Positions 1-64,000 of a DNA stretch of 64,000 nucleotides are shown here, one piece after another. The notes under the pieces were generated by a model, which was not told the DNA's origin, did no database searches, and was given only the letters and a program-made list of their open reading frames with translations. Positions within the stretch are counted from its first letter, which is position 1. Each line of letters starts with the position of its first letter. This DNA comes from an uncultured bacterium (GTDB lineage Bacteria > Pseudomonadota > Alphaproteobacteria > Rs-D84), in NCBI GenBank assembly GCA_950096895.1, contig CATNBF010000003.1, positions 3,801 to 67,800 on the forward strand, written 5' to 3'. The position numbers and the translations under genes were made by a program.

Positions 1-332
1 TGCCCCTTGGCCTGATCCGCCGGACAGCCACATGCCTGGGCCGCCGCCAGCTCGTTCGAAGATTCTAATTTCACCGTCATATTTTCGGACAATGATACTG
101 TCTTGGGCTCTGATCCGACAAATGAAATCTTGACCTGGGTTCCCGGGGACATCGTGGTTCCGGTATCAAATTTTCCATCGGCATCTGTGATGACGCCAAT
201 ATTGGGATTGGCAACGCTTTGGATGGTGGCCCCCGGTAATGTATTGCCATCGGCATCCATAACCGTTCCCGTGACCGCCATCGCAGGCATTGCCCCAAAT
301 AACGTCAGAAAAAACATCCCTATTTTTTTCAT
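1..332 (-). CDS. TonB-dependent receptor, N-terminal part (partial; gene continues beyond window start)
   Basis: Minus-strand frame from ATG at 332 is open to the window edge (not in the ORF track because it has no stop). Translation MKKIGMFFLTLFGAMPAMA (signal peptide) then TGTVMDADGNTLPGATIQSV...ITDADGKFD, a carboxypeptidase-regulatory-like fold typical of the N-terminus of SusC/RagA-type TonB-dependent receptors. Confidence 0.45.
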   Translation of the reverse strand, partial: MKKIGMFFLTLFGAMPAMAVTGTVMDADGNTLPGATIQSVANPNIGVITDADGKFDTGTTMSPGTQVKISFVGSEPKTVSLSENMTVKLESSNELAAAQACGCPADQAKG

Positions 333-341
333 TTGTTTTCC

Positions 342-614
342 CTATTTATACTGCGCACATTTACTGTCCACGTATTCCTTGTCTGCCATCTGCCCCAGAA
401 CCATATCACTGGTCAAGCCGATTTCTTGACACGCCTTTGGCACACATTGACGTCGCGTTTGGCCCGCCCGGCATGTATAAGGTACTAAATTACACTTTCC
501 CGTTACATCACGATCATATGGTTCGTCCAATTTTGCGTTCCATTCGGCCACGGCTTTTGTCTTAAGGCGATCAAATATTGCCTGGTACCCCAAATCCGAT
601 CTGGATATCATCAA
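342..614 (-). CDS. hypothetical small Cys-containing protein (90 aa)
   Basis: ORF tightly packed between the Cys-rich paralog at 645-2174 and the TonB-receptor start (9-nt gap). No signal peptide, five Cys. No recognisable family. Confidence 0.2.
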   Translation of the reverse strand: MMISRSDLGYQAIFDRLKTKAVAEWNAKLDEPYDRDVTGKCNLVPYTCRAGQTRRQCVPKACQEIGLTSDMVLGQMADKEYVDSKCAQYK

Positions 615-644
615 TTCCCGCCGGACCGCCGCGATACACCGACT

Positions 645-2174
645 CTAATCATTCGACGTATCAACAACTTTGTTATCTATAACCAGTTCATCATCAATAC
701 CCCTCGCATCTTTTGCCTGTGCATCAATTTGTTGCGCCAATCTTTGTTGAATTTTATTCGTTTTCCTTATTTCTTTGTTTAATTCTCTGTTTTCTTTACT
801 GTTTTGCTTGGCAACGGCATCTTTTTGCGCCTGGGTCTCCAGATCACTAACTGCCTTGTCCACGGTTTCATTGTTTTTGATAACCTGATCTGCCATAGAT
901 TTGTTTGCCGCGGCATTTTCTTTGCTTTCTGCTTCTTTTTCTGCTTCGGCTTTCTTTACAGCCTTGGACGCCTTTTGACTATCCATGGCGCGATTAATGG
1001 CCCCAGATGCAAAACCACCGGCGGCAATACCCAACCCGCCCCCCATAAACTGCATCGTGGCAGATTCTTGTTCCCGCGTGCGTCGATAGGCGTTTTCTTT
1101 GAATGTTGTAATATTAACACCAAACCAATCTTGGTTACAGTCAAAGGACATACCTGCATACCGCTTGCGCGATGCAAAAGGCTTGGTTTCTTTGTCGGCA
1201 TAAAAATTCACGGTAAAGACACAATCAAATGTCCGTTCATCAAACATGGCCCCCATCCCCTGGCATTTCGTGGCCATTTGATCCCGCAAAGCGGTCAAAC
1301 GTTTTTCATCTTGTTGAATCTGTTTTTCGGCATCAACACGCAAATTCGCCAATACTTCACCTGTACGAGCAGCCAAGCCATTATCGACACGCGTCGTGCA
1401 TTCTTTCAAATCAGAATTACATTTGGCAATGGCTTTATCCGCGGCGGTTTTGCCCAAACACTGGGTCATTTGGATGCCGCACGTGCTGATAATACATTTG
1501 TTATAATTATTTCCACAATCGTAAATATTTTGATAATTTGCCAAACGCGCATAATGATCACGATCGGCCCGAATTTCATCAACAAACAGATTAAATTCTT
1601 TGGCCGTACATTCTGTTTCCCGCCGGCAAGAATTTAATTTATCCGACCATATAGTATCGCCATCACCGGCACAGCCCGAAAATTTATTATCCGAACACTT
1701 TTTCGCCATACACGCCCGCAATTTCTGGTCACAGAGAATTGCCCCACCCAATACCTGGGTCTGTTCCGCGGCCTGGATCGCATCGGCTGCATCCAGACTG
1801 GCCCGCTGGCGACGAATGGCCGTCCCCAGGGCGTCTTCGTCTGCACTTTTTGTTCCTTGACCGACCGCCGACATCGCTTCTTCGAACATGGCCGATCGAT
1901 CTTCGATAATCATGGGCTGGGGCTCTGGTTCGGTTACAACCGTCGTTTCTACCACCTGTTCTGTGACGATGTCCGCCGCCGGTGTTGTTGCCGGGGCCAC
2001 AGTATTTCGCACCGTCGCTGATGCCGCCCCACGCGATACCGCCGGACGCGTCGCACCACCCCGCGCAGTTACATTGGCCGAAAACGCCGGCATCACACCA
2101 ATCACCAGCCCCAGCGCAACCACCACCCCGGCCCGGATTTTTTTATTCCAAAGATCTTTTATGCCCTGTGTCAT
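645..2174 (-). CDS. secreted/membrane-anchored cysteine-rich protein, paralog family member P0 (509 aa)
   Basis: N-terminal hydrophobic segment (VVVALGLVIGVMPAFSA). Ala/Thr/Arg-rich linker. Cys block CDQKLRACMAKKC matching the family motif C-x6-C-x4-C. Gly-rich segment GGGLGIAAGGFASG like the P2 C-terminus. Lys/Glu-rich coiled-coil tail. Confidence 0.7.
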   Translation of the reverse strand: MTQGIKDLWNKKIRAGVVVALGLVIGVMPAFSANVTARGGATRPAVSRGAASATVRNTVAPATTPAADIVTEQVVETTVVTEPEPQPMIIEDRSAMFEEAMSAVGQGTKSADEDALGTAIRRQRASLDAADAIQAAEQTQVLGGAILCDQKLRACMAKKCSDNKFSGCAGDGDTIWSDKLNSCRRETECTAKEFNLFVDEIRADRDHYARLANYQNIYDCGNNYNKCIISTCGIQMTQCLGKTAADKAIAKCNSDLKECTTRVDNGLAARTGEVLANLRVDAEKQIQQDEKRLTALRDQMATKCQGMGAMFDERTFDCVFTVNFYADKETKPFASRKRYAGMSFDCNQDWFGVNITTFKENAYRRTREQESATMQFMGGGLGIAAGGFASGAINRAMDSQKASKAVKKAEAEKEAESKENAAANKSMADQVIKNNETVDKAVSDLETQAQKDAVAKQNSKENRELNKEIRKTNKIQQRLAQQIDAQAKDARGIDDELVIDNKVVDTSND

Positions 2175-2196
2175 GATTGATTAATAAATCCCTGTC

Positions 2197-3069
2197 CTAT
2201 TTTCTGACCGTATTACATGCCAATTCCATGTATTTACACATCAACACCGCCGATGCCCGTTCGGCGGCATAACCATCTGCACACTGATGCGGCATATTAG
2301 TGCTGCACACCTGCTCTACACAACGATCGCGCCCTTTGGTACCTTGACAATCACTTTGTACCACCGCCCATTCTTCGGTGCGTTTTTTCTGATACGATGC
2401 CGCAATTTGGTTCAAAACCGTTTCGGCATTCTGGATCGCAGTATCACGATTGGCCAATAATGTCGTCCGAATCCCTTGCATAAATTCATCGCAACCCGTC
2501 GCATCCGACACCGCGCATTCCGACAGATTTCGATCAAATACCACCCCATCGACACACCCGGCATAGTTGCCCCCACAACGTTTTTCCTGAATAATACATG
2601 CCTGCATTTGTGTTTCACACGTGGCCTGGTCTTTAACAACCTTGGCCGCCACGGCCAATTGGCTATATTGTGCCGCCACGCCCGCCGCCGTACATGATTG
2701 CGATATCAACTTGTCATAATTATCCGCCACATCATCTGCCGTACACGCCGTTAATTTGGCCAAACACTGTGTCTGGGCCCATGCATAGCGCGTCACAGGA
2801 TCCGTCGGCGCGTTTTTTAATTCTTTGTCTGATATGGTATAATTTGATGATTGTCCCACAGACACACTGCGCATCCCCCCCTTGGTCGGTGGCGTACCCG
2901 CATCGGGCGTTCCACAATATTGACACCGGGCGGATGGATTGCTGCCTATATTAATGGCACACACAGAATCCAAGCAGCGTGTCAAATTCGCCCGCGAACA
3001 TGTCGCCGCCCCCACAGAACCGGTCGCCATTATCCCCAAGGCTATAAAAATCACAGGTTTTATATTCAT
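2197..3069 (-). CDS. secreted cysteine-rich protein, paralog family member P0b (290 aa)
   Basis: Signal peptide MNIKPVIFIALGIMATGSVGAA. Cys-rich (about 28 Cys), including a loosely family-like N-terminal CSRANLTRCLDSVC block (C-x7-C-x4-C, without the CMDxFC core). 22-bp gap to the downstream P0, suggesting an operon. Confidence 0.7.
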   Translation of the reverse strand: MNIKPVIFIALGIMATGSVGAATCSRANLTRCLDSVCAINIGSNPSARCQYCGTPDAGTPPTKGGMRSVSVGQSSNYTISDKELKNAPTDPVTRYAWAQTQCLAKLTACTADDVADNYDKLISQSCTAAGVAAQYSQLAVAAKVVKDQATCETQMQACIIQEKRCGGNYAGCVDGVVFDRNLSECAVSDATGCDEFMQGIRTTLLANRDTAIQNAETVLNQIAASYQKKRTEEWAVVQSDCQGTKGRDRCVEQVCSTNMPHQCADGYAAERASAVLMCKYMELACNTVRK

Positions 3070-3084
3070 TCTCTCTTATCCGCA

Positions 3085-3113
3085 ACTATATCAAATATCA
3101 ACACCTAACGCAA
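3085..3113 (-). promoter_or_regulatory. putative sigma70 promoter for P0b (TTGCGT-17-TATAGT with TG extended -10)
   Basis: Minus-strand reading TTGCGTtaggtgttgatatttgaTATAGT, 9-15 nt upstream of the P0b ATG (3069). The -10 is preceded by TGa, as in the homologous cassettes at 23623 and 27074. Confidence 0.35.
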
Positions 3114-3144
3114 AGGAAAAACATTTCTTTATTTAACTTTTTTA

Positions 3145-3174
3145 TTGACAAATTTATATTTTTGTTTATATTAT
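3145..3174 (+). promoter_or_regulatory. putative promoter TTGACAAATTT...-17-ATATTA/TATTAT for gene 3202-3768
   Basis: TTGACA at 3145-3150 and an A/T -10 at 3168-3174. The same TTGACAAATTT core and flanks recur upstream of the genes at 23715 and 27160. Confidence 0.4.
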
Positions 3175-3201
3175 ATACTAAATAAACCCAGGATATTTAA
3201 C

Positions 3202-3768
3202 ATGACACGCAATATAAACAACACACAATTACCAGACATTGATCGCCCCAGCACGGCCCAGAATATAACCCAAGGCGCACGTCATTTTTTTGATTTGCTG
3301 GGCGGCATTTTGGCCAGTCGGATTGCCTTGCTGACCTATGCGGGGGTGATTATTTACCTGTTCGCGACACAATTCAAGGGATGCCGCGCATCGGACAATT
3401 CAGATAAATCGGATAAATTGGATCAAAACGTGGAATCGCCCACCCAGACAACATTAACCCCATCAGAAATTGATGATGATCGCGCCTATTGGATGCAAAT
3501 GTTTGATGCGGCCCGTCTGCGTGCAGATTCTTTACAGCAAGAATTGGATATCGCCACATCAAATCTATTGGATTGCCAGGCTGAAAAAATCGCCCCCATG
3601 CCAAAGCCAAAGCCGCGGCGCGTAACACCAGCCCAAAAAAAACCGGCACCACGGCCAACCGCGCCTGCAAAAACAGTAATGTCATCGGTCCCAACACCGG
3701 CCCAGCCTGCGCCAGCAGATACAATCAAGATTTATATTAAACGCACACGAACTGTTCGTTGGTATTAA
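3202..3768 (+). CDS. hypothetical single-pass membrane protein with coiled-coil and Pro-rich C-terminus
   Basis: Start moved from the ORF-track 3145 to ATG 3202 because 3145 lies inside the -35 hexamer. AGGA RBS at 3190-3193. TM helix ILASRIALLTYAGVIIYLFA. PKPKPRRVTPAQKKPAPRPTAPAK tail. Architecture resembles the gene at 27160. Confidence 0.5.
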   Translation: MTRNINNTQLPDIDRPSTAQNITQGARHFFDLLGGILASRIALLTYAGVIIYLFATQFKGCRASDNSDKSDKLDQNVESPTQTTLTPSEIDDDRAYWMQMFDAARLRADSLQQELDIATSNLLDCQAEKIAPMPKPKPRRVTPAQKKPAPRPTAPAKTVMSSVPTPAQPAPADTIKIYIKRTRTVRWY

Positions 3769-3772
3769 ACCA

Positions 3773-3797
3773 ATCCCGCAAATGCGGGATTTTTTAT
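3773..3797 (+). terminator. rho-independent terminator (ATCCCGC-aaat-GCGGGAT + T-tract)
   Basis: Perfect 7-bp stem followed by TTTTTTATT, immediately after the stop at 3766-3768. Confidence 0.6.
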
Positions 3798-3927
3798 TAG
3801 TCCACAGATCACATCAAAAAAATAAGCGGCGCAAAAATTCTTTTTATAAATATTTTCTGGACATATAAAAATGCTTTATGTTAAGATTTATTATATATGG
3901 TATATATTAAGTAGAGAGAATACATCC

Positions 3928-6900
3928 ATGAAACGCATAAAAGTTTTATTCGCGGCCTTGATTATGTTGCCCATGGCGGCATTCGGGGCCAGTGATTTTA
4001 CCGTGGCGGCCCAATTATTGGCGGCGGCAAAAAATGCCGATATTCAACAGGTGCAAATCCTGATCAATAATGGCGCAGATGTCAATTATGTGGATAGCAC
4101 GGGCCTATCCTTGGTATGTACGGCATTGATGAATAATGACTTGCGGGCGGCCCAAATTCTGCAGATGTATGGCGCAGATGCATCAAAATGTGATCGCCAG
4201 ATTAAAAAATATAACAACAACAATCGCCCCGTTGAAAATAGCGGGGGGCTGTTTAGCGGCCTGTCGTCAACCCAAACAATTGCATTGGCGGCGGCGGGGG
4301 CCGCCGTTGTCGTTGGGGGGCTGCTGCTGCTGACGGATGTGTTTGATCCAGGTAATGACAACAATAATCCAAGTGGCGGTGGTTCACGCCCAGGGGGCGA
4401 TCCAGATCCGATTGTGCCCATTGCCAAGGAAAAATTCACCCTGCCCTATGGGCCGGCAATGCCGGACAAGCAATCGGAATTGGACGATTACATCAACAAT
4501 CTGAATGTGTATAGTCCATCGATTGATAATATTTATTCCCGGAATTTTAAGTTGATGACGAACGGGACAACGCAAAATCCTGCTCAAAATTACCTGTTGA
4601 TGATGCATGGATATTCACCACTGGCCCGTGGATATTTGGGGGCGCGGACATTACGCTATGAATCTAATGCGCCGGTACCGAATTCTGTGTTGGGAAAAAT
4701 TAATATCAAAGGCGAAATTGTTGGCGGTGGACGCCCGGTTAATGTCGCCTTGGTAACAGCAAACGGGATTAATGCCACGCCAAAGCCGGCCGGTGCCATC
4801 AGTGCCGAAAAAAATTCCTTGGACGATAAATTATTGGCCTGGACCAGTATCAGTGGTAATCAGCTTAATCTGGCCCCCGAAATCGGTAATTTATCCAGTA
4901 AATATTTCAACAACAAAATCATTCTGGGTGGTGACGGTGCAGAATTAACGAATTCTTATACGGTCGAAGACGGCGATTTAGTGGGGGCATTTGACTTAAC
5001 CGGATTTGGCACAGCGATCAATAATGCAAATGCATCGAATTTGGATAATCAATTGGCCAAGATCTTGGGCGGAAACCCCAGTGGTTACGCCAATGCCGAT
5101 TACATCGGCTTTATTCCCAACGGTCAAATGACCATCTTTCGTTCGGGCGATGGCACGGGTATGATTGACGTGGCCGCGGCGGATGCGATCAATGGAACCT
5201 ATACCGGCCCAGGGAATAAACCAGAAACCATCACATTTAATGGGAAAACATACACGCTGGTTCATACGGGGACAACATTTGTTGCCACAGAAAACGTTGC
5301 CACGGGCGAAACCCCAACGGTCTTGAATGGATATATGGGCGCAAACGGTATGATGTATATGGCCTCTGTTAATGGGTCAAATACCATTGATATGGCCTTT
5401 AACCTGGCAACTGCGGGGATTATGACGCAAAAGTTAAAACGGGGTGAAATTGATTACATGAATTATACCGCCTTGTTGCGTGCCAAGACATTATCCACAG
5501 ACTTGGCCGGTGGTCGTTCACGCGTGGGTGTTATTGCCAATGGCAATGTTATCGGTAAATTGCACAGTCGCGATGCCGCCACCATCGACACGATTTTATC
5601 GGGGGCATCAAACAATTATCAAACATCTTTCTTGAATCTGGTCAATGAATATTATCAAAATCCCAATGCAGATCACAGTGGCACATCCTATACATCCCCA
5701 TCTGATGCCGCCCAGGCATTCTTTGGCGGCATTTGGTCTGCGGATTCAACACCATTGACCATCTTTTCCACCGGGGCATTTGAAACGGATCAGAATTATT
5801 CTGGCCCAACATTAACCGCATCTTTTGAAAATGCCGCCCCATTGGTGTTTGGTAATAAATTATCCCATTTGTTTGCATCTGTGGTGGCGGTTGGCCTGAC
5901 GGGATCGGGTACCAATGACCAATCAAATGTGTCTGGGTATTCAACATCAAATAAAATTGCCATATCCCAATGGCGCGATATGAATGGAACGCCATCCGAC
6001 CCAGATGATGATAAATACTACAAGGCCCGTATTTGTGGGGTTGCTGGGACCGGAACCGGGGCAATTGACCCGTGGTGCTTTGCAGCGGCGGGAATTACCG
6101 ATGAAATGGCGGTATCATCGATGGCCGGTGCGGCGGGCGCATTGCGATCGGCGTTTGATTACATGAACACAGACCAGATTTTTGTGTTGATGGCATTGAC
6201 AGCAGATGGTCCCTTTTTGGCCACAACAACCAATGGAACCGCAATGACGCGTGATGATTTGATCGCCCATTTACAGTCGATGTACCTGTTGCCCAATGAA
6301 TACCAGGCGGCAGTAACCAACGGAACAAAAACATATTTGGATGCATTCCGCGAAGTCTTTGGTTATGGTCTGATTAATTTGGAACGCGCCACAAAACCCA
6401 ACACCAAGATTTATTTCTATGACGGATCGGCCAACCGAATTGTATCGGCCAATGGAAATGCCTATTGGCGCGCCGCCAGCAATACGGTATTTCGGGCATC
6501 TTCGGCGTTTGCACCGCGTACCGCCACAATCAGTGCACCCTTCTTTGATATCCTGGAAAGTGTAGATGGCGATATGTCCATGCCACGTATCTGGCAGAAC
6601 GAATTTGCCATCGGCACCACCGATGCCCGCGGATTATATATGGGCGACGTATTGGGGGAAATGCGGGTCCGTGATGATCAAAACCGTATTGCCCGAACAC
6701 AAATCGGTAATATGGAATTTGCCATTGGCATGTCTGATCGACGGGGCGATGATAACCTAAATGGGTTGGATACAATGCGGCTGGATTACGCCCATGGGAA
6801 CGTACACCTGGGGGCCGGGTTCCAGCGTAATTTCACCGATGGGGCGGCGCGTTTTGATGACCGAACAAATCCTGTCTTGAACCTGGCATCAAATGTCTTG

Positions 6901-7644
6901 ACATCAGATGCGGCATATAATTATGGCAATTGGACATTTGGGGCACGGGCATTTTCGGGTGCGATCACAGACGAAGGCCTGTTGGAAAACGATCCAACCG
7001 TGGCGGCCAACTTTGAACCGGGCCAATTGGGCCTGGCCCATGGGGGACAAATCAGTGTATCGCACACGCGTGACAATTTGCGTTTAGACCTGATGACTGG
7101 TGTGTTACGTGAATCGAATACCATTTTGGGGGCCCAGACCGGCGGATTGTTAAGCCTGGGCGGCGGCGATACCATGTACATTAACGCGACGGCGCAATAT
7201 GATCTGGGGTCGGATCTCACCCTGTATGCGCGATCAACATTTGCCCGTACAACTGGCGATGCCAATGGGGATTTTATCATGGGGCTTAGCTCTATTGACT
7301 CAAATTCATTTGCCATCGGCGCAGATGTTGGCCCGGTGACATTAACACTGGCCCGCCCATTGGGGGTAACACGTGGTCATATGCAATATGCCCATGCCGA
7401 ATATGACGTTGTTCAAAACGCCGACGGCAAATATGAATTGAATGTTGTTGATACGCATGTTGCAGATCTTAACCTAAGCCCGCGTCACCGCGAACTGCGT
7501 CTGATGGCGGAATATCGCCGCCCACTGGGGAAATTTACCGATGGAGCCTTTGGAATGATATACCGCATTCATCCCAACAATACAGATGAATTCGGAAATG
7601 AATCAATCTTTATGATGAAATTTAGCCATCGCGTCGGCATCTAA
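3928..7644 (+). CDS. large (about 1238 aa) exported surface protein: signal peptide, ankyrin-repeat N-terminus, degenerate subtilase-like region, beta-rich C-terminal domain (possible autotransporter/OM barrel)
   Basis: Start chosen at ATG 3928 (MKRIKVLFAALIMLPMAAFGA signal peptide, GAGAGA RBS). Ankyrin-like repeat AAKNADIQQVQILINNGADVNYVDSTGLSLVCTALMNNDLRAAQILQMYGADAS. Hydrophobic segment TIALAAAGAAVVVGGLLLL. Subtilase-like C-terminal signature FGYGLINLERA, but the Ser motif is degenerate (SSMAGAAGAL). Last ~450 aa show an alternating hydrophobic beta pattern. Confidence 0.65.
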   Translation: MKRIKVLFAALIMLPMAAFGASDFTVAAQLLAAAKNADIQQVQILINNGADVNYVDSTGLSLVCTALMNNDLRAAQILQMYGADASKCDRQIKKYNNNNRPVENSGGLFSGLSSTQTIALAAAGAAVVVGGLLLLTDVFDPGNDNNNPSGGGSRPGGDPDPIVPIAKEKFTLPYGPAMPDKQSELDDYINNLNVYSPSIDNIYSRNFKLMTNGTTQNPAQNYLLMMHGYSPLARGYLGARTLRYESNAPVPNSVLGKINIKGEIVGGGRPVNVALVTANGINATPKPAGAISAEKNSLDDKLLAWTSISGNQLNLAPEIGNLSSKYFNNKIILGGDGAELTNSYTVEDGDLVGAFDLTGFGTAINNANASNLDNQLAKILGGNPSGYANADYIGFIPNGQMTIFRSGDGTGMIDVAAADAINGTYTGPGNKPETITFNGKTYTLVHTGTTFVATENVATGETPTVLNGYMGANGMMYMASVNGSNTIDMAFNLATAGIMTQKLKRGEIDYMNYTALLRAKTLSTDLAGGRSRVGVIANGNVIGKLHSRDAATIDTILSGASNNYQTSFLNLVNEYYQNPNADHSGTSYTSPSDAAQAFFGGIWSADSTPLTIFSTGAFETDQNYSGPTLTASFENAAPLVFGNKLSHLFASVVAVGLTGSGTNDQSNVSGYSTSNKIAISQWRDMNGTPSDPDDDKYYKARICGVAGTGTGAIDPWCFAAAGITDEMAVSSMAGAAGALRSAFDYMNTDQIFVLMALTADGPFLATTTNGTAMTRDDLIAHLQSMYLLPNEYQAAVTNGTKTYLDAFREVFGYGLINLERATKPNTKIYFYDGSANRIVSANGNAYWRAASNTVFRASSAFAPRTATISAPFFDILESVDGDMSMPRIWQNEFAIGTTDARGLYMGDVLGEMRVRDDQNRIARTQIGNMEFAIGMSDRRGDDNLNGLDTMRLDYAHGNVHLGAGFQRNFTDGAARFDDRTNPVLNLASNVLTSDAAYNYGNWTFGARAFSGAITDEGLLENDPTVAANFEPGQLGLAHGGQISVSHTRDNLRLDLMTGVLRESNTILGAQTGGLLSLGGGDTMYINATAQYDLGSDLTLYARSTFARTTGDANGDFIMGLSSIDSNSFAIGADVGPVTLTLARPLGVTRGHMQYAHAEYDVVQNADGKYELNVVDTHVADLNLSPRHRELRLMAEYRRPLGKFTDGAFGMIYRIHPNNTDEFGNESIFMMKFSHRVGI

Positions 7645-7751
7645 ATCCCCAAAATACGCCAAAGTATCCGATCCAAACCCGCCAGCTTCGGCGGGTTAAA
7701 ATATTGACATTTTTTATTTTTAGTGTTATTTTAGATATAAAATTAAAACCC

Positions 7752-8261
7752 ATGCAAAAAATCAAGATTCATTTTCCCCGTCTGTTTAATGACGTCACGT
7801 CCCGGTGTCTGATTGGCGAAACATTCTCGCATACGATTTTTTATAATGTCCAGACCGGTCATTGGAATTGCCGCACATACGCCACGCAACCATTAACCAA
7901 TCAATCGATCACCACAAAACAAGTCCATCGTGCAATTGAAAAACTGGAATCCTTGAAATGGATGACCCACCACCGTGTGATGGCGGTTTTGGGAATGGTG
8001 GTGGATGATACTGCCTATACCGGGTGGGCCCAAATCACCCCAAACGCATCATATACGCAAAATGGCCATACATTTATTGGTAATATATTAATCCAAGACA
8101 CACGCAATAATGTGATAACCATGGGCCCACCCATTTGCGTACATAAATATTCATCGTCCCAAATGGCGGTTATGCGTGGCATGGGGGATTTTCTGTATTA
8201 TTTAACAGAAAACAGTGCATTCCGCAGAAGTTTGCAATCAAGCCAAATGAGCATGCGATAA
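7752..8261 (+). CDS. hypothetical protein (170 aa)
   Basis: Start moved to ATG 7752, downstream of a TTGACA at 7704-7709. No recognisable domain. Confidence 0.4.
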   Translation: MQKIKIHFPRLFNDVTSRCLIGETFSHTIFYNVQTGHWNCRTYATQPLTNQSITTKQVHRAIEKLESLKWMTHHRVMAVLGMVVDDTAYTGWAQITPNASYTQNGHTFIGNILIQDTRNNVITMGPPICVHKYSSSQMAVMRGMGDFLYYLTENSAFRRSLQSSQMSMR

Positions 8262-8268
8262 CAAAAAT

Positions 8269-8300
8269 CAGGCGGTGCATTTGCACCGCCTGGGGGTATC
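8269..8300 (+). terminator. rho-independent terminator (CAGGCGGTGC-attt-GCACCGCCTG)
   Basis: Perfect 10-bp stem 8 nt after the stop of 7752-8261, followed by a T-containing tract. Confidence 0.45.
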
Positions 8301-8389
8301 AACGTTTTCTCTCTGGCGTATATTATAGCACAAATTTTATCTATCCCAAATAATTTATTTTGTCATTTGAATCATCTATTGATTTAGCA

Positions 8390-8420
8390 AAAAAATTCCC
8401 GCCAATGGCGGGATTTTTTA
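8390..8420. terminator. bidirectional rho-independent terminator (AAAAAATTCCCGCC-aat-GGCGGGATTTTTT)
   Basis: A-tract, 7-bp GC stem, T-tract. Lies at the 3' end of the minus-strand gene 8418-8786. Confidence 0.6.
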
Positions 8421-8786
8421 TTTGACGATTTCAATCCGTTCGACATCAATTTCAGACTTGGTTAATCCACGATCAACTTCGCCATAAATTTTAACAACAT
8501 CATCCGGTGTCACTGTCACGCCATTCCAGTCATCATCATCTATTTCAATGGTTATGGTGCCACTCTGGTCACGCAGAATATATTTCTCGTCCCCTTGACG
8601 GCGAATAATGTTTCCTTGGACCACAACATAGGCATCATCACGCATACCGTTAACCTGGTCTATGGTGAAAATTGTTTCTGCCGTATCGACAAAGCCCCCA
8701 CGCATTTTTGGTGCCGGTTGAAATTCTGCATGCGCCGACGTAACCAAGACCAGTCCGCCCAACGCCATCATCATTGATTTTTTCAT
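8418..8786 (-). CDS. YgiW/BOF-family (bacterial OB-fold) periplasmic protein
   Basis: Start at ATG 8786 (MKKSMMMALGGLVLVTSAHA signal peptide, GGGGGAAAG RBS). Family signature DDDDWNGVTVTPDDVVKIYGEVDRGLTKSEIDVERIEI. Confidence 0.65.
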   Translation of the reverse strand: MKKSMMMALGGLVLVTSAHAEFQPAPKMRGGFVDTAETIFTIDQVNGMRDDAYVVVQGNIIRRQGDEKYILRDQSGTITIEIDDDDWNGVTVTPDDVVKIYGEVDRGLTKSEIDVERIEIVK

Positions 8787-8899
8787 ATCTTTCCCCCATT
8801 TGGTTGTGTATATCAATTATACCACACGCAAAATCAAAAATATCCAGGAATCATATCGCAAAAAAATAGCCAGGCGGTTTCCCATCCTGGCTATGGCGA

Positions 8900-11407
8900 C
8901 TACATCGGAATGTCTTCACAAATCGGATCTCTGGTTTCCACATCACATGTTGTATTCTTTTTGCGGAACCAATTTCCCCCTTTGATCTTGCAACTCTGGT
9001 CTGTGATGACGGTACAGACATGGCAATTTCTGGTTTCACGGTTAAAGATCGACGTTACTTCCTTGTTCATGCCGCTGCCGTACTTGCTGGTAAAGGATGA
9101 TTGCCCCATTCCCCCAGAAACCAGATCTTCTCTGTCCAGACCTTCGCCGACTTCATAACTGATGGCATATGGCGGGGCCAACGGTGTATCCACCCCGGTC
9201 AATCCACCACCATCAGAACCGGTCATGGCAATTTTCTGACACATATATTGGGCAATGTCTGCGGATGCGTTGCGCGTTGCCTCTGCAATTTCATGATTGA
9301 ATTTTTCATTATAATTATCCTGGGCCTTGCGCAAGGCGGCAATCGCAATCTGCATCTTGGTCTGGTTTAACAGATTGGGAAAGCGTGCCGATGTCATGTT
9401 ATTTTGAACTTTTCTGCCGCGATCATCCGTCTTGACGCCTGTAATTTGATCCAGATTGCGTCCTGTGATACAGAACTGGATCTGGGGATCTTGGGCAATC
9501 ATTTCAATGGTGCGGTTGATCGTTCCCGCAATGTTGTTCAATTCTTCTTCGATTGCCGATACGATCCCAGTCATATTTTCAACCGTTGAATTGCGCGAGA
9601 TAATTTCATCAATATATCCTTGAACCCCCAATTGCCCAGGCCCCAACAAGACCGGTTCCCCATTGACATTATCATAAACCGTGCCGGCGGCATCGCCCAT
9701 CTTGATACTGCCAAACGAAATCATACCCGTAACACGATATTTATCCCCATCTTTTTGGGAACGCAAAGAGTGTGTCCCGATATCATTATCTGCGGCAAAG
9801 CGGTTACAATCATCCGTACTGCCACAAATTTCAAGCATTTTATCATCAACCAGCTTTTGACACTGGGCCAATGCCGCATTATCAATATTCAGATACAGCC
9901 CCATTAACATTGAATCTAAATCATCCATTGAAAAATTCGGATTGGTCTGCTTGCACACCACCAACTTGTCTATCGGGCAAATATCGTGGATATATTCAAA
10001 ATCCATACCGATACAGTTCTGGAAATCTTTACCGCATCTGTTTTCATCGGTAATGCAATCTTTGACTTCTTGGGTACAGGCATCAACCCGCATCGCGGCC
10101 AATTTATCTGTCACATATCCCCAGATTTGTGGTTCCATCCGTTCGCATTTATCAATTTCAAGTTTACAAAAACTGCGCACCATATCTGGCCGTGCCAAAC
10201 AGGCATCCATGCTATCGACATTTTTGTTGGCAATATTATCACGACAGGCATTGCGGATACAGTCAGAGATATCTACCAAACAAGACTGACGCATTTTTGA
10301 TTCTGCGGCCAATTCCGCAGATTTAATAGTGGGTGCAACATCACGCAGGAATTTGGGCCACACTTCGTTACGTACGGCCATACAACTGTCTAATATCCCT
10401 TCACAAATATCACGCTTGGCCTGTAAACGATCCATGGTCGATGTAGTGATATCAAACGTCTCTATGGTTTCAACCTTTTCGCCTGCGACACTTTTGGCGG
10501 CATTATTCTGCATGTTTTCAGATGCAATAATCGATACACAATTTGACCAATCTGACCCACAGGTATCTTCTGTGGTCATACATTCCTTGAAGGCGACCAT
10601 ACATTCGCCCAGGTTCAGCTTGTTTGCATTATCAAAACTGTTCTTTAATGCTTCACGAACCGCGGCATCGGCATTTGCCATGGCCAGATCGGCGGCATTA
10701 CGTTGGTCTTCGACATAATTTTCAAATTGTTTGCAATCGGCAACAATTTGTCTGGCATACACCTGGCGCAGCAATTGAACATCCCTGTCACATGTTTCTG
10801 GAATGCGTTCAATACAAATCTGTTCTAACAAAGAAAATAATTCTGATCCTTTTTTTGTGGCGATTAAATCCATCACATCTTCGTCATCGTCATCATAAAT
10901 GCTTTTATTAAACAAGGCATCCAGTTTTTCCCGGCGTTCCTGGGCCCGTTGGGCCTGGGTCTTGCTTTCTTGGGCGATTAATTCGGCGGCCTGGTCAACT
11001 TCGATCACATTGCCATTTTCGTCATAGCGACGTTTTCCATTAAAGATAATATCTGCCTTGGCCCCGGCATTGATTTTTTCAACCTCTATATTCTTGATCC
11101 TGTCGGCTTCGTCCAGTTTTTGGCGTATTGCAACCAATTCTTTTTCGAACTTTTCATTATCATTACTGCAAACGCAACTGCCCTTGTTTGATACGTCATC
11201 CAACAAGCAGAATTGATCCATACATCCATAATAGGCATCATAACAGGCCTGATCATAAAGGCCGGATACCGGCACCCGTTCACGGATACCGGTTCCAGAT
11301 TGCATCACAGATCTTTGTGATTTGGCCTTGGACGTCGCCGCCCAGGTGGCCCCACCGTCAATCAATGACACCAATACCAGTAAAGAACATATGAACCGCA
11401 TTTTCAT
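8900..11407 (-). CDS. secreted cysteine-rich protein, paralog family member P1 (835 aa)
   Basis: Signal peptide MKMRFICSLLVLVSLIDGGATWA. N-terminal motif CYDAYYGCMDQFCLLDD...CVCS. Multiple Cys blocks colinear with P4 and P2 (for example EIDKCERMEPQIWGYVTDKLAAMRVDACTQEVKDCITDENRCGKDFQNC). C-terminus RNCHVC...GGNWFRKK...CEDIPM. Confidence 0.75.
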   Translation of the reverse strand: MKMRFICSLLVLVSLIDGGATWAATSKAKSQRSVMQSGTGIRERVPVSGLYDQACYDAYYGCMDQFCLLDDVSNKGSCVCSNDNEKFEKELVAIRQKLDEADRIKNIEVEKINAGAKADIIFNGKRRYDENGNVIEVDQAAELIAQESKTQAQRAQERREKLDALFNKSIYDDDDEDVMDLIATKKGSELFSLLEQICIERIPETCDRDVQLLRQVYARQIVADCKQFENYVEDQRNAADLAMANADAAVREALKNSFDNANKLNLGECMVAFKECMTTEDTCGSDWSNCVSIIASENMQNNAAKSVAGEKVETIETFDITTSTMDRLQAKRDICEGILDSCMAVRNEVWPKFLRDVAPTIKSAELAAESKMRQSCLVDISDCIRNACRDNIANKNVDSMDACLARPDMVRSFCKLEIDKCERMEPQIWGYVTDKLAAMRVDACTQEVKDCITDENRCGKDFQNCIGMDFEYIHDICPIDKLVVCKQTNPNFSMDDLDSMLMGLYLNIDNAALAQCQKLVDDKMLEICGSTDDCNRFAADNDIGTHSLRSQKDGDKYRVTGMISFGSIKMGDAAGTVYDNVNGEPVLLGPGQLGVQGYIDEIISRNSTVENMTGIVSAIEEELNNIAGTINRTIEMIAQDPQIQFCITGRNLDQITGVKTDDRGRKVQNNMTSARFPNLLNQTKMQIAIAALRKAQDNYNEKFNHEIAEATRNASADIAQYMCQKIAMTGSDGGGLTGVDTPLAPPYAISYEVGEGLDREDLVSGGMGQSSFTSKYGSGMNKEVTSIFNRETRNCHVCTVITDQSCKIKGGNWFRKKNTTCDVETRDPICEDIPM

Positions 11408-11436
11408 TTATGATATTCCCCCATGGGTAAACACCC

Positions 11437-13638
11437 CTACATATTAATATCTTCACAAGATTCTATTTCTTGGCAATATTCTTCTGTGCCGCTGGCACTG
11501 CGTCCCGCAAACAGACCACCAACCGCACCAACTACGCCACCAATTGCCGTACCCCATCCCGGTGATACCGTGGTCCCCATTGATGCCCCCGCGGCCAATC
11601 CGCCGGCCAAACCACGCAATCCACCGGCACCTTTGCTGATCCCGCCGGTTTCGCATACCTGTTGCATGCGGCAAACGTGACAATTACGTAATGCGGGTTC
11701 GAAATGCACGCTGCGGATATAAGAATAGTTCTTTTTACCCATCTTTTCGAACTGTTTAGGATCTTCTGGTTTATACGCATTTTTACAGTTTTGTTCCGCC
11801 GCGGCTAAATCTTGCTTGCGCGATAATTCAGCCATCTTGGTTTCCAATTCACGCATCGCCCGATTTTCGGCATTAATTTCTGCAATGAATTTTGCAGTAT
11901 TAAAGACATTGTCACCCAGACTATTTTTATTTTTTCTGCCGCGCTTATCACCCGATGTACTGTCGCTGCATGCGGCAACCGTTTTATCGCTTTGGAATTG
12001 TTCAAAAAATTCATCTACGGCTTTTTTTGAATTTTCACGCACCTTTACACGCAGTGCGGCAATATCTTCTTCATCTTTTGGCATTTCACTTAATGCCATA
12101 ACCGTATCATCCGACGGCAAACAAGACATATCTGTCCCACAGGCCCGGCCCAGCTGCTCGCTGAAATAATTCAAGCATCCTTGTAACATCTGATAATCCA
12201 TCTGTAATAATGCGGCCGATACAATAACATCATATTGTGTTTCACCCTTGCACGATGGGAACATGCTCTGGGGACACATGGCCACGATATCTGCGGTCTT
12301 TTTACCCATGCATTCGGGCGCATCATAATTAACCCCACATTTATCTTGCAGGCATTTATCCACATCATTTTCACAGAATTTCAAACGTAAAAAGCCCAAC
12401 TTGTCCCCAATAACGTCTTTGATTCCTGGGATTAATTGATCACATTCGCCAATGACCGGGCAAACACCTGCCGCAACATTCACATCGGTCAAACATGCCG
12501 AATCCGTACTGGTCGAGCAGCTAACCTCTAAACAATCTTGAATTCGCGCCAGACATGTTGCCCGTTGGTTTCTATCGGCATATTTGGCGGCATCGGCCAG
12601 AATCATTTTGGATTCTTCGGCCCAATTCTGCAGCACATAATCCCGCGTTGCCGTACATTGATCCAAAATCTGTTCACAGGCATCCGCACGACGCGCCAAC
12701 AATTTTGCATCTAAACAATTTTCAAAATTTGCCCCACATCCGCCCTTGTCTGCGATACATGCACGGTACGCCAGCAAGCATTCCCCACTGTTGTACTTGT
12801 TCGTTGAATCCAGCATTTCCAACCGGGCGGCACGGACAGCGGCCTCTGCGGTGCGCAAATTCTGATTAACGTTATATTTTTCATCGGTTAAATAGGCACT
12901 GAACGTCTTACAATCGGCGACAATTTGACGTGCATAAAGCATTTCTTCCATATCTGCATCATCACCACACGCCGCCAAGCGATTCGCACAATATTCGGAC
13001 GCCATCGCGTACAAATTATCCCCTAAATCATCATCCTGGTCCAGTTCAGTCCCCGACGAAACGTTCAACCATGCATTAAAATCAATATTGGACATGCGGC
13101 TGCTTTTTTTTGCGGCCTCGCTCTCGCCAAAAACCAGGCGGCGTTCACGCGTTCCTAATTTTTCTTTTTCGACCCCTTCAAGGAATAGCACATCGGCTTT
13201 TTCTTGAATATCTTGGATTTCTTTGATCAATTCTTTGGACTTGTTAATATTATCACTGCACGCGCAACGATAGCCTTCGGATTCATCCAATAAACAAAAT
13301 TCATCCATACATTGCCGATAGGCATCACGGCACCCACCCATCATCGGAACCGCGTTTGTCGCCGTTGCACCCGTCCCAGATTCACCATCGGCCGCGGCCG
13401 CCGTTGTTGTAACCGCCCCAGAATTCGGCGTCAATGTTAATCCGGTGGATGTGGTAATTACACCCGACGCCGCACCTGTTGTTGTTGAATTCCCGGTCCC
13501 CGTCCCCAGGTTTGTTGACACCGTTGGGGCCCGTGACGCCGGGGCACGGGACATTCCCACACGCGCATCCCCACGGGATGCCCCCCAAACAGTCATTGGA
13601 AATAAACAGGTCACAACCAGTAAATACTTTAATTTCAT
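11437..13638 (-). CDS. secreted cysteine-rich protein, paralog family member P2 (733 aa)
   Basis: Signal peptide. S/T/G/A-rich linker. Motif GGCRDAYRQCMDEFCLLDESEGYRCACS. Blocks colinear with P1 and P4 (CPVIGECDQLIPGIKDVIGDKLGFLRLKFCENDVDKCLQDKCG). Gly-rich segment then CEDINM end. 29-bp gap to P1. Confidence 0.75.
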   Translation of the reverse strand: MKLKYLLVVTCLFPMTVWGASRGDARVGMSRAPASRAPTVSTNLGTGTGNSTTTGAASGVITTSTGLTLTPNSGAVTTTAAAADGESGTGATATNAVPMMGGCRDAYRQCMDEFCLLDESEGYRCACSDNINKSKELIKEIQDIQEKADVLFLEGVEKEKLGTRERRLVFGESEAAKKSSRMSNIDFNAWLNVSSGTELDQDDDLGDNLYAMASEYCANRLAACGDDADMEEMLYARQIVADCKTFSAYLTDEKYNVNQNLRTAEAAVRAARLEMLDSTNKYNSGECLLAYRACIADKGGCGANFENCLDAKLLARRADACEQILDQCTATRDYVLQNWAEESKMILADAAKYADRNQRATCLARIQDCLEVSCSTSTDSACLTDVNVAAGVCPVIGECDQLIPGIKDVIGDKLGFLRLKFCENDVDKCLQDKCGVNYDAPECMGKKTADIVAMCPQSMFPSCKGETQYDVIVSAALLQMDYQMLQGCLNYFSEQLGRACGTDMSCLPSDDTVMALSEMPKDEEDIAALRVKVRENSKKAVDEFFEQFQSDKTVAACSDSTSGDKRGRKNKNSLGDNVFNTAKFIAEINAENRAMRELETKMAELSRKQDLAAAEQNCKNAYKPEDPKQFEKMGKKNYSYIRSVHFEPALRNCHVCRMQQVCETGGISKGAGGLRGLAGGLAAGASMGTTVSPGWGTAIGGVVGAVGGLFAGRSASGTEEYCQEIESCEDINM

Positions 13639-13780
13639 ATAAACCCACCTACATATTCTTTTTCAAATAATTTTATCAAATATCCCCCCACGATGCAAGT
13701 CGATAAAAAATTCTTGCTTTTTTTACATTAAGGCAATAATATAAATTTTATAATTTACAGCTAATTCACAGGTGATATGT

Positions 13781-14038
13781 ATGGCAAAAGATGATGTAAT
13801 TGTTTTTAATGGCACAGTCGAAGATAAATTACCCAACACGATGTTTCGGGTAAAATTGGAAAACGGCCATGAAATTTTGGCAACGGTGTGTGGCAAAATG
13901 CGCAAGGCACGCATCTGGGTTAATGTCGGGGAAAAGGTGCGGGTTGAAATGACCCCATATGACCTGGACAAGGGACGCATTACATTCGTTGAACGCAATC
14001 GCCCAACCGCAAACGCCGGCGACGCCAATGCGCAATAA
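13781..14038 (+). CDS. infA: translation initiation factor IF-1
   Basis: [69 protein letters not shown] is a canonical IF-1 S1-like fold. ATG at 13781 preferred over the track's GTG at 13772. Confidence 0.88.
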
Positions 14039-14070
14039 TAAAAAATCCCGCGATATGCGGGATTTTTTAT
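14039..14070. terminator. bidirectional rho-independent terminator (AAAAAATCCCGC-gatat-GCGGGATTTTTTA)
   Basis: Directly after the infA stop. A-tract on one side and T-tract on the other. Confidence 0.65.
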
Positions 14071-14343
14071 TATGATCGATTTTTATAAATACCACACGCC
14101 ATCGGCCAGATTGCCAGATGGGGACATGATGCGCCCCTTTTGCGTTGGGATGTGCACAAATGTTATTTCTGAAACAAATTTGGTGTTCATAAAAATTTCC
14201 TTTGGGTATTATCACAATTTCTTGGATTGATGCCCCATAGATAATCACGCCTTTTTAATGATTCTTAATTCATTTTCATTTATCATAAATAAAAAGAACC
14301 CGACAACATGGTATGCGCCGGGTGTTATTTTATGTGAACGATT

Positions 14344-15054
14344 TTATTGGGCAAAATGCGCGTCACGCTGCTTTTTTGAAACGCTGATCATTTTATCAAA
14401 CAGCTTGCTAACCGATGCGCCATCGGGCATGGCCGATGTTGATCCTGTTGTGTAATCTGCCCCATTTAAGACCACAATACGCGACGGTAAATCTGTGTGA
14501 CCATCACACTCTATAAAATATTCAGATGGGTCATAAAATTTGCCAAAACAACGCGAATTTTGAACCGCAACCCAACCATTGGGTGCCAAATCCGCACATT
14601 TGGGTTGTTCCCCCAACGTGATTTCACCGGTGGCAACAACTTCGTCAACACGATCCAAAACCCCATTGCACCACACAGGAATCATTTTACCATCAATGGA
14701 AACATGGGCACCATCGGTACTGGTCCGGCGAACACCAAAACAGTCCCCATTTAACACCGATGGATCAAAATCCCGATTGATGCCGCGCATGGCAACGATG
14801 TCTGCCCGTCCCAATGGAACCGGCCCAGAACCACCAGCCGTTAATGCATCAGGACAAATTAATTTCATTCCCCAACAGTTATCTGCCGCATCCCACAATG
14901 TATCATCAAACCCAGCCCCCATGGAAACATAGCATTTGGTTGGATTTGGCCGACAAATATACGCCTGGTCCCACCATGGGATCGTAATGGCCGCATGACC
15001 CGTTGTTGCGGTCCCCAAACATAACATCGCAAAGAAAGCACCAAATTTTTTCAT
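14344..15054 (-). CDS. hypothetical secreted Cys-rich protein (236 aa)
   Basis: Signal peptide MKKFGAFFAMLCLGTATTGHA. 12 Cys. No recognisable family. Not obviously a member of the large paralog family. Confidence 0.5.
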   Translation of the reverse strand: MKKFGAFFAMLCLGTATTGHAAITIPWWDQAYICRPNPTKCYVSMGAGFDDTLWDAADNCWGMKLICPDALTAGGSGPVPLGRADIVAMRGINRDFDPSVLNGDCFGVRRTSTDGAHVSIDGKMIPVWCNGVLDRVDEVVATGEITLGEQPKCADLAPNGWVAVQNSRCFGKFYDPSEYFIECDGHTDLPSRIVVLNGADYTTGSTSAMPDGASVSKLFDKMISVSKKQRDAHFAQ

Positions 15055-15118
15055 GTTTAATAATCCCTACTCTCTGGCTATATCTTATCAGATTTTTTAT
15101 CCAGCCGCAAGGCCACAC

Positions 15119-17716
15119 TTACATATTACCTTTACCCGCATTCGGATCTTGACAATAGCCCCAGCGAACACTGGCCCCTGTTTCAGAATAAAACAACTGA
15201 AATAATTCACCAACTGGTTCCGTAGTGTTGGGTGTGTCACCCGCCGCCGGGGTTGCCGCTTTGGACGTATTGCTGGTGGTATCTTCTTGGTATGGCAAAT
15301 TAACCCACCGTCCGCCCAAACGTTCACATTCCGCGGCCAGTTCTTTGGACATTTCTGCCTGGATTCCGGCCATCACCACATTCACATCTTGCAACACAAC
15401 AGTCGGCAAGACGTCAACCCCACTCTGGGTATATGTGGGACGGATGCATACCTGTAACGCATACCGCACCAGTTTTTGATACACACTGCCGATATATTGA
15501 TTGGTCGTACCACAGTCCGGCCGCATTGTCCCCGCAGTAACACATTCACCACCGTTGTCGTTATCTTTATTATATTCAGCCCAAGGTTGCACCCCACCCG
15601 GACAATTACATTTACCAGGACATGGAACACACATATTACCCTTTTTCGGGGTATTGTCCGGCTTAAAAAATGCGCCATCGTCAAGCTTCTTACTATACCC
15701 CCCTTCATCATACGCCAAATAATAGCCCGATTTACATTGGTAATAAATACGATCCGCATCGCAGATATAGGGGTTGGGATCAACCGTCTCGGTCGCGTTT
15801 GGATCTTGGTATGATTCTGCTGATAAAATAGAATTACATCCCTTGATGACCGACATCTGCTGCTCGCCCGGGGAATAGGTACGACATGCATATGGGTAAT
15901 GATGCAATGTATCATTACTGGGGACTGCGCACAAATCTTTGGCAAATTCTTCCAGTGTTTCTTTACAATTTTTGGCAATCTTTTGATCGGTAATTCCCGA
16001 CATTGTTGTCGCCAGCAATGCCATACCACCCAATCCACCACCGTACAGATTGCTGCACGCGTCCAATTTTACCTTGCACATTTCTTCGGACAATTCCATT
16101 CGTGCCCCAAGTAAGGCCTGTTTTCGGACATTACTAAAATCTTTCAACTGATTGCTTTGTTCATCATAACACTGATTCACAACACTTAAACACTCATCCT
16201 TGACCTGGCGAACACGTTGATGCTGACCTTGATAAATTTCAGTGATGGCCTGGCGCAAAAACTCGTCCCAAACCTGGTCTGCAACATCACGACATGAATC
16301 TAAACTTTTTTCTGCAAAAGATTTTTTACGCTGTAACTCTGTCACCAAGGATAAATTATCTTCGTTGGTCAACACATCACCGGCCAAAGACAATTGCGTT
16401 TCCAGTTGATAAAAATCAGTACTGTATATCGGTTCACCGGTTTCACGATTCAAATATAAGCCCGTAATATCTAAACAGTGGACATAATTCTCGCCACATG
16501 CCATGTTGCCCGTAATATCTGTGCGCACATTGGCAATACAATCGTTAATAGATGACGAATTGTGGGTGTTATAATTTTCCAAACGGGCCTGGTTCATTTC
16601 CCGTTCGGTGGCACGGACGTTCCCAGACGCTTCGATTGTTTGTTTATCCAATGCATTTGCCAATGTTGTACAGTCATTTTCAATATACATCCCATATGCC
16701 GAAACCACCATGTTAAATGTTGACGTTGGCTGACAAATTTCTTTAACCAAATCGGCACATTGTGCATGAACCGCATTATACAACGGTTCGCCGGTTAAAT
16801 TGGCCAATTCTGCCCCGGCGGCCAAATCTGTTGTCGACCAAATCGCATTTATATCGCCTGCAATGTCCAACTGGCCTTGGGTGTCCAAAGATTTCTTTTT
16901 GGTTTTATTCAAAACATCACTGATCCCGTCCAAGGCCGCCGCATTGGCCGATTGGTCCTTGGCCCCGGCCAGTGTTTCTTCACCTGCCGTTCCGCTTAAC
17001 ATGGCCTTTACCTCGGCTGCACTCTTGGTGATAACATCTATATTCAAATCCTTGAAATCTTGCAATTGTTCGCCGGTCTGTTCCAGAACGCGTTGATGGT
17101 TAATAACATCTTCCAGTCGGGCCGAACAGACGCATCGCCGATAATTTTCATTCTGTTTGGCACAGAATTGATCCATACACGTAAAATACGCGTCACGACA
17201 TGCGTTATATCCCGCCCCAAATGTATTGGTGCTGCTGGCGGTATCTGATGTGGCGGCGCGGGCAATCCGCCCACCCCCCGCGGTGCTGGTGGTGGCACGG
17301 GCACTGCGTGCAATGCCCGATTGCACCATTACCCCAGAACGCGCCGCACTGCGTCCCTGGGATACCGTACTAATCGCACTGCGTGCCGATGACCGCGCAC
17401 TAACCGGGGATGTCACTATGTTTGTGCTGGCCGACCGATTGGGACGCGAAACAACCGCACTGGGGGTTAATGCGCTGCGTCCCGATGAAACCACCCCGCC
17501 CCCAGATCGCGATGATACCACCGGTGTGACCACGGCCGACCGCGCACCCGACACCGTCGTGGTCGACCGTGCCGCCGTGTCTGATGTATTTGATGAACGC
17601 GTCGCTGTATTAGTGGTTGCCCCAGACCGCGTTGCGGTATTGCCACTGCGTATCGCGGCGTGCGCAACACCGATACACATCAAACCGCATACAAAAAAAG
17701 GCAGTATTCTTCTCAT
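15119..17716 (-). CDS. secreted cysteine-rich protein, paralog family member P3 (865 aa)
   Basis: Signal peptide. About 150-aa linker of tandem x-x-R-S units (ATRSGATTNTATRSSNTSDTAARS...). Family motif YNACRDAYFTCMDQFCAKQNENYRRCVCS. The C-terminal region carries GCC2/GCC3-like Cys repeats (CKSGYYLAYDEGGY...CVPCPGKCNCPGG). Ends ...GKGNM. Confidence 0.75.
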   Translation of the reverse strand: MRRILPFFVCGLMCIGVAHAAIRSGNTATRSGATTNTATRSSNTSDTAARSTTTVSGARSAVVTPVVSSRSGGGVVSSGRSALTPSAVVSRPNRSASTNIVTSPVSARSSARSAISTVSQGRSAARSGVMVQSGIARSARATTSTAGGGRIARAATSDTASSTNTFGAGYNACRDAYFTCMDQFCAKQNENYRRCVCSARLEDVINHQRVLEQTGEQLQDFKDLNIDVITKSAAEVKAMLSGTAGEETLAGAKDQSANAAALDGISDVLNKTKKKSLDTQGQLDIAGDINAIWSTTDLAAGAELANLTGEPLYNAVHAQCADLVKEICQPTSTFNMVVSAYGMYIENDCTTLANALDKQTIEASGNVRATEREMNQARLENYNTHNSSSINDCIANVRTDITGNMACGENYVHCLDITGLYLNRETGEPIYSTDFYQLETQLSLAGDVLTNEDNLSLVTELQRKKSFAEKSLDSCRDVADQVWDEFLRQAITEIYQGQHQRVRQVKDECLSVVNQCYDEQSNQLKDFSNVRKQALLGARMELSEEMCKVKLDACSNLYGGGLGGMALLATTMSGITDQKIAKNCKETLEEFAKDLCAVPSNDTLHHYPYACRTYSPGEQQMSVIKGCNSILSAESYQDPNATETVDPNPYICDADRIYYQCKSGYYLAYDEGGYSKKLDDGAFFKPDNTPKKGNMCVPCPGKCNCPGGVQPWAEYNKDNDNGGECVTAGTMRPDCGTTNQYIGSVYQKLVRYALQVCIRPTYTQSGVDVLPTVVLQDVNVVMAGIQAEMSKELAAECERLGGRWVNLPYQEDTTSNTSKAATPAAGDTPNTTEPVGELFQLFYSETGASVRWGYCQDPNAGKGNM

Positions 17717-17812
17717 TCCACTTTATTATTATACAGTGTAACAAAAAAATAATCCCCAGGGCAAGGCCTTTGTTATTAAAATTATCCCTTGGGTATCGCC
17801 CAATGATGGGAT

Positions 17813-17850
17813 AAAAAAAATCCCGCAATTTGCGGGAAATTTTTTTATTT
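17813..17850. terminator. bidirectional rho-independent terminator after rplQ (A-tract, TCCCGC-aatt-GCGGGA, T-tract)
   Basis: AAAAAAAATCCCGCAATTTGCGGGAAATTTTTTTATTT overlapping the rplQ stop. Marks the end of the alpha operon. Confidence 0.65.
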
Positions 17851-18396
17851 GCCAGTGGCGCGGCGTCTTACCGCAACTTCTTTTTTGGCACCGGTCGCTT
17901 TGGCCGCCTTGGTCGCTTCTTTGGCAACTTTGGTCGACGGGGCGCGTGGCGCTTTTTCTGCCGGGGTGGTTGCCGGGGCTTGATCCGCCGCCGCATCCGT
18001 TGCCGCCGGTTTTACAACCTTTTTCGCACTTTCGTCACGATCAACCAATTCAATGATCGCCATCGGTGCCGCATCCCCATACCGGAACCCAGCCTTTAAT
18101 ACGCGGGTATAACCACCCGGACGCTTGACATAACGGGGCCCCAAAACAGTAAACAGTTTTTTCACCGTTGCATCCGATCCATTCCCCAGTTCCGATGCCG
18201 TCAAGCGACGATTGGCCACAGTGTCAACCTTGGCCCGTGTAATCAGTTTTTCGACCACACCGCGCAGGTCTTTGGCCTTGGGCAATGTTGTCTTGATCTG
18301 TTCTTTTTCAATTAAATTTTTCGCCAAGCCGATAAATAACGCCTTGCGTGCATTGGTATCGCGATTAAATGTGCGACCTGCTTTTGCGTGTCTCAT
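17845..18396 (-). CDS. rplQ: 50S ribosomal protein L17 with C-terminal Ala/Lys/Pro-rich basic extension
   Basis: [56 protein letters not shown] is the L17 core. The last ~60 aa are a histone-H1-like tail. Confidence 0.88.
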
Positions 18397-18798
18397 GATT
18401 ACTCCTTTTTATTACTTTCTGCCCCGGGATCCGGGGATTTTCACAAGATGGCACCCTAAAAAAACTTACTTTTTTCAGAAATGCACCGCGTTGATTTTAT
18501 ACAATTTTCCCCAAAAAGCAAGGAAAAAGTCCATTCCCCACATAGGCGGGGAAAATAAGAAATTAAATTATGTGCGACAAATGATGCCACAGAATTTAAT
18601 AAAAATTGTCAGAATGTGCCGAATGGCGATTTTAACGGTGGCGTGGTGTAATTACCCACATCAAGCCAACAAAACACCATATGACACGTTCTGGTAAGAA
18701 ATTAAATTTTATGAGATGATTGGAAACGGTTGCCGGTTCGTAGTGTAGTCGACCTACATGAGAACCAGCAACCGTGACAAGCGTCCATAAAATTTAAT

Positions 18799-19827
18799 TT
18801 ATTTGTAGGGGTCTTCGTACTTCTTGGCCAATTCCGCGATATTTTCTGGCGGCCAACCCGGTACTTCCATCCCCAGGCCCAGCCCCATGGCTTCTAATTG
18901 AACTTTGATTTCGTTCAAAGACTTGCGGCCAAAGTTCGGCGTTTTTAACATATCGGCTTCAGTCTTTTGAACCAATTCGCCCAACCAGTTAATTTTGTCA
19001 TTTTTCAGACAGTTATTGGCGCGAACCGACAATTCCAGTTCATCAACATGCTTTAACAATTTCGGGTCGAACGGCAACGCATCTTTGGCTTTTTCTTCTT
19101 CGGCCGGGGCATTGATTTGCGCCGGATCTTCAAAGTTAATAAAGACAACCAATTGGTCGGTCAAGATACGCGCGGCATATGCAATGGCATCTTCGGGCGA
19201 TACAGAACCATTTGTTTTTACCGTCAATTCTAATTTATCGTAATCTGTTGATTGTCCAACGCGGGTCGCGGTAACATCGCTGGCCACGTTCAAAATCGGC
19301 GAAAAGATTGAATCCACCGGAATAACACCCAACGGCAACCCATCGGCATGCGCCGACGCCGGAACATAGCCACGCCCCGTAGATAATGTGATTTCCATAT
19401 CCAGGTTCGCCCCTTTGTCCAGGGTGCAAATTTCTACGTCTTTGTTCATTACTTCGACACCGCCAGACGTTTCGATCATGCCTGCGGTAACGACCGCCGG
19501 TCCTTTGACCTTGATCGTGGCTTTATGTTGACCTTCGGTTAGGGCCTTGAAATAAACACCTTTTAGGTTCAAGATGATATCCGTCACATCTTCGCGAATG
19601 CCGGCCAGACTTGAAAATTCATGCTGAACCCCATCGATCTTGATAGAAATTGGGGCACATCCCTGTAACGAAGACAACAGAACACGACGCAACGCGGTTC
19701 CCAATGTCAACCCAAAACCCTTTTCCAGCGGATCTGCAATTAATGTGGCAATGTTCGGATTATGTTCATCAACCTTGATTGTCAATTTCTTTGGCTTAAT
19801 CAAAGTCATCCAGTTTTTTTCAATCAT
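18799..19827 (-). CDS. rpoA: DNA-directed RNA polymerase alpha subunit
   Basis: [15 protein letters not shown]...[48 protein letters not shown] closely matches alphaproteobacterial RpoA. Full alpha-CTD present. Confidence 0.93.
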
Positions 19828-19887
19828 AAAAGTTTCCTTTTTTGGCTTAGTTTATTATTTTCACCATTTAGGCGTGGGAATTTTATA

Positions 19888-20427
19888 TCAGAAATCCCCC
19901 AAAGTCAATTGTTTTATCGTGTCGCAGGGATTTTCAAAGACAATCTCCCGTCCCCCCGCCGCACACCAATCGGCAATATTACCCGCCCGATCATCAATCA
20001 ATAAATCATTTGATGTGGGATGAATCAAATCTTCTTTGGCACCACGGACAACAATAACATGCGTATCGTCAAAATAATGCAGCATATGACGCGCAATCCA
20101 TGCGCGTTTTTCCCGGTCGATAAAATCAACATACGCATCGGACCCAACAAAATTTTTGGCCCCCGGCACCTTGGTCAAGACGTACAGTTCGCCGCGCTGG
20201 GCCGCCGTACGCAATAAGTCATCAATACCCGACATAACCGGCAAATCACGCCAGAAATGTGGCCGCTGCTCAATCATGCGCCACCGGGCCCGCTTGGCCG
20301 CGCGACCAGCATCGTCCATTTGTTTGGTCTGAAGATTTAAGTCAACCGACACCGGTGGCAAATCAACTGTTCCCTGATAAAAATCTGCCAAAACACCATC
20401 CATATCAAAAAATATTCTCATTGACAT
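19888..20427 (-). CDS. HAD-superfamily 5'(3')-deoxyribonucleotidase-like (NT5C-type) hydrolase
   Basis: N-terminal IFFDMDGVLADF is HAD motif I (DxDGVL). AAGGAG RBS. Located between rpsK and rpoA, where no gene is normally found. Confidence 0.55.
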   Translation of the reverse strand: MSMRIFFDMDGVLADFYQGTVDLPPVSVDLNLQTKQMDDAGRAAKRARWRMIEQRPHFWRDLPVMSGIDDLLRTAAQRGELYVLTKVPGAKNFVGSDAYVDFIDREKRAWIARHMLHYFDDTHVIVVRGAKEDLIHPTSNDLLIDDRAGNIADWCAAGGREIVFENPCDTIKQLTLGDF

Positions 20428-20701
20428 AGCCTGTCCACTCCTTTTTTTGCATTAAATAAACATTGAAAATATGGTATAAATGAAACGAAAAAGTAAGATA
20501 AATTCAATTGATGTTATATCACGTACGAACTTGTTGTGCAATCCAAATGTTTACCCTTTTGCGAACAATCCGATAAATAATAATAAATCCATATTGAACC
20601 TCAGATCGTGCCACGGGCCATACCATCGCACGGGCGATCACGTTTTCATAAAACGAGGCGAAAAAATACGTATATTATGGATCTGGGGGCCCGGATCATA
20701 A

Positions 20702-20731
20702 CAAAAAAATCCCGCCGGGGCGGGATTTTTC
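20702..20731 (-). terminator. rho-independent terminator downstream of P4 (AAAAAAATCCCGCC-gg-GGCGGGATTTTT)
   Basis: GC stem flanked by an A-tract and a T-tract, immediately 3' of the P4 stop (20732-20734). Confidence 0.6.
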
Positions 20732-23611
20732 CTACATCTTGATAACCTGGGTTTGGGTCTGGGGTTCTGAAAATTCTTTACAGACCACCCCTTGATACTC
20801 GGTCGATACGACCTTTTTCTTCTTTCTGAACAAACCACCGCGCTTTTTCGTCGTTGTCGTCTTCATCAAAGTTTCCAGGTTTTTACATTCCTTGGTCACG
20901 GTCGTGATGGTACATTCATTCTTGGCCGCATCGAACAATGCCGATTTGTTCACAGATCCGATCTGGGCCCCAGATTCTTCATCGGTCAAGATCCATTCAC
21001 CCTTGCCCGATGCCTGACTCTTGGCCATGTTTGACATACCAACCCCAGTAATCTTAATTTCTGTTGCACTCTTTGTCTCGCCTGCGCCATCCAAAGTAGA
21101 CAACAATTGATCCACCGCGCTAACTGTTGTCGTGTTTCCGTCTTTGTCTGTTACTTCTTCGGTATCATCTGCATTCATCGCCATCGCCGCACACATTACC
21201 GCTTTGGTTTCGCTGCTTTGATTTGCGACCGCTGCAGCATATAATTCATTGAATTTTTTGTCATAGTTTTGACGTGCCTGCTCTAAGATAGATTCAGCAA
21301 TCACATATTCATATGGCAACAGCAAGCTGGGGTATCTGCCTGTGCTGCGTTGCTTGTCCCCCAGGCTGATATTACGGACATCGCGCCCATTGACACACTC
21401 GTCAACATTGCGATCGTTTAATATCATGCTAAGTTTGCCATCTAACTCTCTTTGCATGGCATTGATCATACCTTCAATTCGATCCTTGACTCCCGCTTCA
21501 ACCGTCGCTGGGACTGTGTACGAGAACTTATAATTATATTGATAATCGTCCAATGCATCCCCCACATCTTCGGTGGTTCCATTGGTCGCGGTTGCATCAC
21601 CCGTTTTCTTATTAGTCTTTTTGATCTTGACAGCATTAAAATCAACCAATCCATCAATGATGTAATCGTTACCATCATGACGACCATCCAGGCTGGATGC
21701 GCCAACTGCGGTGGTTAATTCACAATAATCGATATCACCACAGATATCAATCATCCGATTATCGGCAAATTTTTCACATTGTGTTGCCATCTTGTTATCG
21801 ATTTCGTTAAATATCCCACGCAAGAACGAATTAATCTCTGCATCATCATAGCTGGCTTGTATACGTCCACTTGTACCATCTGCCTTTTGGCATCCCACCA
21901 GCTTGGCAACCGGACACATTTGTTTCAAATCATCCAGATCCATATTGAAACATGCCGAATAATCCGGACCACAACGATTTGGTGATTGCAAACAATTTCT
22001 CATATCATTGGCACATTCATCAACCCGCAACGACGCCAATTTATCGTCAACAAAATTCATAATTCCTGGGATTGCTGTTTCGCACTGATCAATCTGAACC
22101 TTGCAGGCACCACGGGCAATATTCGGGTCGGTCGCACATGCCGCCATTGTGGCGGCATCATCGGAACCAACCGAAGATTTACAGTGATCGTTAATACATT
22201 TCGTAATCATGGACAGACAGCTGTTACGCAAATTCGATTCTGCGATCAATTCCGCCGATTTAATCTGGGGTGCAATCATGCGCAAGAACGCATCAAACAC
22301 TTGGTCTTTGACATCTGTACATGAATTCAAGATCGTTTTACAGACAACAGATTTTGCCGCCAAATCACTGTACGTGTATGAAGAAATACCAATATTGGCC
22401 GCCATACCAGAAATCTGGTATTGGTTTAAGCTCTCGCCTTTTAGGCTCATCATCGCACTCATCCCGATACATCCTGAAAAATCAGTACCGCATTCGGCTT
22501 TATCTTGCATACATTCTTTGAACTTTAATGTACATTCACCCAAATCATATGCATTCGCAGAACGATACGATTCCAATGCCGCCGCACGCAGTTCTGTTTC
22601 CGCCGTTTGCAGTTTTTGAGCCGACGCATCACGCATCGTCTTTAACGAATTTTCATACGCCGCACAGTCACCTTTGATCTTTTGACCATACATTAACTGC
22701 AGCATATTGATTTCCGCCTTACACTCTGGCATCTGGGCCACGCATAAATCTGCCGCCGCCTTGTGCAGGGCATCGCCTGTTAAATTCGCAATATCATTCT
22801 TGGAATCATTCAAATCAAATATATCGAAATCATCATCGTCTTCGAACAGTGATTTCGTCCACGCCGATGTATGAGCCTTGTAGCCTTTGGATTTCTGGGG
22901 GGTTGTTATGTCTTTAATTTCAATGCTGTTTTCAACCTCTTTGGCGGCCTGGTTTGCCATTTTAATCGCCGCATCTGCATCAGAACCCATATTAATCCGT
23001 TCCACCCCCAGGGTTACCATCTGATACGATTGACGATCCAATTTTTCAATTTCTGCCAAAATCGCACTATAATCTTCGTTCTTATCACTGCACATACAGC
23101 GGCCACCACTGGCATTATCAATCATACAGAAAGAATCCATACAGCCTTCGTATTTTTGGCGACAATCCGTGCTGACCACTACATTTTCGGTCGCTGTGTT
23201 AATCTTGACCCCACTTTGAATAACCTTTTGTGTGGATGCGGCACGGGCCGACACGGTCGGTGCCTTGGCCGATCCAGCATTGGTATTTGCGGTATTTGTG
23301 CGGCTTGCACTGCGTGCCGAAACCGTTGACGTTGTTGCCCCAGAATTATTTCCCGCCGGTGCATTTGACCGCACCGCCGCCCGTGCCGAAACCGCAGACG
23401 TCCCGCCGCCCGTTGCCGGTGCAGATACGCGCGTCCGTGACGCCGCACGTGCCGCCACAGGGGCCGCCCCAGTATCCGATGACGACACATTATTTGCCGC
23501 CCCAGATGCCCCCGCACCACGCCGTTGAACCGGTGCAGCTGCGTCTGCAACCCCAGTAAATCCCATTAAAAATGCCGAAAATAATACAAGAGCTTTCATC
23601 TTTTTCCCCAT
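20732..23611 (-). CDS. secreted cysteine-rich protein, paralog family member P4 (959 aa)
   Basis: Signal peptide. About 120-aa A/S/R/T linker (SARAA/SARSA repeats). Motif CRQKYEGCMDSFCMIDNASGGRCMCSD. Long colinearity with P1. C-terminal GGLFRKKKK...CKEF...VIKM. Alternative start at ATG 23599 (MKALVLF) has a GGGGAAAAAG SD. Confidence 0.75.
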   Translation of the reverse strand: MGKKMKALVLFSAFLMGFTGVADAAAPVQRRGAGASGAANNVSSSDTGAAPVAARAASRTRVSAPATGGGTSAVSARAAVRSNAPAGNNSGATTSTVSARSASRTNTANTNAGSAKAPTVSARAASTQKVIQSGVKINTATENVVVSTDCRQKYEGCMDSFCMIDNASGGRCMCSDKNEDYSAILAEIEKLDRQSYQMVTLGVERINMGSDADAAIKMANQAAKEVENSIEIKDITTPQKSKGYKAHTSAWTKSLFEDDDDFDIFDLNDSKNDIANLTGDALHKAAADLCVAQMPECKAEINMLQLMYGQKIKGDCAAYENSLKTMRDASAQKLQTAETELRAAALESYRSANAYDLGECTLKFKECMQDKAECGTDFSGCIGMSAMMSLKGESLNQYQISGMAANIGISSYTYSDLAAKSVVCKTILNSCTDVKDQVFDAFLRMIAPQIKSAELIAESNLRNSCLSMITKCINDHCKSSVGSDDAATMAACATDPNIARGACKVQIDQCETAIPGIMNFVDDKLASLRVDECANDMRNCLQSPNRCGPDYSACFNMDLDDLKQMCPVAKLVGCQKADGTSGRIQASYDDAEINSFLRGIFNEIDNKMATQCEKFADNRMIDICGDIDYCELTTAVGASSLDGRHDGNDYIIDGLVDFNAVKIKKTNKKTGDATATNGTTEDVGDALDDYQYNYKFSYTVPATVEAGVKDRIEGMINAMQRELDGKLSMILNDRNVDECVNGRDVRNISLGDKQRSTGRYPSLLLPYEYVIAESILEQARQNYDKKFNELYAAAVANQSSETKAVMCAAMAMNADDTEEVTDKDGNTTTVSAVDQLLSTLDGAGETKSATEIKITGVGMSNMAKSQASGKGEWILTDEESGAQIGSVNKSALFDAAKNECTITTVTKECKNLETLMKTTTTKKRGGLFRKKKKVVSTEYQGVVCKEFSEPQTQTQVIKM

Positions 23612-23622
23612 TTATTTTTGAC

Positions 23623-23633
23623 ATTTTATCACA
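23623..23633 (-). promoter_or_regulatory. putative extended -10 promoter element (TGTGATAAAAT) for P4
   Basis: Minus-strand TGTGATAAAAT lies 12 nt upstream of the P4 ATG. The homologous cassettes at 27074-27084 and 3085-3093 read TGTGATATAAT and TGATATAGT. Confidence 0.35.
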
Positions 23634-23679
23634 TTTCAATAATTAAAGAAAATACTTTTTTACAATTTCATAATACATG

Positions 23680-23707
23680 TTGACAAATTTTATTTTTGAA
23701 TTACAAT
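23680..23707 (+). promoter_or_regulatory. putative promoter TTGACAAATTT-16-TACAAT (possibly leaderless) for gene 23715
   Basis: TTGACA 23680-23685 and TACAAT 23702-23707. ATG at 23715 sits at about the predicted TSS. About 80 bp of flanking sequence is homologous to 27048-27159. Confidence 0.4.
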
Positions 23708-23714
23708 TTAAGGT

Positions 23715-24527
23715 ATGAAACAGTCACCAAGACATCATTTCTATCGAACCGCACCGGCATATGTTATGACGAACGAAGACCTGCGTTGGGTCAACACAAT
23801 TGTCAACCCCCATGCCCAGCGGGTTTTAACCGTCGCGGCCAGCGGGGATCATCCCTTGTTCTATCAACTATTCGGGGCCACGCACGTTGACACATTTGAC
23901 ATTTCTTATTGCGCAAAATTAATCACAGATATCAAATGCGCCGCCATTCGTTCATTGGATTTATCACAATATTCACAATTGATATTCAATTTATTCAATG
24001 CCCCATGCGTCACCGAATTACCCCATATGACCGATACAATTATGCCGCAGCTGGGTTCACTGGCCCAAAAATTTATAAAAAAATACGATCGTTCTTATAT
24101 TTTTTCAAACGGTATTCAACCGGCATTATATTATAAAAACTTTCTGCCGACCCCGAATGAATACCAGAAATTGCAACAGATGAATATTAATTCTTTTCAT
24201 TTTATCAATACAGATATCCAGCTTTTGCATACACAATGCCCAAACAAATACGACATCATCAATCTATCCAATATCTTTGAATACATTCATGACACCAATA
24301 TCATCAAAGACACACTGTGTCATCTGGGACACCTGTTACACATGGGGGGCAAAATTATTGTCCACCAAACAGAAATATTAACAAACACCCAACAAAATAA
24401 TTATTATCACATCAGCCAGCAATTAGCCCCATGGGCCAGAATGGGCATCTATGTCAAAGATAAAACCAAAGACATATGCCAGCCAACCGCCATCATCTTA
24501 CAAAAAATTAACGAGATTATCCGATGA
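23715..24527 (+). CDS. putative class I SAM-dependent methyltransferase (270 aa)
   Basis: Weak Rossmann-fold MTase motifs: VLTVAASGDHP (motif I-like), VDTFDIS (acidic end of beta-2), YDIINLSNIFEYI (motif II), LLHMGGKIIV (motif III, LKPGG-like). Divergent from P4. Confidence 0.4.
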   Translation: MKQSPRHHFYRTAPAYVMTNEDLRWVNTIVNPHAQRVLTVAASGDHPLFYQLFGATHVDTFDISYCAKLITDIKCAAIRSLDLSQYSQLIFNLFNAPCVTELPHMTDTIMPQLGSLAQKFIKKYDRSYIFSNGIQPALYYKNFLPTPNEYQKLQQMNINSFHFINTDIQLLHTQCPNKYDIINLSNIFEYIHDTNIIKDTLCHLGHLLHMGGKIIVHQTEILTNTQQNNYYHISQQLAPWARMGIYVKDKTKDICQPTAIILQKINEIIR

Positions 24528-25090
24528 CACGCACCCCCTATTATCATATGTTATATATTGTCGACGAATACATGGGCTTTGCACCACATGGCCATATGGA
24601 CATGCAAAAGTTATATAGACTTGTTGGCAACTATTATTATCAAAACGCTTTAATCTTTAACTATGATTCAAATCGCTGGAATCACAATAAAGAATATATG
24701 GATTATGAACTTAATGATCTGTTGGATGATGTTACCCCCTATGTCATTAAAATGAAACTCGTCACTGAATCTGAACCATGGGCCCAGGGCAAAGATTTGG
24801 TTGGATTTGCCATCATGCCTATTGATGCCCAAAATTACCCCGGATACAGCAAAGGTTTAATAGGCCCTGTTGCCGATCCAGACGGAACCGCGATTGTTGG
24901 CAATGTCATCTGGCGCGATCGCAAGACACGGCGTCTGATCCCGATGTGCAACAAATGGACATGTGGTGACAGATATCAATTTCCCATCGAAACCATGAAC
25001 CTAGGAATCGCAGAATTCGCCGATACATTTAACCAGGTTGACCTGTTTCGTCAATGCGTGGCCCGAAATAATGGTATTAAACTTTATTAA
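24524..25090 (+). CDS. hypothetical protein (188 aa), translationally coupled to the upstream gene
   Basis: ATGA overlap with the stop of 23715-24527. No recognisable domain. Confidence 0.4.
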   Translation: MTRTPYYHMLYIVDEYMGFAPHGHMDMQKLYRLVGNYYYQNALIFNYDSNRWNHNKEYMDYELNDLLDDVTPYVIKMKLVTESEPWAQGKDLVGFAIMPIDAQNYPGYSKGLIGPVADPDGTAIVGNVIWRDRKTRRLIPMCNKWTCGDRYQFPIETMNLGIAEFADTFNQVDLFRQCVARNNGIKLY

Positions 25091-25121
25091 AAAAATCCCC
25101 ACATATGTGGGGATTTTTTTG
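25089..25121. terminator. bidirectional rho-independent terminator (AAAAAAATCCCCACA-ta-TGTGGGGATTTTTTT)
   Basis: Perfect 8-bp stem between the convergent genes 24524-25090 (+) and 25128-27047 (-). Confidence 0.65.
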
Positions 25122-25127
25122 GTGTCT

Positions 25128-27047
25128 TTATTGACAAATGCCATTTGACTTTGCCACCGGTTTGTTTTCGACACACTGGCTGCCGGATGCGACACAGGCC
25201 GCATCAACAATCGTTGTCGCCCCACTGGCATTCTTATAGCTGATTCTGGCGGACGCGCATTGATTCAAATCGGTCAATTTAGCGCACGCATTGTGCCATG
25301 AATCACAATCTGTGATTGCCACAATCGGGGCCGCCGTATCCGGCAGTTTTAGATTCCATTTCACATAGAAATCTTTCAAACTGTCGATCTTGTATGATTT
25401 ACCCATCGATACCTTGGCCAGACCATCACCCACATGGCAGCTGATGTTGTTGCGTTCAACAAAGGCCGTAATCGCAGTGGCCAATCCACCCGCACCGGCA
25501 CCAATCCCGGCACCCGTCAATGTCGATTCCAACATATTGGAATCATCACCATTTTCAAGATCGAATTCTTTCCAAACACCTTCCAGTTCCGACAGCTGAC
25601 GCCGCATTGTGGCCACATCGACACAATCATCACTGCCGTCTGCGGCATCACACATGGCCGCCCCGCCCCGAATTAATGCACGATTCAAGGAATGGAATCG
25701 ACATGTCGGATTACCCGCACCATCTGTTACACGGGTATCCGTGCTGGTCGATGTTGTGGTTCCATTTGCCACTGTAACTTCTATGGTATCTGTAACAGTA
25801 TATCCATTACCGCGATGACAGGCATCAACCGCTTCCTTGATATCAAAATATCTCTGATACAGATCTAAAATATCCTGGCACTGGCTGCTGGTGATATCAC
25901 CACCAACCAAGGAAATGCTGTCATTCAAATACTTATTCAAAATGGCCATCTTGCTACTTTTACGCAGCTGGTTTGTAAAGCTCTTTAATTGCTTATCATC
26001 ACTGCAATTAAATTCACGATCACCATGTCCGGCCCAGGCCCCAATACCGGCCCCAACAACCGCACCACCACCTACGCCAACAACCGCGGCACTACGTGTC
26101 TTGTTCATCAATGAAAATCCGAACAAATCTTTGTTACAAGAAAATGTGTCGCCGGCACTCTGCCATACTTCGGCTGGTTCATCATTGCCCAACGCGCCAA
26201 ACAACCATGTGTTCGAAATTTGTTTATCTTTGTTATAGGCCGCCACACGCACCAAACATGTTGCCGTTGTTGCATCCCAACGGGCATAATGCCCACGCGA
26301 CCCATCTACGGTATCATTGTCTGAATTAACCGCCACACCTTGGGGATTTTGCTTTTGCAAATCACCACCCATGGTATTATACGCCCCAACAACTTGGCCA
26401 TATTCGGTCGTTACGCTACCCGAATTGGAAACCGCGGCAAAAGACGTACCAAACGTATTTCTATCCAGTAACAAGCATGTATTTTCTGCCTGGTTCGGTG
26501 TTAAACCTGTCTTGCGCAAAACAAAGTTGTAATATTCCGGCTGAATCCGGCGGGAATTAAAGTCCGTCCAAACATCGGCCGACGACGCATAAACAGATGT
26601 ACAATTTTTACGCACATCGTTAACGCAACGATCCACCTGGATCGAACACAACCCCATTCCATTCATGATCGCGTTACGTAAATCTTCGTTAAACAAATCA
26701 TTCAAACCGCCTGGCAATGCACCACCATTAACACAGCCCAATAAATCATTCATACAATTTTCGATTGTATATTCAGAATCTGCCACACCACCATCGGCAC
26801 ACTTGGTATTGGGTTTTACCGCATTGTTTCCCGGATTGCTGGTTGAAATGTTGCCAATGCTCATCCCTGGCAAGGTCGGCATTGTCGGCATACGCGCAGA
26901 TGACGACGTCGGCATAACCCCAACGCGCCCCATGCGCCCAGTATTCGACGTTCCACGTGCCGGATCTGCCGCACATGCCGCCGTCACAATCGCAATTGCG
27001 CCCAGGCTGGATGCGGACGCGCCAAAGATTTTTAGCAGTTTATGCAT
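25128..27047 (-). CDS. secreted cysteine-rich protein with Gly-rich segments, distant paralog family member P5 (639 aa)
   Basis: Signal peptide MHKLLKIFGASASSLGAIAIVTAACA. S/T/P/G/M low-complexity linker. ENCMNDLLGC block (family motif variant). Gly-rich hydrophobic segments VVGVGGGAVVGAGIGAWAG and TGAGIGAGAGGLATAITAF similar to P0 and P2. Confidence 0.65.
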   Translation of the reverse strand: MHKLLKIFGASASSLGAIAIVTAACAADPARGTSNTGRMGRVGVMPTSSSARMPTMPTLPGMSIGNISTSNPGNNAVKPNTKCADGGVADSEYTIENCMNDLLGCVNGGALPGGLNDLFNEDLRNAIMNGMGLCSIQVDRCVNDVRKNCTSVYASSADVWTDFNSRRIQPEYYNFVLRKTGLTPNQAENTCLLLDRNTFGTSFAAVSNSGSVTTEYGQVVGAYNTMGGDLQKQNPQGVAVNSDNDTVDGSRGHYARWDATTATCLVRVAAYNKDKQISNTWLFGALGNDEPAEVWQSAGDTFSCNKDLFGFSLMNKTRSAAVVGVGGGAVVGAGIGAWAGHGDREFNCSDDKQLKSFTNQLRKSSKMAILNKYLNDSISLVGGDITSSQCQDILDLYQRYFDIKEAVDACHRGNGYTVTDTIEVTVANGTTTSTSTDTRVTDGAGNPTCRFHSLNRALIRGGAAMCDAADGSDDCVDVATMRRQLSELEGVWKEFDLENGDDSNMLESTLTGAGIGAGAGGLATAITAFVERNNISCHVGDGLAKVSMGKSYKIDSLKDFYVKWNLKLPDTAAPIVAITDCDSWHNACAKLTDLNQCASARISYKNASGATTIVDAACVASGSQCVENKPVAKSNGICQ

Positions 27048-27073
27048 AAAATACTCCCTTTACTATCCCTAGT

Positions 27074-27084
27074 ATTATATCACA
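27074..27084 (-). promoter_or_regulatory. putative extended -10 promoter (TGTGATATAAT) for P5
   Basis: Minus-strand TGtGATATAAT, 20 nt 5'UTR with GGGAG SD before the ATG at 27047. Confidence 0.4.
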
Positions 27085-27124
27085 AATTTTTATACAATAA
27101 AAATACTTTTTATGTTAATTTATA

Positions 27125-27153
27125 TTGACAAATTTACTTTTTTGTTTATATTT
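27125..27153 (+). promoter_or_regulatory. putative promoter TTGACAAATTT-17-ATATTT for gene 27160 (leaderless or near-leaderless)
   Basis: TTGACA at 27125-27130 lies inside the ORF-track start 27112, so that start is rejected. Cassette is homologous to 3145 and 23680. Confidence 0.4.
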
Positions 27154-27159
27154 ATTATT

Positions 27160-28173
27160 ATGATTAAAAGCCTGATCAAATTTTATACATCGCATCGATA
27201 TGCTGTTATTTGGACGGCATGCTATGTGACGATCATGTGGGTAATATTACGTGTTTTATTTGAATTCAACATGTTTTCATGGACGCACTGGCATATTTTA
27301 ATGCACGCGCATTTGCGTGGTTTCCCAGGATTTGTGTTTGGGATTTTAATGCTGGCGGCGTTACCGATGTATGTGGCGACAACCATGCTGATTGTGCGTA
27401 CGGGAAAACCGCTGATCCAGATTCCAAAGCCCAAGATACCGGCATTGATTAAAAAGCTGATCCCGGCGCAACAAAAGTCCGCCCCCACCGAGACCGACAC
27501 CCCAGCAGCCCCAACCGATCAATCGCCCCAGCCAGAACCGTCCCCAGAATTACCTGTGGGATTACCCAACGAACTGCATGCGGCCTTTATCCGGGCACGC
27601 AATAATCCGCCGTTTGAATTTCAACGTCCTGATGCGGCGCATACCCCGTCGGATACCAACGTCACCGCCCCCACAGACAACCAAATGGATCCAGACGGAT
27701 TACCATTGCCAATGGATTTTGGGTTCGAAGATTCCACCCCCACCCCATCAGATAGCTTTGTCCCGGCGGCATTGCCAACATTTACCAGCATTGATTTTGA
27801 TTCACCGGCCCCGGCATCGTCGGCCCCAATTGTGGTCGATACCCCCGCCCCTGATTCAGAATTGACCGATGTTATCAACCATATCCGATCCAGCAATCGT
27901 GACTTTACACTGGAAAATAATGTCATTTTGTGCGCCGACATGGCCATCGGGGCCCACACCAACCCAGAATTCTGGATCGCAGACGACGATGATTGGTTTG
28001 CCACTGGGCTGCAAAAACCGTCCCCTGTGGCCGCCGCCATACGCGCCGCCACCGCGCACGGGGTAACGCCGGTTATTTACCTGGGGGCCAAGAATATCAT
28101 GGATATCGATGGCCGCATCGCCGCATGGACCGCCAATGGGGTACGTGTTATTACCGACCTGGACCAGATATAA
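27160..28173 (+). CDS. hypothetical membrane protein with Pro/Thr/Asp-rich middle and conserved C-terminal domain (338 aa)
   Basis: Start uncertain: ATG 27160, 27235 or 27271. The true start is downstream of the promoter -35. TM helix FPGFVFGILMLAALPMYVATTML. Pro-rich IPKPKIPALIKKLIPAQQKSAPTETDTPAAPTDQSPQPEPSPELP. Globular C-terminal ~120 aa. Confidence 0.5.
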   Translation: MIKSLIKFYTSHRYAVIWTACYVTIMWVILRVLFEFNMFSWTHWHILMHAHLRGFPGFVFGILMLAALPMYVATTMLIVRTGKPLIQIPKPKIPALIKKLIPAQQKSAPTETDTPAAPTDQSPQPEPSPELPVGLPNELHAAFIRARNNPPFEFQRPDAAHTPSDTNVTAPTDNQMDPDGLPLPMDFGFEDSTPTPSDSFVPAALPTFTSIDFDSPAPASSAPIVVDTPAPDSELTDVINHIRSSNRDFTLENNVILCADMAIGAHTNPEFWIADDDDWFATGLQKPSPVAAAIRAATAHGVTPVIYLGAKNIMDIDGRIAAWTANGVRVITDLDQI

Positions 28174-28194
28174 CGGTATAAACCCGCATGCACG

Positions 28195-28953
28195 CTATTT
28201 ATTTTTCCTGATAAAATCTGCCACACAGCACCGATCCCAATTAATGCCTTGTTTAACCATACGGGCCGGTACGCCTGCAATAACAATATTGGGGGCATCA
28301 AACTGATGCGTGACCACACTGCGCGCGGCAACCACCGAATTATCCGGAATTACCGCCCCCTTTGAAATCAAGACATCTGTGGCGACCCAAACGTGATTGC
28401 CAATACGCACATCACAGTTGTGGTTCAAAACCTGGCCTGATTGACTATCAACAATTGTATGGTAATCCCCATTACGAATAGTAATGTTATAGGCAAACAT
28501 GCAATCTTCGCCGATAACAACATCCCCACCGCCACCGTGCGCCAATTCAATATGAACCACACCGGTCGAAGAAAAATTTTTATGAATAATCACATTTACC
28601 GGACAATCACACCCAAATTCCCCACGAAATATATTTAACAAGGCCCCACATGCATGTACTGGGTAAATCGTTATATTCGTATTACTTGAAACATTTATGC
28701 GCAAGCCTAAGCCAATCGGTTCATGTAAATAAACGTTATTATTTGTGCCCTTGAATAAAATTGTACATCCTGGAATTTTGGCCACTTCGTACCGGGTGCC
28801 ATCGGGCGCAATGCGAAATATATGATTCCCAGATGATACCGCACCCCCAGACGACGTAACCTGGTCACCGCCTCTAAACCTATGCCGGATACAATGACGC
28901 ATCGCCCGCGATGGTATAAAACAACAAACAATTCTTAATATAAATCCCGACAT
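28195..28953 (-). CDS. hexapeptide-repeat (left-handed beta-helix) acetyltransferase
   Basis: Tandem hexapeptide repeats (IGNHVWVATDVLISKGAVIPDNSVVAARSVV). Start moved to ATG 28953 (MSGFIL...) because the track start 28998 is embedded in a terminator-like hairpin. Confidence 0.6.
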   Translation of the reverse strand: MSGFILRIVCCFIPSRAMRHCIRHRFRGGDQVTSSGGAVSSGNHIFRIAPDGTRYEVAKIPGCTILFKGTNNNVYLHEPIGLGLRINVSSNTNITIYPVHACGALLNIFRGEFGCDCPVNVIIHKNFSSTGVVHIELAHGGGGDVVIGEDCMFAYNITIRNGDYHTIVDSQSGQVLNHNCDVRIGNHVWVATDVLISKGAVIPDNSVVAARSVVTHQFDAPNIVIAGVPARMVKQGINWDRCCVADFIRKNK

Positions 28954-28974
28954 TCCTGGTACCTCATATCCATA

Positions 28975-29013
28975 AAACAAAACCACCAAGACAATCATGG
29001 TGGTTGGGGTTTG
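28975..29013 (-). terminator. hairpin AACCACCA-n9-TGGTGGTT with a T-rich run on the minus strand (terminator-like)
   Basis: Perfect 8-bp stem. On the minus strand it is followed by TTTTGTTTTAT. Confidence 0.35.
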
Positions 29014-29396
29014 AGAACAATTACAGGAATTGCACGGTTTATTATTTTATGTATTAACCGTACCCCAACCAAATGGTTGGGATTTATCATCATCTCTGAC
29101 GCCTGTACGGGGTTCTCACGCCCCAATGCGACAACACATCGCATCAAATGAAATTTTATATAAAAAAATTAAAAGAGCAATAAAAAACGTGCCCTTTGTG
29201 GGCAATAATTTTGCTTTATCCCCATAAAAAAGTCCTGTGCCATGCCACGACTAACCATTGTCTGGCCCATGTAACACGGTTGCCGGTTGATACGCATTTG
29301 TATTAAAAAATTGACGCATGGGTGGGCCCGCGCGCTCCACGCCTATATCCCCGGCCGCTAATGCTGCCCCCAACCGCCCATCTGAATTCTGCACAC

Positions 29397-29505
29397 TAAA
29401 AAAATCCACCCAATTGGGTGGATAATAAAAAAAAAGAACATTGCAGTTATAAGTGTTTTACGTCACCTATCTGACCCCTGCTCTGATGAAATCTGAACAC
29501 CCATA
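29397..29505. repeat. about 100-bp direct repeat, copy A, containing the 20-bp perfect palindrome ATCCACCCAATTGGGTGGAT (29404-29423)
   Basis: Near-identical copy at 29853-29950: AAAAATCCACCCAATTGGGTGGATAATAA...GAACATTGCAGTTATAAGTGTTTTACGTCACCTATCTGA. Confidence 0.8.
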
Positions 29506-29536
29506 AAAAATCCCGCCCATCGGCGAGATTTTTTAT
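29505..29536. terminator. rho-independent terminator (AAAAAATCCCGCC-catc-GGCGAGATTTTTTAT)
   Basis: A-tract, 7/8-bp stem, T-tract. Lies 3' of the small minus ORF 29533-29733. Confidence 0.5.
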
Positions 29537-29733
29537 CGACCTTCATTGTGTTTCTGCTGTTTTAAGTGAGCTCTCAATTCTTTGATTCTCGCCCACATGA
29601 ACATAATCCGTTCATCACGTTCACCCAACGCATTATTGTAATTATCTATAATTTTGTGACCTGCCTTAACGATCCCAAACCCACATATAAACGCCCAGAA
29701 TAAGTACCCAGGCAAAATCCCAATTGCTGCCAT
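29533..29733 (-). CDS. hypothetical small membrane protein (66 aa) flanked by the direct repeats
   Basis: One TM helix (IGILPGYLFWAFICGFGIV) followed by a charged tail. Own terminator. Sits between the two 100-bp repeat copies. Confidence 0.3.
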   Translation of the reverse strand: MAAIGILPGYLFWAFICGFGIVKAGHKIIDNYNNALGERDERIMFMWARIKELRAHLKQQKHNEGR

Positions 29734-29852
29734 GTAAATCGAAATCCGCAGCTGGGCTTATCATATCCTTCTGGAGCATTTTTTTGGGGAATGTTAGCAG
29801 TGCCCCCATTTGAACTCCAAAATATAACACATGCGGGTATAACGTCGGCAGA

Positions 29853-29950
29853 ATAAAAATCCACCCAATTGGGTGGATAATAATAAGAACATTGCAGTTA
29901 TAAGTGTTTTACGTCACCTATCTGAACCCTGGCACTCTGAACACAAAAAA
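29853..29950. repeat. about 100-bp direct repeat, copy B (palindrome at 29859-29878)
   Basis: See copy A. About 456 bp apart in the same orientation. Confidence 0.8.
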
Positions 29951-29973
29951 TGCCCCGTTGGGGCATTTTTTCT
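29946..29973. terminator. bidirectional terminator (AAAAAATGCCCC-gtt-GGGGCATTTTTTC) immediately 3' of rpsK
   Basis: Perfect 7-bp stem flanked by an A-tract and a T-tract. rpsK stop at 29974. Confidence 0.6.
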
Positions 29974-30357
29974 TTACACGCGACGTACTTTCTTTGGGCG
30001 GCATCCATTGTGCGGAATACGTGTCGTATCCGTAATAGATTGCACGATCAACCCTGCGTTTGATAAACCACGAACCGCAGATTCCCGACCCTGGCCGATA
30101 CCACGCATCAGAACGTCTACTGTCTTCATACCCATTTCTGCGACTTTCTTGCCCACAGAATCTGCAACAACAGTTGCGGCGTACGGTGTCGATTTTTTTG
30201 CACCCTTAAAATTATTCGCCCCGGCGGTCGCCCATGTTAAAACCGCACCAGATTGATCTGTGATTGTAATACGTGTGTTATTGTTTGTCGCAACCACATG
30301 GGCAATCCCATGAGATACTTTTTTAACGACTTTCTTTTTTGCTTTTGTAACTGCCAT
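29974..30357 (-). CDS. rpsK: 30S ribosomal protein S11
   Basis: MAVTKAKKKVVKK...GIAHVVATNNNTRITITD...GLNSAGLIVQSITDTTRIPHNGCRP is the S11 signature. Confidence 0.93.
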   Translation of the reverse strand: MAVTKAKKKVVKKVSHGIAHVVATNNNTRITITDQSGAVLTWATAGANNFKGAKKSTPYAATVVADSVGKKVAEMGMKTVDVLMRGIGQGRESAVRGLSNAGLIVQSITDTTRIPHNGCRPKKVRRV

Positions 30358-30518
30358 TATTTTTTACCTTTATTCGATGTCTTCAATTAACTATGGTGTT
30401 AATCTCTACCTTTTTCAAAACTCAAGAGAACGTTGCAGATGTGGGATGATGGACGACGGGAGTGTACATAACACATGACCAAAGTCCAACGCCCACAGAT
30501 GCGGCGTTATATTGAATT

Positions 30519-30896
30519 TTACTTACCCTTGGTGGCGGAACCGGCGACAACCACGCGCTTGCCCTTGCGGGTACGTGCGTTTGTCTGGGTACGCTGACCG
30601 CGAACCGGCAAGCGGTTACGGTGACGAATCCCACGATACGCCTTTAGGTCTTGTAAACGCTTGATATTCATCGCAACTTCACGACGAACATCACCTTCGA
30701 CCTTAAAATTCTGTTCGATATAATTCGAAATTTTAACAACATCCTCGTCAGTTAGATCCTTGGTGCGCAGCCCATCTTTCAATTTCAAGGCCTTGCAAAT
30801 CTGGGCGGCCTTGGCCGGACCAATCCCATGGATATACTGTAACGCAATTTCGATGCGTTTTTCTGTCGGAATGTTCACACCTGCTATACGTGCCAT
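30519..30896 (-). CDS. rpsM: 30S ribosomal protein S13
   Basis: [33 protein letters not shown]... canonical S13. Confidence 0.93.
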
Positions 30897-31005
30897 CTTT
30901 TGTTTTCCTTTTTTATTAATCTTGCCGTCGCCTATTTTACACGGAATACGACAAAAGTCAATTTTTAGTTTACCACAACATTTTCATGTTGCCGGGAACG
31001 CAGAA

Positions 31006-32325
31006 TTACCCGCGGAAACGTCCCTTTTTGTGCGCCGTCTTGATAACGCCGCTGTATTGCTTGGCCACCAGATAAGATTGCACCTGGTTCATGGTATCCA
31101 AGACAACCCCTGCGACAATCAATACGCTGGTTCCGCCGATAACCAACGGCATCCCCATATGCGTGTTCAGGATGATCGGTAACACACAGACCACAATCAG
31201 GTACGCAACCCCAATCGCCGTCGTACGTGATACCACCCCGTCCAAGTAATGAACAGTCTGTTCACCCGGACGGACACCCGGAATATACCCCCCAGCATTT
31301 TTCAAATTATTGCTGGTTTCTTCAGAATTGAATATAACCGCGGTCTGGAAATACGCAAAGAACGCGATTAATAAAGTATACAAGGCCAAATATGTCCATG
31401 TCCCATATGTAAAGAACGACATAATGTTTTGGACAACCAAACTTTCGCTCTGGACAAAGCGTTGCACAAATGCTGGTAACATCATGATACTGGCCGCGAA
31501 AACCGGTCCCATAACCCCAGACATGTTCACCTTGATCGGCAAATAGGACGCATTGGTGTTCATCACACCGTTGGCCATAACTTGACGCGGATACAGAATT
31601 TGAATCCGACGTTGTGCCTGTTCAAAGAACGCAATCAAGGCCACAATACCAACCACAAACGCTGCAATCAAGGCAATCATTGCCGGTGACATCTGTCCCA
31701 CCGACCCCAGCGAGATAACCTTGGCCAGCCCGCCTGGGATTTCTGCGACAATTCCTGCAAAAATCAACAGCGATGCGCCCTGGCCGATACCACGTGCGGT
31801 AATTTGTTCTGCCAACCACATAACAAATACAGTTCCACCAACCAACGCCACGATGGCCGATAATTCAAATGCAAAGCCGGGATTAACCACCGCCGGGATT
31901 CCATTAACCGGTGCCATCATTTCCAGACCACGCACCACGGCCCATCCCTGGACAATCGCCAAGAATACCGCCAGATAACGTGTATACTGATTGATCTTAA
32001 CGCGTCCCGATTCCCCTTCTTTGCGCAACTCGCCCAGCGACTTGCTGGTCGCGGTCAACAACTGTAACACGATAGAAGCCGAGATATACGGGAAAATATT
32101 CAACGCCAAAACCGACATACGTGACAGCGATCCGCCAGAAAACATGTTGAACATGTCCATCATGCCACTGCCTTCGCCGGTAAACAAATGCAAAACCGCC
32201 GACGCATTAACACCCGGCAACGGAATAAATGAACCAATGCGATAGACAATCAACGCCCCCAATGTAAACATAATGCGCCGTTGCAAATCACTCATCCCTG
32301 TAAAGATTTTCTTAATGAAATTCAT
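31006..32325 (-). CDS. secY: preprotein translocase subunit SecY
   Basis: Ten TM segments and the RGIGQGASLLIFAGIVA motif. ATG 32325 (MNFIKK, AGAGAGA RBS) preferred over the track's GTG 32352. Confidence 0.92.
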   Translation of the reverse strand: MNFIKKIFTGMSDLQRRIMFTLGALIVYRIGSFIPLPGVNASAVLHLFTGEGSGMMDMFNMFSGGSLSRMSVLALNIFPYISASIVLQLLTATSKSLGELRKEGESGRVKINQYTRYLAVFLAIVQGWAVVRGLEMMAPVNGIPAVVNPGFAFELSAIVALVGGTVFVMWLAEQITARGIGQGASLLIFAGIVAEIPGGLAKVISLGSVGQMSPAMIALIAAFVVGIVALIAFFEQAQRRIQILYPRQVMANGVMNTNASYLPIKVNMSGVMGPVFAASIMMLPAFVQRFVQSESLVVQNIMSFFTYGTWTYLALYTLLIAFFAYFQTAVIFNSEETSNNLKNAGGYIPGVRPGEQTVHYLDGVVSRTTAIGVAYLIVVCVLPIILNTHMGMPLVIGGTSVLIVAGVVLDTMNQVQSYLVAKQYSGVIKTAHKKGRFRG

Positions 32326-32329
32326 CTGC

Positions 32330-32620
32330 TTATCTCTCTCTGGACTTGGCACAATCTAAGGCCCTGGCTAAAAACACATGTTTTTTTGCCATTTTCATCG
32401 GCTGTTGTGCTTTTTTATTCAAGGCATTGATATATGCCATCACCAACAGATTAAAGACCCGTGCTTGATATTCGGCCGGCAAATATCCCGGCAAGTCATC
32501 AATCATTGCCACGGCCAAGTCCGGTCGATCTGCCATCACAATGACATCTGCGGTACCAGAATGCATCACATGATTCATATGTGCCACCTGGGAACGAATA
32601 TAATCACGTGTCAAACTCAT
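32330..32620 (-). CDS. hypothetical small protein (96 aa), tandem paralog A, inserted between rplO and secY
   Basis: Shares LPGYLPAEYQARVFNLLVMAYINALNKKAQQ and HVFLARALDCAK with paralog B (LPDYIPEHYQMQMQRIWILTALNIIKQESKE and HRVLEANLNACR). No signal peptide. Confidence 0.45.
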   Translation of the reverse strand: MSLTRDYIRSQVAHMNHVMHSGTADVIVMADRPDLAVAMIDDLPGYLPAEYQARVFNLLVMAYINALNKKAQQPMKMAKKHVFLARALDCAKSRER

Positions 32621-32621
32621 C

Positions 32622-32924
32622 TTATTTTGCCTTGATCGATTTATTAACCCGGCATGCGTTCAAATTCGCTTCCAAGACACGATGCCATTGACGCAATGAA
32701 TGAGATTCTTTACTTTCTTGCTTAATTATATTTAATGCAGTCAGTATCCAAATTCGTTGCATCTGCATCTGATAATGTTCGGGGATATAGTCTGGTAACA
32801 TCATTTTTTCCAATGTTACCTGACCATCCAAAATCTTACATTTTGTTTCATAGGACACATACCATGCATTCCCCCACAGGGCACGCATATAATTTGCCAA
32901 GGAAATCCCCCGTAATATCGTCAT
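32622..32924 (-). CDS. hypothetical small protein (100 aa), tandem paralog B
   Basis: See paralog A. 1-nt spacing between B stop and A start. 12-nt spacing from the rplO stop. Confidence 0.45.
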   Translation of the reverse strand: MTILRGISLANYMRALWGNAWYVSYETKCKILDGQVTLEKMMLPDYIPEHYQMQMQRIWILTALNIIKQESKESHSLRQWHRVLEANLNACRVNKSIKAK

Positions 32925-32936
32925 TATTTTGCCTTA

Positions 32937-33395
32937 TTATTTTGCCTTGATCGAACCACCCGCTTTCACAACAGCTGCTTCGGCAGCCTTGGACCATTTA
33001 TCCGCCACAATTTCAACTTTGGATTTAATTTCACCCTTGGCCAAAACTTTCAAGCCCGACATCCGACGGTTAATGATTTTAGCATTCAATAATGTATCAA
33101 TCGTGATCGGCGATTTCGCATCAATTTTGCCAGACGCAATAAACTTTTCAATATCGCCCAAATTGATGGTTGCATAGTCTTTGGCAAACGGATTATTGAA
33201 ACCAAATTTCGGGAAACGACGTAAAATTGGCATCTGTCCCCCTTGGAACGTCGCCTGCTTGCGGGAACCGCTGCGCGCCTTTTGCCCTTTGTGACCACGG
33301 CCAGATGTTTTACCCATGCCAGATCCCATACCACGCCCCACGCGTTTAACATTGCTGCGTGCGCCCAAATTATCCATTAATGCATTCAGTTTCAT
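32937..33395 (-). CDS. rplO: 50S ribosomal protein L15
   Basis: MKLNALMDNLGARSNVKRVGRGMGSGMGKTSGRGHKGQKARSG canonical L15. Confidence 0.93.
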   Translation of the reverse strand: MKLNALMDNLGARSNVKRVGRGMGSGMGKTSGRGHKGQKARSGSRKQATFQGGQMPILRRFPKFGFNNPFAKDYATINLGDIEKFIASGKIDAKSPITIDTLLNAKIINRRMSGLKVLAKGEIKSKVEIVADKWSKAAEAAVVKAGGSIKAK

Positions 33396-33586
33396 TTTAT
33401 ATCCTTTTTATTCCTATATAGGGGTTCCAAAATCCAATAAAATCGCAAAACATATATAACTTTTGCCAATCAGCCAAAAATTAAATCCCCTGTCGTGCGA
33501 TTTAGACCATGTATCTTGTTCCCCTATGAACCCTGATGGGTTCTTAAATCGCATGGGGCATGCGCCCCATACTCGGTTTAACTTAA

Positions 33587-33763
33587 TTATTCCACAACTT
33601 CGACCAGATGCGAAACCTTGGCAATCATGCCACGTACCGCCGGTGTATCGCCCAGTTCTTTGGTCTGACCAATACGCCCCAGTCCCAATGCTTTGATCAC
33701 TTTGCATTGTGATTCCGGACGCCCGATGATGCTTTTCACTTGTTTTACAATTACTTTTGCCAT
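33587..33763 (-). CDS. rpmD: 50S ribosomal protein L30
   Basis: Not in the ORF track (58 aa). Translates to MAKVIVKQVKSIIGRPESQCKVIKALGLGRIGQTKELGDTPAVRGMIAKVSHLVEVVE, an L30 fold in the expected position between rpsE and rplO. Confidence 0.8.
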   Translation of the reverse strand: MAKVIVKQVKSIIGRPESQCKVIKALGLGRIGQTKELGDTPAVRGMIAKVSHLVEVVE

Positions 33764-33811
33764 AATTCAAACACTCCGTCTTTATGTGCCAGAAATGCCC
33801 GGCACATATTA

Positions 33812-34375
33812 TTATTTGTCTTCGCCATTATCTGCGGCATCGGCCTTTTTACCATCACGACCCGCGATGATTTCAGCCACTGTTTTACCGCGACGTGCCG
33901 CCACTGTTTTCGGCGAATTCATTTTTGCAAATGCCAAGAATGCCGCACGAATCATGTTATTCGGATTATTCGATCCCTGGGACTTTACCACAACGTCTTG
34001 GACGCCCAAGCATTCAAACACGGCACGCAACGCACCACCCGCAATAATCCCCGTACCAGGAACCGCACTGCGGACAACCAGCTTGCTGGCCCCGTATTTC
34101 GCCGCAACGTCATGATGCAATGTCCGACCTTCTTTCAGCGGGACCCGCACCATTTTGGCTTTGGCTGCTTTGGTTGCCTTTTGAACGGCAGATTGTACTT
34201 CCAGGGCCTTACCCTTACCAAATCCAACCTTGCCTGCCTTGTCACCGACCACAACCAAGGCCGAGAAAGACATGTTACGTCCGCCCTTTACTGTTTTGGA
34301 AACGCGATTGATCGAAACCAATTTATCGACCAAATTGCTTTCCGCCTGCAAATTCTTATTATCAAAACGTGCCAT
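33812..34375 (-). CDS. rpsE: 30S ribosomal protein S5
   Basis: [43 protein letters not shown] canonical S5. Confidence 0.93.
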
Positions 34376-34398
34376 TTATAAACTCCGTATATTCCAGT

Positions 34399-34773
34399 TT
34401 AGATTCTAACGCCGCCGGCGCGGATTGCTTCGCACAGGGCCTTAACCCGACCATGATAACGATAGCCGCCGCGATCGAAATAGCAATTATCTGTAATTTT
34501 CGCCTTAGATGCCCGTTCGGCAAACACCTTGCCAACCATTTCGGCACCAGCCACGTTCCAGCCCTTGCCCTTAAAATCTTTTTCCTTAGACGAGGCAGCA
34601 CAAATCGTATGACCGCGTGTATCATCAATGGCCTGAATTTCAATGTGACGTCCCGAACGATGAACCGACAAGCGGATTTTTTCCGGGTTCTTACGTTTCA
34701 ACGCACCACGATTGGCCAGTGTGCGTCTTTCTTCACTAGACAAATGTTTTAACATTTTGTTTCCTTTTTTCAT
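34399..34773 (-). CDS. rplR: 50S ribosomal protein L18
   Basis: [29 protein letters not shown]...[22 protein letters not shown] canonical L18. Start may be the internal M at 34755. Confidence 0.9.
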
Positions 34774-34995
34774 ATTCCCGTAACAGCGGGAATGACCTTG
34801 TTAAATCTTATTTCTGACGATCTTGGATGTTTTTGTTGCGGTGTTCACCCATTTCTTTCAAATTCTTTTTGAATTTTGAATTCCACAAAGATGCAACACC
34901 CCATCCCACCGCGATGCCCAGCATCATAGCAGCCAAAACATCCGGCAGAACTTTAACAAAAACATTATTTTCCAAGACCATCAGACCTGTCCTAA

Positions 34996-35547
34996 TTATT
35001 TCTTTTTGCCTTCTTTACGACGGACTTTTTCATTCTTATAGAAGATCCCTTTGCCCTTGTACGGATCAGCCTTGCGAACCTTGTGAATCTTGTCTGCAAA
35101 TTGACCCACCAGACACTTGTCTGCACCCTTGATGGTGAATTCAACCGGTGTCGCACCCATTTCAACAGTCAAGCCTTCGGGAATCGGCATAACCACATCA
35201 TGCGAATAACCCGCAACCAAGACCAATTCTTTACCTTTGACCGATGCTTTGTAACCAACACCCTTCATATACATTTCTTTGGCAAAGCCTTCTGAGACAC
35301 CAATCACCGCAGCCTTGATATTGCGGTTCATTGTTCCCCACATCGCACGCGATGCTTTGTCCTGATCATTTTTGGGGGTAACAACCACATGGCCATCTTC
35401 GATTTTTACATCGACCAAACCGGCGTTTTTAGAATCCAACGCAATTTTCAATTCACCCTTGGGGCCTTTGACCACCAAGGCATTATCAACAACCGTGACG
35501 GTAACACCGTCTTTCAGCTGAACTGGATATTTTCCTGCACGAGACAT
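34996..35547 (-). CDS. rplF: 50S ribosomal protein L6
   Basis: MSRAGKYPVQLKDGVTVTV...LVVKGPKGEL canonical L6. Confidence 0.93.
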   Translation of the reverse strand: MSRAGKYPVQLKDGVTVTVVDNALVVKGPKGELKIALDSKNAGLVDVKIEDGHVVVTPKNDQDKASRAMWGTMNRNIKAAVIGVSEGFAKEMYMKGVGYKASVKGKELVLVAGYSHDVVMPIPEGLTVEMGATPVEFTIKGADKCLVGQFADKIHKVRKADPYKGKGIFYKNEKVRRKEGKKK

Positions 35548-35583
35548 ATTAAATCCTTATTTCTTCTGATTGCCGAACCGCAA

Positions 35584-35982
35584 TTAAATTACCTTGCACA
35601 ATATTTCGCCGCCAACATTCATCAAGCGAGCCTTGTGGTCTGTCATAACACCAGCCGGTGTGGACACAATCGCCACGCCCAAGCCATTCAAAATCTTTGG
35701 CATTTTGGCACTGCCGGAATAAACACGACGGCCCGGTTTAGAAACCACAGAAATTTCCTGGATCGCCCCGTTACCACCAACGTACTTTAATTCAACAACC
35801 AGGTTTGAACGATGATCATCGATTTTTTCCTGACGAAAATCAGTAATAAAACCTTCTTCTTTCAATACCGCCAAAACCGCCGCACGCAACTTGCTATTCG
35901 GCATCGTGACGAATTCTTTACCAGCATTTTGACCATTGCGAATGCGGGTCAACATATCTCCAATCGGATGTGATAATGACAT
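35584..35982 (-). CDS. rpsH: 30S ribosomal protein S8
   Basis: MSLSHPIGDMLTRIRNGQNAGKEFVTMPNSKL canonical S8. Confidence 0.93.
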   Translation of the reverse strand: MSLSHPIGDMLTRIRNGQNAGKEFVTMPNSKLRAAVLAVLKEEGFITDFRQEKIDDHRSNLVVELKYVGGNGAIQEISVVSKPGRRVYSGSAKMPKILNGLGVAIVSTPAGVMTDHKARLMNVGGEILCKVI

Positions 35983-36051
35983 ATTTTACTCCTTATACAG
36001 TTTTTTCTGTATCAGCTGCATTGTCCACAGCTTGTGTTTTTGTTAAATTCT

Positions 36052-36354
36052 TTACCAGCTGGACTTACGAACACCTGGCAATTTACCTTCGGACGCCAAC
36101 GTACGCAACTGTTGACGGCACAGGCCAAACATACGTGAAAACCCACGTGCACGTCCCGTAATAGAACAACGATTATGCAAACGTGTACGATTTGCATTCC
36201 GCGGCAGTTTTGCCATCTTCAACATGGCTTCCTGACGTTCTTCGGGTGTGGCGTTAACGGACATTTTCGCCTTTTGCGCATCATACTTTTTAGCGTACTT
36301 CGCAACCAGCTTTTCCCGTTTTTTCTGTTTGTTAATCAATGCTAATTTAGCCAT
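36052..36354 (-). CDS. rpsN: 30S ribosomal protein S14 (long form)
   Basis: MAKLALINKQKKREKLVAKYAKKYDAQKA...LPRNANRTRLHNRCSITGRARGF canonical. Confidence 0.92.
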   Translation of the reverse strand: MAKLALINKQKKREKLVAKYAKKYDAQKAKMSVNATPEERQEAMLKMAKLPRNANRTRLHNRCSITGRARGFSRMFGLCRQQLRTLASEGKLPGVRKSSW

Positions 36355-36375
36355 TTTTTTTCCTTACTCTTAAAC

Positions 36376-36921
36376 TTATTTCAAGACCAGCGGCAATCCG
36401 ATTTTCGTCAGCAGTGCGCGTGCTTCGTCATCTGTTTTCGCCGTTGTTGCGATAACGATGTCCATCCCGCGAATAGAATCGATTTTATCAACCGAAATTT
36501 CCGGGAAGATCAAATGTTCCTTGACCCCAAAGGCATAATTTCCACGACCATCAAATTTAGATTTTGATAACCCACGGAAATCCTTGACGCGCGGCAAGGC
36601 AACTGTGATCAGCTTGTCCAAGAAATCATACATTCTTTTCCCGCGCAGGGTTACTTTGGTCCCGATCGGCTGACCCGCACGCAGACGATATGTCGCAATC
36701 GATTTCTTGGCACATGTGATAACAGACTTTTGTGCCGCAATCGCCGTCAGGTCATTTGCCGCCGCATCCAATTTCTTTTTATCCGAAACCGCTTCACCAA
36801 CACCCATATTCAAGACAATCTTGCTTAATTTCGGCACGGCGAATTGATTTGTATAGCCGAATTCTTTGATCAATTCCGGCACAATGTTCTTTTCATAAAT
36901 TTCACGCAATCTGCTTTGCAT
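36376..36921 (-). CDS. rplE: 50S ribosomal protein L5
   Basis: [44 protein letters not shown] canonical L5. Confidence 0.93.
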
Positions 36922-36969
36922 TTCTTAATCCTTAACGTTTTGGCCCCGTAACAGCGGGTCCCGGTAATC

Positions 36970-37272
36970 TTATATTTCCGCCCCAGATTTCTTTGCGATG
37001 CGAACCTTTTTACCTTGGTCCATTTTGAACCCGGCACGTGTCGCCTTCTGGGTTTTCGGGTCAATCAGGGCAACATTTGAAACGTGCACTGGTGCTTCGC
37101 GGTCAATAATATGACCGGGTTGTTCCTGGGTCGGTTTAATGTGCCATTTACGACGGTTGACACCTTCGACAACAACGCGTGATTCGGACGGACGCGCTTC
37201 CAGGACTTTACCTTTGACGCCTTTGTATTTTCCCGAAATGACTACGACTTCATCGCCTTTCTTAATTTTCAT
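36970..37272 (-). CDS. rplX: 50S ribosomal protein L24
   Basis: [27 protein letters not shown] motif. Confidence 0.92.
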
Positions 37273-37298
37273 TTTTTAACCTCTCGTTCCGCCAATTA

Positions 37299-37673
37299 TT
37301 ATATAACTTCTGGTGCCAAAGACACGATCTTCTGAACGTCATATTTGCGGCGAACTTCACGGGCAATCGGCCCAAAAATACGCGTGCCAATCGGTTCAAA
37401 GTTGTTCTTGTTAATCAAGACAACCGCATTATCGTCAAAACGGATAATCGATCCATCCGCACGTTTGACGGGGAATTTGGTGCGGACGATAATCGCACGC
37501 TGCACCGTACCCTTTGCAACCTTACCACGTGGAATCGCTTCTTTAATTGCGACCACAATTTTATCGCCAACGGTGGCATAACGACGATGCGAACCACCCA
37601 AAACCTTGATGCACATCGCTTTGCGCGCACCAGAGTTGTCTGCGACTGTCATAACTGTTTCATTCTGAATCAT
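37299..37673 (-). CDS. rplN: 50S ribosomal protein L14
   Basis: [37 protein letters not shown] canonical L14. Confidence 0.93.
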
Positions 37674-37786
37674 AACTACAATCCTTGTCCCTGCACACGG
37701 GGCAATCCCCCGTGGCTTTGTTATAGGTCCCGACTGCCTACCCCGCTAGATCAATTGGGGCAAACCTCAAAGAACCCGACCCTTGT

Positions 37787-38056
37787 TTATTCCGTCACTT
37801 CGACGGCACCGTCTTTCGAAACGCCAACGCGTCCCTTGACTACCCAAGATTTTGTCTTGGAAATCGGACGATGTTCTTCAATCGCAACGATATCCCCAAC
37901 CTTGTATTCGTTGTTTTCATCGTGCGCCTTGTACTTTTTGTTCTGCTTCACGAACTTACCATACAACGGATGACGAAAGCGGCGTTCCACTTCGACAACG
38001 ACAGTTTTGTCGTTCGCTGTACTCTTCACTGTTCCTTGCAGTATACGTCTTGGCAT
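37787..38056 (-). CDS. rpsQ: 30S ribosomal protein S17
   Basis: [47 protein letters not shown] canonical S17. Confidence 0.92.
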
Positions 38057-38194
38057 AACCTTTGTCCTTACTCTTGCTGGCTTTTTTCCCGGAAATCCGG
38101 CAAAAAACGCCCTGTTAGTGTTTTCTGCACTTGAATTCCATCTTAATCGCCAGGTACAAATTTACCAGCCATTAAGAAAAAATCAAGTATTTTC

Positions 38195-38398
38195 TTATTT
38201 TGCAGCGTTTAACTTTGTCTTGACGCGTGCGATTTCGCGACGTGTCTGCCGAATGACATGTGTCTTGGGCAATTGACCCGCCACGTGGGCAAAACGCTGA
38301 TTCATTTGTTCTTTTTTCAAATCAACCAGCTTGCTCTGCAACGCTTCTTTGGTCAAGGCTTCGTTTTCCGCTGTGTTTTTAACTTTCTTTTCTGCCAT
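38195..38398 (-). CDS. rpmC: 50S ribosomal protein L29
   Basis: [48 protein letters not shown] canonical L29. Confidence 0.88.
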
Positions 38399-38442
38399 CT
38401 TATGCTACCTTTTTTGCGCGGGTGTCCCGGGGGACACCAACA

Positions 38443-38856
38443 TTAATTCATTTTACGTTCAACAACCTTGGTCTTGACCGGCAATTTTGCAGCCGCCAAT
38501 GCGAACGCTTCATACGCAACTTCGGGTTTAACACCGTCCAGTTCAAACATGATGCGGCCCGGCTTTACACGGCAAATCCAGTATTCGACGGCCCCCTTAC
38601 CTTTACCCATACGGACTTCGGCAGGTTTCTTGGTAACCGGAACATCAGGGAAAATACGAATCCACAATTTACCCATACGCTTCATGTGACGGGTAATGGC
38701 GCGACGCGCTGCTTCGATTTGACGCGCGGTCACACGTTCCGGCGACATAGCTTTCAGACCAAAAGATCCGAACGCCAATTCGCTGCCGCCTTTGGTTGCC
38801 CCATGAATGCGGCCTTTGTGCTGTTTGCGAAATTTTGTTTTCTTTGGCATTAACAT
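38443..38856 (-). CDS. rplP: 50S ribosomal protein L16
   Basis: [36 protein letters not shown] canonical L16. Confidence 0.93.
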
Positions 38857-38898
38857 GATACAAATCCTTAAATTCTAATCTATTTGATTTTTTTAGAC

Positions 38899-39600
38899 TT
38901 ATTTGCTTTTTCTTTCGCTGCTGCCGGCGTATTCAGACGGTCTGGCCATTTCCGACGCCAACTTTTCCTTGTTGACAACATCACCAGTGTAAATCCATAC
39001 CTTTACACCGATAACACCATATGTCGTTTTTGCTTGAATCGATGCATAATCGATATCAGCACGCAGCGTATGCAGCGGAATACGTCCTTCGCGGATTTGT
39101 TCGCTGCGGGCAATTTCGGCCCCATTCAAACGACCAGAGCACATGACCTTAATCCCCTGGGCACCCGCCTTTTGGGCGTTCTGTACGGCCTTTTTCATCG
39201 CCCGCTTAAAGGAAACACGACCTTCGATTTGCTGGGCAATGTTTTGCGCAACCAATTGCGCATTCAGATCCGGACGGCGCACTTCATAGATGTTAACAAC
39301 GACTTGGTCGTTCTTAACCAACTTTTTAATATCATTGCGCAACGATTCAATATCGGCACCATTCTTACCGATAATCATCCCCGGACGAGATGTGTGGATG
39401 GTAACAACCACTTTTTTGGCAAAGCGTTCAATAACAACCTTGGCCAAACCTGCTTTTTTCAGTTTCTTTTCAACAAACTTGCGGATTTTGTTATCTTCCG
39501 CCAACAACGCCGCATAGTCTTTTTTGCCTGCGATCCAACGAGAATCAGTAATCTTGTTGATAAATTCGCGTAATGAAATCGGCGATACTTTCTGTCCCAT
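38899..39600 (-). CDS. rpsC: 30S ribosomal protein S3
   Basis: [24 protein letters not shown]... KH domain, canonical S3. Confidence 0.93.
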
Positions 39601-39689
39601 TTTACTTTTCCTTAGTTTAATGCCGGTGTTCTTGAAGTGTTTCCACTTTATTCAGGAATTTTCATTCCGTACCACCGTGCCATTTACCC

Positions 39690-40097
39690 TTATTTGTTTT
39701 TTTCTTCTTTTTTTGCTGTCTTTTTTGACGGTGCCACACCTGATTCCAAAATGATTGTCAAATTGGAAAACGGTTTCAGGATTGGACGTGCACTGCCGCG
39801 CGGTCCCGCCATAATACGCTTCATGGTCAAAGCCTTGCCGCACCAAATTTCTTTGATGTACAGGCTATCAACCGGCAGCTTTTTATTGTGTTCCGCGTTT
39901 GCAACCGCAGATAACAATGTCTTTAAGACTTCACCCGCCACACGCTTTTTCGAAAATTTCAAGACATCAACGGCACGGTCAACCGGCATACCACGAACCA
40001 TATCGCACACCAGACCAAGTTTCTGGGGGCTGACGCGGATAAACTTGTTGAACGCGCGAACCTGATTATCTTTGATTCCATATCTTGTCGTTGTCAT
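39690..40097 (-). CDS. rplV: 50S ribosomal protein L22
   Basis: AFNKFIRVSPQKLGLVCDMVRGMPVDRAVDVLKFSKKRVAGEVLKTLLSAVANAEHN canonical L22. Confidence 0.92.
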   Translation of the reverse strand: MTTTRYGIKDNQVRAFNKFIRVSPQKLGLVCDMVRGMPVDRAVDVLKFSKKRVAGEVLKTLLSAVANAEHNKKLPVDSLYIKEIWCGKALTMKRIMAGPRGSARPILKPFSNLTIILESGVAPSKKTAKKEEKNK

Positions 40098-40128
40098 AAC
40101 TATCTACCTTATATGTTTATAATCAGAA

Positions 40129-40413
40129 TTATTTCTTTCCGGCCGCGGCCTTTTTATTCGCGGCGTGACCCTTGAACGTACGTGTCGGGGCAAATTCACC
40201 CAATTTATGGCCAATCATATCTTCGGTAATTGCAACCGGGATAAATTTATTACCATTGTGAACATCGAACGTTAATCCAACCATCGGCGGCACAATCGTG
40301 CTGCCACGGGACCAAGTCTTAATTGGCTTGTGGTCATTCTTTTCATTCGCCGCAGCGGTCTTTTTCAAGACGGACGGGTGAACATAAGGACCTTTCCAAA
40401 CTGAACGAGACAT
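40129..40413 (-). CDS. rpsS: 30S ribosomal protein S19
   Basis: [18 protein letters not shown]...[16 protein letters not shown] canonical S19. Confidence 0.93.
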
Positions 40414-40465
40414 AAAAAACTCCGTTTTTCTGGGGGGTCGGCGTTAAATACGCCGACGCCTTATA

Positions 40466-41299
40466 TTATTTCTTCTTTGCCAAATGTCTGCTGCGGATAA
40501 TCATCTTTGCAGTACGTTTATTGCTACGTGTACGATAACCCTTGGCCGGGATGCCGGTACGTGATACCGGTTCGTGACCCTTAGAGTGACCATTACCACC
40601 ACCCATCGGATGGTCGTTCGGGTTCATCGCCATACCGCGGACGGACGGACGAATACCCAACCAACGGGCACGCCCTGCCTTACCCAAGTTGACGTTGCGT
40701 TGATCCGGGTTGGAAACGCTGCCTACTGTGGCACGACAGTCAGAATGAACCTTGCGCAGTTCACCGCTGTTCATTTTAATCTGGGCGTAAACACCATCTT
40801 TACCCATTAACTGGGCATAGCAACCCGCACTGCGGGCCAACTGGCCGCCGGCACCCGGTTTCAGTTCAACGTTATGAACGATGGTCCCAATCGGCATATT
40901 CTTCAGGGGCATTGCATTACCCGGCTTAATATCTTCACGTGTACCAGAGATAACAGTATCACCAGCCTTTAAGTCACGCGGAGCCAAAATATAAGAACGC
41001 ATTCCGTCCGTATATTCAATCAATGCGATAAATGCGGTACGGTTCGGGTCATATTCCAAACGAATAACCTTTGCAGGCATATCCGTCTTTTTACGATCAA
41101 AATCAATCAAACGATATTTACGTTTGTGCCCACCACCTTGGTGCATAACTGTAACGTGCCCAAAATTATTACGTCCACCCTTGGACTTTAAGCCAACAGT
41201 TAACGCCTTTTCCGGTGCACCACGGTGCAATTCACTGCGATCAATTTGGGTCAGACCACGTGTTCCCGGCGTTATCGGCTTGTAATGCTTTAATGCCAT
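40466..41299 (-). CDS. rplB: 50S ribosomal protein L2
   Basis: [25 protein letters not shown]...[13 protein letters not shown] canonical L2. Confidence 0.94.
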
Positions 41300-41372
41300 T
41301 TTTTTCTTACCTTTGTTTCTGTCAAGACACTAACATCCCATGAATTCGGATTCTCTGTCTTGACCATTTTTG

Positions 41373-41705
41373 TTATACGTTTGCAGACAAATCCAATGTT
41401 GCATCTGCCGGCAATGAAACGTATGCCTTTTTCACAGTACGTTGTGTCCCCGTACTGCGACCGCGGAAAGTTTTTACCTTTCCTTTGGCGACGACAATGT
41501 TCACCTTGGTCGGTTTTACATTATACAACGCCTGAATCGCACGCGCAACATCTTCTTTGGTGGCATCCATTGCCACTTCGAATGCAATACCGTTAGCTTC
41601 AGACAGTTTTGCCGCCTTTTCCGAGATAATCGGACGACGCAGTATATCATAAGTACCAGCGGTCGCAACGATTTTTTTCTCTGTATTTACTTTTTTTTCT
41701 GCCAT
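41373..41705 (-). CDS. rplW: 50S ribosomal protein L23
   Basis: YDILRRPIISEKAAKLSEANGIAFEVAMDATKEDVARAIQALYNVKPTKVNIV canonical L23. Confidence 0.92.
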   Translation of the reverse strand: MAEKKVNTEKKIVATAGTYDILRRPIISEKAAKLSEANGIAFEVAMDATKEDVARAIQALYNVKPTKVNIVVAKGKVKTFRGRSTGTQRTVKKAYVSLPADATLDLSANV

Positions 41706-41723
41706 TTTATTGACCCTTTTTTA

Positions 41724-42353
41724 TTACGCCAATCTTGCTTCGACCGCCTTGACTGCGTCTGCCGTCAAAACCAATTTATCATGTTTCAGAATATCCAAAA
41801 CATTCAAACCAATTGTCGGCAATGCGTCAATATTCGGAATGTTTGCCGCGGATTTTTTGAAATTCGCGTCCAGTTCTGTGGCCCCTACAAACAACGCAGA
41901 TGTCATCCCCAGTTTCTTTAACTGTTTTGCGAACGCGTTTGTTTTCGCCGCAGACAATTTTTCAGAATCAATGATGACCAGGCTGCCTTCTTTTGCCTTT
42001 GATGACAAGGCCATTTTCAGCCCCAAGGCACGGATCTTTTTCGGCAAATCAATACCATGATCACGAACAACCGGTCCATGAACGACACCACCGCCGCGCA
42101 TGTGAACATTTGTTCTTTCACCTTGGCGGGCATTACCCGTCTTTTTCTGTTTGAAAGCTTTCTTGCTGCTGCCGGCGACATCAGACACGGTTTTCACCGC
42201 ATGTGTGCCCGCACGGGCGTTTGCACGCTGCCATGTCACGACACGGTGCAGAATATCTGCACGCGGTTCGATACCAAAGATGCCGTCTTGCAATTCTGCC
42301 TTGCCGACCGACTTGCCATCAAAATTTATAATGTCTAATTGCATTTTAATCAC
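41724..42353 (-). CDS. rplD: 50S ribosomal protein L4
   Basis: L4 family. KKTGNARQGERTNVHMRGGGVVHGP motif. Confidence 0.92.
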   Translation of the reverse strand: MIKMQLDIINFDGKSVGKAELQDGIFGIEPRADILHRVVTWQRANARAGTHAVKTVSDVAGSSKKAFKQKKTGNARQGERTNVHMRGGGVVHGPVVRDHGIDLPKKIRALGLKMALSSKAKEGSLVIIDSEKLSAAKTNAFAKQLKKLGMTSALFVGATELDANFKKSAANIPNIDALPTIGLNVLDILKHDKLVLTADAVKAVEARLA

Positions 42354-42381
42354 CTTACTCTTGCTGTCACTTGTTTATCGA

Positions 42382-43116
42382 TTATTCCGCAACAGCTTCT
42401 GTTTCGGTTTTCGTTTCTTCTGATGCCACTTCTGCCTGGGGCGCAGCCGCCGCCATGGTCGGAACCGGCAAATCTTTCTGTTCTTTCTTAATCGCGTCTG
42501 TCACCAAGACAAATGTGCCATTTGCACCCGGAACTGCGCCTTCGACGAAAATCAGATTTTCTGTCGTGTCAACACCGAATACTTTCAAATTCTGGACAGA
42601 AACGGTTTCGTTCCCCATCTGACCAGCCATCTTTTTACCTTTCAGAACACGGCCGGGCCATTCGCGCATCCCAGTACCACCAATGGAACGGTGGGCTTTC
42701 AGAACGCCGTGGGTGGCTTCTTTACCGCCAAAGTTATGGCGTTTCATTGCCCCCTGGAAACCTTTACCTTTGCTTGTCGCTTGGACATCAACAAATTGAC
42801 CGGCGACAAAATGGCTAGAAGACAGTGTTGTCCCCACAGGAATAACACAATCATCAGAAACACGGAATTCAACAACCTTGCGATATGGTTTAACCCCTGC
42901 CTTTTCGGCGGCTACCATCTGTGGTTTTGCGACGTGTTTTGCCTTGGCTTCACGCATTCCTAATACATTTGCTACATAACCGTGCTTTTCGACACTGCGA
43001 TTCCCGATGACCGTACAGTCACCGACAGATAAAACCGTTACGCCATGCGCCGCGCCATTATCGTCATACAGACGTGTCATACCAATTTTTGTTGTAATTA
43101 ATCCGCTACGTTTCAT
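42382..43116 (-). CDS. rplC: 50S ribosomal protein L3
   Basis: MKRSGLITTKIGMTRLYDDNGAAHGVTVL...FVAGQFVDVQATSKGKGFQGAMKRHNF canonical L3. Confidence 0.93.
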   Translation of the reverse strand: MKRSGLITTKIGMTRLYDDNGAAHGVTVLSVGDCTVIGNRSVEKHGYVANVLGMREAKAKHVAKPQMVAAEKAGVKPYRKVVEFRVSDDCVIPVGTTLSSSHFVAGQFVDVQATSKGKGFQGAMKRHNFGGKEATHGVLKAHRSIGGTGMREWPGRVLKGKKMAGQMGNETVSVQNLKVFGVDTTENLIFVEGAVPGANGTFVLVTDAIKKEQKDLPVPTMAAAAPQAEVASEETKTETEAVAE

Positions 43117-43186
43117 TTTATAATGCCTTTGTCGTTTATAGATCCCCGCAAATCTGGCCGATAGGCCAGACCGCGGAAAATCATCC

Positions 43187-43498
43187 TTACAATTTAATCT
43201 TCACATCCACACCACTTGCCAAATCCAACTTCATCAAGGCATCAACTGTCTGAGGGGTTGGATTAACAATATCGACAACCGCTTTGTGATTGCGGATTTC
43301 GAACTGTTCGCGAGACTTTTTGTCCACGTGAGGCGAACGGTTGACTGTAAACTTTTGAATCAATGTCGGCAAGCGAACGGGTCCAACGACATCCGCGCCA
43401 GTGCGCTTTGCAGTTTTAACTATTTCTTCGACAGATTCCATCAGTATGCGGTGATCAAACGCCGTTAATTTGATGCGAATCTTAGATGCAGGTACCAT
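43187..43498 (-). CDS. rpsJ: 30S ribosomal protein S10
   Basis: [39 protein letters not shown] canonical S10. Confidence 0.93.
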
Positions 43499-43577
43499 TG
43501 TTCGTTTTCCTTATTTTTATCTGGGCCGGTAATCACTGACACTTTTAAGCCAATTACACCGACCCAAGATTCGTTAG

Positions 43578-44765
43578 TTATTTAATAATTTTAGATACAA
43601 CACCCGCGCCAACTGTGCGTCCGCCTTCACGGATAGCAAAGCGACGACCTTCGTCCATAGCGATCGGGGCAATCAATTGCACCGTGAGACGAACGTTGTC
43701 CCCCGGCAGAACCATTTCTTTATCCGCCGGCAATGTGATTGTACCAGTTACGTCTGTTGTGCTAAAGAAGAACTGCGGACGATAGTTGTTAAAGAACGGT
43801 GTATGACGGCCGCCTTCTTCTTTGTTCAGAATATAAACTTCGGCTTCGAAATCTGTGTGCGGAGTGATAGAACCCGGTTTGCAGATAATCTGACCACGTT
43901 CCACATCTTCTTTCTTGGTCCCACGCAACAACAAACCAACGTTGTCCCCGGCTTCACCTTGATCCAGCAATTTGCGGAACATTTCAACACCCGTAACGGT
44001 TGTTTTCTGGGTCGGACGCAGACCAACGATTTCACATTCGTCGCCAACCTTGATCACACCAGCTTCGACACGACCCGTCACAACGGTACCACGACCAGTG
44101 ATCGAGAATACGTCTTCGATCGGCATCAAGAACGGTTTGTCAACCGGACGTTCCGGCATCGGGATGAATTCATCGCACGCCTTTAACAGGGCTTCGATAG
44201 ATTCTTTACCCAGACCGTCAGCCTTTTCTTCCAATGCGGAAATCGCCGAACCGTGAATAATCGGTGTGTTGTCGCCGTCAAAGTCATTCGCCGACAGCAA
44301 TTCGCGGATTTCCATTTCAACCAATTCCTGCAATTCCGGATCATTGGCCAAATCGCACTTGTTCAAGTAAACAACGATTTTCGGAATACCCACCTGGCGC
44401 GCCAACAAGATGTGTTCACGTGTCTGGGGCATCGGACCGTCAGTTGCCGCCACAACCAAGATGGCACCATCCATCTGGGCCGCACCGGTAATCATGTTTT
44501 TAACATAGTCGGCGTGTCCCGGGCAGTCAACGTGGGCGTAGTGACGACCTTCGGTTTCATATTCAACGTGCGATGTGTTAATTGTAATACCGCGGCTCTT
44601 TTCTTCGGGCGCGTTGTCGATTTGATCAACAGCCTTACCCTTGTCCGAACCGATACCGTTGTAATGAACGATCGCAGCCGTCAATGTCGTTTTACCGTGG
44701 TCAACGTGACCAATTGTACCGATATTGACATGCGGCTTGGTTCTTACATACTTTTCTTTTGCCAT
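43578..44765 (-). CDS. tuf: elongation factor Tu
   Basis: Start at ATG 44765 ([32 protein letters not shown]), preceded by an AAGGAGAAG SD. The track ORF is extended upstream artefactually. Confidence 0.96.
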
Positions 44766-44875
44766 GGTCTTCTCCTTTGGCTTTTGGTTTTTGTTAATTA
44801 TTATTTCTGACCGTGGATTCAGATTTAATCGGATATAAGATAACCGAAAAATCTGAAAACACAAGCCATAAATTC

Positions 44876-46957
44876 TTACTTGGTTAACTTTTTAATAACT
44901 TCGTCTGCAACATTTGACGGCACTTCGGCATAGTGCGACAATTCCATGTACGGATTGGCGCGACCCTGGGACAGTGAACGCAATGTTTTGACATATCCGA
45001 ACAAGTTAGCCAACGGAACGAACGCCGAAATCTGTTGATTTCCAAACTGGGTTTCGATGCCGTTAATTTGTCCGCGGCGACTGTTCAGGTCCCCGATGAT
45101 GTCCCCGACGTATTCTTCCGGTGTTGTGACCGAAAGTTTCATAATCGGTTCCAGCAATTTCGGCGAGGCCTTCTTCATCGCTTCGCGGAAGCAAGCACGC
45201 GCCGCAATTTCAAAGCACAGAACGTTAGAGTCTACTTCGTGGAACTTACCATCGACCAACGTTGCCTTGAAATCCACCGTCGGATAGCCAATCAGAACAC
45301 CTGTCTGTTGGGCTATCTTCAAACCTTTTTCAACCCCAGGGATGTATTCTTTCGGAATAGCACCACCGACAATCTTGTTTTCGAATTCATAACCTTCGCC
45401 CGGTTCCAACGGTTGGAATTCAATCTTAACCTGGGCGTATTGACCCGAACCACCAGACTGCTTTTTATGGGTGTATTCTTCGGTGATCGGTTTGCGGAAT
45501 GTTTCACGATACGCGATGCGCGGTTCACCCACTGCAACATCCACCTTGAATTCACGCAACAAACGATCCACCAAAATTTCCAAGTGCAATTCACCAACAC
45601 CCGCCAAAATCGTCTGACCCGATTCTTCATCAACCGAGACGCGGAACGACGGATCTTCTTTGGCCAATGCCTGTAACCCCAGCGACATTTTTTCAATATC
45701 TGCCTTGGTTTTTGGTTCAACAGCAATGCTGATCACTGGTTCTGGAACGTGAATGTTTTCCAACAAAATCGGCTTGGCTTCGTCACACAGGGTATCACCC
45801 GTGATTGTTTCTTTCATACCGACCAAGGTAACAATATCACCCGCAGACGCTTCTTTGATTTCTTCGCGGTTATTTGAATGCATCAACAACATACGACCGA
45901 CGCGTTCACGCTTGTCACGGTTCGCATTATAGATATATGAACCAGACTGTAATTTACCAGAATAAATACGGATGAACATCAAGTTTCCAACAAACGGGTC
46001 ATTGGCAACCTTAAACGCCAATGCACTGAACGGTTCGTCCGGTGACGCATGACGTTCATCGGCGGTTTCGCCATCCATCTTGGTTCCCTTGATCGCCGGA
46101 ATATCCAACGGACTTGGCAAATAGTCAACAATCGCGTCCAACAACGGTTGTACACCCTTGTTCTTGAACGAAGAACCGCACATAACCGGGTTAAAGTTCT
46201 GGTTAATTGTCCCCTTGCGGATTAATTTTTTGATGGTTTCGACATCCGGGATTTTGCCTTCCATGTATGCTTCCATGATCTCATCATCCAAGGTCACCAC
46301 TTCTTCGATCAAGTGATTATGTAATTCTTCGGCCTTGGCACGCAAATCTTCGGGAATATCAACGATATGCGGTTCTTTACCCATATCGTCTTCCCAAACA
46401 ATCCCGTGCATTTCAACAACGTCAACAACACCACGGAAATCGTTTTCTGCACCAATCGGGAAATTGACCACCAAAGGATTGGCCCCCAGACGTTCACGGA
46501 TCATATCAACACAGCGGAAGAAATTACCACCAATACGGTCCATTTTATTAACAAAGCAAATACGCGGCACACTGTACCGATCAGCTTGACGCCAAACGGT
46601 TTCAGTCTGGGGCTGAACCCCCGACACAGATTCAAACACCGCAACCGCGCCGTCCAAGACGCGCAAGGAACGTTCCACTTCCATTGTAAAGTCTACGTGC
46701 CCCGGGGTATCAATCAAATTGATACGATGATCACGCCAGAAGCAGGTTGTCGCCGCAGACGTAATTGTAATACCGCGTTCCTGTTCCTGTTCCATCCAGT
46801 CCATTGTTGCACCACCATCGTGCACTTCGCCGATTTTATACGTTTTACCGGTATAAAACAAAATGCGTTCCGATGTGGTGGTTTTACCTGCGTCAATATG
46901 GGCCATAATGCCGATATTGCGGTACATATGCAAAGGTGCGGTTTTTCCAACAGACAT
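44876..46957 (-). CDS. fusA: elongation factor G
   Basis: [27 protein letters not shown]...[19 protein letters not shown] canonical EF-G, 693 aa. Confidence 0.96.
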
Positions 46958-46999
46958 GTGTGTTCCTTACTCTTAAATTGTCTTTTACGATTAATATTA

Positions 47000-47473
47000 T
47001 TACCAGCGGAAGTGTGCAAACGCCTTGTTCGCGTCTGCCATCTTGTGCGTATCGATCTTTTTCTTAAACGCACCGCCCTGGCCTGCTAATGCATCACGCA
47101 ATTCACCAAACAGACGGTTAGCCATGTTACGCTCACCACGTTTACGAGCAAACATCACCAACCAACGCAATGCCAATGTCTGCTGACGTACCGGACGAAC
47201 TTCGACCGGAACCTGATATGTGGCACCACCAACGCGACGCCCTTTGACTTCGACCGAAGGCTTTAACGCGTCAACCGCTTCTAAAAATGCGGCCAATTCA
47301 TCGCCATCTTTTGCAACTTTTTTCAGCATATCTAACGCATCGTAAACGATGTTTTCAGCAACTTCTTTCTTGCCGTCCCACATAACCATATTAATACATT
47401 TTGCAACAACCAGATTGTTATACTTGGAATCTGGCAAAATTTCGCGTTTCGCTGCGCTTTTACGTCTTGACAT
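47000..47473 (-). CDS. rpsG: 30S ribosomal protein S7
   Basis: Start at ATG 47473 ([20 protein letters not shown]...), AAAGGAAAAAC SD. The track start 47512 is an upstream extension. Confidence 0.93.
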
Positions 47474-47547
47474 TTTGTTTTTCCTTTTGTTCTTCACCTG
47501 CGGCTGGGCCACAAATTACTCATCCCGGTGAAACCGGTATGCGATTA

Positions 47548-47919
47548 TTATTTTTTCACTTTGGCCCCATAGAGCGAGCGACCCTGCTTTCTGCTGTCGA
47601 CACCCTTGGTATCCAAAACACCACGGATAATATGATATTTTACCCCCGGCAAGTCCTTTACACGCCCCCCACGAATCATAACAACGCTATGTTCCTGCAA
47701 GTTATGACCTTCGCCCGGAATATAAGCCGTTACTTCATGACCATTGGCCAATTTAACACGGGCTACTTTACGTTGCGCCGAGTTAGGCTTTTTCGGTGTT
47801 GTTGTGTAAACACGCGTGCAAACGCCGCGCTTCTGGGGACTTTCCATCATATCAGGTGCTGTCGATTTCACGACGACCTTTTTACGTGGCTTCCGAATCA
47901 GTTGGTTTACTGTTGGCAT
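47548..47919 (-). CDS. rpsL: 30S ribosomal protein S12
   Basis: [55 protein letters not shown] canonical S12. Confidence 0.96.
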
Positions 47920-48069
47920 TCAAAATCTCTTTGTTTTTCCTTAATATTTTTGCCTATACGAAACCGGTACACCAGACTTATTTCAACGGCATGCCGTTGA
48001 TTATAAATCTGTCAAATGTCCCAGATTTCTGTGTTTTTTTCTTTCCTTGTTTACACGGAAAGCGAACAT

Positions 48070-48098
48070 ACTATAACCACGCGCCCCAGAAATGTCAA
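48070..48098 (-). promoter_or_regulatory. putative sigma70 promoter of the str operon (TTGACA-17-TATAGT)
   Basis: Minus-strand TTTTTCTTGACAtttctggggcgcgtggtTATAGT about 150 nt upstream of rpsL. Consensus -35, 17-bp spacer. Confidence 0.5.
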
Positions 48099-48225
48099 GA
48101 AAAAACTCCGAATAAACGATAAAGAATTCTTTTGAAACCCGTGAAAACATGGGGATTTTTTACCCGCATTACACGACAAAACATAATTGTGTACAAATAC
48201 GTATTTTATTTATGTCTATACTCGA

Positions 48226-48975
48226 TTAAAATTCGACAGAAAATGCGACGGCAAATTTCCAATAATTATCGTGTGCCCCCACTGTATTATCCCCGCCATA
48301 TGATGAAAAATGATATTTGACATATGGATGCACCGCCGCCACAGGCGACATATTATAAACGATGCCAATGGTGGCCGACGGCTTGTAAATCGTTTTGGGG
48401 CGCGATATTTGCACCATGTCATAAGACGCCGCCCCTTTGATTGCCCAATTCGGATGCAGATAGCGCATGACTTCGGCATTCAAATTAATATTCCAGAAAT
48501 TACCAGAATCGATCCAGACATATTGTCCGGTCACCTTGGCCGCCCATTGCCAACAATCGCCAATCAATCCATGGATTCGCACTGCGGCATCGACATTATT
48601 GTGGCCAAATCGATCATGTGTTCGTGCATTCTTGGTCCATGCAAATCCATAATCTGCAAAAATATCCAAGCGCAAGGCGCGATCGCGCAAAACTTTCCAT
48701 TTTACACCAACCTGGGCATCGGAATAATCGTTATCGGTGCTGAACGATACACCGGCCCGATCGGTAAAGGTATAGGATAAATCCAAGGCCAATTCATGAA
48801 TGCGCCCGGCCCCGAAATCAGTGCGATGGGTCTGATCGCGATTTTCACCGGTAACAAAGGCGGCACCAAAGCCTGCGGAAAATTCACCATTGCGTGAAAT
48901 CCGACTGACGTCCAGGCGGTTGGCGTGGGCATGACCAACACCCATCATACATAAAATAGCAATTAATTTCTTCAC
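48226..48975 (-). CDS. outer-membrane beta-barrel protein (porin-like), 249 aa
   Basis: Signal peptide MKKLIAILCMMGVGHAHA. Alternating amphipathic strands. C-terminal ...WKFAVAFSVEF ends in Phe (OMP signature). Confidence 0.55.
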   Translation of the reverse strand: MKKLIAILCMMGVGHAHANRLDVSRISRNGEFSAGFGAAFVTGENRDQTHRTDFGAGRIHELALDLSYTFTDRAGVSFSTDNDYSDAQVGVKWKVLRDRALRLDIFADYGFAWTKNARTHDRFGHNNVDAAVRIHGLIGDCWQWAAKVTGQYVWIDSGNFWNINLNAEVMRYLHPNWAIKGAASYDMVQISRPKTIYKPSATIGIVYNMSPVAAVHPYVKYHFSSYGGDNTVGAHDNYWKFAVAFSVEF

Positions 48976-49087
48976 AGGACTAATTGTACACGCCCCCAGA
49001 TTCTATACAACAAGCAAGATATCCCAAAATAAATCCCGGGGTAACCCGGGATGTTGCTTAAAAAGGATTTATAAACAATGATTTTAT

Positions 49088-49870
49088 TTAGAAATCAATA
49101 CCGAATTTCATGCCAAAGCCAAATCCGTCCTTGAATTTCCAATCACCTGTGTTGTGTGCCATTTCGCTGGTCGCGTAAACGCCAACAAATTTGGTCGCAT
49201 CCAGGTTATAGTTTACGCCAACAATGCTGGTCCAACGGCCTGCATCATCAACATCAACCCCGCCGATTTTATCATCCAAGATACCGGTGTATTCAACGCC
49301 AGCGGTCAGATTCCACGACGGATTCAGAACCAATTGACCATTAACGCCAACACGCAATCTGTGAATGCCATCGTCGTCCCAGTTAAATGATTCAGAATTC
49401 AAATAGTCAAATGCCACATGTCCTGCCAGTGTCCAATCACCTGTGACATAACCGGCGCGAACACCCGCCGTCCATTTGTATGATGTATCGTCTTCATCCA
49501 AGAATGAACGATGATCACCCCAAACCGGATTCAAGGTATATTCACCAAATACATCCCCTTTCCAGTTGCCCATATTTAATACACGATAATTCAGCCCAAC
49601 CGACAAATCATCCCACGACATTCCAGAAAAACCATCGCGTTCGGCCACCGACGTCGCCACCGTCATCATCAAACGATCAGATACACTGTACCCCAATTCT
49701 TCACGCAGTCCCCATGAATCTACATCTTCGGAATGTGATCCCAATTCGGTCACGCTATAGAACCGACCGGCATCCGGACGATATAACGGATTATTATCAA
49801 TTATATTCGCCGCACTGGCTGCCCCGGCGGTCATAACCGCCAACAGTGATGTCAAAGCTATCTTTTTCAT
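49088..49870 (-). CDS. outer-membrane beta-barrel protein (porin-like), 260 aa, related to 48226-48975
   Basis: Signal peptide MKKIALTSLLAVMTAGAASA. C-terminal ...WKFKDGFGFGMKFGIDF. Same size class and terminal pattern as its neighbour. Confidence 0.55.
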   Translation of the reverse strand: MKKIALTSLLAVMTAGAASAANIIDNNPLYRPDAGRFYSVTELGSHSEDVDSWGLREELGYSVSDRLMMTVATSVAERDGFSGMSWDDLSVGLNYRVLNMGNWKGDVFGEYTLNPVWGDHRSFLDEDDTSYKWTAGVRAGYVTGDWTLAGHVAFDYLNSESFNWDDDGIHRLRVGVNGQLVLNPSWNLTAGVEYTGILDDKIGGVDVDDAGRWTSIVGVNYNLDATKFVGVYATSEMAHNTGDWKFKDGFGFGMKFGIDF

Positions 49871-50127
49871 GCTTTATCCTTTCCTTTTGTATTTCACTTG
49901 CTGGATTTCTTTCCCAGTTGTATGCATTTTGACATGTCATAAACATCCCCACAAGGGCAAAGATTTTTGCACATTTAACGCTTTCATGATATAATAACGC
50001 GCGTACGCGATTCGGATTTATTCCTATTATTTTCCCGGAACCTGTTGGTTTTCTGGGATTTTTTATTACCATGAAAATTAAATATTAACAAATTAAATTA
50101 TTAAATAATTTAATGAATGACGGTTTT

Positions 50128-51144
50128 TTATTTTTTATTTTTAATTTTTTTTATCGCGCGCCAGTCAGCGTGATTTTTTTGATGAATTTCATAGGTATCG
50201 GCAAAGCGGTGCCCCCCACTGCCATCGGCAACAAAATACAGATAATTTGTATCGGCGGGATTCAAAACTGCGGTGATCGCATTTCGTCCAACATTGGCAA
50301 TGGGGGCCGGCGGCAACCCATAATGAACATAGGTATTATAGGGACTATCCACTTTTAGATGCCCACGCAGCAATGCCCGTCCCCCCATATCACCCAATCC
50401 ACCCGTCAAGGCATAGACGACGGTCGGATCAGCCTGAAGCCGCATTTTCTTCTTTAATCGGTTAAGATACACACTGGCGACAACGGGCATTTCGGCGGCC
50501 CGCGGCGTTTCTTTTTGGACAATGGATGCCAACGTCACAATATCATTCCAGCTGTGCAGCACCGCCGGCGCACGCCGTCCTGTTGCCAACCAATTATCAT
50601 GAATCCGCACCATCTTTTTACGCATTAATTCCAGCACCGCCAGTCGCCGCGTCCCACGGGCCACACGATACGTATCTGGAAACAAATCCCCATCATGTAA
50701 ATCACATACCGGATTTTCTGAATCACTGCAATCAACAGGTCCGGTCAATGCCGCCGACCCCAGCAGTAAATTTTTTATTTGCCACACGGTTAATCCTTCG
50801 GGAATAACAATATTAACGGACGCCACATCGCCCCGCGCCATCATGTGTGCAATGCGAAACGCCGACGCCCCGCGGGGAATGTCGTACATGCCGCGTTGAA
50901 CCCGACCACCATGCAATTTAACCGCTGTTTTGAACACACCAACCGAATCAATCAAGTCCGATGATTTTAACCGCGTCGCCACCCCCGACACCGTCGCCCC
51001 ATCGTCAATAACCACGGTCGTCATCGTCCGCACCGGCGACGTCCATAAAAAGATATACATCACATACAGACAAATTATCCCCCCCAGCGCAATTACCGCA
51101 TGTAAGGTCCGTAATCTGGAAAACAACATTCTCTTTCGCGTCAT
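50128..51144 (-). CDS. mltG: endolytic murein transglycosylase MltG (YceG family)
   Basis: N-terminal TM. QKETPRAAEMPVVASVYLNRLKKKMRLQADPTVVY...DSPYNTYVHYGLPPAPIANVG...YLYFVADGSGGHRF are YceG-like signature blocks. Confidence 0.82.
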   Translation of the reverse strand: MTRKRMLFSRLRTLHAVIALGGIICLYVMYIFLWTSPVRTMTTVVIDDGATVSGVATRLKSSDLIDSVGVFKTAVKLHGGRVQRGMYDIPRGASAFRIAHMMARGDVASVNIVIPEGLTVWQIKNLLLGSAALTGPVDCSDSENPVCDLHDGDLFPDTYRVARGTRRLAVLELMRKKMVRIHDNWLATGRRAPAVLHSWNDIVTLASIVQKETPRAAEMPVVASVYLNRLKKKMRLQADPTVVYALTGGLGDMGGRALLRGHLKVDSPYNTYVHYGLPPAPIANVGRNAITAVLNPADTNYLYFVADGSGGHRFADTYEIHQKNHADWRAIKKIKNKK

Positions 51145-51213
51145 CGTGCGGGTATTATAGAGAAATCTTTTTCAACATGCAACCACGTTCTGACCGCGCT
51201 ATTTCACAAATGT

Positions 51214-52989
51214 TTACATAAATCCACTATATTGCCGTGACCAAAGTTCATAATACAAGCCGCGCCGACGCATCAGGTCCTGGTGCGTTCCCTGCTCTAT
51301 TATTCGGCCATGATCCATAACGATAATCCGATCCATCTGTTGCAGGGTGGACAAACGGTGTGCAATCGCAATAGTCGTACGATTTTTCATTAATCCCATC
51401 AAAGAATGCTGAATCTTGTCTTCGGTCTCGGAATCGAGAGCGGACGTCGGCTCGTCCAATAATAAAATGGGTGAATTTTTCAAAATCGCATGGGCAATCG
51501 TTATCCGTTGGCGTTGCCCGCCGGACAATTTCACCCCACGATCCCCAACAACTGTTTCATACCCATGGTCGGTTTGCATAATAAAATCATGGGCAGCCGC
51601 AGCCTTGGCCGCGGCAATAATGCGTGACCGCGTTGCCCCCGGTACACCATATGAAATATTATCCGCCAGTGTTCGATTAAACAGAATTGATTCTTGGGGA
51701 ACGAATGAAATGACATCTTTTAACGAATGTGACGAAAATTGGCGAATATCCGTCCCGTCGATTTCAATTGCCCCACACGTTACATCATATAAATGCATCA
51801 AAAGATTGACCAACGTCGTCTTGCCCGATCCCGATGGACCAACAATGCCCACCTTTTCGCCTTTTTGAATACATAAATTAATATCCCGCAAAACCCATTC
51901 GTCATCGTATCTAAATGAAACATTGTTAAAGGCGATTTGGGAATCATACCGACAAACACGTCGTCCCGATTGGACGTTACACAATGTCGGCGATGTAACG
52001 GTTAATTTCTTGAACGCTTGGTCGGCCGAATAATATAATTCTAAAAATTCTGGCAATTCCCAAACCAAATTCACAATGCATGACCGCAGGGAAAAGAACG
52101 CACTGATCCCGAATGCGACATCGGCCAATGACATTTGCCCATTTATATAAAAATGTGCCATCATAAAGATAATCAGGATTAACCCAATATATTCCACCGT
52201 TACCGGCAACATAAAGAAATACAATTCCTGCATCAGCGAATGCCTTTTGGCCCGAACCCATGGATCAAAATAATCTGCAATATATTTTTGGTCGTGGGTG
52301 CGATTGCCAAAAATCTTCATATTTAAAAAATTCGACAGAATATCAATATTGCGGGCCCCAACGATCGACGCATGATCCGCCACATCTACATAAGATTTGG
52401 CCAATCCCTGAAACCGCCGCAAGCCATGCAGCAATCGCAATGCCAACGCCGACCCGATAATCATCCCAATCAGTATATCGAGTTGGAACAAAATCCCAAA
52501 ATTCATCAATACACCCAATATAATTGCCAACGTCTTGATCGGATACCGAAACAGCAATTTCCACGTCCCATTAATAACGTGCTTGGCCTGTTCTTGCAGG
52601 TAACCGGCAGAATGGTTTTTATAAAATGCCATCGATTTATCAATCAAATATTGATACAATTTAACATGGGCTGATTTCTTGGTACGGGGATATATAACCG
52701 CTTCGGCCCAATGTGAAAGAATATCGCAAAGGATATATAACACAATCCATCCGGCAATTATTGACAACACGGGAACGACGTCGGACATGCTAAGTTCGCC
52801 GATCGGCTTGGTCTCTAACGCACCAACAACAAACTTTGCCAAGAATGCGGGTAAAACACGTGTTATCGTTTCATAAATCCCACGCGTGATGTAATAAAAA
52901 ATAAGTCCCAAACGATGCGATGCAAACACCGACGTATAGAACCCAAAGATTGTTTGCGGTAAATACATTTCCCCCCCGTCCCCTGCCAA
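51214..52989 (-). CDS. ABC transporter, fused permease/ATP-binding (MsbA-like exporter)
   Basis: Six-TM N-terminal domain. Walker A GPSGSGKTT. ABC signature LSGGQRQRITIAHAIL. Walker B LLLDEPTSALD. Confidence 0.85.
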   Translation of the reverse strand: MAGDGGEMYLPQTIFGFYTSVFASHRLGLIFYYITRGIYETITRVLPAFLAKFVVGALETKPIGELSMSDVVPVLSIIAGWIVLYILCDILSHWAEAVIYPRTKKSAHVKLYQYLIDKSMAFYKNHSAGYLQEQAKHVINGTWKLLFRYPIKTLAIILGVLMNFGILFQLDILIGMIIGSALALRLLHGLRRFQGLAKSYVDVADHASIVGARNIDILSNFLNMKIFGNRTHDQKYIADYFDPWVRAKRHSLMQELYFFMLPVTVEYIGLILIIFMMAHFYINGQMSLADVAFGISAFFSLRSCIVNLVWELPEFLELYYSADQAFKKLTVTSPTLCNVQSGRRVCRYDSQIAFNNVSFRYDDEWVLRDINLCIQKGEKVGIVGPSGSGKTTLVNLLMHLYDVTCGAIEIDGTDIRQFSSHSLKDVISFVPQESILFNRTLADNISYGVPGATRSRIIAAAKAAAAHDFIMQTDHGYETVVGDRGVKLSGGQRQRITIAHAILKNSPILLLDEPTSALDSETEDKIQHSLMGLMKNRTTIAIAHRLSTLQQMDRIIVMDHGRIIEQGTHQDLMRRRGLYYELWSRQYSGFM

Positions 52990-53378
52990 AAACCACCCTT
53001 TGGATTAGGCATTTTTTTATTTCCAAAAACGCCGGATTTCCGCGGGTTTTATTTTTCCCAACTATGCCTAATCCAAAGGGTGGTTTAGATTAGGCATAGT
53101 AAAATTTCGCTCTACCCCAGGAATAATATCGGATTGCAAGATTTTTTACAAGGGAAAAAAGTTCAAAGTTCAGAGCGCAAAGTTCAAATGGGTTGCCGCG
53201 CTTTGCGCGAAGTTATAGACCAGGAGATATTGTTCTTAATTTTGTAATAACAAAACTTACTCTTCCTTGTCATTCCCGGCCCGGCCCCCGCAAAAATTGA
53301 AAATTTTTGTGGGTGGGTTGTGGGGGATGTCATGCGCATGCATAACAGGGGGGCAGCCATTTGAACTTTGAACTTTAA

Positions 53379-53412
53379 TAAAAAATCCCGCCGAACGGCG
53401 GGATTTTACTTT
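53379..53412. terminator. bidirectional terminator (AAAAAATCCCGCCG-aa-CGGCGGGATTTTACTTTT)
   Basis: Perfect 8-bp stem overlapping the 3' end of the acyl-CoA synthetase gene. Confidence 0.55.
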
Positions 53413-55109
53413 TCGTCCCCACGGACACGATTAATCGCACTTTTTGTGGTGTCAATAATGGTGTCCTTGGCGTCAATGATGGTATCCTTGGCACTATCCA
53501 GACGCCGAATAAGGGCGCGCTTGATCTTGCCACTGATGGTCATGGGCAGACTGTCGACAAATTCAATAATACGTGGATTTTTATACGCCGCTGTGCGCTT
53601 TTTCACATGATCTTGCAATTGGCGTTTTAAGGCATCGGTCGGCTGACAATACTTGTTCAAGACGATGGTCGCCTTGATCGCCATGCCGCGCGTTGTATCC
53701 GGGACACCTGTCACGGCCACTTCACGAACGGCGGGATGTTCCATCAACACACTTTCGACCTCAAACGGACTAACACGGTAACCGGCACTTTTGATCAGAT
53801 CATCATTACGGCCCACGAACCAGTAATAGCCATCGGCATCACGGTACGCCACATCACCTGTGTGATAATAGCCATCACGAAACGCCGCTGCGGTCTTTTT
53901 TTCATTTTTATAATATTCCCGGAATAACCCCACGGGACGCCCCGCCCCCAGGTTCACACAGATTTCTCCAACTTCGCCATCATTGACGGGGCGGCCCCGA
54001 TCATCCAACAATTCAACATGCCATCCGGCCGCGGGACGGCCCATACTGCCGGGTTTGGGTTCCATCCATTGATTGGTAAAGAGCATCACACATGTTTCCG
54101 TTTGACCGAATCCTTCGTGTAATTTAACATTGGTCATATCTAAAAAGCGTTCATAAACCTCTGGATTCAAGGCTTCACCGGCAACATCAGCCTTGACGAT
54201 CGACGACATATTATGAATAGATGCGTCTTCGCGGATTAACATTTTATACGCCGTCGGCGGCGCACAGAAAGATGTAACAGCATTTTCAGAAATCACCCGC
54301 AACAATTCAAACGACGGACAAGACCCGCCAAAGTCATAAACAAAAACCGTCGCCCCGGCCAACCATTGGCCATACATCTTTCCCCATGAACATTTGGCCC
54401 AGCCAGATTCAGACAATGTAAAATGAATATCACCGTCGGTTAACCGTTGCCAAAATACGGCGGTATTAATATGCCCCAAGGGATAGGTATAATCATGCGC
54501 CACCATTTTCGGCATATCGGTGGTTCCACTGGTGAAATATAAAACCATGGTGTCATCATTTTTGTTGGGCACACGTTCCATGGTGCGCGGCGCGGCATCA
54601 ATCCCCGCATCCAGTTCATCACACGTAATCACCGTTACATCACGATCACCAATTGCCGAACGAATTTCCCCCACAACAACACCATCATCAAAGGCAATAA
54701 CTGTTTTAACATCGGCGGTTTCAATACGATAAAGAATATCATGGGCCTTTAACTGATTCGTTGACGGAATGGGAATCGCGCCCAATTTATGCATCGCCAT
54801 CATCAAGATCCAATATTCCCAACGCCGCCGCATAAACAGCAGCACTGTATCACCCCGCCCCACCCCACGTGACCGCAGGTAATTTGCCGCAGCCGTAGAT
54901 AATTGACCCAAGTCACGAAATGTAAACGTGCGCTTTTCCCCGGCATCATTTGTCCATAAAATCGCCGGCTTGTCCGGGGTTTCATTGGCCATAACATCAA
55001 TCACGTCATAGGCAAAGTTAAAATTTTCCGGCACAACCGGTGCCCCATTTTCAACATAATCCGCATAATCGTTGAAAATGGCTTTTTTCAGAAAACGTAA
55101 TGCAAACAT
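53406..55109 (-). CDS. AMP-dependent synthetase/ligase (acyl-CoA or acetyl-CoA synthetase-like)
   Basis: AMP-binding motif YFTSGTTDMPKMV. Gly/Glu-rich motif GEICV...GY. Start chosen at ATG 55109 (GGAAAGGAA SD) rather than the track start 55136. C-terminal duplicated AKDTIIDAKDTIID encoded by a 21-bp tandem repeat. Confidence 0.85.
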   Translation of the reverse strand: MFALRFLKKAIFNDYADYVENGAPVVPENFNFAYDVIDVMANETPDKPAILWTNDAGEKRTFTFRDLGQLSTAAANYLRSRGVGRGDTVLLFMRRRWEYWILMMAMHKLGAIPIPSTNQLKAHDILYRIETADVKTVIAFDDGVVVGEIRSAIGDRDVTVITCDELDAGIDAAPRTMERVPNKNDDTMVLYFTSGTTDMPKMVAHDYTYPLGHINTAVFWQRLTDGDIHFTLSESGWAKCSWGKMYGQWLAGATVFVYDFGGSCPSFELLRVISENAVTSFCAPPTAYKMLIREDASIHNMSSIVKADVAGEALNPEVYERFLDMTNVKLHEGFGQTETCVMLFTNQWMEPKPGSMGRPAAGWHVELLDDRGRPVNDGEVGEICVNLGAGRPVGLFREYYKNEKKTAAAFRDGYYHTGDVAYRDADGYYWFVGRNDDLIKSAGYRVSPFEVESVLMEHPAVREVAVTGVPDTTRGMAIKATIVLNKYCQPTDALKRQLQDHVKKRTAAYKNPRIIEFVDSLPMTISGKIKRALIRRLDSAKDTIIDAKDTIIDTTKSAINRVRGDEK

Positions 55110-55254
55110 ATAAATTCCTTTCCATAAATACGCCATTATAATATGGTGCGATGATCAAAAAATTACAAGTAAAAATAAGAAATAAAAACGGTTGCTTTTT
55201 TCCTAAAAAAGTTTCATAATATGCGCCGAACGATAAAAATTGTGTATCAGTTCT

Positions 55255-55331
55255 CGGAGTATAGCTCAGTCTGGTAGAGCGCTGCGTTCGGGTCGCAGAG
55301 GTCGTAGGTTCGAATCCTGTTACTCCGACCA
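55255..55331 (+). tRNA. tRNA-Pro (anticodon CGG)
   Basis: Cloverleaf: acceptor CGGAGTA/TACTCCG, D-arm GCTC...GAGC, anticodon stem CTGCG/CGCAG with loop TTCGGGT (anticodon CGG), T-arm GTAGG-TTCGAAT-CCTGT, discriminator A, encoded CCA. Followed by a terminator. Confidence 0.88.
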
Positions 55332-55334
55332 TGA

Positions 55335-55365
55335 TAAAAAACCGCCTTGGGCGGTTTTTTTATTT
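55335..55365 (+). terminator. rho-independent terminator after tRNA-Pro (AAAAAACCGCC-ttg-GGCGGTTTTTTTATTT)
   Basis: 6-bp GC stem and a long T-tract. Confidence 0.6.
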
Positions 55366-55547
55366 ATCCCCAATTCCACGTACTATCGATAGAACCATTT
55401 TTCTGTTGAAATAAATTCGTATTCCTGACATTATAATCCTATATTTCTGCCCAACGAGAGAGAAACCATCGTGCATCTTTACAAAATTTTTTACGCTGCC
55501 ATCACCCTGGGCATGATTATAACAGCAACACATGGGGCCACCGAAAT

Positions 55548-56135
55548 TTGTGGGAAATTATGGATCGGGGTACCACATTTACCCAACTGCGCCATTCGTA
55601 TAGTTTAACATATCAATGTAAAAACACCGTCACACCCGACATCCCCTATGCAGAACATGCCTGTATCACCTATACATCGTCATCGGGCGACGGGGGCGGT
55701 GGTGCTTCCATATCGCTGGACGGATGCCAGCTGGTGGCCAGTTATTGTGGCGGTACATCCTATCTATCGGGGGGAAAATGCGTCGAATGTCCCAACAATC
55801 AGGTCAGCATTTCTTATTACGATTCCATAAATTCAGACGATGAATTAACCTTTAAGTTCGGCTATGTCGTGCATAATAATTTAACCACATGCCCATATTG
55901 TCTGACCGGGTTTTACTTTCCAGACAGCACGCGCAACCGTTGCGATCCATGTCCAGAATTTGACGCAGATATTTTTTCACTGGGCGAAGCGATTGGTCCT
56001 GAAACATGCTTTAAGACGCGATTTGACCCTGAATCCACCACCGGCCAAGATGATGGCGGTACCTATCGCCACGTAAAAAAGCCCAATGGCCACATTACCG
56101 GCATTGGGGATGTTTGTTATTATACGTCACGTTAA
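55548..56135 (+). CDS. hypothetical cysteine-rich protein with GCC2/GCC3-like (eukaryote-type) Cys repeats; N-terminus possibly frameshifted
   Basis: Repeats CGGTSYLSGGKCVECPNNQ and CPYCLTGFYFPDSTRNRCDPCPEF (C-x-x-G-x-Y...C-x-x-CP), similar to the P3 C-terminal region. No signal peptide in frame, but a signal-like ORF (GTG 55471, ...AAITLGMIITATHGATEICG) lies upstream in another frame. Confidence 0.4.
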   Translation: MWEIMDRGTTFTQLRHSYSLTYQCKNTVTPDIPYAEHACITYTSSSGDGGGGASISLDGCQLVASYCGGTSYLSGGKCVECPNNQVSISYYDSINSDDELTFKFGYVVHNNLTTCPYCLTGFYFPDSTRNRCDPCPEFDADIFSLGEAIGPETCFKTRFDPESTTGQDDGGTYRHVKKPNGHITGIGDVCYYTSR

Positions 56136-56170
56136 AAAAATCCCACAAAATGTGGGAATTTTTTTATTTT
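56133..56170. terminator. bidirectional terminator (AAAAAAATCCCACA-aaa-TGTGGGAATTTTTTTATTTT)
   Basis: 7-bp stem between the convergent genes 55548-56135 (+) and 56164-56847 (-). Confidence 0.6.
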
Positions 56171-56847
56171 GTATTATCACGCATTGCCTTTAATATCGAT
56201 GCCGGCAGATGGTACGGCTGGAACCGGCTAAGAACACGTTCAACATCTTGGGGATATTTACCCAGGCGTGCCTGCATAACAAATTGGGCGATATCTTTGT
56301 CAAAGTTATGCTTTCTCAGACTTAAACGATCATCTTTTCCTTTGGCAATATCAACCGCATCAATCATCATATCAAAATGCCGAACGTCTTGGGCAATAAC
56401 TTGACTCATAACTGCCCGTTTGGCTTCGCTGGAATAATTCAACATTTTATTCATATTGTCTAAATAGACATCAACAAATTTATCTGGGGCCATTCCTTTG
56501 CCCATTCTGCACAGACTTAAAAATTCGTTCATTTCATCAACAACGCGGATTTCACGACGACGTGCATGTGCGCCAAATAATCCCGCCCCAACTAATCCCA
56601 ACAAGGCCAGTGCATAAAATGCCTTGGCTTCATTAGAAGATTCACCAGAAATAACATTTTTAATTTTATAATTTTCGCGCAATTCGGCCCCATATGAATC
56701 CCGCTCAAAAATAACTGGAACCAAACAGAGCACCAAACTCTGCCATAAAAACATAAAGGCAAGTGCCGGACGTATTGCCAAAGACCGGGGCACAAATTTT
56801 AATTTTTCTTTCATTTCCGCCCGACTGATTTTTTTTGTTGATTTCAT
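56164..56847 (-). CDS. hypothetical membrane protein (227 aa)
   Basis: Two predicted TM helices (LAFMFLWQSLVLCLVPVIF and FYALALLGLVGAGLFGA). No recognisable family. Confidence 0.4.
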   Translation of the reverse strand: MKSTKKISRAEMKEKLKFVPRSLAIRPALAFMFLWQSLVLCLVPVIFERDSYGAELRENYKIKNVISGESSNEAKAFYALALLGLVGAGLFGAHARRREIRVVDEMNEFLSLCRMGKGMAPDKFVDVYLDNMNKMLNYSSEAKRAVMSQVIAQDVRHFDMMIDAVDIAKGKDDRLSLRKHNFDKDIAQFVMQARLGKYPQDVERVLSRFQPYHLPASILKAMRDNTK

Positions 56848-56960
56848 TATTGTTTCCTTTTTCTAAAAAATTAACATAAAAATATTATTTGTCAACAGTT
56901 AAATAAATCGGGCCCCAGTTTTCCGGGCCCGATCTCATCCCACAAATCAAAGGGGATAAT

Positions 56961-58211
56961 TTACGCAACCTTTTTCAAGACCAAGCTGGCGTTGGTGCCG
57001 CCAAATCCGAAAGAATTGCTAAGTGCGACATCAACCTTGCGCTTTTTCGCAACATTTGGCACCAGATCGAAATCACCAACCCCATCTTCGGGATCTTGCA
57101 AATTGATGGTCGCCGGGACAACCCCATCACGGATGGCCAAGGCACAGAATATCGCCTCTACCGCGCCAGCCGCCCCCAGCAAATGTCCCGTCATAGATTT
57201 TGTCGACGACATTGACACCGGTGCATCACCAAATAATTCTTTGACCGCCGCCAATTCGCCCATATCCCCCAGGCCTGTGGACGTTCCATGTGCATTAATA
57301 TAATCCACATCCACCGGTTCAACCCCTGCATCGCGCAAGGCCGCCCGCATGGCGCGCCCGCCGCCTTCGCCGTTGGGGGCCGGGGCCGTGATATGATAGG
57401 CGTCACCAGACATACCATAACCTGCCACTTCGGCATAAATCTTTGCCCCACGGGCCACGGCATGTTCATATTCTTCAAGAACCAAGACACCTGCACCTTC
57501 GGCCATGATAAAGCCATCGCGCCCCTTGTCCCACGGACGTGACGCACCGGCCGGATCATCATTACGGGTCGACAGAGCCTTCATCGCGTTAAACCCGGCC
57601 ACACCAATTTTGCCAACGGCCGCTTCTGCCCCGCCGGCAACCATGATATCGGCATCACCATGTTGAATCATACGCATTGCTTCACCAATACAATGCGCAC
57701 CGGTCGCACATGCCGACACCACTGACAAGTTCGGTCCCTTTAATCCATATTTAATCGACACCTGGCCGGCAACCATATTAATAATTGCCTTGGGGATAAA
57801 AAACGGACTGATCCGGCGGGGGCCACCTGTATATAATTCAACACAATTGTCATAAATCGTGTTCAAGCCACCAATTCCCATTCCGATCGACACACCAATG
57901 CGTTCACGATCACCATCATATGTATCCAGGTGTGCATCCTTGATCGCTTCGTCGGCGGCAACAACACCGTATAAAATGGATTTGTCCATCTTGCGCTGCT
58001 CGCGCGGGTCAACAGCAATGTTTGGATTAAACATCCCCGGTTCTTCACCGGCAACCGGCAATCCTGCAATTTGGGTTGCGCAATCAGACGCATCAAACGT
58101 GTCAATTTTACGAACCCCAGATTTTCCATCCAAAATATTTTTCCAGGCATATTCGACCCCCGTCCCAACCGGCGATACAATTCCCATACCTGTAATAACA
58201 ACTCTTTTCAT
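56961..58211 (-). CDS. fabF: 3-oxoacyl-[acyl-carrier-protein] synthase II
   Basis: Start at ATG 58211 (MKRVVITGMGIVSPVGTG...). Active-site context SVVSACATGAHCIGEA. HGTSTGLGD. GHLLGAAGAVEAIF. Canonical KAS II. Confidence 0.92.
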   Translation of the reverse strand: MKRVVITGMGIVSPVGTGVEYAWKNILDGKSGVRKIDTFDASDCATQIAGLPVAGEEPGMFNPNIAVDPREQRKMDKSILYGVVAADEAIKDAHLDTYDGDRERIGVSIGMGIGGLNTIYDNCVELYTGGPRRISPFFIPKAIINMVAGQVSIKYGLKGPNLSVVSACATGAHCIGEAMRMIQHGDADIMVAGGAEAAVGKIGVAGFNAMKALSTRNDDPAGASRPWDKGRDGFIMAEGAGVLVLEEYEHAVARGAKIYAEVAGYGMSGDAYHITAPAPNGEGGGRAMRAALRDAGVEPVDVDYINAHGTSTGLGDMGELAAVKELFGDAPVSMSSTKSMTGHLLGAAGAVEAIFCALAIRDGVVPATINLQDPEDGVGDFDLVPNVAKKRKVDVALSNSFGFGGTNASLVLKKVA

Positions 58212-58307
58212 TCTGTAATCCTTTTCAAGGTTTAGATTCCCATGTATTATGTCTATAAATACATCGATATTCAATCTATTTTAACGTTTTTATGTAAAGA
58301 AATACAG

Positions 58308-58341
58308 AAAAAAAATCCGCCGCAAATTTGCGGCGGATTTG
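58308..58341. terminator. hairpin terminator/attenuator between acpP and fabF (perfect 24-bp palindrome ATCCGCCGCAAATTTGCGGCGGAT)
   Basis: Long perfect stem flanked by an A-tract (58308-58313) and a short T run. Classic acpP-fabF attenuation position. Confidence 0.5.
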
Positions 58342-58359
58342 AAATTGCATCCCAAGATA

Positions 58360-58593
58360 TTATTTCTTGTGTGCTTCGATAAAGTCCATAACAGCTTTCA
58401 CAGTTGTCAATTTGGCAGCTTCTTCATCAGAAATCGTGATATCGAATTCTTTTTCCAATTCCATAATCAGTTCAACTGTATCCAAAGAATCTGCACCCAG
58501 ATCTGTTGTAAACGAGGCTTCTTCTGTTACCACAGCGGCATCAACGCCCAATTTTTCTGTAATAATCTTTTTTACCTGTTCAAAAGTTGTCAT
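58360..58593 (-). CDS. acpP: acyl carrier protein
   Basis: [50 protein letters not shown], phosphopantetheine-site DSLD motif. Confidence 0.95.
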
Positions 58594-58728
58594 TTTTTTT
58601 CCTTTGTTTTGGTTAATCTTCTTCGCCCCATTTGGCGCGTTATAGTTTTCAATCTATCATTTTATGACCATAGTGTCAAGAAATTATAACAAATCATAAC
58701 ACGTTGACAAACCCAATTTATGTTTAGC

Positions 58729-59727
58729 CTAGCCCAACACACTATCCAGCAACATGTTCATATTCTGGCGAAACTCTTCATGATCCGACGACCAGTTTAA
58801 TTGTCGCATCAAGAATTTATGCACATCATCCATTGTTAAATTAGGAATTCCCGCCGCCATTGCCACACGACGCCATGTCATTCGTGGATCCGCCAGCGCA
58901 CATCCACCCCGCCCTGGAAAAACCCAGCGACCATCCTGGGGCAGATCTTGTAACAAAACCACCGCCCGATCCGATAACGGCATTGTTCCCCACATGTAAT
59001 GATTAAAATCCAGATCACGCCACTGCATTGAAAAAATTTTTGATTTTGGTGCAAATCCATAAACCAGCATTAAAAACGCCGCCCGAACAAATGGCATATC
59101 CATATTATCAATCACCGATACCACACGTCGCAGACCGGCAATATTCAATGGACGCGTCCGTCGATGCTGGGCGACTTTTGGCACATCATGCATAGGATTT
59201 TTGGTTATGTACCCTTCTTCGATGGCATGGTTAAACATACTCTGCATTAATTCATGCATACGTCCAGAAATTGCCGGCCCAGCAATTTTATCCAGCGTGG
59301 CCGCAATATCCCCCGCCGTTAAATCTTGGACATTCTTGGTAAACAATTCCCCCAAATGACGATCAATGGCCCGGCGCAACTTGGCACGGGCATCTTCACC
59401 ACGGCGTACCTTTTTCACCATATAGGCATTAACTAATTTTTGAAATTCGATTTTATTGCGATGGGGGGGAACTTTTTTCGACGCCCCCTTAATCACATCT
59501 GTCACACGTGCCCGGGCGGTGGGAATATCAATATCAGGATAATTACCAATGATAATTCTTTTGTCACGCCCCATCACACGCTTGCGTACAAAGAATGTTT
59601 TAACACCGTGACTGGTTACATATAAACGCAGACGCGGTTCGGCAATATCTTGGACCACATCAAATCCAATGCGTGGGGCGGGCAAATTATCCAGAATGTA
59701 TTCTGCAAAGAAAAATTGATGTGCCAT
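58729..59727 (-). CDS. phage-integrase-family (tyrosine recombinase-like) protein, possibly catalytically degenerate
   Basis: N-terminal arm-type region (LRLYVTSHGVKTFFVRKRV) and core-binding-like middle. C-terminal region has ...WVFPGRGG...DVHKFLMRQL but no terminal catalytic Tyr and a non-canonical HxxxxR box. Confidence 0.4.
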   Translation of the reverse strand: MAHQFFFAEYILDNLPAPRIGFDVVQDIAEPRLRLYVTSHGVKTFFVRKRVMGRDKRIIIGNYPDIDIPTARARVTDVIKGASKKVPPHRNKIEFQKLVNAYMVKKVRRGEDARAKLRRAIDRHLGELFTKNVQDLTAGDIAATLDKIAGPAISGRMHELMQSMFNHAIEEGYITKNPMHDVPKVAQHRRTRPLNIAGLRRVVSVIDNMDMPFVRAAFLMLVYGFAPKSKIFSMQWRDLDFNHYMWGTMPLSDRAVVLLQDLPQDGRWVFPGRGGCALADPRMTWRRVAMAAGIPNLTMDDVHKFLMRQLNWSSDHEEFRQNMNMLLDSVLG

Positions 59728-59755
59728 AATTTCGCCCCCCTGTATGCTGTTCGCG

Positions 59756-60169
59756 TTACTTAACCCGTGCGGCTTTGTCCCGCCAAAAATGATTTAGTTT
59801 TTGTTGCACCTGATCACGTTTTTGCTTTGCAATAAAGTACTGGGCATTCTTGGCCGCATGGGGACAATCTGTATTCTTACATGGCGCATCTTCTTTCTCA
59901 AACGCCTGGCATTGACGAATTATTACCGGAATATCATCGCCATCATCCATCCCATAATTTAACATCTTGGATGAATAGACCTTAACAATACATGCCTGGG
60001 GCAAATGTGTGCAATTTTCAAATGATACATCGGCGGTTATATCGCGACGAATAGATAAAAAATCATTATTCGCTATTTTATACGCCCCTTGTAAATCATG
60101 ATACTGCTTGCTAGCCGTGGCAAATTCAGCAGAAGACACCCGAAAAAAATATTTTATTCTATCAAACAT
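59756..60169 (-). CDS. hypothetical protein (137 aa) with CKNTDCPH Cys cluster
   Basis: ORF between lepA and the integrase-like gene. No recognisable family. Confidence 0.35.
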   Translation of the reverse strand: MFDRIKYFFRVSSAEFATASKQYHDLQGAYKIANNDFLSIRRDITADVSFENCTHLPQACIVKVYSSKMLNYGMDDGDDIPVIIRQCQAFEKEDAPCKNTDCPHAAKNAQYFIAKQKRDQVQQKLNHFWRDKAARVK

Positions 60170-60192
60170 AATTCATTCCTATAATTTTTGTT

Positions 60193-61989
60193 CTATGATA
60201 CTTTCAAGGCATTAATAAACGCACTCTGCGGGATTTCAACATTCCCAAATGACCGCAGACGCTTTTTCCCTTCCTTTTGTTTTTCCAGCAGCTTGCGCTT
60301 GCGCGTGATGTCACCACCATAACACTTGGCTGTTACATCCTTGCGATAGGCCGCAATGGTTTCCCGCGCAATAATTTTGCCCCCAATCGCCGCCTGTAAT
60401 GGAATCTTAAACTGGTGCCGCGGGATCAGATCTTTCAGCCGTTCCACAATTTGACGTCCCCGTTTTTCCGCCGCGCTGCGATGGCACATGAATGATAGCG
60501 GTTCGACATTCTCTTCGTTAACAAGAATCGATACCTTGACCAAATCAGATGGTTCGTATCCCTGTAACACATAATCGAATGATGCATACCCCGATGACAG
60601 TGATTTAACCCGATCATAAAAATCAAAGACAATTTCTGCCAATGGTAATTTGTATACCAAAACCGCCCGATTCCCCACATAAGAAATATTTTCTTGGACA
60701 CCGCGCCGTTCTGCACATAATCCCATAATGCCGCCCATGTATTTCTCTGGCATCATAATGGTCGCACGAACCCATGGTTCTTCGATCATTTCAATTCGCG
60801 TCGGATCAGGCATATCGGCCGGATTTTCCAAATCCATAACATCGCCGCCACGTAAATGCAGACGATACAACACGCTGGGGACGGTATTAATCAGATTCAG
60901 CCCAAATTCGCGGGTTAACCGTTCGCTAATAATTTCCATATGCAACAGACCCAAAAATCCACACCGCAACCCAAAGCCCAGTGCACTGGATTTTTCTGTT
61001 GTAAAGACAAACGACGCATCGTTCAAAGCCAATTTTTCTGCGCCTTCGCGAAAGGCGGGGTAATCATCCGCCTCTACTGGAAAGAAAGATGAAAAGACAA
61101 CCGGCACAGACGGCTTAAAACCCGGTAACGCATCGGCCGCCGCCACACGGGCATCGGTAATGGTATCCCCAACCTTACAGTCATGGATTGTCTTCATCCC
61201 GGTAATAATAAATCCAATTTCACCAGTATTTAACGCATCAACATCGACCATTTTTGGTGTAAAGTAACCGATTTTATCCACCGTATATTCGGCACCAGTG
61301 GCCATAAACCGAATTTTCTGACCGCGGGATAATTTTCCATCCACCACGCGTACCAAGATCACAACCCCTAAATAGGAATCATACCAAGAATCCACCAGCA
61401 AGGCCCGCGTTGGCGCATTTTCATCACCACGTGGCCCAGGCAGCTTGGTCACAATTTCTTCCAGTAATTCTGGCACGCCATCCCCGGTCTTGCCCGACAC
61501 ACACAAGGCATTCGATGCATCCAATCCGATCACATCTGCAATTTGTTCACGCGTTGCGACCACATCACTGGACGGCAGATCGATTTTATTCAGCACCGGC
61601 AACATTTCCAAATCATTATCCAATGCCAAATACGCATTCGCCAGTGTCTGGGCCTGGACCCCTTGGGTTGCATCCACCAGCACCAATGCCCCTTCGCATG
61701 AAGCCAATGACCGCGACACTTCGTACGAAAAATCCACATGTCCCGGTGTATCCATCAAGTTTAATTGATATGTTTGGCCGTCACGTGCGGTATAGTTTAA
61801 CCGGACGGTCTGGGCCTTGATCGTAATGCCCCGTTCCCGTTCAATATCCATAGAATCCAGGACTTGGGCCTTCATCTCACGCGATTGCAGACCGCCGGTA
61901 TATTCAATCAAGCGATCTGACAAGGTTGATTTCCCATGATCAATGTGGGCGACAATTGAAAAATTTCGAATATTTTTTTGATTCATCAT
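60193..61989 (-). CDS. lepA: elongation factor 4 (LepA)
   Basis: Start at the [33 protein letters not shown] GTPase N-terminus. Unique LepA C-terminal domain ...[33 protein letters not shown]. Confidence 0.93.
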
Positions 61990-62042
61990 GCGGCAATGAT
62001 ACACCAGTATTTCCCCCACCGCAAGGTGATTTTTCAAGGAAA

Positions 62043-62387
62043 TTATAGATTTTCCAATAATTCATCGATTCGTGATGCCCGTTCCAAGGTATCATCATAA
62101 ACGAATCGAATATCAGGAACGTATTTCTGATCAATACGGCGCGCCAATTCAAACCGTACGGTTCGCGTAATATCATCCATCCGCCGTTGAACCCCGGCCA
62201 AATCATCATGACGGGAATAATAAAACAGTTTCACAAACTGTAACCCGCCGTGGGCCACAGATCCAACCAGCGATACCCCCGAAACAATCGGATCATCGCC
62301 ATAATTGTCGCGTAAAATTTCTGCAACCAGTGTTTGCACCTTGGCTGCGATACGTTCGCCACGATTGGATGTCATTTGCTTTTTCAT
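62043..62387 (-). CDS. rbfA: ribosome-binding factor A
   Basis: [17 protein letters not shown]...[19 protein letters not shown] matches the RbfA KH-like family pattern. Confidence 0.75.
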
Positions 62388-62478
62388 ACGTAATCCCTGA
62401 TAAATTATGATTGTAAAATACCAGACATTTCTTTACAATCAAGTAAAATTACGTCAATCTGTGGGGGAATAAATACAA

Positions 62479-63051
62479 ATGAAACTGGTCGATGCAATCT
62501 TAAAAAAATCTGGTCATCCGGCATTTTCGTGGGTGGTCTTTTTCTTAACATTTTGTGAATCTATCTTTCTATTCATTCCCCCCGAAGTGTTTATGACACC
62601 CCCCATTATCGCCGATAAAAAGCGTGCATTGCCAATTACATTGGCGGCATCACTGGGGTCACTGGTGGGGGGGGCGGTCGCCTATGCCATTGGATTGTGG
62701 TTGTTTGATTCTGTGGGCGTGTGGTTGATTCAAAATTTTGCCAGTATGGAAAAATTCGCCCTGGCCCAGGATATGTTTATCCGCCATGGCATTTTGATTA
62801 TATTCATTACCGCGGTCACGCCGGTACCATACAAATTAATGGCCATATGCGCCGGATTTTTGCACTTTCCTGCATTGATTTTCCTGGGCGTATCGGCCAT
62901 ATTTCGAACATTGCGCTTTGCCATTGTTGGATTTTTATTATGGCGATTCCAAGAACATGCCAATGCCATTGTAAAAAAATATTTCTGGCCCTTGACCATG
63001 TTGGCCATCGCGGCCGCAGGTGTCGGAATTATCTTGATGATGATGCTATGA
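62479..63051 (+). CDS. DedA/YqaA-family (SNARE-associated) inner-membrane protein
   Basis: Four or five TM helices with conserved G...G.LLL..F.P motifs (FLFIPPEVFMTPPII). Terminator hairpin TCCACCA-a-TGGTGGATTTTTTTATT follows the stop. Confidence 0.6.
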   Translation: MKLVDAILKKSGHPAFSWVVFFLTFCESIFLFIPPEVFMTPPIIADKKRALPITLAASLGSLVGGAVAYAIGLWLFDSVGVWLIQNFASMEKFALAQDMFIRHGILIIFITAVTPVPYKLMAICAGFLHFPALIFLGVSAIFRTLRFAIVGFLLWRFQEHANAIVKKYFWPLTMLAIAAAGVGIILMMML

Positions 63052-63736
63052 CCAATCCACCAATGGTGGATTTTTTTATTGTAATCTTTGGACTGATGGG
63101 TATACCCGTACCCTTAAACTCTAATTAATGGCCCCGGCTGGGGACACCTGAAAATACCATAATAAATTGATATGTATCATCCATACATGCCAAAATATTA
63201 CACGAAATTATCACCAGATCCAGCCTCCACAACATAACGCATCCCGGGATAAATATTGAGAAAAAAAAAGCCCCAACAAAATATCACCCATAAATGTCGC
63301 ATGAACACATCCCGATCGATGCGATTATGCAATTATCGGAACAAGATATTATATGTACATGTGGAAAAAAACTATAAACGAAAACATCATCCCATGGGAC
63401 GCCCCCGGTAAATATCGAAAATAATTCAAGAAATATAAAAAATTCCTGCGCTAATATTGGGCGGATACAAATTGGCCGATGCCATAACACAACTATGCAA
63501 TCACCGAAACGATGTATTATGTGCATGTCGGATGGGTACGCTGCATAAATTTGACACCCCCACCGTCCCGCCCGTCAATGGGGATAGCCTAAGGACGCCC
63601 GCCCCCCCGCCGGTGCCGATGCAATTTCCGGCGTGTATTTAATGACAAATCCCCCAAAACCATTACCAGATCCGACAGTCCACCCCACACACACAATATG
63701 ACGCGCCCCCCCGGGATAAAGATTGAGAAAAATTCA

Positions 63737-63772
63737 AAAAAATCCCGCCAAACGGCGGAAAATTTCTTATTC
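63737..63772 (-). terminator. terminator (AAAAAAATCCCGCC-aaac-GGCGGAAAATTTCTTATT) 3' of the partial minus-strand gene
   Basis: GC stem with flanking A and T runs just downstream of the stop at 63780-63782. Confidence 0.45.
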
Positions 63773-63779
63773 GACCCAA

Positions 63780-64000
63780 ATCGTGGCATAACTTGTCGTT
63801 GAATCTGCCGATCCAACCGGAATCTTGATATTGCCACGCGTTACGGTTCCCCGGCCCGATACGCCGGTTACAACATATCCAGAACCACTATCGGTAAAGC
63901 CTTTGACCGCACTGTTGTCAACCTGTTGAATTGATGCTTGTAAATCATCAATTTCTGTATTGATTGCTTCGATGCTTTTTTCGTTTTTCGTCGCCAGCTC
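63780..64000 (-). CDS. hypothetical protein, C-terminal fragment (gene continues beyond window end)
   Basis: Open minus-strand frame to the window edge ending ...ELATKNEKSIEAINTEIDDLQASIQQVDNSAVKGFTDSGSGYVVTGVSGRGTVTRGNIKIPVGSADSTTSYATIWVE*. Not in the ORF track because it is truncated. Confidence 0.35.

Follow-up and report, generated by a model that had tools for sequence, protein, structure and literature searches.

Genes flanking the three divergent gaps

We analyzed a 64-kb stretch of DNA, referred to here as the window, from an uncultured gut alphaproteobacterium of the order Rs-D84. Genes of the window are identical to genes on contig CARNXS010000035.1 of assembly GCA_949032065.1, and the relatives of the host are MAGs named Candidatus Enterousia or "uncultured Alphaproteobacteria". 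Rs-D84 and Ca. Enterousia are common uncultured gut bacteria in which almost no genes have been characterized, and most Rs-D84 genomes are reduced to <1 Mb (PMC12306168). The window contains ribosomal-protein genes together with a minus-strand set of genes that encode Cys-rich proteins with signal peptides. As a preliminary description of this DNA had stated, minus-strand Cys-rich genes diverge from plus-strand partner genes at three gaps, which measure 132, 103 and 112 bp. An Rfam scan of the 64-kb window returned a tRNA as its sole match, which indicates that the three gaps contain no known RNA. The genes and terminators that surround the gaps are listed below.

2197-3069, minus strand: Cys-rich secreted protein of 290 aa with 20 Cys; orphan family with an all-alpha AlphaFold model
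3202-3768, plus strand: small protein combining a TM-like hydrophobic segment with a stretch that resembles a coiled coil and a region rich in Pro and Lys
3772-3791: terminator after gene 3202
20732-23611, minus strand: Cys-rich secreted protein of 959 aa; BLASTP shows it to be paralogous to 8900-11407, 11437-13638 and 15119-17716
23715-25090, plus strand: DUF3419 (SAM-dependent transferase-like) gene and the overlapping orphan ORF 24524-25090
25085-25124: bidirectional terminator
25128-27047, minus strand: Cys-rich secreted protein of 639 aa with Gly-zipper segments; highly conserved and unrelated to the other two
27160-28173, plus strand: protein that begins with two hydrophobic helices, read as TM, and has linkers rich in Pro and, at its C-terminus, a conserved alpha/beta domain

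The three Cys-rich proteins 2197-3069, 20732-23611 and 25128-27047 have Cys contents of 6.9, 3.5 and 3.6 %, respectively, and N-termini that resemble signal peptides. BLASTP among the three revealed no significant mutual similarity. Profile alignment with hhalign detected a 48-column Cys module common to the 2197 and 20732 families (E 2e-4), and profile comparison linked the 25128 family to neither of them. The 25128 family displays 65 % mean column identity over 10 species and carries two Gly-zipper-like segments (e.g., AAVVGVGGGAVVGAGIGAWAGHGD), which hint at membrane insertion.

Among the three plus-strand partners (3202, 23715 and 27160), no mutual homology was found. Genes 3202 and 27160 are nonetheless analogous, as previously proposed, in that both encode hydrophobic (TM-like) helices and Pro-rich stretches. 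When the Cys-rich proteins, their partners and other orphan ORFs were compared with Pfam and NCBIfam, matches were limited to DUF3419, ankyrin repeats, BOF, NT5C and the like, and the same two databases revealed no regulator gene or domain among the window genes. Sequence searches of the PDB with 20732-23611 and with the 27160-family profile gave no match. The AlphaFold model of the 27160 family reaches pLDDT >90 in its C-terminal domain, and the confident models of the 27160 and 2197 families showed no significant match to the PDB by Foldseek. The families all count as orphans.

Scanning one genome per species with the 27160 protein yielded 80 loci; promoter counts were taken over 79 species. 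The divergent arrangement of 25128-type and 27160-type genes is kept in 78 of the 80 loci, and the 20732/DUF3419 and 2197/3202 pairs recur in every locus that extends that far. We conjecture from this stable pairing that the paired genes have a common envelope or surface role. The gene after 3202, at 3871-7644, encodes a protein of 1257 aa that has ankyrin repeats and, at its N-terminus, a signal-like segment. It is part of the conserved neighborhood, because a protein of similar size occupies the same place in L211-L213.

Plus-strand promoters of the window

The motif TTGACAAATTT occurs exactly three times in the 64 kb, at 3145, 23680 and 27125 and always on the plus strand, where 0.26 occurrences are expected in all, and a count of three was reached by 0 of 100 shuffles. 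Using a hexamer scan, we found that every copy forms the -35 end of the top sigma-70-like promoter of its region, with 11/12 consensus matches. All three sites have the sigma-70-type arrangement of a -35 element close to TTGACA, a spacer within 16-18 nt and a -10 element of the form TAnnnT. Their features are given below with those of two weaker promoters of the same style.

3145-3172, plus strand: promoter of gene 3202; TTGACA(AA), 16-nt spacer ending in TTGTT, -10 TATATT
7704-7732, plus strand: weaker same-style promoter TTGACATTTTTTATTTTTAGTGTTATTTT before orphan ORF 7752-8261
23680-23707, plus strand: promoter of DUF3419 gene 23715; TTGACA(AA), 16-nt spacer, -10 TACAAT
27125-27152, plus strand: promoter of gene 27160; TTGACA(AA), 16-nt spacer ending in TTGTT, -10 TATATT
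56868-56895, minus strand: weaker same-style promoter TTGACAAATAATATTTTTATGTTAATTT before orphan ORF 56164-56847, which has a hydrophobic N-terminal region

The preliminary description had assembled a common plus-strand core from TTGACAAATTT, TTTTTG and AAAATACTTTTT. The first two parts hold, since TTGACAAATTT is present in all three gaps and TTTTTG lies in the spacers of all three promoters. The third part does not, since AAAATACTTTTT is exact in only the second and third gaps (23649 and 27100), and the first gap has no copy of it within 2 mismatches. A two-block PWM matched the window solely at 3144 and 27124, with 24.2 bits each against a null maximum of 13. The 23680 promoter scored <10 bits, with TGAAT adjoining its -10, and is a degenerate member of the set.

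At both 23715 and 27160, the -10 element ends 7 nt before the ATG, which places its first T 13 nt before the ATG, and no Shine-Dalgarno sequence is present. This layout suggests that the first transcribed base would be the A of the ATG or one adjoining it. Gene 3202 is arranged differently: its ATG lies 29 nt past the end of the -10, and AGGA is found at 3190-3193, 8 nt before the ATG. The predicted start near 3179 would give this transcript a leader of ~23 nt.

Conservation of the plus-strand promoters across species

The 27160 protein has >140 homologues, whose N-termini align at the methionine at 27160 and not at the ATG chosen by the gene caller at 27112; the start codon was fixed by aligning the N-termini of 28 homologues. 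In the 79 species, the orthologues are preceded by TTGACAAA-N9-TTGTC-TATAAT, 6-9 nt and the ATG, with aTTGACAAA and (a/t)TTGTC as the fuller form of the two conserved blocks in nearly every locus. TTGACAA is present in 79/79 and is followed by an A as eighth base in 78/79, and the T, T, G, T and C ahead of the -10 are kept in 71, 70, 73, 74 and 73 of the 79 species. The -10 itself is TATAAT in 50/79, and the spacer measures 16 nt in 63/79. These position counts indicate that the bases flanking the hexamers are as fixed as the hexamers, while spacer positions 3-10 are free (~0.1 bit over the 79 species). The conserved bases after the -35 and before the -10 compose a dyad, GACAA-N10-TTGTC, with arms of 5 bp, in ~70 of the 79 species. 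The dyad is broken in two distant genomes, L032 and L055, which have TTGAC for TTGTC, and it is weakened in the window, which has TTGTT.

The same alignments bear on the earlier suggestion that the transcripts at 27160 and 23715 are leaderless. The -10 lies 6-9 nt from the ATG in 74 of the 79 species, and its first T precedes the start by 12-15 nt (mode 13). A Shine-Dalgarno sequence is absent before the 27160 orthologues, in which the -10 is separated from the ATG by only 6-9 AT-rich bases. The case for a leaderless 27160 mRNA thus has strong comparative support, and for 23715 the leaderless layout is seen in the genome of the window.

We also examined ~0.6 Mb (607 kb) of related loci, taking up to 20 kb around each match, with a regular expression and the two-block PWM, for which a score of at least 20 bits was considered a strong match. 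Strong matches were found solely at orthologues of 27160, 3202 and 23715. The 3202 orthologue, a small TM/coiled-coil/Pro-Lys-rich protein, was assigned by synteny together with weak but significant similarity. The 3202-type promoter occurs with a leader of ~30 nt in 10 other species; in four further species that were reached through the 2197 family, the promoter reads TTGACAAA..TTTGTCTA and is in every case followed by a Shine-Dalgarno leader of 30-40 nt. The DUF3419 orthologues have either TTGACA(A/T)TTT..TTTGTAC-TATATT or the full consensus. Roughly half of them are leaderless in layout, with 7-9 nt from -10 to ATG, and roughly half have a Shine-Dalgarno leader of 20-40 nt, which looks like an evolutionary switch between two modes of translation start. 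This contrast sets L014, L017, L067, L072, L078 and L081 against L049, L059, L061, L062, L063 and L087, and the DUF3419 gene has the same promoter type in all of them. Many species also have additional boxes upstream, with TTAGACA found 19 times against 0.6 expected and TTGACAA 8 times against 0.6 expected, and nearly all of these boxes have the same orientation.

Minus-strand promoters of the Cys-rich genes

The elements assigned to the Cys-rich genes are listed below.

3085-3093, minus strand: TGATATAGT, an extended -10 located 15 nt ahead of the start codon of the Cys-rich operon 2197-3069 / 645-2174
3110-3121: GCAAAGGAAAAA, upstream element of the minus-strand promoter, centered ~25 nt from its -10
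13670-13678, minus strand: fourth extended -10, TGATAAAAT, before the Cys-rich operon 11437-13638 / 8900-11407
23623-23633, minus strand: extended -10 TGTGATAAAAT of Cys-rich gene 20732-23611
23649-23660: AAAATACTTTTT box of the minus-strand promoter, centered at about -36
27074-27084, minus strand: TGTGATATAAT, an extended -10 that precedes the ATG of Cys-rich gene 25128-27047 by 26 nt
27100-27111: AAAATACTTTTT box of the minus-strand promoter, at a distance of 25 nt from its -10

That all three gaps have a minus-strand extended -10 had been proposed before, and we found TGnTAnAnT, with TG at -15/-14, in each of them. The hexamer scan gave no -35 match at these three promoters. Gene 25128-27047 has the Shine-Dalgarno sequence AGGGAG, the complement of 27054-27059. 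The element recurs in other species: 2197-type orthologues have TGnTATAAT or TGnTATACT in 6/6 scored, with an extended -10 in 4 further species as well, and 20732-type orthologues have TGnTAAAAT in 25/32, mostly 24-25 nt before the ATG. Among 25128-type orthologues, TG is present in 50/74 and TATAAT in 49/74, and the -10 lies 25-30 nt from the ATG behind AAGGGGGAG.

The AAAATACTTTTT box has the near-palindromic lineage consensus AAAAAG[C/T][A/G]CTTTTT. In 55 of 57 loci, its center and the minus-strand -10 are 24.5 +/- 1 nt apart, but its distance to the plus-strand -35 ranges over 20-43 nt. Because the spacing is fixed only with respect to the minus-strand -10, the box belongs to the promoter of the Cys-rich gene, and its earlier assignment to the plus-strand promoter picked the wrong one of the two. 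The variable distance also led us to reject the idea that the box serves the plus-strand promoter as an UP element. In the first gap, GCAAAGGAAAAA occupies the same place and is a different element, which reads (T/G)GCAAAG(T/G)GAAAAA in the orthologous gaps.

A fourth divergent gap, 13639-13780, in which a Cys-rich operon faces infA, has neither TTGACAAATTT nor a -36 box. It does have TGATAAAAT, which indicates that the plus-strand and minus-strand elements are separable. Taken together, the elements on the two strands support the proposal that the three gaps are bidirectional promoter regions, with plus-strand promoters of one class.

A model for the gaps and its alternatives

Our preferred reading, to which we give a probability of about 0.7, is that the gaps are conserved back-to-back promoters of three old divergent Rs-D84 gene pairs, with leaderless starts and a putative regulator. 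On the minus strand, the Cys-rich genes would be read from -35-independent extended -10 promoters (TGnTAnAnT) followed by a short Shine-Dalgarno leader, and in two gaps a recognizer of the A5-G-Y-R-C-T5 box near -36 would help these promoters. On the plus strand, three unrelated genes would share a sigma-70-type promoter that consists of TTGACAAA, 9 free bases, TTGT(C/T) and the -10. For 27160 and 23715, RpoD holoenzyme would initiate at the A of the ATG or at a base adjoining it, which would yield leaderless mRNAs, and for gene 3202 it would initiate near 3179, with a leader of ~23-30 nt. The extra conserved bases (AA and TTGTC) and the upstream TTAGACA/TTGACAA boxes would make up the operator of a putative regulator that co-controls the three plus-strand genes. 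The elements, their spacing, their conservation and the stable pairing of the genes are direct observations on which this model builds. Promoter firing, the start sites and the role of the operator are what we infer from them.

We read the gaps as a lineage-wide cis-regulatory module, probably with a regulator that binds TWGACAA boxes. We keep the regulator putative because the arms of the dyad are short, L032 and L055 have TTGAC, the window has TTGTT, the bare pattern is common in unrelated bacteria and no regulator gene was found in the window.

A possible but unlikely explanation is that these are plain strong sigma-70 promoters, in which AA and TTGTC are contacts of RNA polymerase or sigma or fix the exact start of a leaderless message. 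A metagenome scan with TTGACAAAN{8,10}TTGTCTA matched at least 120 contigs, mostly unrelated, in which TTGACAAA..TTGTCTA often runs into TATAAT; among the matches listed, the only relatives were L117 and L174. The presence of this 15-base pattern in many unrelated metagenomic contigs suggests that the promoter form is perhaps partly that of a generic strong promoter. Plain promoters would also suit L032 and L055, which keep TTGnC though the dyad is broken, and reduced genomes of <1 Mb, which have few regulators (PMC12306168). However, the extra bases are missing from other promoter-like sites of the window, which precede rpsM, rpoA and the rpsL region, and the conserved G is at -15, not at -14 as in a TGn extended -10. 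Fixing of a leaderless start is further at odds with the 3202-type promoters, which hold the same bases though they are not leaderless, and a plain promoter leaves aside the additional same-orientation boxes upstream.

Origin of the shared motif

The preliminary description had attributed the likeness of the gaps to segmental duplication of a whole module. It had noted that 23612-23714 and 27048-27159 could be aligned over ~80 bp, and this alignment proved marginal, with a local score of 43 that 3 of 2000 shuffles reach. The best alignment instead joins the plus-promoter halves of 3070-3201 and 27048-27159 (score 65, 0/2000 shuffles). Once the conserved motif is removed, the upstream flanks show no significant likeness (p = 0.08, 0.02 and 0.42). 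Neither the Cys-rich genes nor the partners resemble one another over their full length by BLASTP and hhalign. Duplication of the whole module is thus largely refuted. Each gap is orthologous to the corresponding gap in other species and has its own signature, which indicates that the common motif is an old, selected cis-element.

A narrower version, in which the bidirectional promoter cassette was recently duplicated or converted in this genome, draws on the 3145 and 27125 promoters. These are identical at 26 of 28 positions, including TTGTT and TATATT, which are both minority states across species, and they match at 7 of 9 free spacer positions. Against it stand the flanking genes, which are not homologous, the flanks beyond the motif, which are not significantly alike, and the orthologues of every gap in other species, each with its own signature. 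Sister genomes speak against it as well: L210 already has TTGTT in its 3202-type promoter, and L009 has AT-only spacers, so the likeness of the two promoters is explained by composition and shared ancestry. Given L009 and L210, recent gene conversion between the two promoters is not required. In addition, six other genomes have dissimilar spacers in the two promoters. We regard recent duplication or conversion as very unlikely.

Recognition by an alternative sigma factor, such as one that is RpoH-like and reads TTGACAAA and TTGTCTATAAT, is highly improbable. It would account for conserved bases that reach beyond the canonical hexamers and for a motif confined to a small gene set, but the hexamers and their 16-17 nt spacing are those of canonical sigma-70. 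To our knowledge, the consensus sequences of alphaproteobacterial RpoH (CTTG..CYTATNT) and of ECF factors do not match the plus-strand promoters, and we know of none among the CIRCE, CtrA, LexA, PhoB and RpoH consensus sequences that fits the motif. Chance likeness, which could appeal to the AT-rich, low-complexity gaps and to the marginal 23612/27048 alignment, has next to no probability and is already refuted by the three exact 11-mers against 0.26 expected and by conservation over 79 species though neighboring bases are free.

Comparison with known systems

Leaderless bacterial genes have a -10 box, TANNNT, ~12 nt before the start codon, as described in Deinococcus and Actinobacteria (Zheng et al. 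2011, PMC3160421). Genes 27160 and 23715 resemble them in that 13 nt separate the first T of the -10 from the ATG and a Shine-Dalgarno sequence is absent. They differ in that the layout is a property of individual genes, while clear Shine-Dalgarno sequences precede the other genes of the lineage, in a promoter that retains a perfect -35 together with extra conserved bases, and in a DUF3419 gene that alternates between leaderless and Shine-Dalgarno-led forms among species.

The promoters of the Cys-rich genes and their orthologues resemble extended -10 (TGn) promoters, with TGnTATAAT or TGnTAAAAT and no -35 match. Unlike plain extended -10 promoters, those in two of the three gaps have the near-palindromic A5-G-Y-R-C-T5 box in the place of a -35, and this box is more suggestive of a curved-DNA element or a class II activator site than of a plain extended -10 promoter. 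Divergent operons of the tetR/tetA or LexA type share with the gaps their back-to-back promoters and, as a candidate feature, an inverted repeat that covers the -35 and abuts the -10 of one of the two. In contrast to those operons, the pairs described here contain no regulator gene, the arms of the putative operator are 5 bp long and 10 bp apart, and the additional boxes are direct rather than inverted repeats.

Chlamydia has cysteine-rich envelope proteins, OmcA and OmcB, and an analogy may be drawn at the level of the gene products only: here too, a small-genome bacterium has several secreted proteins rich in conserved cysteines. The Pfam, PDB and Foldseek searches described above revealed no sequence or fold similarity, and we treat the analogy as a lead only.

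Significance for Rs-D84

The comparative evidence points to a promoter module that is old, selected and Rs-D84-wide and that is not a duplicated cassette. With it, Rs-D84 and Ca. Enterousia gain their first well-supported cis-regulatory module, whose promoter class is kept to the base in ~80 species, and an alphaproteobacterium that otherwise uses Shine-Dalgarno sequences gains a clear candidate for a conserved leaderless gene. Three orphan families of Cys-rich secreted proteins are tied to three fixed partners and can be studied as one functional unit. The elements belong to kinds that are already known, and the general principles of transcription are unaffected.

More tentatively, and with considerable doubt, the TWGACAA boxes, namely the -35 box, the inverted box next to the -10 and the additional upstream copies, could be the operator set of a lineage-specific regulator, and the three plus-strand proteins could form an envelope or surface apparatus with the divergently encoded, disulfide-rich secreted proteins. 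If so, three proteins with membrane or modifying roles, one of them leaderless in ~80 species, would be under the joint control of one regulator, and the surface or envelope apparatus would be peculiar to this uncultured gut order.

Additional features of the window

The weaker promoters at 7704-7732 (plus strand) and 56868-56895 (minus strand) share a T-rich-spacer style, TTGACA..ATTTTT[A/G]..TA..TT, and a terminator hairpin lies directly ahead of each. ORF 7752-8261, which follows the first of them, weakly resembles ORF 24524-25090 (E 0.004).

The ribosomal-protein genes rpsM-rpsK (30.9-30.0 kb) and rpoA-rplQ (19.8-17.8 kb), which usually form one operon, are ~10 kb apart, and Cys-rich and partner genes lie between them. 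No rpsD was seen in this part of the window (17845-30896). In the relative L006, rplQ has the Cys-rich cluster on its other side. Between 28195-28998 and rpsK, 975 bp (28999-29973) contain no ORF of at least 80 aa and no Rfam match. Two small orphan ORFs of 96 and 100 aa with no Pfam match are located between secY and rplO, at 32330-32924, and thus within the cluster of ribosomal-protein genes. The gene at 58729-59727 encodes phage-integrase N-terminal domains (Arm DNA-binding and central), and the single tRNA of the window, at 55255-55328, lies a few kb from it.

Follow-up and report, generated by a model that had tools for sequence, protein, structure and literature searches.

We found that the alpha operon is split in a 64,000-nucleotide stretch of DNA (the window) from an uncultured gut alphaproteobacterium of the Candidatus Enterousia clade (order Rs-D84; genomes below ~1 Mb). 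In E. coli, B. subtilis, and most bacteria, this operon reads rpsM-rpsK-(rpsD)-rpoA-rplQ, whereas a block of 10,146 bp (19828-29973) separates rpsK from rpoA here. This state most likely arose by a swap, specific to this species, between neighboring native segments at a junction already uncoupled in transcription (probability of about 0.75). About two-thirds of the block (Cys959, DUF3419, Cys639, and TMPro353) is native and not foreign, and its sole patchy or unique parts are NT5C, p188, Hexa267, and the p66/repeat region. An earlier interpretation made from the letters alone (the sequence-only reading) had seen a clear insertion of accessory DNA. The broken linkage stands, but the accessory or foreign origin does not for ~6.7 of the 10.1 kb, which belong to the four clade-conserved genes.

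The broken linkage and the genes in the gap

The genes bordering the gap were confirmed by Pfam (Table 1). The same arrangement recurs in GCA_949032065.1 (contigs 35 and 9) and GCA_948511215.1, two further MAGs of this species, whose contigs cover positions 32344-22914, 22918-8799, and 23310-18189 of the window at 99.7-99.97%, including the rpsK-repeat junction. The window itself derives from a MAG, repeats adjoin rpsK, and another assembly ends within Cys959, as might be expected if a chimeric contig had fused rpsK to unrelated DNA via the repeats. However, an independent contig (L083) spans secY, rpsK, both repeats, the block, and Cys959 at 99.67% identity, two others (L001 and L002) span Cys959-NT5C-rpoA at 99.7-99.97%, and dozens of other species show the same kind of split. 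Such an artefact is thus extremely improbable, and the assembly error at the rpsK-repeat junction that would have undermined the sequence-only reading was not found, as another MAG's contig reproduces the junction. The gene contents of the block, the rpsK terminator, and the repeat pair were all located where that reading had placed them.

Table 1. Features of the split alpha operon and the intervening block (window coordinates).
Feature	Position	Strand	Basis
Terminator 3' of rplQ, closing the rpoA-rplQ module	17821..17837		predicted from sequence
rplQ (L17)	17845..18396	-	Pfam
105-nt conserved hairpin, beginning at rpoA stop codon	18696..18803	-	dG -44.3, z -9.2
rpoA	18799..19827	-	Pfam, three RpoA domains
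Conserved rpoA leader box GGTGAAAATAATAAACTAAGC	19845..19865	-	alignment, 57 distinct sequences
Predicted dedicated rpoA promoter (TTGACT-17-TAAAAT)	19880..19908	-	clade conservation
NT5C/HAD 5'-deoxyribonucleotidase-like gene	19888..20427	-	PF06941, 43.6 bits vs cut-off 24.8
Terminator-like hairpin 3' of Cys959	20703..20730	-	sequence
Cys959 (959 aa), secreted, Cys-rich, fast-evolving, clade-conserved	20732..23611	-	38/49 species
DUF3419, methyltransferase-like	23715..24527	+	family match; downstream of rplQ in 16/49 species
p188 (188 aa), unknown function	24524..25090	+	ORF overlapping DUF3419 by 4 nt
Bidirectional terminator hairpin common to convergent p188 and Cys639	25085..25124		sequence
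Cys639 (639 aa), secreted, Cys-rich, clade-conserved	25128..27047	-	33/49 species, 31-57% identity
TMPro353 (353 aa), TM/Pro-rich, clade-conserved	27112..28173	+	downstream of rplQ in 37/49 species
Hexa267, hexapeptide-repeat (LbH) acyltransferase	28195..28998	-	family match
Direct repeat copy B	29400..29495	-	sequence
p66 (66 aa), doubtful ORF between repeat copies	29533..29733	-	ORF call
Direct repeat copy A (~95 bp), 3' end formed by hairpin ATCCACCCAATTGGGTGGAT plus Ts	29855..29945	-	sequence
Intrinsic terminator directly 3' of rpsK (12-bp stem, T-run)	29946..29973	-	dG -16.2 kcal/mol
rpsK (S11)	29974..30357	-	Pfam PF00411, E 5e-38
rpsM (S13)	30519..30896	-	PF00416
Promoter-like site 5' of rpsM (TTGACT-16-TAAAAT), putative start of rpsM-rpsK unit	30934..30961	-	consensus scan, 10/12

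Cys959 consists of a disordered N-terminal region of ~140 amino acids, a Cys-rich helical core, and a C-terminal beta region, and has three paralogs in the window (15119-17716, 11437-13638, and 8900-11407). Cys639, which had been taken for another member of the same family, shows no paralogy to Cys959 detectable by BLASTP or hhalign (probability 0.3%). It forms a divergent pair with TMPro353, whose true start is probably 27160, 3' of a promoter-like site at 27125-27152. A similar site at 23680-23707 ends 7-8 nt 5' of the DUF3419 ATG. The p188 family is patchy, with a paralog at 7704-8261. Hexa267, which has no homolog in any of 80 related loci, is truly accessory. The doubtful p66 has its own terminator-like hairpin downstream; it matches no family, has no homolog in the same 80 loci, and is not a called gene on L083.

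The direct repeats reported next to rpsK proved to be ~95-bp copies, 94% identical and 451-455 bp apart, sharing an identical 33-mer that occurred in none of 100 shuffles. No further copy was found in 82 related loci or in a metagenome scan, making the repeat species-specific. We rejected the repeats as att sites of an island, as the two copies share one side of the block and enclose only p66.

Signals at the rpsK-rpoA junction

As the sequence-only reading had recognized, rpsK has its own terminator. Equivalents are present in 45 of 55 related loci but in none of four outgroups. That reading also argued for a separate promoter for rpoA-rplQ, and a candidate was placed at 19908-19880 on the minus strand. 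Its clade-conserved form, TTGACTTT-17-TATAAAAT, was found in 73 of the 76 loci examined (the exceptions being L076, L079, and L054); the distant outgroups L078 and L081, outside this set, also lack it. Neither signal is present in outgroups whose rpsK and rpoA are tightly adjacent. In the short-gap loci L004, L009, and L059, the terminator is immediately followed by the promoter. Both signals are ancestral to the whole clade, in contrast to the proposal that rpsK had acquired its terminator and that the promoter is separate only now. Parsimony argues that uncoupling preceded rearrangement. The promoter and terminator activities are predicted from sequence and conservation, and the group would tolerate the split because rpoA has its own promoter. 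The last codons and the stop of NT5C fall within this promoter, and because the interval between NT5C and rpoA contains no terminator, read-through from NT5C probably contributes to rpoA transcription.

Two by-products of the analysis were the conserved rpoA leader and an uncatalogued hairpin motif. The leader box has 20 invariant columns across the aligned sequences and occurs once in the window. The hairpin motif shows covariation in 20 of 33 pairs, has invariant base and apex sequences, and yielded covariance-model matches 3' of rpoA in at least 45 loci; it was confined to alpha-operon genes in 1.3 Mb sampled and had no match in Rfam. These long, nearly perfect intercistronic hairpins lie right after stop codons, at times in tandem.

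Junction contents and gene order in relatives

Across 51 species, the rpsK-rpoA junction ranges from ~110 bp to >10 kb, and its contents take at least 20 different forms. Its median length is 1527 bp, and 43 of the 51 gaps exceed 300 bp. By comparison, median gaps are 31 bp for rplO/secY, 152 bp for secY/rpsM, and 61 bp for rpsM/rpsK, none exceeding 300 bp, and 215 bp for rpoA/rplQ. In nine further loci, rpsK is missing from the ~10 kb visible upstream of rpoA; another 14 loci show too little sequence to place it. Four loci carry the rpsK operon in inverted orientation downstream of rplQ. Gap contents differ from sub-clade to sub-clade but are common within them, as with c0-c5-c3 (L050/58/62/65/77), c17-c0 (L040/42/44), and c8 (L049/53/57/60), which indicates true inheritance and not assembly noise. 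Most contents are Cys-rich proteins with signal peptides; elsewhere the junction holds unrelated single genes (GT2, alpha/beta hydrolase, OMP barrel). Insertions, inversions, and translocations have repeatedly had their breakpoints at this junction.

This diversity of mostly secreted Cys-rich contents and the repeated breakage could indicate an actively targeted or selected landing pad upstream of rpoA rather than a neutral boundary, with fast-evolving secreted-protein genes either recruited beside a strong constitutive module or rearranged via repeated hairpins. In some species, copies of the hairpin motif also occur 3' of rpsK and 3' of rplQ, exactly at the rearrangement-prone sites. However, the copies of the hairpin in any one genome match only over their terminal ~12 nt, which is not enough for homologous recombination; no recombinase was found, insert borders have no common sequence, and secreted Cys-rich proteins abound throughout this part of the genome. 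We regard a landing pad as rather unlikely.

The comparison set comprised 78 related species of the Enterousia clade, which has reduced genomes and is probably partner-dependent (PMC12306168). Where at least 9 kb 3' of rpoA was visible (49 species loci), genes of the block are found just downstream of rplQ (Cys959-like in 38, TMPro353 in 37, Cys639 in 33, and DUF3419 in 16), orthology being assigned by best matches at 31-57% identity in families with several paralogs. Only L026, L066, and L073 carry them upstream of rpoA, with L028 and L035 doing so in part. Orthologs of Cys865 and p236, which in the window lie downstream of rplQ, are found past the cluster in L059, L063, and L043, as a swap of adjacent segments predicts. 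The check on whether relatives keep the block as core genome gave a divided answer: most of its genes are conserved, while the arrangement itself is missing from the nearest relatives (L003, L004, L008, L006, and L034), which points to a recent, species-specific rearrangement. A one-gene neighbour-joining tree places L026/L035 and L066/72/73 among species that have the usual arrangement, so that parsimony suggests at least three independent relocations.

Absence of the arrangement from the closest relatives would also fit the horizontal acquisition of the whole 10 kb as an accessory island, as would the lack of homologs of Hexa267 and p66, the patchiness of NT5C and p188, the resemblance of NT5C to phage-type deoxyribonucleotidases, and the repeats at one block edge. 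In contrast, two-thirds of the block are clade-conserved genes that usually neighbor rplQ, which largely refutes an island for those four. In GC, GC3, codon usage, and GC skew, the block matches the remainder of the window, so the proposed check for foreign composition came out negative. The block contains no integrase, transposase, or tRNA and no similarity to plasmids, phages, or defence systems, and the repeats are not att sites. An island is therefore improbable.

A mixed origin, in which small putative horizontal cassettes (Hexa267, NT5C, p188, and p66/repeat) joined a relocated native cluster at a permissive site, has about even odds. These parts are patchy or missing in relatives, and in other species many unrelated single genes occupy the junction. 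NT5C homologs were found only in L023 and L055, at the same spot just 5' of the rpoA promoter and at only 40-44% identity; the composition of the cassettes, however, is indistinguishable from that of the genome. Hexa267, p66, and the 95-bp repeats, without counterpart in relatives, could have been horizontally acquired. This origin is compatible with the segment swap and extends rather than competes with it.

Proposed history and comparison with known systems

In the segment swap that we favor, the clade ancestor would have cut the alpha operon into two transcription units, rpsM-rpsK, closed by the intrinsic terminator, and rpoA-rplQ, with its own promoter and conserved leader. After this uncoupling, the stretch of a few dozen bases from terminator to promoter could act as an ordinary inter-operon boundary, where insertions, exchanges, inversions, and translocations of DNA would then have followed in different lineages. 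In the window species, the cluster usually 3' of rplQ (the DUF3419/Cys959 and TMPro353/Cys639 divergent pairs) would have shifted to the other side of rpoA-rplQ, turning A-B-C-D into A-C-B-D. The two sub-modules would be permuted as well, requiring two successive swaps or another path. The likeliest route would be duplication followed by asymmetric loss, during which the cell would always keep rpoA; the non-coding stretches of the window hold no remnants of duplicated genes, and this route thus has no direct traces. NT5C, p188, Hexa267, and the p66/repeat region may have come along with the cluster or joined later, and rpoA would be transcribed from its conserved promoter. We infer both the order of events and the swap mechanism.

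Intercistronic processing or stabilizing hairpins are known from phage T7 RNase III sites and REP elements (malE-malF). The 105-nt motif appears similar in being long, nearly perfect, and placed between cistrons after stops, but differs in its restriction to the alpha operon, its invariant base and apex, and its lack of an Rfam match. Like genomic islands and integrative elements, the window has a multi-gene block missing at this position in close relatives and repeats near one end; unlike them, its composition is native, integrase, tRNA, and att structure are lacking, and most block genes are clade-conserved.

The canonical alpha operon linkage is widespread (PMC9514032, PMC8046335). The window keeps its gene order and orientation, a promoter-like site 5' of rpsM, and a terminator 3' of rplQ. 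It differs in having the rpsK terminator and a dedicated rpoA promoter and leader, in lacking rpsD and adk from the cluster, and in the 10-kb distance between the halves, which in relatives are 0.1 to >10 kb apart or unlinked. A published survey of native-gene insertions in a highly conserved cluster recorded 163 events across 204 species and ~2-2.5 Gy. Our case resembles these events in involving native genes in such a cluster where nothing points to distant horizontal transfer, in a new order not kept in all descendants, and in the plausibility of duplication-loss because essential genes are involved, although no duplication remnants were found in the non-coding stretches of the window. The events detailed in the survey (rpoBC-str, str-S10, and rplL-rsmC) lie between operons or adjacent cluster genes, whereas here a single junction within the classical alpha operon has taken at least 20 states in one genus-level clade.

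The block between rpsK and rpoA

The rpsK and rpoA genes, which a sequence-only reading had placed about 10 kb apart, are separated by 10,146 bp, and profile scans of this block recovered the same gene content as listed in that reading (see table). The hairpin noted after rpsK was found at 29946-29973, where a stem plus T-run folds at -16.2 kcal/mol. The direct repeats beside rpsK are two copies of about 95 bp (29400-29495 and 29855-29945; 94% identical) on either side of p66, a doubtful 66-amino acid ORF. Each copy follows another terminator and ends in the perfect palindrome ATCCACCCAATTGGGTGGAT and a T-run. We rejected a mobile element or a widespread small RNA as their identity, as the 64-kb window holds two copies only, and neither the 82 loci searched nor a JGI metagenome scan contained any.

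Positions and basis of the features in and around the block
Feature	Position	Strand	Basis or remark
rpsM (S13)	30519-30896	-	ORF listing and Pfam
rpsK (S11)	29974-30357	-	ORF listing and Pfam
Hexa267, hexapeptide-repeat acyltransferase	28195-28998		
TMPro353, TM/Pro-rich protein	27112-28173		
Cys639, 639-aa secreted Cys-rich protein	25128-27047		
p188, 188-aa ORF	24524-25090		
DUF3419 methyltransferase-like gene	23715-24527		4-nt overlap with p188
Cys959, 959-aa signal-peptide Cys-rich protein	20732-23611		
NT5C/HAD nucleotidase-like gene	19888-20427		
rpoA promoter	19908-19880		predicted from sequence and conservation
rpoA leader box GGYGAAAATRATAAACTAAGC, 21 nt	19845-19865	-	
rpoA	18799-19827	-	ORF listing and Pfam
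rplQ (L17)	17845-18396	-	ORF listing and Pfam

A misassembly at this position was ruled out by three other contigs of the same species, located in two other MAGs via exact-protein look-ups, which agree with the window at about 99.7-99.97%. One of them carries secY-rpsM-rpsK, the matching 975-bp repeat region, Hexa267-TMPro353-Cys639-p188-DUF3419, and the start of Cys959 (99.67% identity), and the two others carry Cys959-NT5C-rpoA-rplQ (99.7-99.97%). A further same-species contig feature lies in the spc operon: between rplO and secY, the window has two small, weakly similar ORFs of 100 and 96 amino acids (32330-32924, minus strand), while contig L083 has at that place a single 96-amino acid ORF (L083:362-652) that is only 31% identical within flanks that are 99.7% identical. 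Judging from these sequences, this part of a core operon seems to hold a cassette that is hypervariable between strains.

Subsequently, we evaluated the block proteins. NT5C matched PF06941 (5'-deoxyribonucleotidase, HAD) with 43.6 bits against a cut-off of 24.8 over residues 5-168, as well as phrog_2643 (E 1.4e-20); by profile, it is an NT5C-family protein with a predicted activity. The DUF3419 protein scored 49.9 bits against PF11899 (cut-off 28.2), covering profile positions 3-132 of 385. Hexa267 remained below the cut-off of PF00132 (22.1 versus 27 bits) and far below those of the NCBIfam models LacA, Maa, WcaF, and Vat (E down to 2e-13); it likely belongs to the hexapeptide-repeat (LbH) superfamily.

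The two Cys-rich proteins of the block, earlier taken for paralogs, showed no detectable relation to each other; Cys959 belongs with three other large Cys-rich proteins encoded downstream of rplQ. Altogether, six signal-peptide Cys-rich proteins are encoded within 8900-27047, four of which are mutual paralogs (8900-11407, 11437-13638, 15119-17716, and 20732-23611), and several carry long Arg/Ser/Ala/Thr-rich disordered N-terminal regions. The Cys959 family, with more than 400 members, all unnamed, is confined to Alphaproteobacteria MAGs, and it diverges far faster than core genes. Cys959 evolves fast: its best non-self match reaches 43% identity, compared to 97% between RpoA and the closest relative. 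It had no Pfam, NCBIfam, or PDB sequence match. In its AlphaFold model, which has moderate confidence (pLDDT 69.5), the N-terminal 140 residues are disordered and are followed by a Cys-rich helical core and a β region at the C-terminus, and a Foldseek search of the PDB returned nothing below E 0.9. The Rs-D84 order comprises gut bacteria with genomes below about 1 Mb that are probably partner-dependent (PMC12306168). Based on this lifestyle and on the signal peptides, our guess is a role of Cys959 in the cell envelope or in partner interaction.

The divergent intergenic regions 23623-23708 (Cys959/DUF3419) and 27074-27153 (Cys639/TMPro353) are 71-74% similar, and each contains a near-consensus predicted promoter with only 7-8 nt between its -10 box and the ATG (23715 for DUF3419; 27160 as the probable true start of TMPro353). 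This suggests that the divergent pairs may produce leaderless mRNAs and share a regulatory design.

Origin of the block genes

The sequence-only reading interpreted the block as accessory DNA inserted into the alpha operon and proposed GC skew and codon usage as a check. Neither sets the block apart: GC skew is unchanged across the block, codon usage is like that of the rest of the window, and the GC (0.40-0.52) and GC3 (0.40-0.56) of the block genes fall inside the range of the window's 42 other genes. No integrase, transposase, or other mobility gene was matched in the block by Pfam, NCBIfam, or PHROG, in which the PHROG matches were limited to generic enzyme families, and no integrase or transposase occurred among the genes filling the corresponding gap in relatives. 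The sole tRNA of the window is at 55255, so that none lies beside the block. A prophage, plasmid, or defense island was ruled out by these PHROG searches together with the lack of DNA matches among 72,556 plasmids and 50,697 phages and of PADLOC matches. Nor do the 95-bp repeats bracket the block as att sites, since both copies sit at its rpsK end and flank p66 alone.

We then mapped the window proteins onto the loci of relatives, obtained by a scan with one genome per species (80 loci, RpoA 62-97% identical). The usual order was rplO-secY-rpsM-rpsK, a variable gap, and rpoA-rplQ followed by DUF3419(-), Cys959(+), TMPro353(-), and Cys639(+). Among the 49 species whose loci show 9 kb or more of sequence downstream of rpoA, this downstream position, adjoining rplQ, held a Cys959-like gene in 38, TMPro353 in 37, Cys639 in 33, and DUF3419 in 16. 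Thus, the four cluster genes are not absent from relatives, as genes of a genomic island would be, but are native neighbors of rplQ in most of them. The remaining genes are less widely shared: p188 is patchy among relatives, NT5C homologs were found in two loci only (L023 and L055), again directly upstream of rpoA, and Hexa267 and p66 had no counterpart in any compared locus. A p188 paralog is encoded at 7704-8261 (plus strand) and is 22-25% identical to members of this small, patchy family in relatives. Taken together, there is no evidence that the block is foreign.

Although the cluster genes are conserved in the clade, their arrangement in the window is rare. They were located upstream of rpoA in a window-like manner only in L026/L035 and L066/L072/L073. 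According to rpoA nucleotide identity, species with the usual order surround the window and each of these two groups separately, which implies that the relocation happened at least three times. Furthermore, orthologs of Cys865 and p236, which in the window lie downstream of rplQ, sit beyond the cluster in three relatives (L059, L063, and L043). The window state thus corresponds to the rpoA-rplQ module and the cluster, two adjoining native segments, having traded places. The proposed accessory insertion is supported in part only, and the best explanation of the block is a species-specific swap of native neighboring genes plus a few patchy genes.

Signals around rpsK, rpoA, and rplQ

To compare the signals at the junction, we aligned 130 nt 5' of rpoA and 110 nt 3' of rpsK across all loci. 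A common predicted promoter, TTGACTTT-17-TATAAAAT, preceded rpoA in 73 of the 76 loci examined and was followed by a hairpin of variable sequence, the near-invariant box GGYGAAAATRATAAACTAAGC, and the ribosome-binding site. A canonical intrinsic terminator followed rpsK in 45 of 55 loci. In clade members with short gaps (L004, L009, and L059), the rpsK terminator is directly succeeded by the rpoA promoter, while the outgroups L078, L081, L076, and L079, with gaps of 24-128 bp, had neither terminator nor rpoA promoter. Thus, the alpha operon is split by its own predicted signals, as the sequence-only reading proposed, so that a single transcript across the gap would not be expected; because both signals are conserved across the clade, they did not come with the block. 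Transcriptional uncoupling is presumably an ancestral trait common to the clade. In the window, the NT5C stop codon is located within the promoter spacer, and the end of the block thus coincides exactly with the -35 element.

The box was also present at equivalent positions upstream of rpoA in L003-L082, and in the outgroups L076 and L079 it occurs without the promoter. The hairpin ahead of it is conserved in structure and variable in sequence in 57 distinct relatives; as it was not in register in the MAFFT alignment, we folded the 57 distinct sequences one by one (median -11.8 kcal/mol, mean z -2.0). The window species has lost it, with about 24 nt deleted in comparison to L003.

A second motif, a 105-nt hairpin, starts at the rpoA stop codon (18696-18803, minus strand; -44.3 kcal/mol, z -9.2). 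With a covariance model, at least 45 loci were found to carry it after rpoA, some of them as tandem copies, and in relatives it also follows rpsM, rpsK, or rplQ, but it occurs nowhere else in 1.3 Mb sampled. Covariation was seen in 20 of 33 pairs, with an invariant base and apex; the termini read AAATTAAAT...ATTTAATTT and the apex YATGTA-N5-TACAC (examples in relatives: L005:11025-11132, L012:8998-9107, L023:7526-7634, and L020:11808-11915). The copies of a given genome have no more than short termini in common, making them unlikely substrates for homologous recombination. Neither the rpoA leader nor this hairpin, tested from the window, L008, L009, and L076, matched Rfam at gathering score, and at E<=1 the region 17700-20000 gave nothing but one irrelevant 15-bit match. 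The two conserved RNA or DNA motifs around rpoA are uncatalogued.

The rpoA-rplQ spacer of the window (18397-18695 region) measures 402 bp, whereas the median in the clade is 215 bp. Within it lie another copy of the 105-nt hairpin with an internal deletion (~18556-18600), a weak hairpin resembling a terminator (18534-18553), and a promoter-like TTGCTT-16-TAAAAT. Given these elements, rplQ may also have some independent transcription. In one relative, L054 (rpoA 2709-3734, rplQ 8451-8999), the two genes are 4.7 kb apart and the usual rpoA promoter is missing; it is the only one of 78 loci with an rpoA-rplQ gap above 1 kb.

Variability of the rpsK-rpoA junction

The neighboring junctions are tight, with median gaps of 31 bp (rplO-secY), 152 bp (secY-rpsM), 61 bp (rpsM-rpsK), and 215 bp (rpoA-rplQ). 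In contrast, the rpsK-rpoA gap has a median of 1527 bp and exceeds 300 bp in 43 of 51 loci and 1 kb in 30. In 9 further loci, roughly 10 kb of sequence upstream of rpoA did not include rpsK; another 14 loci had too short an upstream stretch to place it, and in 4 loci the rpsK operon is inverted downstream of rplQ. The gap contents are of at least 20 types, among them a small secreted Cys protein (33 loci), a number of Cys-rich proteins with signal peptides that are unrelated to one another, genes of the p188 family, a GT2 glycosyltransferase, an α/β hydrolase, and OMP barrels. Members of a sub-clade have gap types in common, which favors inheritance over assembly noise.

The rpsK-rpoA linkage is among the most conserved gene adjacencies in bacteria, and the clade represents a natural experiment in its transcriptional uncoupling. 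Here, at least 78 species show the junction decayed into many different states while every other one of the cluster stayed tight, which supports the idea that these genes are kept together by co-transcription and not only by what they encode. A broader reading is rather doubtful: in Rs-D84/Enterousia, rpoA-rplQ might be a self-contained relocatable module (with its own strong promoter, leader box with 5' hairpin, operon-specific 105-nt hairpin, and terminator), the spot directly upstream of its promoter a recurrent landing and exchange site for fast-evolving secreted and surface protein genes, and the hairpin and box new cis-regulatory RNA motifs setting relative alpha-operon output after the loss of S4-type coupling. 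For annotators, the lesson is that neighboring genes of the same genome can look like an "island" within a core operon. Most worth following are the two RNA motifs and the lability that the junction shows throughout the clade. The secreted Cys-rich proteins form a large family that evolves fast and may mediate the dependence of these gut bacteria, with their reduced genomes, on partners.

As to the mechanism, native segments were reordered at a boundary between a predicted terminator and a predicted promoter, and the swap would have taken place at a junction already uncoupled clade-wide by a terminator and a dedicated rpoA promoter. The most plausible path is that the region was duplicated in tandem and that each part then lost one of its two copies, a route favored because rpoA and rplQ are essential. 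One such step would suffice for the arrangement of L026, while that of the window would need two, as both divergent gene pairs are also permuted. When the block's non-coding stretches were searched by tblastn with all window and gap proteins, no duplicate-copy or pseudogene remnants beyond chance emerged, but missing remnants after long divergence are not decisive. We also looked beside rpsK for a leftover of the promoter or leader of rpoA, found none, and dropped the idea.

Brandis counted 163 events in the whole secE-to-alpha cluster across 204 species (PMC8046335). Judged against this cluster-wide count, the rpsK-rpoA junction is unusually labile. The route proposed above corresponds to the SNAP model of the same study (PMC8046335), also called tandem-duplication-random-loss. 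As in that model, the moved segment is native and was previously adjacent, with the cluster next to rplQ in most relatives, and the orientations relative to rpoA are alike in the window and in L026.

Follow-up and report, generated by a model that had tools for sequence, protein, structure and literature searches.

A variable and exchangeable small-gene slot between rplO and secY in the spc operon of uncultured gut Alphaproteobacteria

Within the 64-kb stretch of DNA analysed here (the window), two small open reading frames (ORFs) occupy the junction between rplO and secY in the spc operon, all four genes being on the minus strand. The gene rplO (32937..33395) encodes ribosomal protein L15 of 152 amino acids (aa), and the identical gene gives a Pfam Ribosomal_L27A match. 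It is followed by ORF A (32622..32924; 100 aa, ATG start), by ORF B (32330..32620; 96 aa, ATG start) and by secY (31006..32325; 439 aa, counted from the ATG at 32325). A preliminary description of this DNA had reported two minus-strand ORFs of these lengths, with spacings of 12 nt from the rplO stop to A, 1 nt from A to B and 4 nt from B to secY; both ORFs and all three spacings were recovered when secY was read from this ATG. The longest secY ORF begins upstream, at a GTG (32352). The ATG was taken as the start because the N-terminus that it gives (MNFIKK...) aligns with the N-termini of all homologues.

The last codons of rplO (...AAG GCA AAA TAA) contain the AAGG ribosome-binding site of the next gene, AAGG sites stand 7-9 nt ahead of the two small ORFs (9 nt for B), and AGAGAGAGA, inside the end of ORF B, precedes secY, which starts 4 nt past the ORF B stop. 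An AAGG motif at similar spacing precedes most other genes in this spc operon, and no terminator-like site was found between rplO and secY. The final 18 nt of rplO (TCGATCAAGGCAAAATAA, encoding SIKAK and the stop; 32937-32954) recur exactly as the final 18 nt of ORF A (32622..32639, minus strand), so that the last five codons and the stop of ORF A are a copy of the rplO tail; we regard the copy as a putative recombination junction. A repeat search and alignment also revealed a 13-nt tandem duplication (AAGGCAAAATAAT twice; 32923..32948, minus strand) across the rplO stop. This duplication creates the 12-nt gap ahead of ORF A and is missing in a variant of the locus (L006), in which the rplO stop and the start of ORF A run into each other as TAATG. 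An inverted repeat with 15-nt arms, 13/15 complementary, and an 11-nt loop lies within ORF A (32787..32827, minus strand), and it is not conserved across the gene family to which the two ORFs belong.

A and B are mutual paralogs, as the preliminary description had proposed, with BLASTP aligning residues 43-92 of both (27.3 bits, E = 8e-6). Two of the three motifs listed there, LP.Y[LI]P..YQ (position 43 in both) and H.[FV]L..[AN]L.[CA] (position 81 in both), are exact, whereas the middle motif needs one residue of slack. Single-sequence searches with A or B returned near-identical copies only. The starting profile was built from A, B and the single ORF found at the same place in the closest sampled relative (L007), and further members were then retrieved. 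An exhaustive HMMER search of 1.84 billion representatives gave 20 matches, two of them spurious and set aside (one long repetitive protein, and one 1,414-aa protein without a matched stretch); four loci were obtained from metagenomes with a DNA pattern on the rplO tail. Judged from sequence, A and B are members of an orphan, clade-restricted family of protein-coding genes, here called X, whose products are 88-102 aa long and carry the motifs P-x-x-[IV]-P-x-K-Y-[HQR] and [KR]-H-x-x-L. Both match the family profile, which includes them, at 103.3 and 82.7 bits, and both sit in the rplO-secY slot that, together with the length and motifs, defines membership. ORF A is a divergent, type-2-like member; ORF B belongs to the type-1b group. 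The YQ of the first motif occurs only in A and B, other members having YH or YR, and co-adaptation or an older link of the copies is possible. A family-profile search found no further X copy in the 64-kb window. Databases label the members "hypothetical protein".

The preliminary description had suggested a homologue search with synteny context, and this showed the family to be present in some relatives and tied to one address. Gene context was read for 13 distinct members (loci L007, L087-L091 and L095-L103, plus L092/L093), and X lay directly downstream of rplO in 17/17 loci read, with secY next in 15. Thus secY follows X wherever the contig extends, except on the short contigs L092/L093, where the ORF after X is not SecY-like. 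That second ORF was considered as a further X copy and is not counted as one because the family profile does not match it. Nine loci (L007, L087-L090, L098, L100-L102) hold X in single copy. The gaps on either side of X range from -4 to +20 nt in nearly all loci.

Every X host is a gut alphaproteobacterium with affinity to Candidatus Enterousia. The lineage was assigned from L15: the window protein shares 80-89% identity with its counterparts in gut metagenome-assembled genomes labelled as uncultured Alphaproteobacteria, Rickettsiales or Candidatus Enterousia, and two of these genomes carry the name Enterousia. Candidatus Enterousia belongs to the uncultured order Rs-D84, with genomes mostly under 1 Mb (PMC12306168). 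The A-B locus itself recurs, identical or nearly so, in six other assemblies (including GCA_949032065.1 and GCA_948511215.1).

Comparison of the X genes points to selection on their products. Orthologues have dN/dS values of 0.13-0.46, and in the single-copy orthologues, for which dN/dS spans 0.13-0.40, pN is below pS (Fisher p 7e-4 to 2e-11). For B against its L092 orthologue dN/dS is 0.17 (Fisher p = 2.5e-10), and A against type-2 members is saturated and still shows pN < pS (p = 0.01-0.025). With dN/dS well under 1 among orthologues, the protein sequence is therefore constrained. The preliminary description had named chance ORFs in spacer DNA as the outcome that would overturn its reading; the profile matches, the intact state of both ORFs in seven independent assemblies and the constraint on B speak against it. 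At the same time the family changes quickly. When the window is compared with L092, X has a dN of 0.27 and rplO one of 0.011, and amino-acid change in X is about 25 times faster than in the neighbours rplO and secY. These comparisons show X genes to be under apparent purifying selection and yet very fast-evolving.

X is predicted to be a soluble, basic protein of four to five helices. AlphaFold2, run with the family alignment, gave five helices for B (pLDDT 77.7, pTM 0.68) and four for A in the same layout (pLDDT 75.1, pTM 0.63). The members are basic, with pI 8.4-10.5. As the preliminary description had it, neither A nor B has a signal peptide, and neither has a transmembrane segment (maximum Kyte-Doolittle 19-residue mean 0.38 for A and 0.98 for B); the same scan found no transmembrane segment in any of 26/26 family sequences (maximum mean ≤1.5). 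Its statement that the two lack a recognisable domain also stands. Searched with A, B and the L007 orthologue, the Pfam, PHROGs, NCBIfam and PADLOC collections had no match with E below 0.05, and when 26 family members were searched against Pfam no Pfam family was matched by more than one member. A PDB sequence-profile search returned a designed helical bundle only (E = 0.003). Foldseek searches of both models against PDB, and of the B model against BFVD, gave no E ≤0.001 and no probability above 0.18. No X relative was found in viral contigs. Equally, no RNA element was apparent at this position: Rfam gave nothing in the A/B region, the RNAalifold energy of a structure common to X genes was 0 family-wide, and the best local hairpins in X are no stronger than the secY background. 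No residue is strictly invariant across X, which argues against an enzyme.

The position between rplO and secY is not filled in the same way in all relatives. It may hold a hairpin spacer of 56-65 nt, a type-1 X, a type-2 X, a fused double X (in L091, a 202-aa fusion of two divergent X units) or an unrelated ORF (in L094, 164 aa and Lys/Glu-rich). The spacer is the state in seven related genomes without X (L008-L014), a result that answers the preliminary suggestion to compare rplO-secY spacing in relatives and supports its view that the two genes are embedded in an operon whose rplO and secY are parted, in those seven genomes, by a mere 56-65 nt. Five of these X-less spacers were folded and form strong hairpins of differing sequence, with 10-13 bp stems, energies of -16 to -26 kcal/mol and z of -3.6 to -4.9; those of L011 and L014 have similar inverted repeats, as judged by eye. 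X-less relatives also have a poor ribosome-binding site before secY. The end of L15 differs between the two kinds of locus, being N-K or N-N in 7/7 X-less loci and A-K or A-E (K-A-K/E) in every X-bearing locus. In the latter, the AAG GCN tail codons form the AAGG site in nearly all cases, L100 having AAAGCG and its own 12-nt spacer. No residue in the seven flanking proteins parts X-bearing from X-less genomes, in alignments that trimmed the rplO tail, where the sole such difference lies.

The distribution of these states does not follow the flanking genes. In trees of seven flanking genes (3.7 kb), X-less loci were monophyletic in 0-1/200 bootstraps and type-2 hosts in 0/200, while the window, L092 and L100 formed a clade in 200/200; this "host" tree is built from the genes that bound the slot, which may themselves recombine. 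An outgroup-rooted tree was set aside, since it combined long branches to the outgroup with very short internal ones. The sister genomes L088 (type 1) and L101 (type 2) illustrate the process. Along the flanks most 60-nt segments are 80-100% identical, the body of X is 40-48% identical and the last ~33 nt of X are identical. As far as the alignment tells, this is a clear allele replacement, and because sister genomes hold different types between near-identical flanks, X alleles appear to be exchanged by recombination through the conserved flanking genes. The variant L006 is a mosaic. Starting in the 3' part of rplO and as far as about nt 295 of secY, it equals the window save six substitutions in A and B and the missing 13-nt repeat, and past this point it is 84.7% identical to the window; either a recent exchange or an assembly chimera would account for it. 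X thus sits at one spot, is present in some relatives and has versions that are swapped, and therefore a very conserved operon seems to hold a variable slot.

How the window came to hold two members can be addressed from their separate affinities. The best BLASTP matches of A are the type-2 proteins P0027, P0028, P0024 and P0029 (44, 38, 35 and 32 bits), with B fifth at 27 bits, whereas B matches P0015 best (61% identity) and has A close to the end of its list. A neighbour-joining tree placed A with the type-2 group in 130/200 bootstraps, A with B in 0/200 and B with P0015 in 195/200; the support for the position of A is moderate, its similarity to type 2 being ~30% across ~55 aa. A and type 2 also have in common a short deletion before the [IML]P motif, a Trp in helix 4 and an S/T-L-x-Q-x-H pattern. 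The orthologues of ORF B are, in L092/L093, the gene that comes first after rplO (61-62% identity) and, in L100, the single X copy (31%). L092/L093 represent the lineage with the most similar L15 (97%), and there no gene of the A type separates rplO from the B orthologue, which is next to it. In L092 the genuine rplO tail is followed by TAA-G-ATGAGT before the B orthologue, as at the A-to-B junction of the window.

The 18-nt repeat bears on the same point. It lies at both unit ends, and such repeats have a chance expectation of ~2e-5 in 1.6 kb. The copy supplies the C-terminus and stop of A as well as the AAGG ribosome-binding site for B. Silent sites between A and B are saturated (dS ~1.8) and the junction 18-mer is 100% identical, and because of this the join of A and B must be much younger than their split. 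A direct repeat at a unit boundary is what in-paralogues leave; it is equally expected when a foreign allele integrates. The other mark of in-paralogues, that the copies are each other's closest relatives, is absent from A and B.

The preliminary description had spoken of a duplicated pair, and the simplest form of that idea is a recent in-situ tandem duplication of one X gene, the upstream copy then diverging very fast. The 18-nt direct repeat resembles a duplication junction between units of 302-315 nt, the aligned motifs stand at identical positions in A and B, and YQ and an N-terminal SL...Y.R pattern are common to these two alone. Nevertheless, the higher scores of A against four type-2 proteins, the tree in which A and B never pair, the saturated silent divergence beside a perfect junction and the lack of an A-type gene in the closest relative L092 make this origin improbable. 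The comparisons show A to be type-2-like and B type-1, and the pair is thus apparently not a recent local duplication, so that the earlier wording holds for paralogy and fails for local origin.

Instead, we infer that an incoming type-2 allele may have integrated beside the resident type-1 allele, with no replacement. Either an unequal crossover or the entry of a circular fragment by one crossover in the rplO tail could account for this, and the event would have preserved the AAGG ribosome-binding site ahead of both A and B. Once in place, A, B and secY would be transcribed together with the spc operon, and translation may run as a relay in which ribosomes finishing the upstream gene proceed across the gaps of 12, 1 and 4 nt. 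With such a relay, SecY synthesis would therefore be chained to X translation. In X-less relatives the hairpin and the weak ribosome-binding site would take the place of the relay ORF. Taking these elements together, A and B are probably orphan, clade-restricted X genes in an exchangeable slot, a type-2 member joined to a type-1 member, translated by relay and perhaps serving an accessory function; we hold this joint explanation to be the best one, with some confidence.

The function of X is a matter of weaker claims. The preliminary description had considered a ribosome-associated or SecY-associated factor, and such a role is possible and is weakened by patchy presence and allele swapping among close relatives. 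From gene context and composition, we tentatively suggest that X might be a cytosolic accessory protein, dispensable to the cell, that acts on the ribosome or on the SecY translocon from its cytosolic side, and not a core component. A core or essential role in the ribosome or translocon is hard to reconcile with the patchy presence, the swapped alleles and the rapid change, observations that still allow a conflict-related function or a mainly relay role. A broader proposal goes further and is correspondingly more doubtful: the spc junctions of these Enterousia-related bacteria (rplO-secY, and also rplF-rplR) might be cradles and exchange points for new small proteins, X modulating the ribosome or SecY translocon while being dispensable, with two deep allele classes maintained and traded between species and both captured in tandem in the window genome.

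A conflict-related function would make X, for example, an immunity factor, an anti-toxin decoy or a protector of the ribosome or SecY against a phage or competitor toxin, with diversifying or balancing selection keeping the allele classes. Two deep allele classes and presence/absence scattered over the tree would fit, as would the allele replacement in sister genomes and the ~25-fold faster amino-acid change. Between the window and L006, five of the six differences in A and B (5/6) are non-synonymous, and there are none in 535 nt of flanks. However, dN/dS is below 1 in all long-term comparisons, the PADLOC, Pfam and PHROG searches gave no match and viral contigs no relative, and the neighbourhood contains no toxin-like gene. 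Fast neutral-like drift with recombination through conserved flanks would give the same pattern with no selection for diversity. A conflict-related X is therefore unlikely in our judgement.

Still less probable is that X is a lineage-specific core ribosomal protein of the bL38 or bS22 kind, made in stoichiometry with L15. X is small, basic, encoded in the spc operon and predicted to be translationally coupled to rplO, and bL38 itself provides a precedent, encoded as it is after the L28 and L33 genes (PMC11851116). These features agree with what lineage-specific ribosomal proteins share, but uniform single-copy presence does not hold for X: seven X-less related genomes are interleaved with X-bearing ones, copy number runs from 0 to 2 and the types are swapped. 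Moreover, between the window and L100, X is 31% identical where SecY is 96% identical, and the pI of the members is mostly below 10.

On the same low level we place the reading that the ORFs are a translated relay or spacer bringing ribosomes from rplO to secY, the protein itself being functionless. The tight gaps on both sides of X in nearly all loci and the very plastic X sequence would suit a relay of this kind, as would the hairpin spacer and poor ribosome-binding site before secY in X-less relatives. Against it, dN/dS among orthologues is significantly below 1, the length of 88-102 aa and the motifs (P..IP.KYH, KH..L) are conserved, and the AlphaFold2 helical fold is consistent for A and B.

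Finally, an arrest peptide like SecM, MifM or VemP that senses secretion and regulates secY, or a toxin-antitoxin pair as the preliminary description had also offered, is very improbable: the ORFs lie directly upstream of a Sec gene, two small genes are adjacent and type-1 members have a conserved C-terminus (GNVRES), but signal and transmembrane segments are absent, the C-terminal motif is missing in A, B and most type-2 members, the 4-nt gap rules out an intergenic stem-loop, and with most relatives read being single-copy there is no obligate pair and no match to a toxin-antitoxin or defence model. The toxin-antitoxin reading in particular was rejected on the single copies and on the lack of a toxin or antitoxin domain match in Pfam, PHROG, NCBIfam and PADLOC. 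The GNVRES ending is found in a type-1 subgroup and one type-2 member only, and it overlaps the secY ribosome-binding site.

Few gene adjacencies in bacteria and archaea are as well conserved as that of rplO and secY. In these genomes the junction hosts a clade-specific, apparently selected and very fast-evolving gene whose presence, type and copy number vary among close relatives, and the unusual feature of the locus is accordingly this variable, exchangeable small-gene slot inside the spc operon, filled by an uncharacterised family. Should X act on the ribosome or SecY, it would add a new accessory factor to the machinery of translation and export, from an uncultured gut lineage. Otherwise the locus would be a clean natural example of small genes settling in, and exchanging via, the gaps of an essential, highly expressed operon. 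In either case the locus suggests how translational coupling can be rewired, with a relay ORF in place of a hairpin spacer.

Known systems resemble parts of this arrangement. Like type II toxin-antitoxin pairs, A and B are adjacent small ORFs of ~100 aa with a 1-nt gap, but they are homologous to each other, mostly single-copy in relatives and free of toxin, antitoxin or DNA-binding domain matches. In SecM-secA, MifM-yidC2 and VemP-secDF2, as in the X locus, a small ORF that evolves fast and is confined to one clade lies immediately upstream of a gene for protein export, and its translation should affect that gene. The SecM, MifM and VemP ORFs carry an N-terminal export signal and a C-terminal arrest motif, together with a stem-loop that masks the downstream ribosome-binding site, whereas X has no export signal, no family-wide arrest motif and no stem-loop.

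Among ribosome-associated proteins, the nearest counterpart is bL38 of the Bacteroidia, which like X is small, clade-restricted, without wider homologues and fixed at one place in a ribosomal-protein operon. The place of DUF4295 behind the L28 and L33 genes had led to the prediction that it associates with the ribosome (bioRxiv 10.1101/494179), and bL38 of Flavobacterium, encoded after the same two genes, was later found on the ribosome (PMC11851116); the shared gene position suggests that the two are the same protein. Unlike X, bL38 is conserved across a whole class and critical for growth. For X, presence and copy number differ between close relatives; its sequence changes ~25 times faster than those of its neighbours, and the predicted protein is double the size of bL38.

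In its pattern of variation the slot resembles pherotype, bacteriocin and immunity loci, which likewise show deeply divergent, non-alignable alleles at one position between conserved bounding genes, incongruent with the flanking phylogeny. The products of such loci serve in signalling or toxin immunity and have partner genes that can be recognised, whereas the X slot holds, with no partner, one small and predicted cytosolic protein inside the spc operon.

Relatives that lack X, the orphan family of 88-102 aa proteins encoded directly after rplO, carry a 56-65 nt spacer that separates the stop codon of rplO from the start codon of secY (L008-L014; for example, L008 4460-4519), and in these loci a strong hairpin is found 3' of rplO. 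The five spacers that were folded gave stems of 10-13 bp (z -3.6 to -4.9), which vary in sequence and have their position and strength in common. No U-tract was observed downstream of these hairpins, and secY in the same relatives has little or no ribosome-binding site upstream. The hairpin may serve in processing, stabilisation or attenuation.

The rplO-secY slot can also hold an unrelated ORF. A Lys/Glu-rich ORF of 164 aa with an internal repeat (AVWDEAH...) occupies it in L094 (413-907), which is another lineage, and comparison with the X family by hhalign revealed no relation. In the short contigs L092 and L093, the orthologue of ORF B (the 96-aa member of X in the window) is followed by an ORF (MNMLSCMDNGWGFRHYIRR...; L092 1503-1645 and L093 817-959), which differs from the SecY N-terminus and was not matched by the X profile. 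These two independent assemblies end at the identical point, 143 nt into this ORF, which points to a repeat or a region that varies between strains. A mosaic contig was found in Logan SRR22378388 (L006 1-2368). Its match to the window starts in the 3' part of rplO and extends to roughly nt 295 of secY, save for six substitutions in ORF A (the 100-aa X member) and ORF B, five of them non-synonymous (including W59G in ORF A), and the absence of a 13-nt repeat; over the remainder of secY the identity is only 84.7%. The mosaic reflects either recombination between species at the slot or a chimeric assembly.

Type-1 X genes have a predicted long-range helix of 10 bp (L007 4477-4583, with equivalents in L087, L088, L089 and L095), pairing codons 6-10 (RYAQQ) with codons 37-41 (VVRII). 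By eye, among these five sequences only, pairing is kept through several changes (G-U to G-C or A-U, C-G to U-G). The helix is absent from ORF A and ORF B.

The rplF-rplR junction is a second variable slot in the window and the related genomes compared. A 57-aa ORF with a hydrophobic segment that resembles a transmembrane helix (maximum Kyte-Doolittle 2.08) lies there in the window (34808-34981, minus strand) and in L100 (538-711), the two being roughly 80% identical by eye. Five other genomes have a family of ORFs of 49-54 aa, apparently unrelated to the 57-aa ORF, with the motif ...VEY..DYLSG.K.K... (starting at L007 2579 and L009 2563; L088 572-736; L089 501-665; L098 596-757), and six further genomes have a spacer of 29-52 nt only.

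Downstream of secY in the window (28195-30357, minus strand, and 30897-31005), rpsM follows directly, with neither adk nor rpmJ between. Upstream of rpsM, an Rfam match to Alpha_RBS (RF00140; 30864-30959, minus strand) has a score of 33 bits with E = 8e-5, which falls short of the gathering score (38); it plausibly represents the S4-binding leader of the alpha operon. After rpsK (29974-30357, minus strand), rpoA and rplQ are missing; in their place are a 66-aa hydrophobic ORF (29533-29733, minus strand) and a 267-aa ORF, and the L001 gene at the position corresponding to the latter has no Pfam match on record. Such an order, secY-rpsM without adk and rpmJ and rpsK without rpoA and rplQ, is unusual among Alphaproteobacteria.
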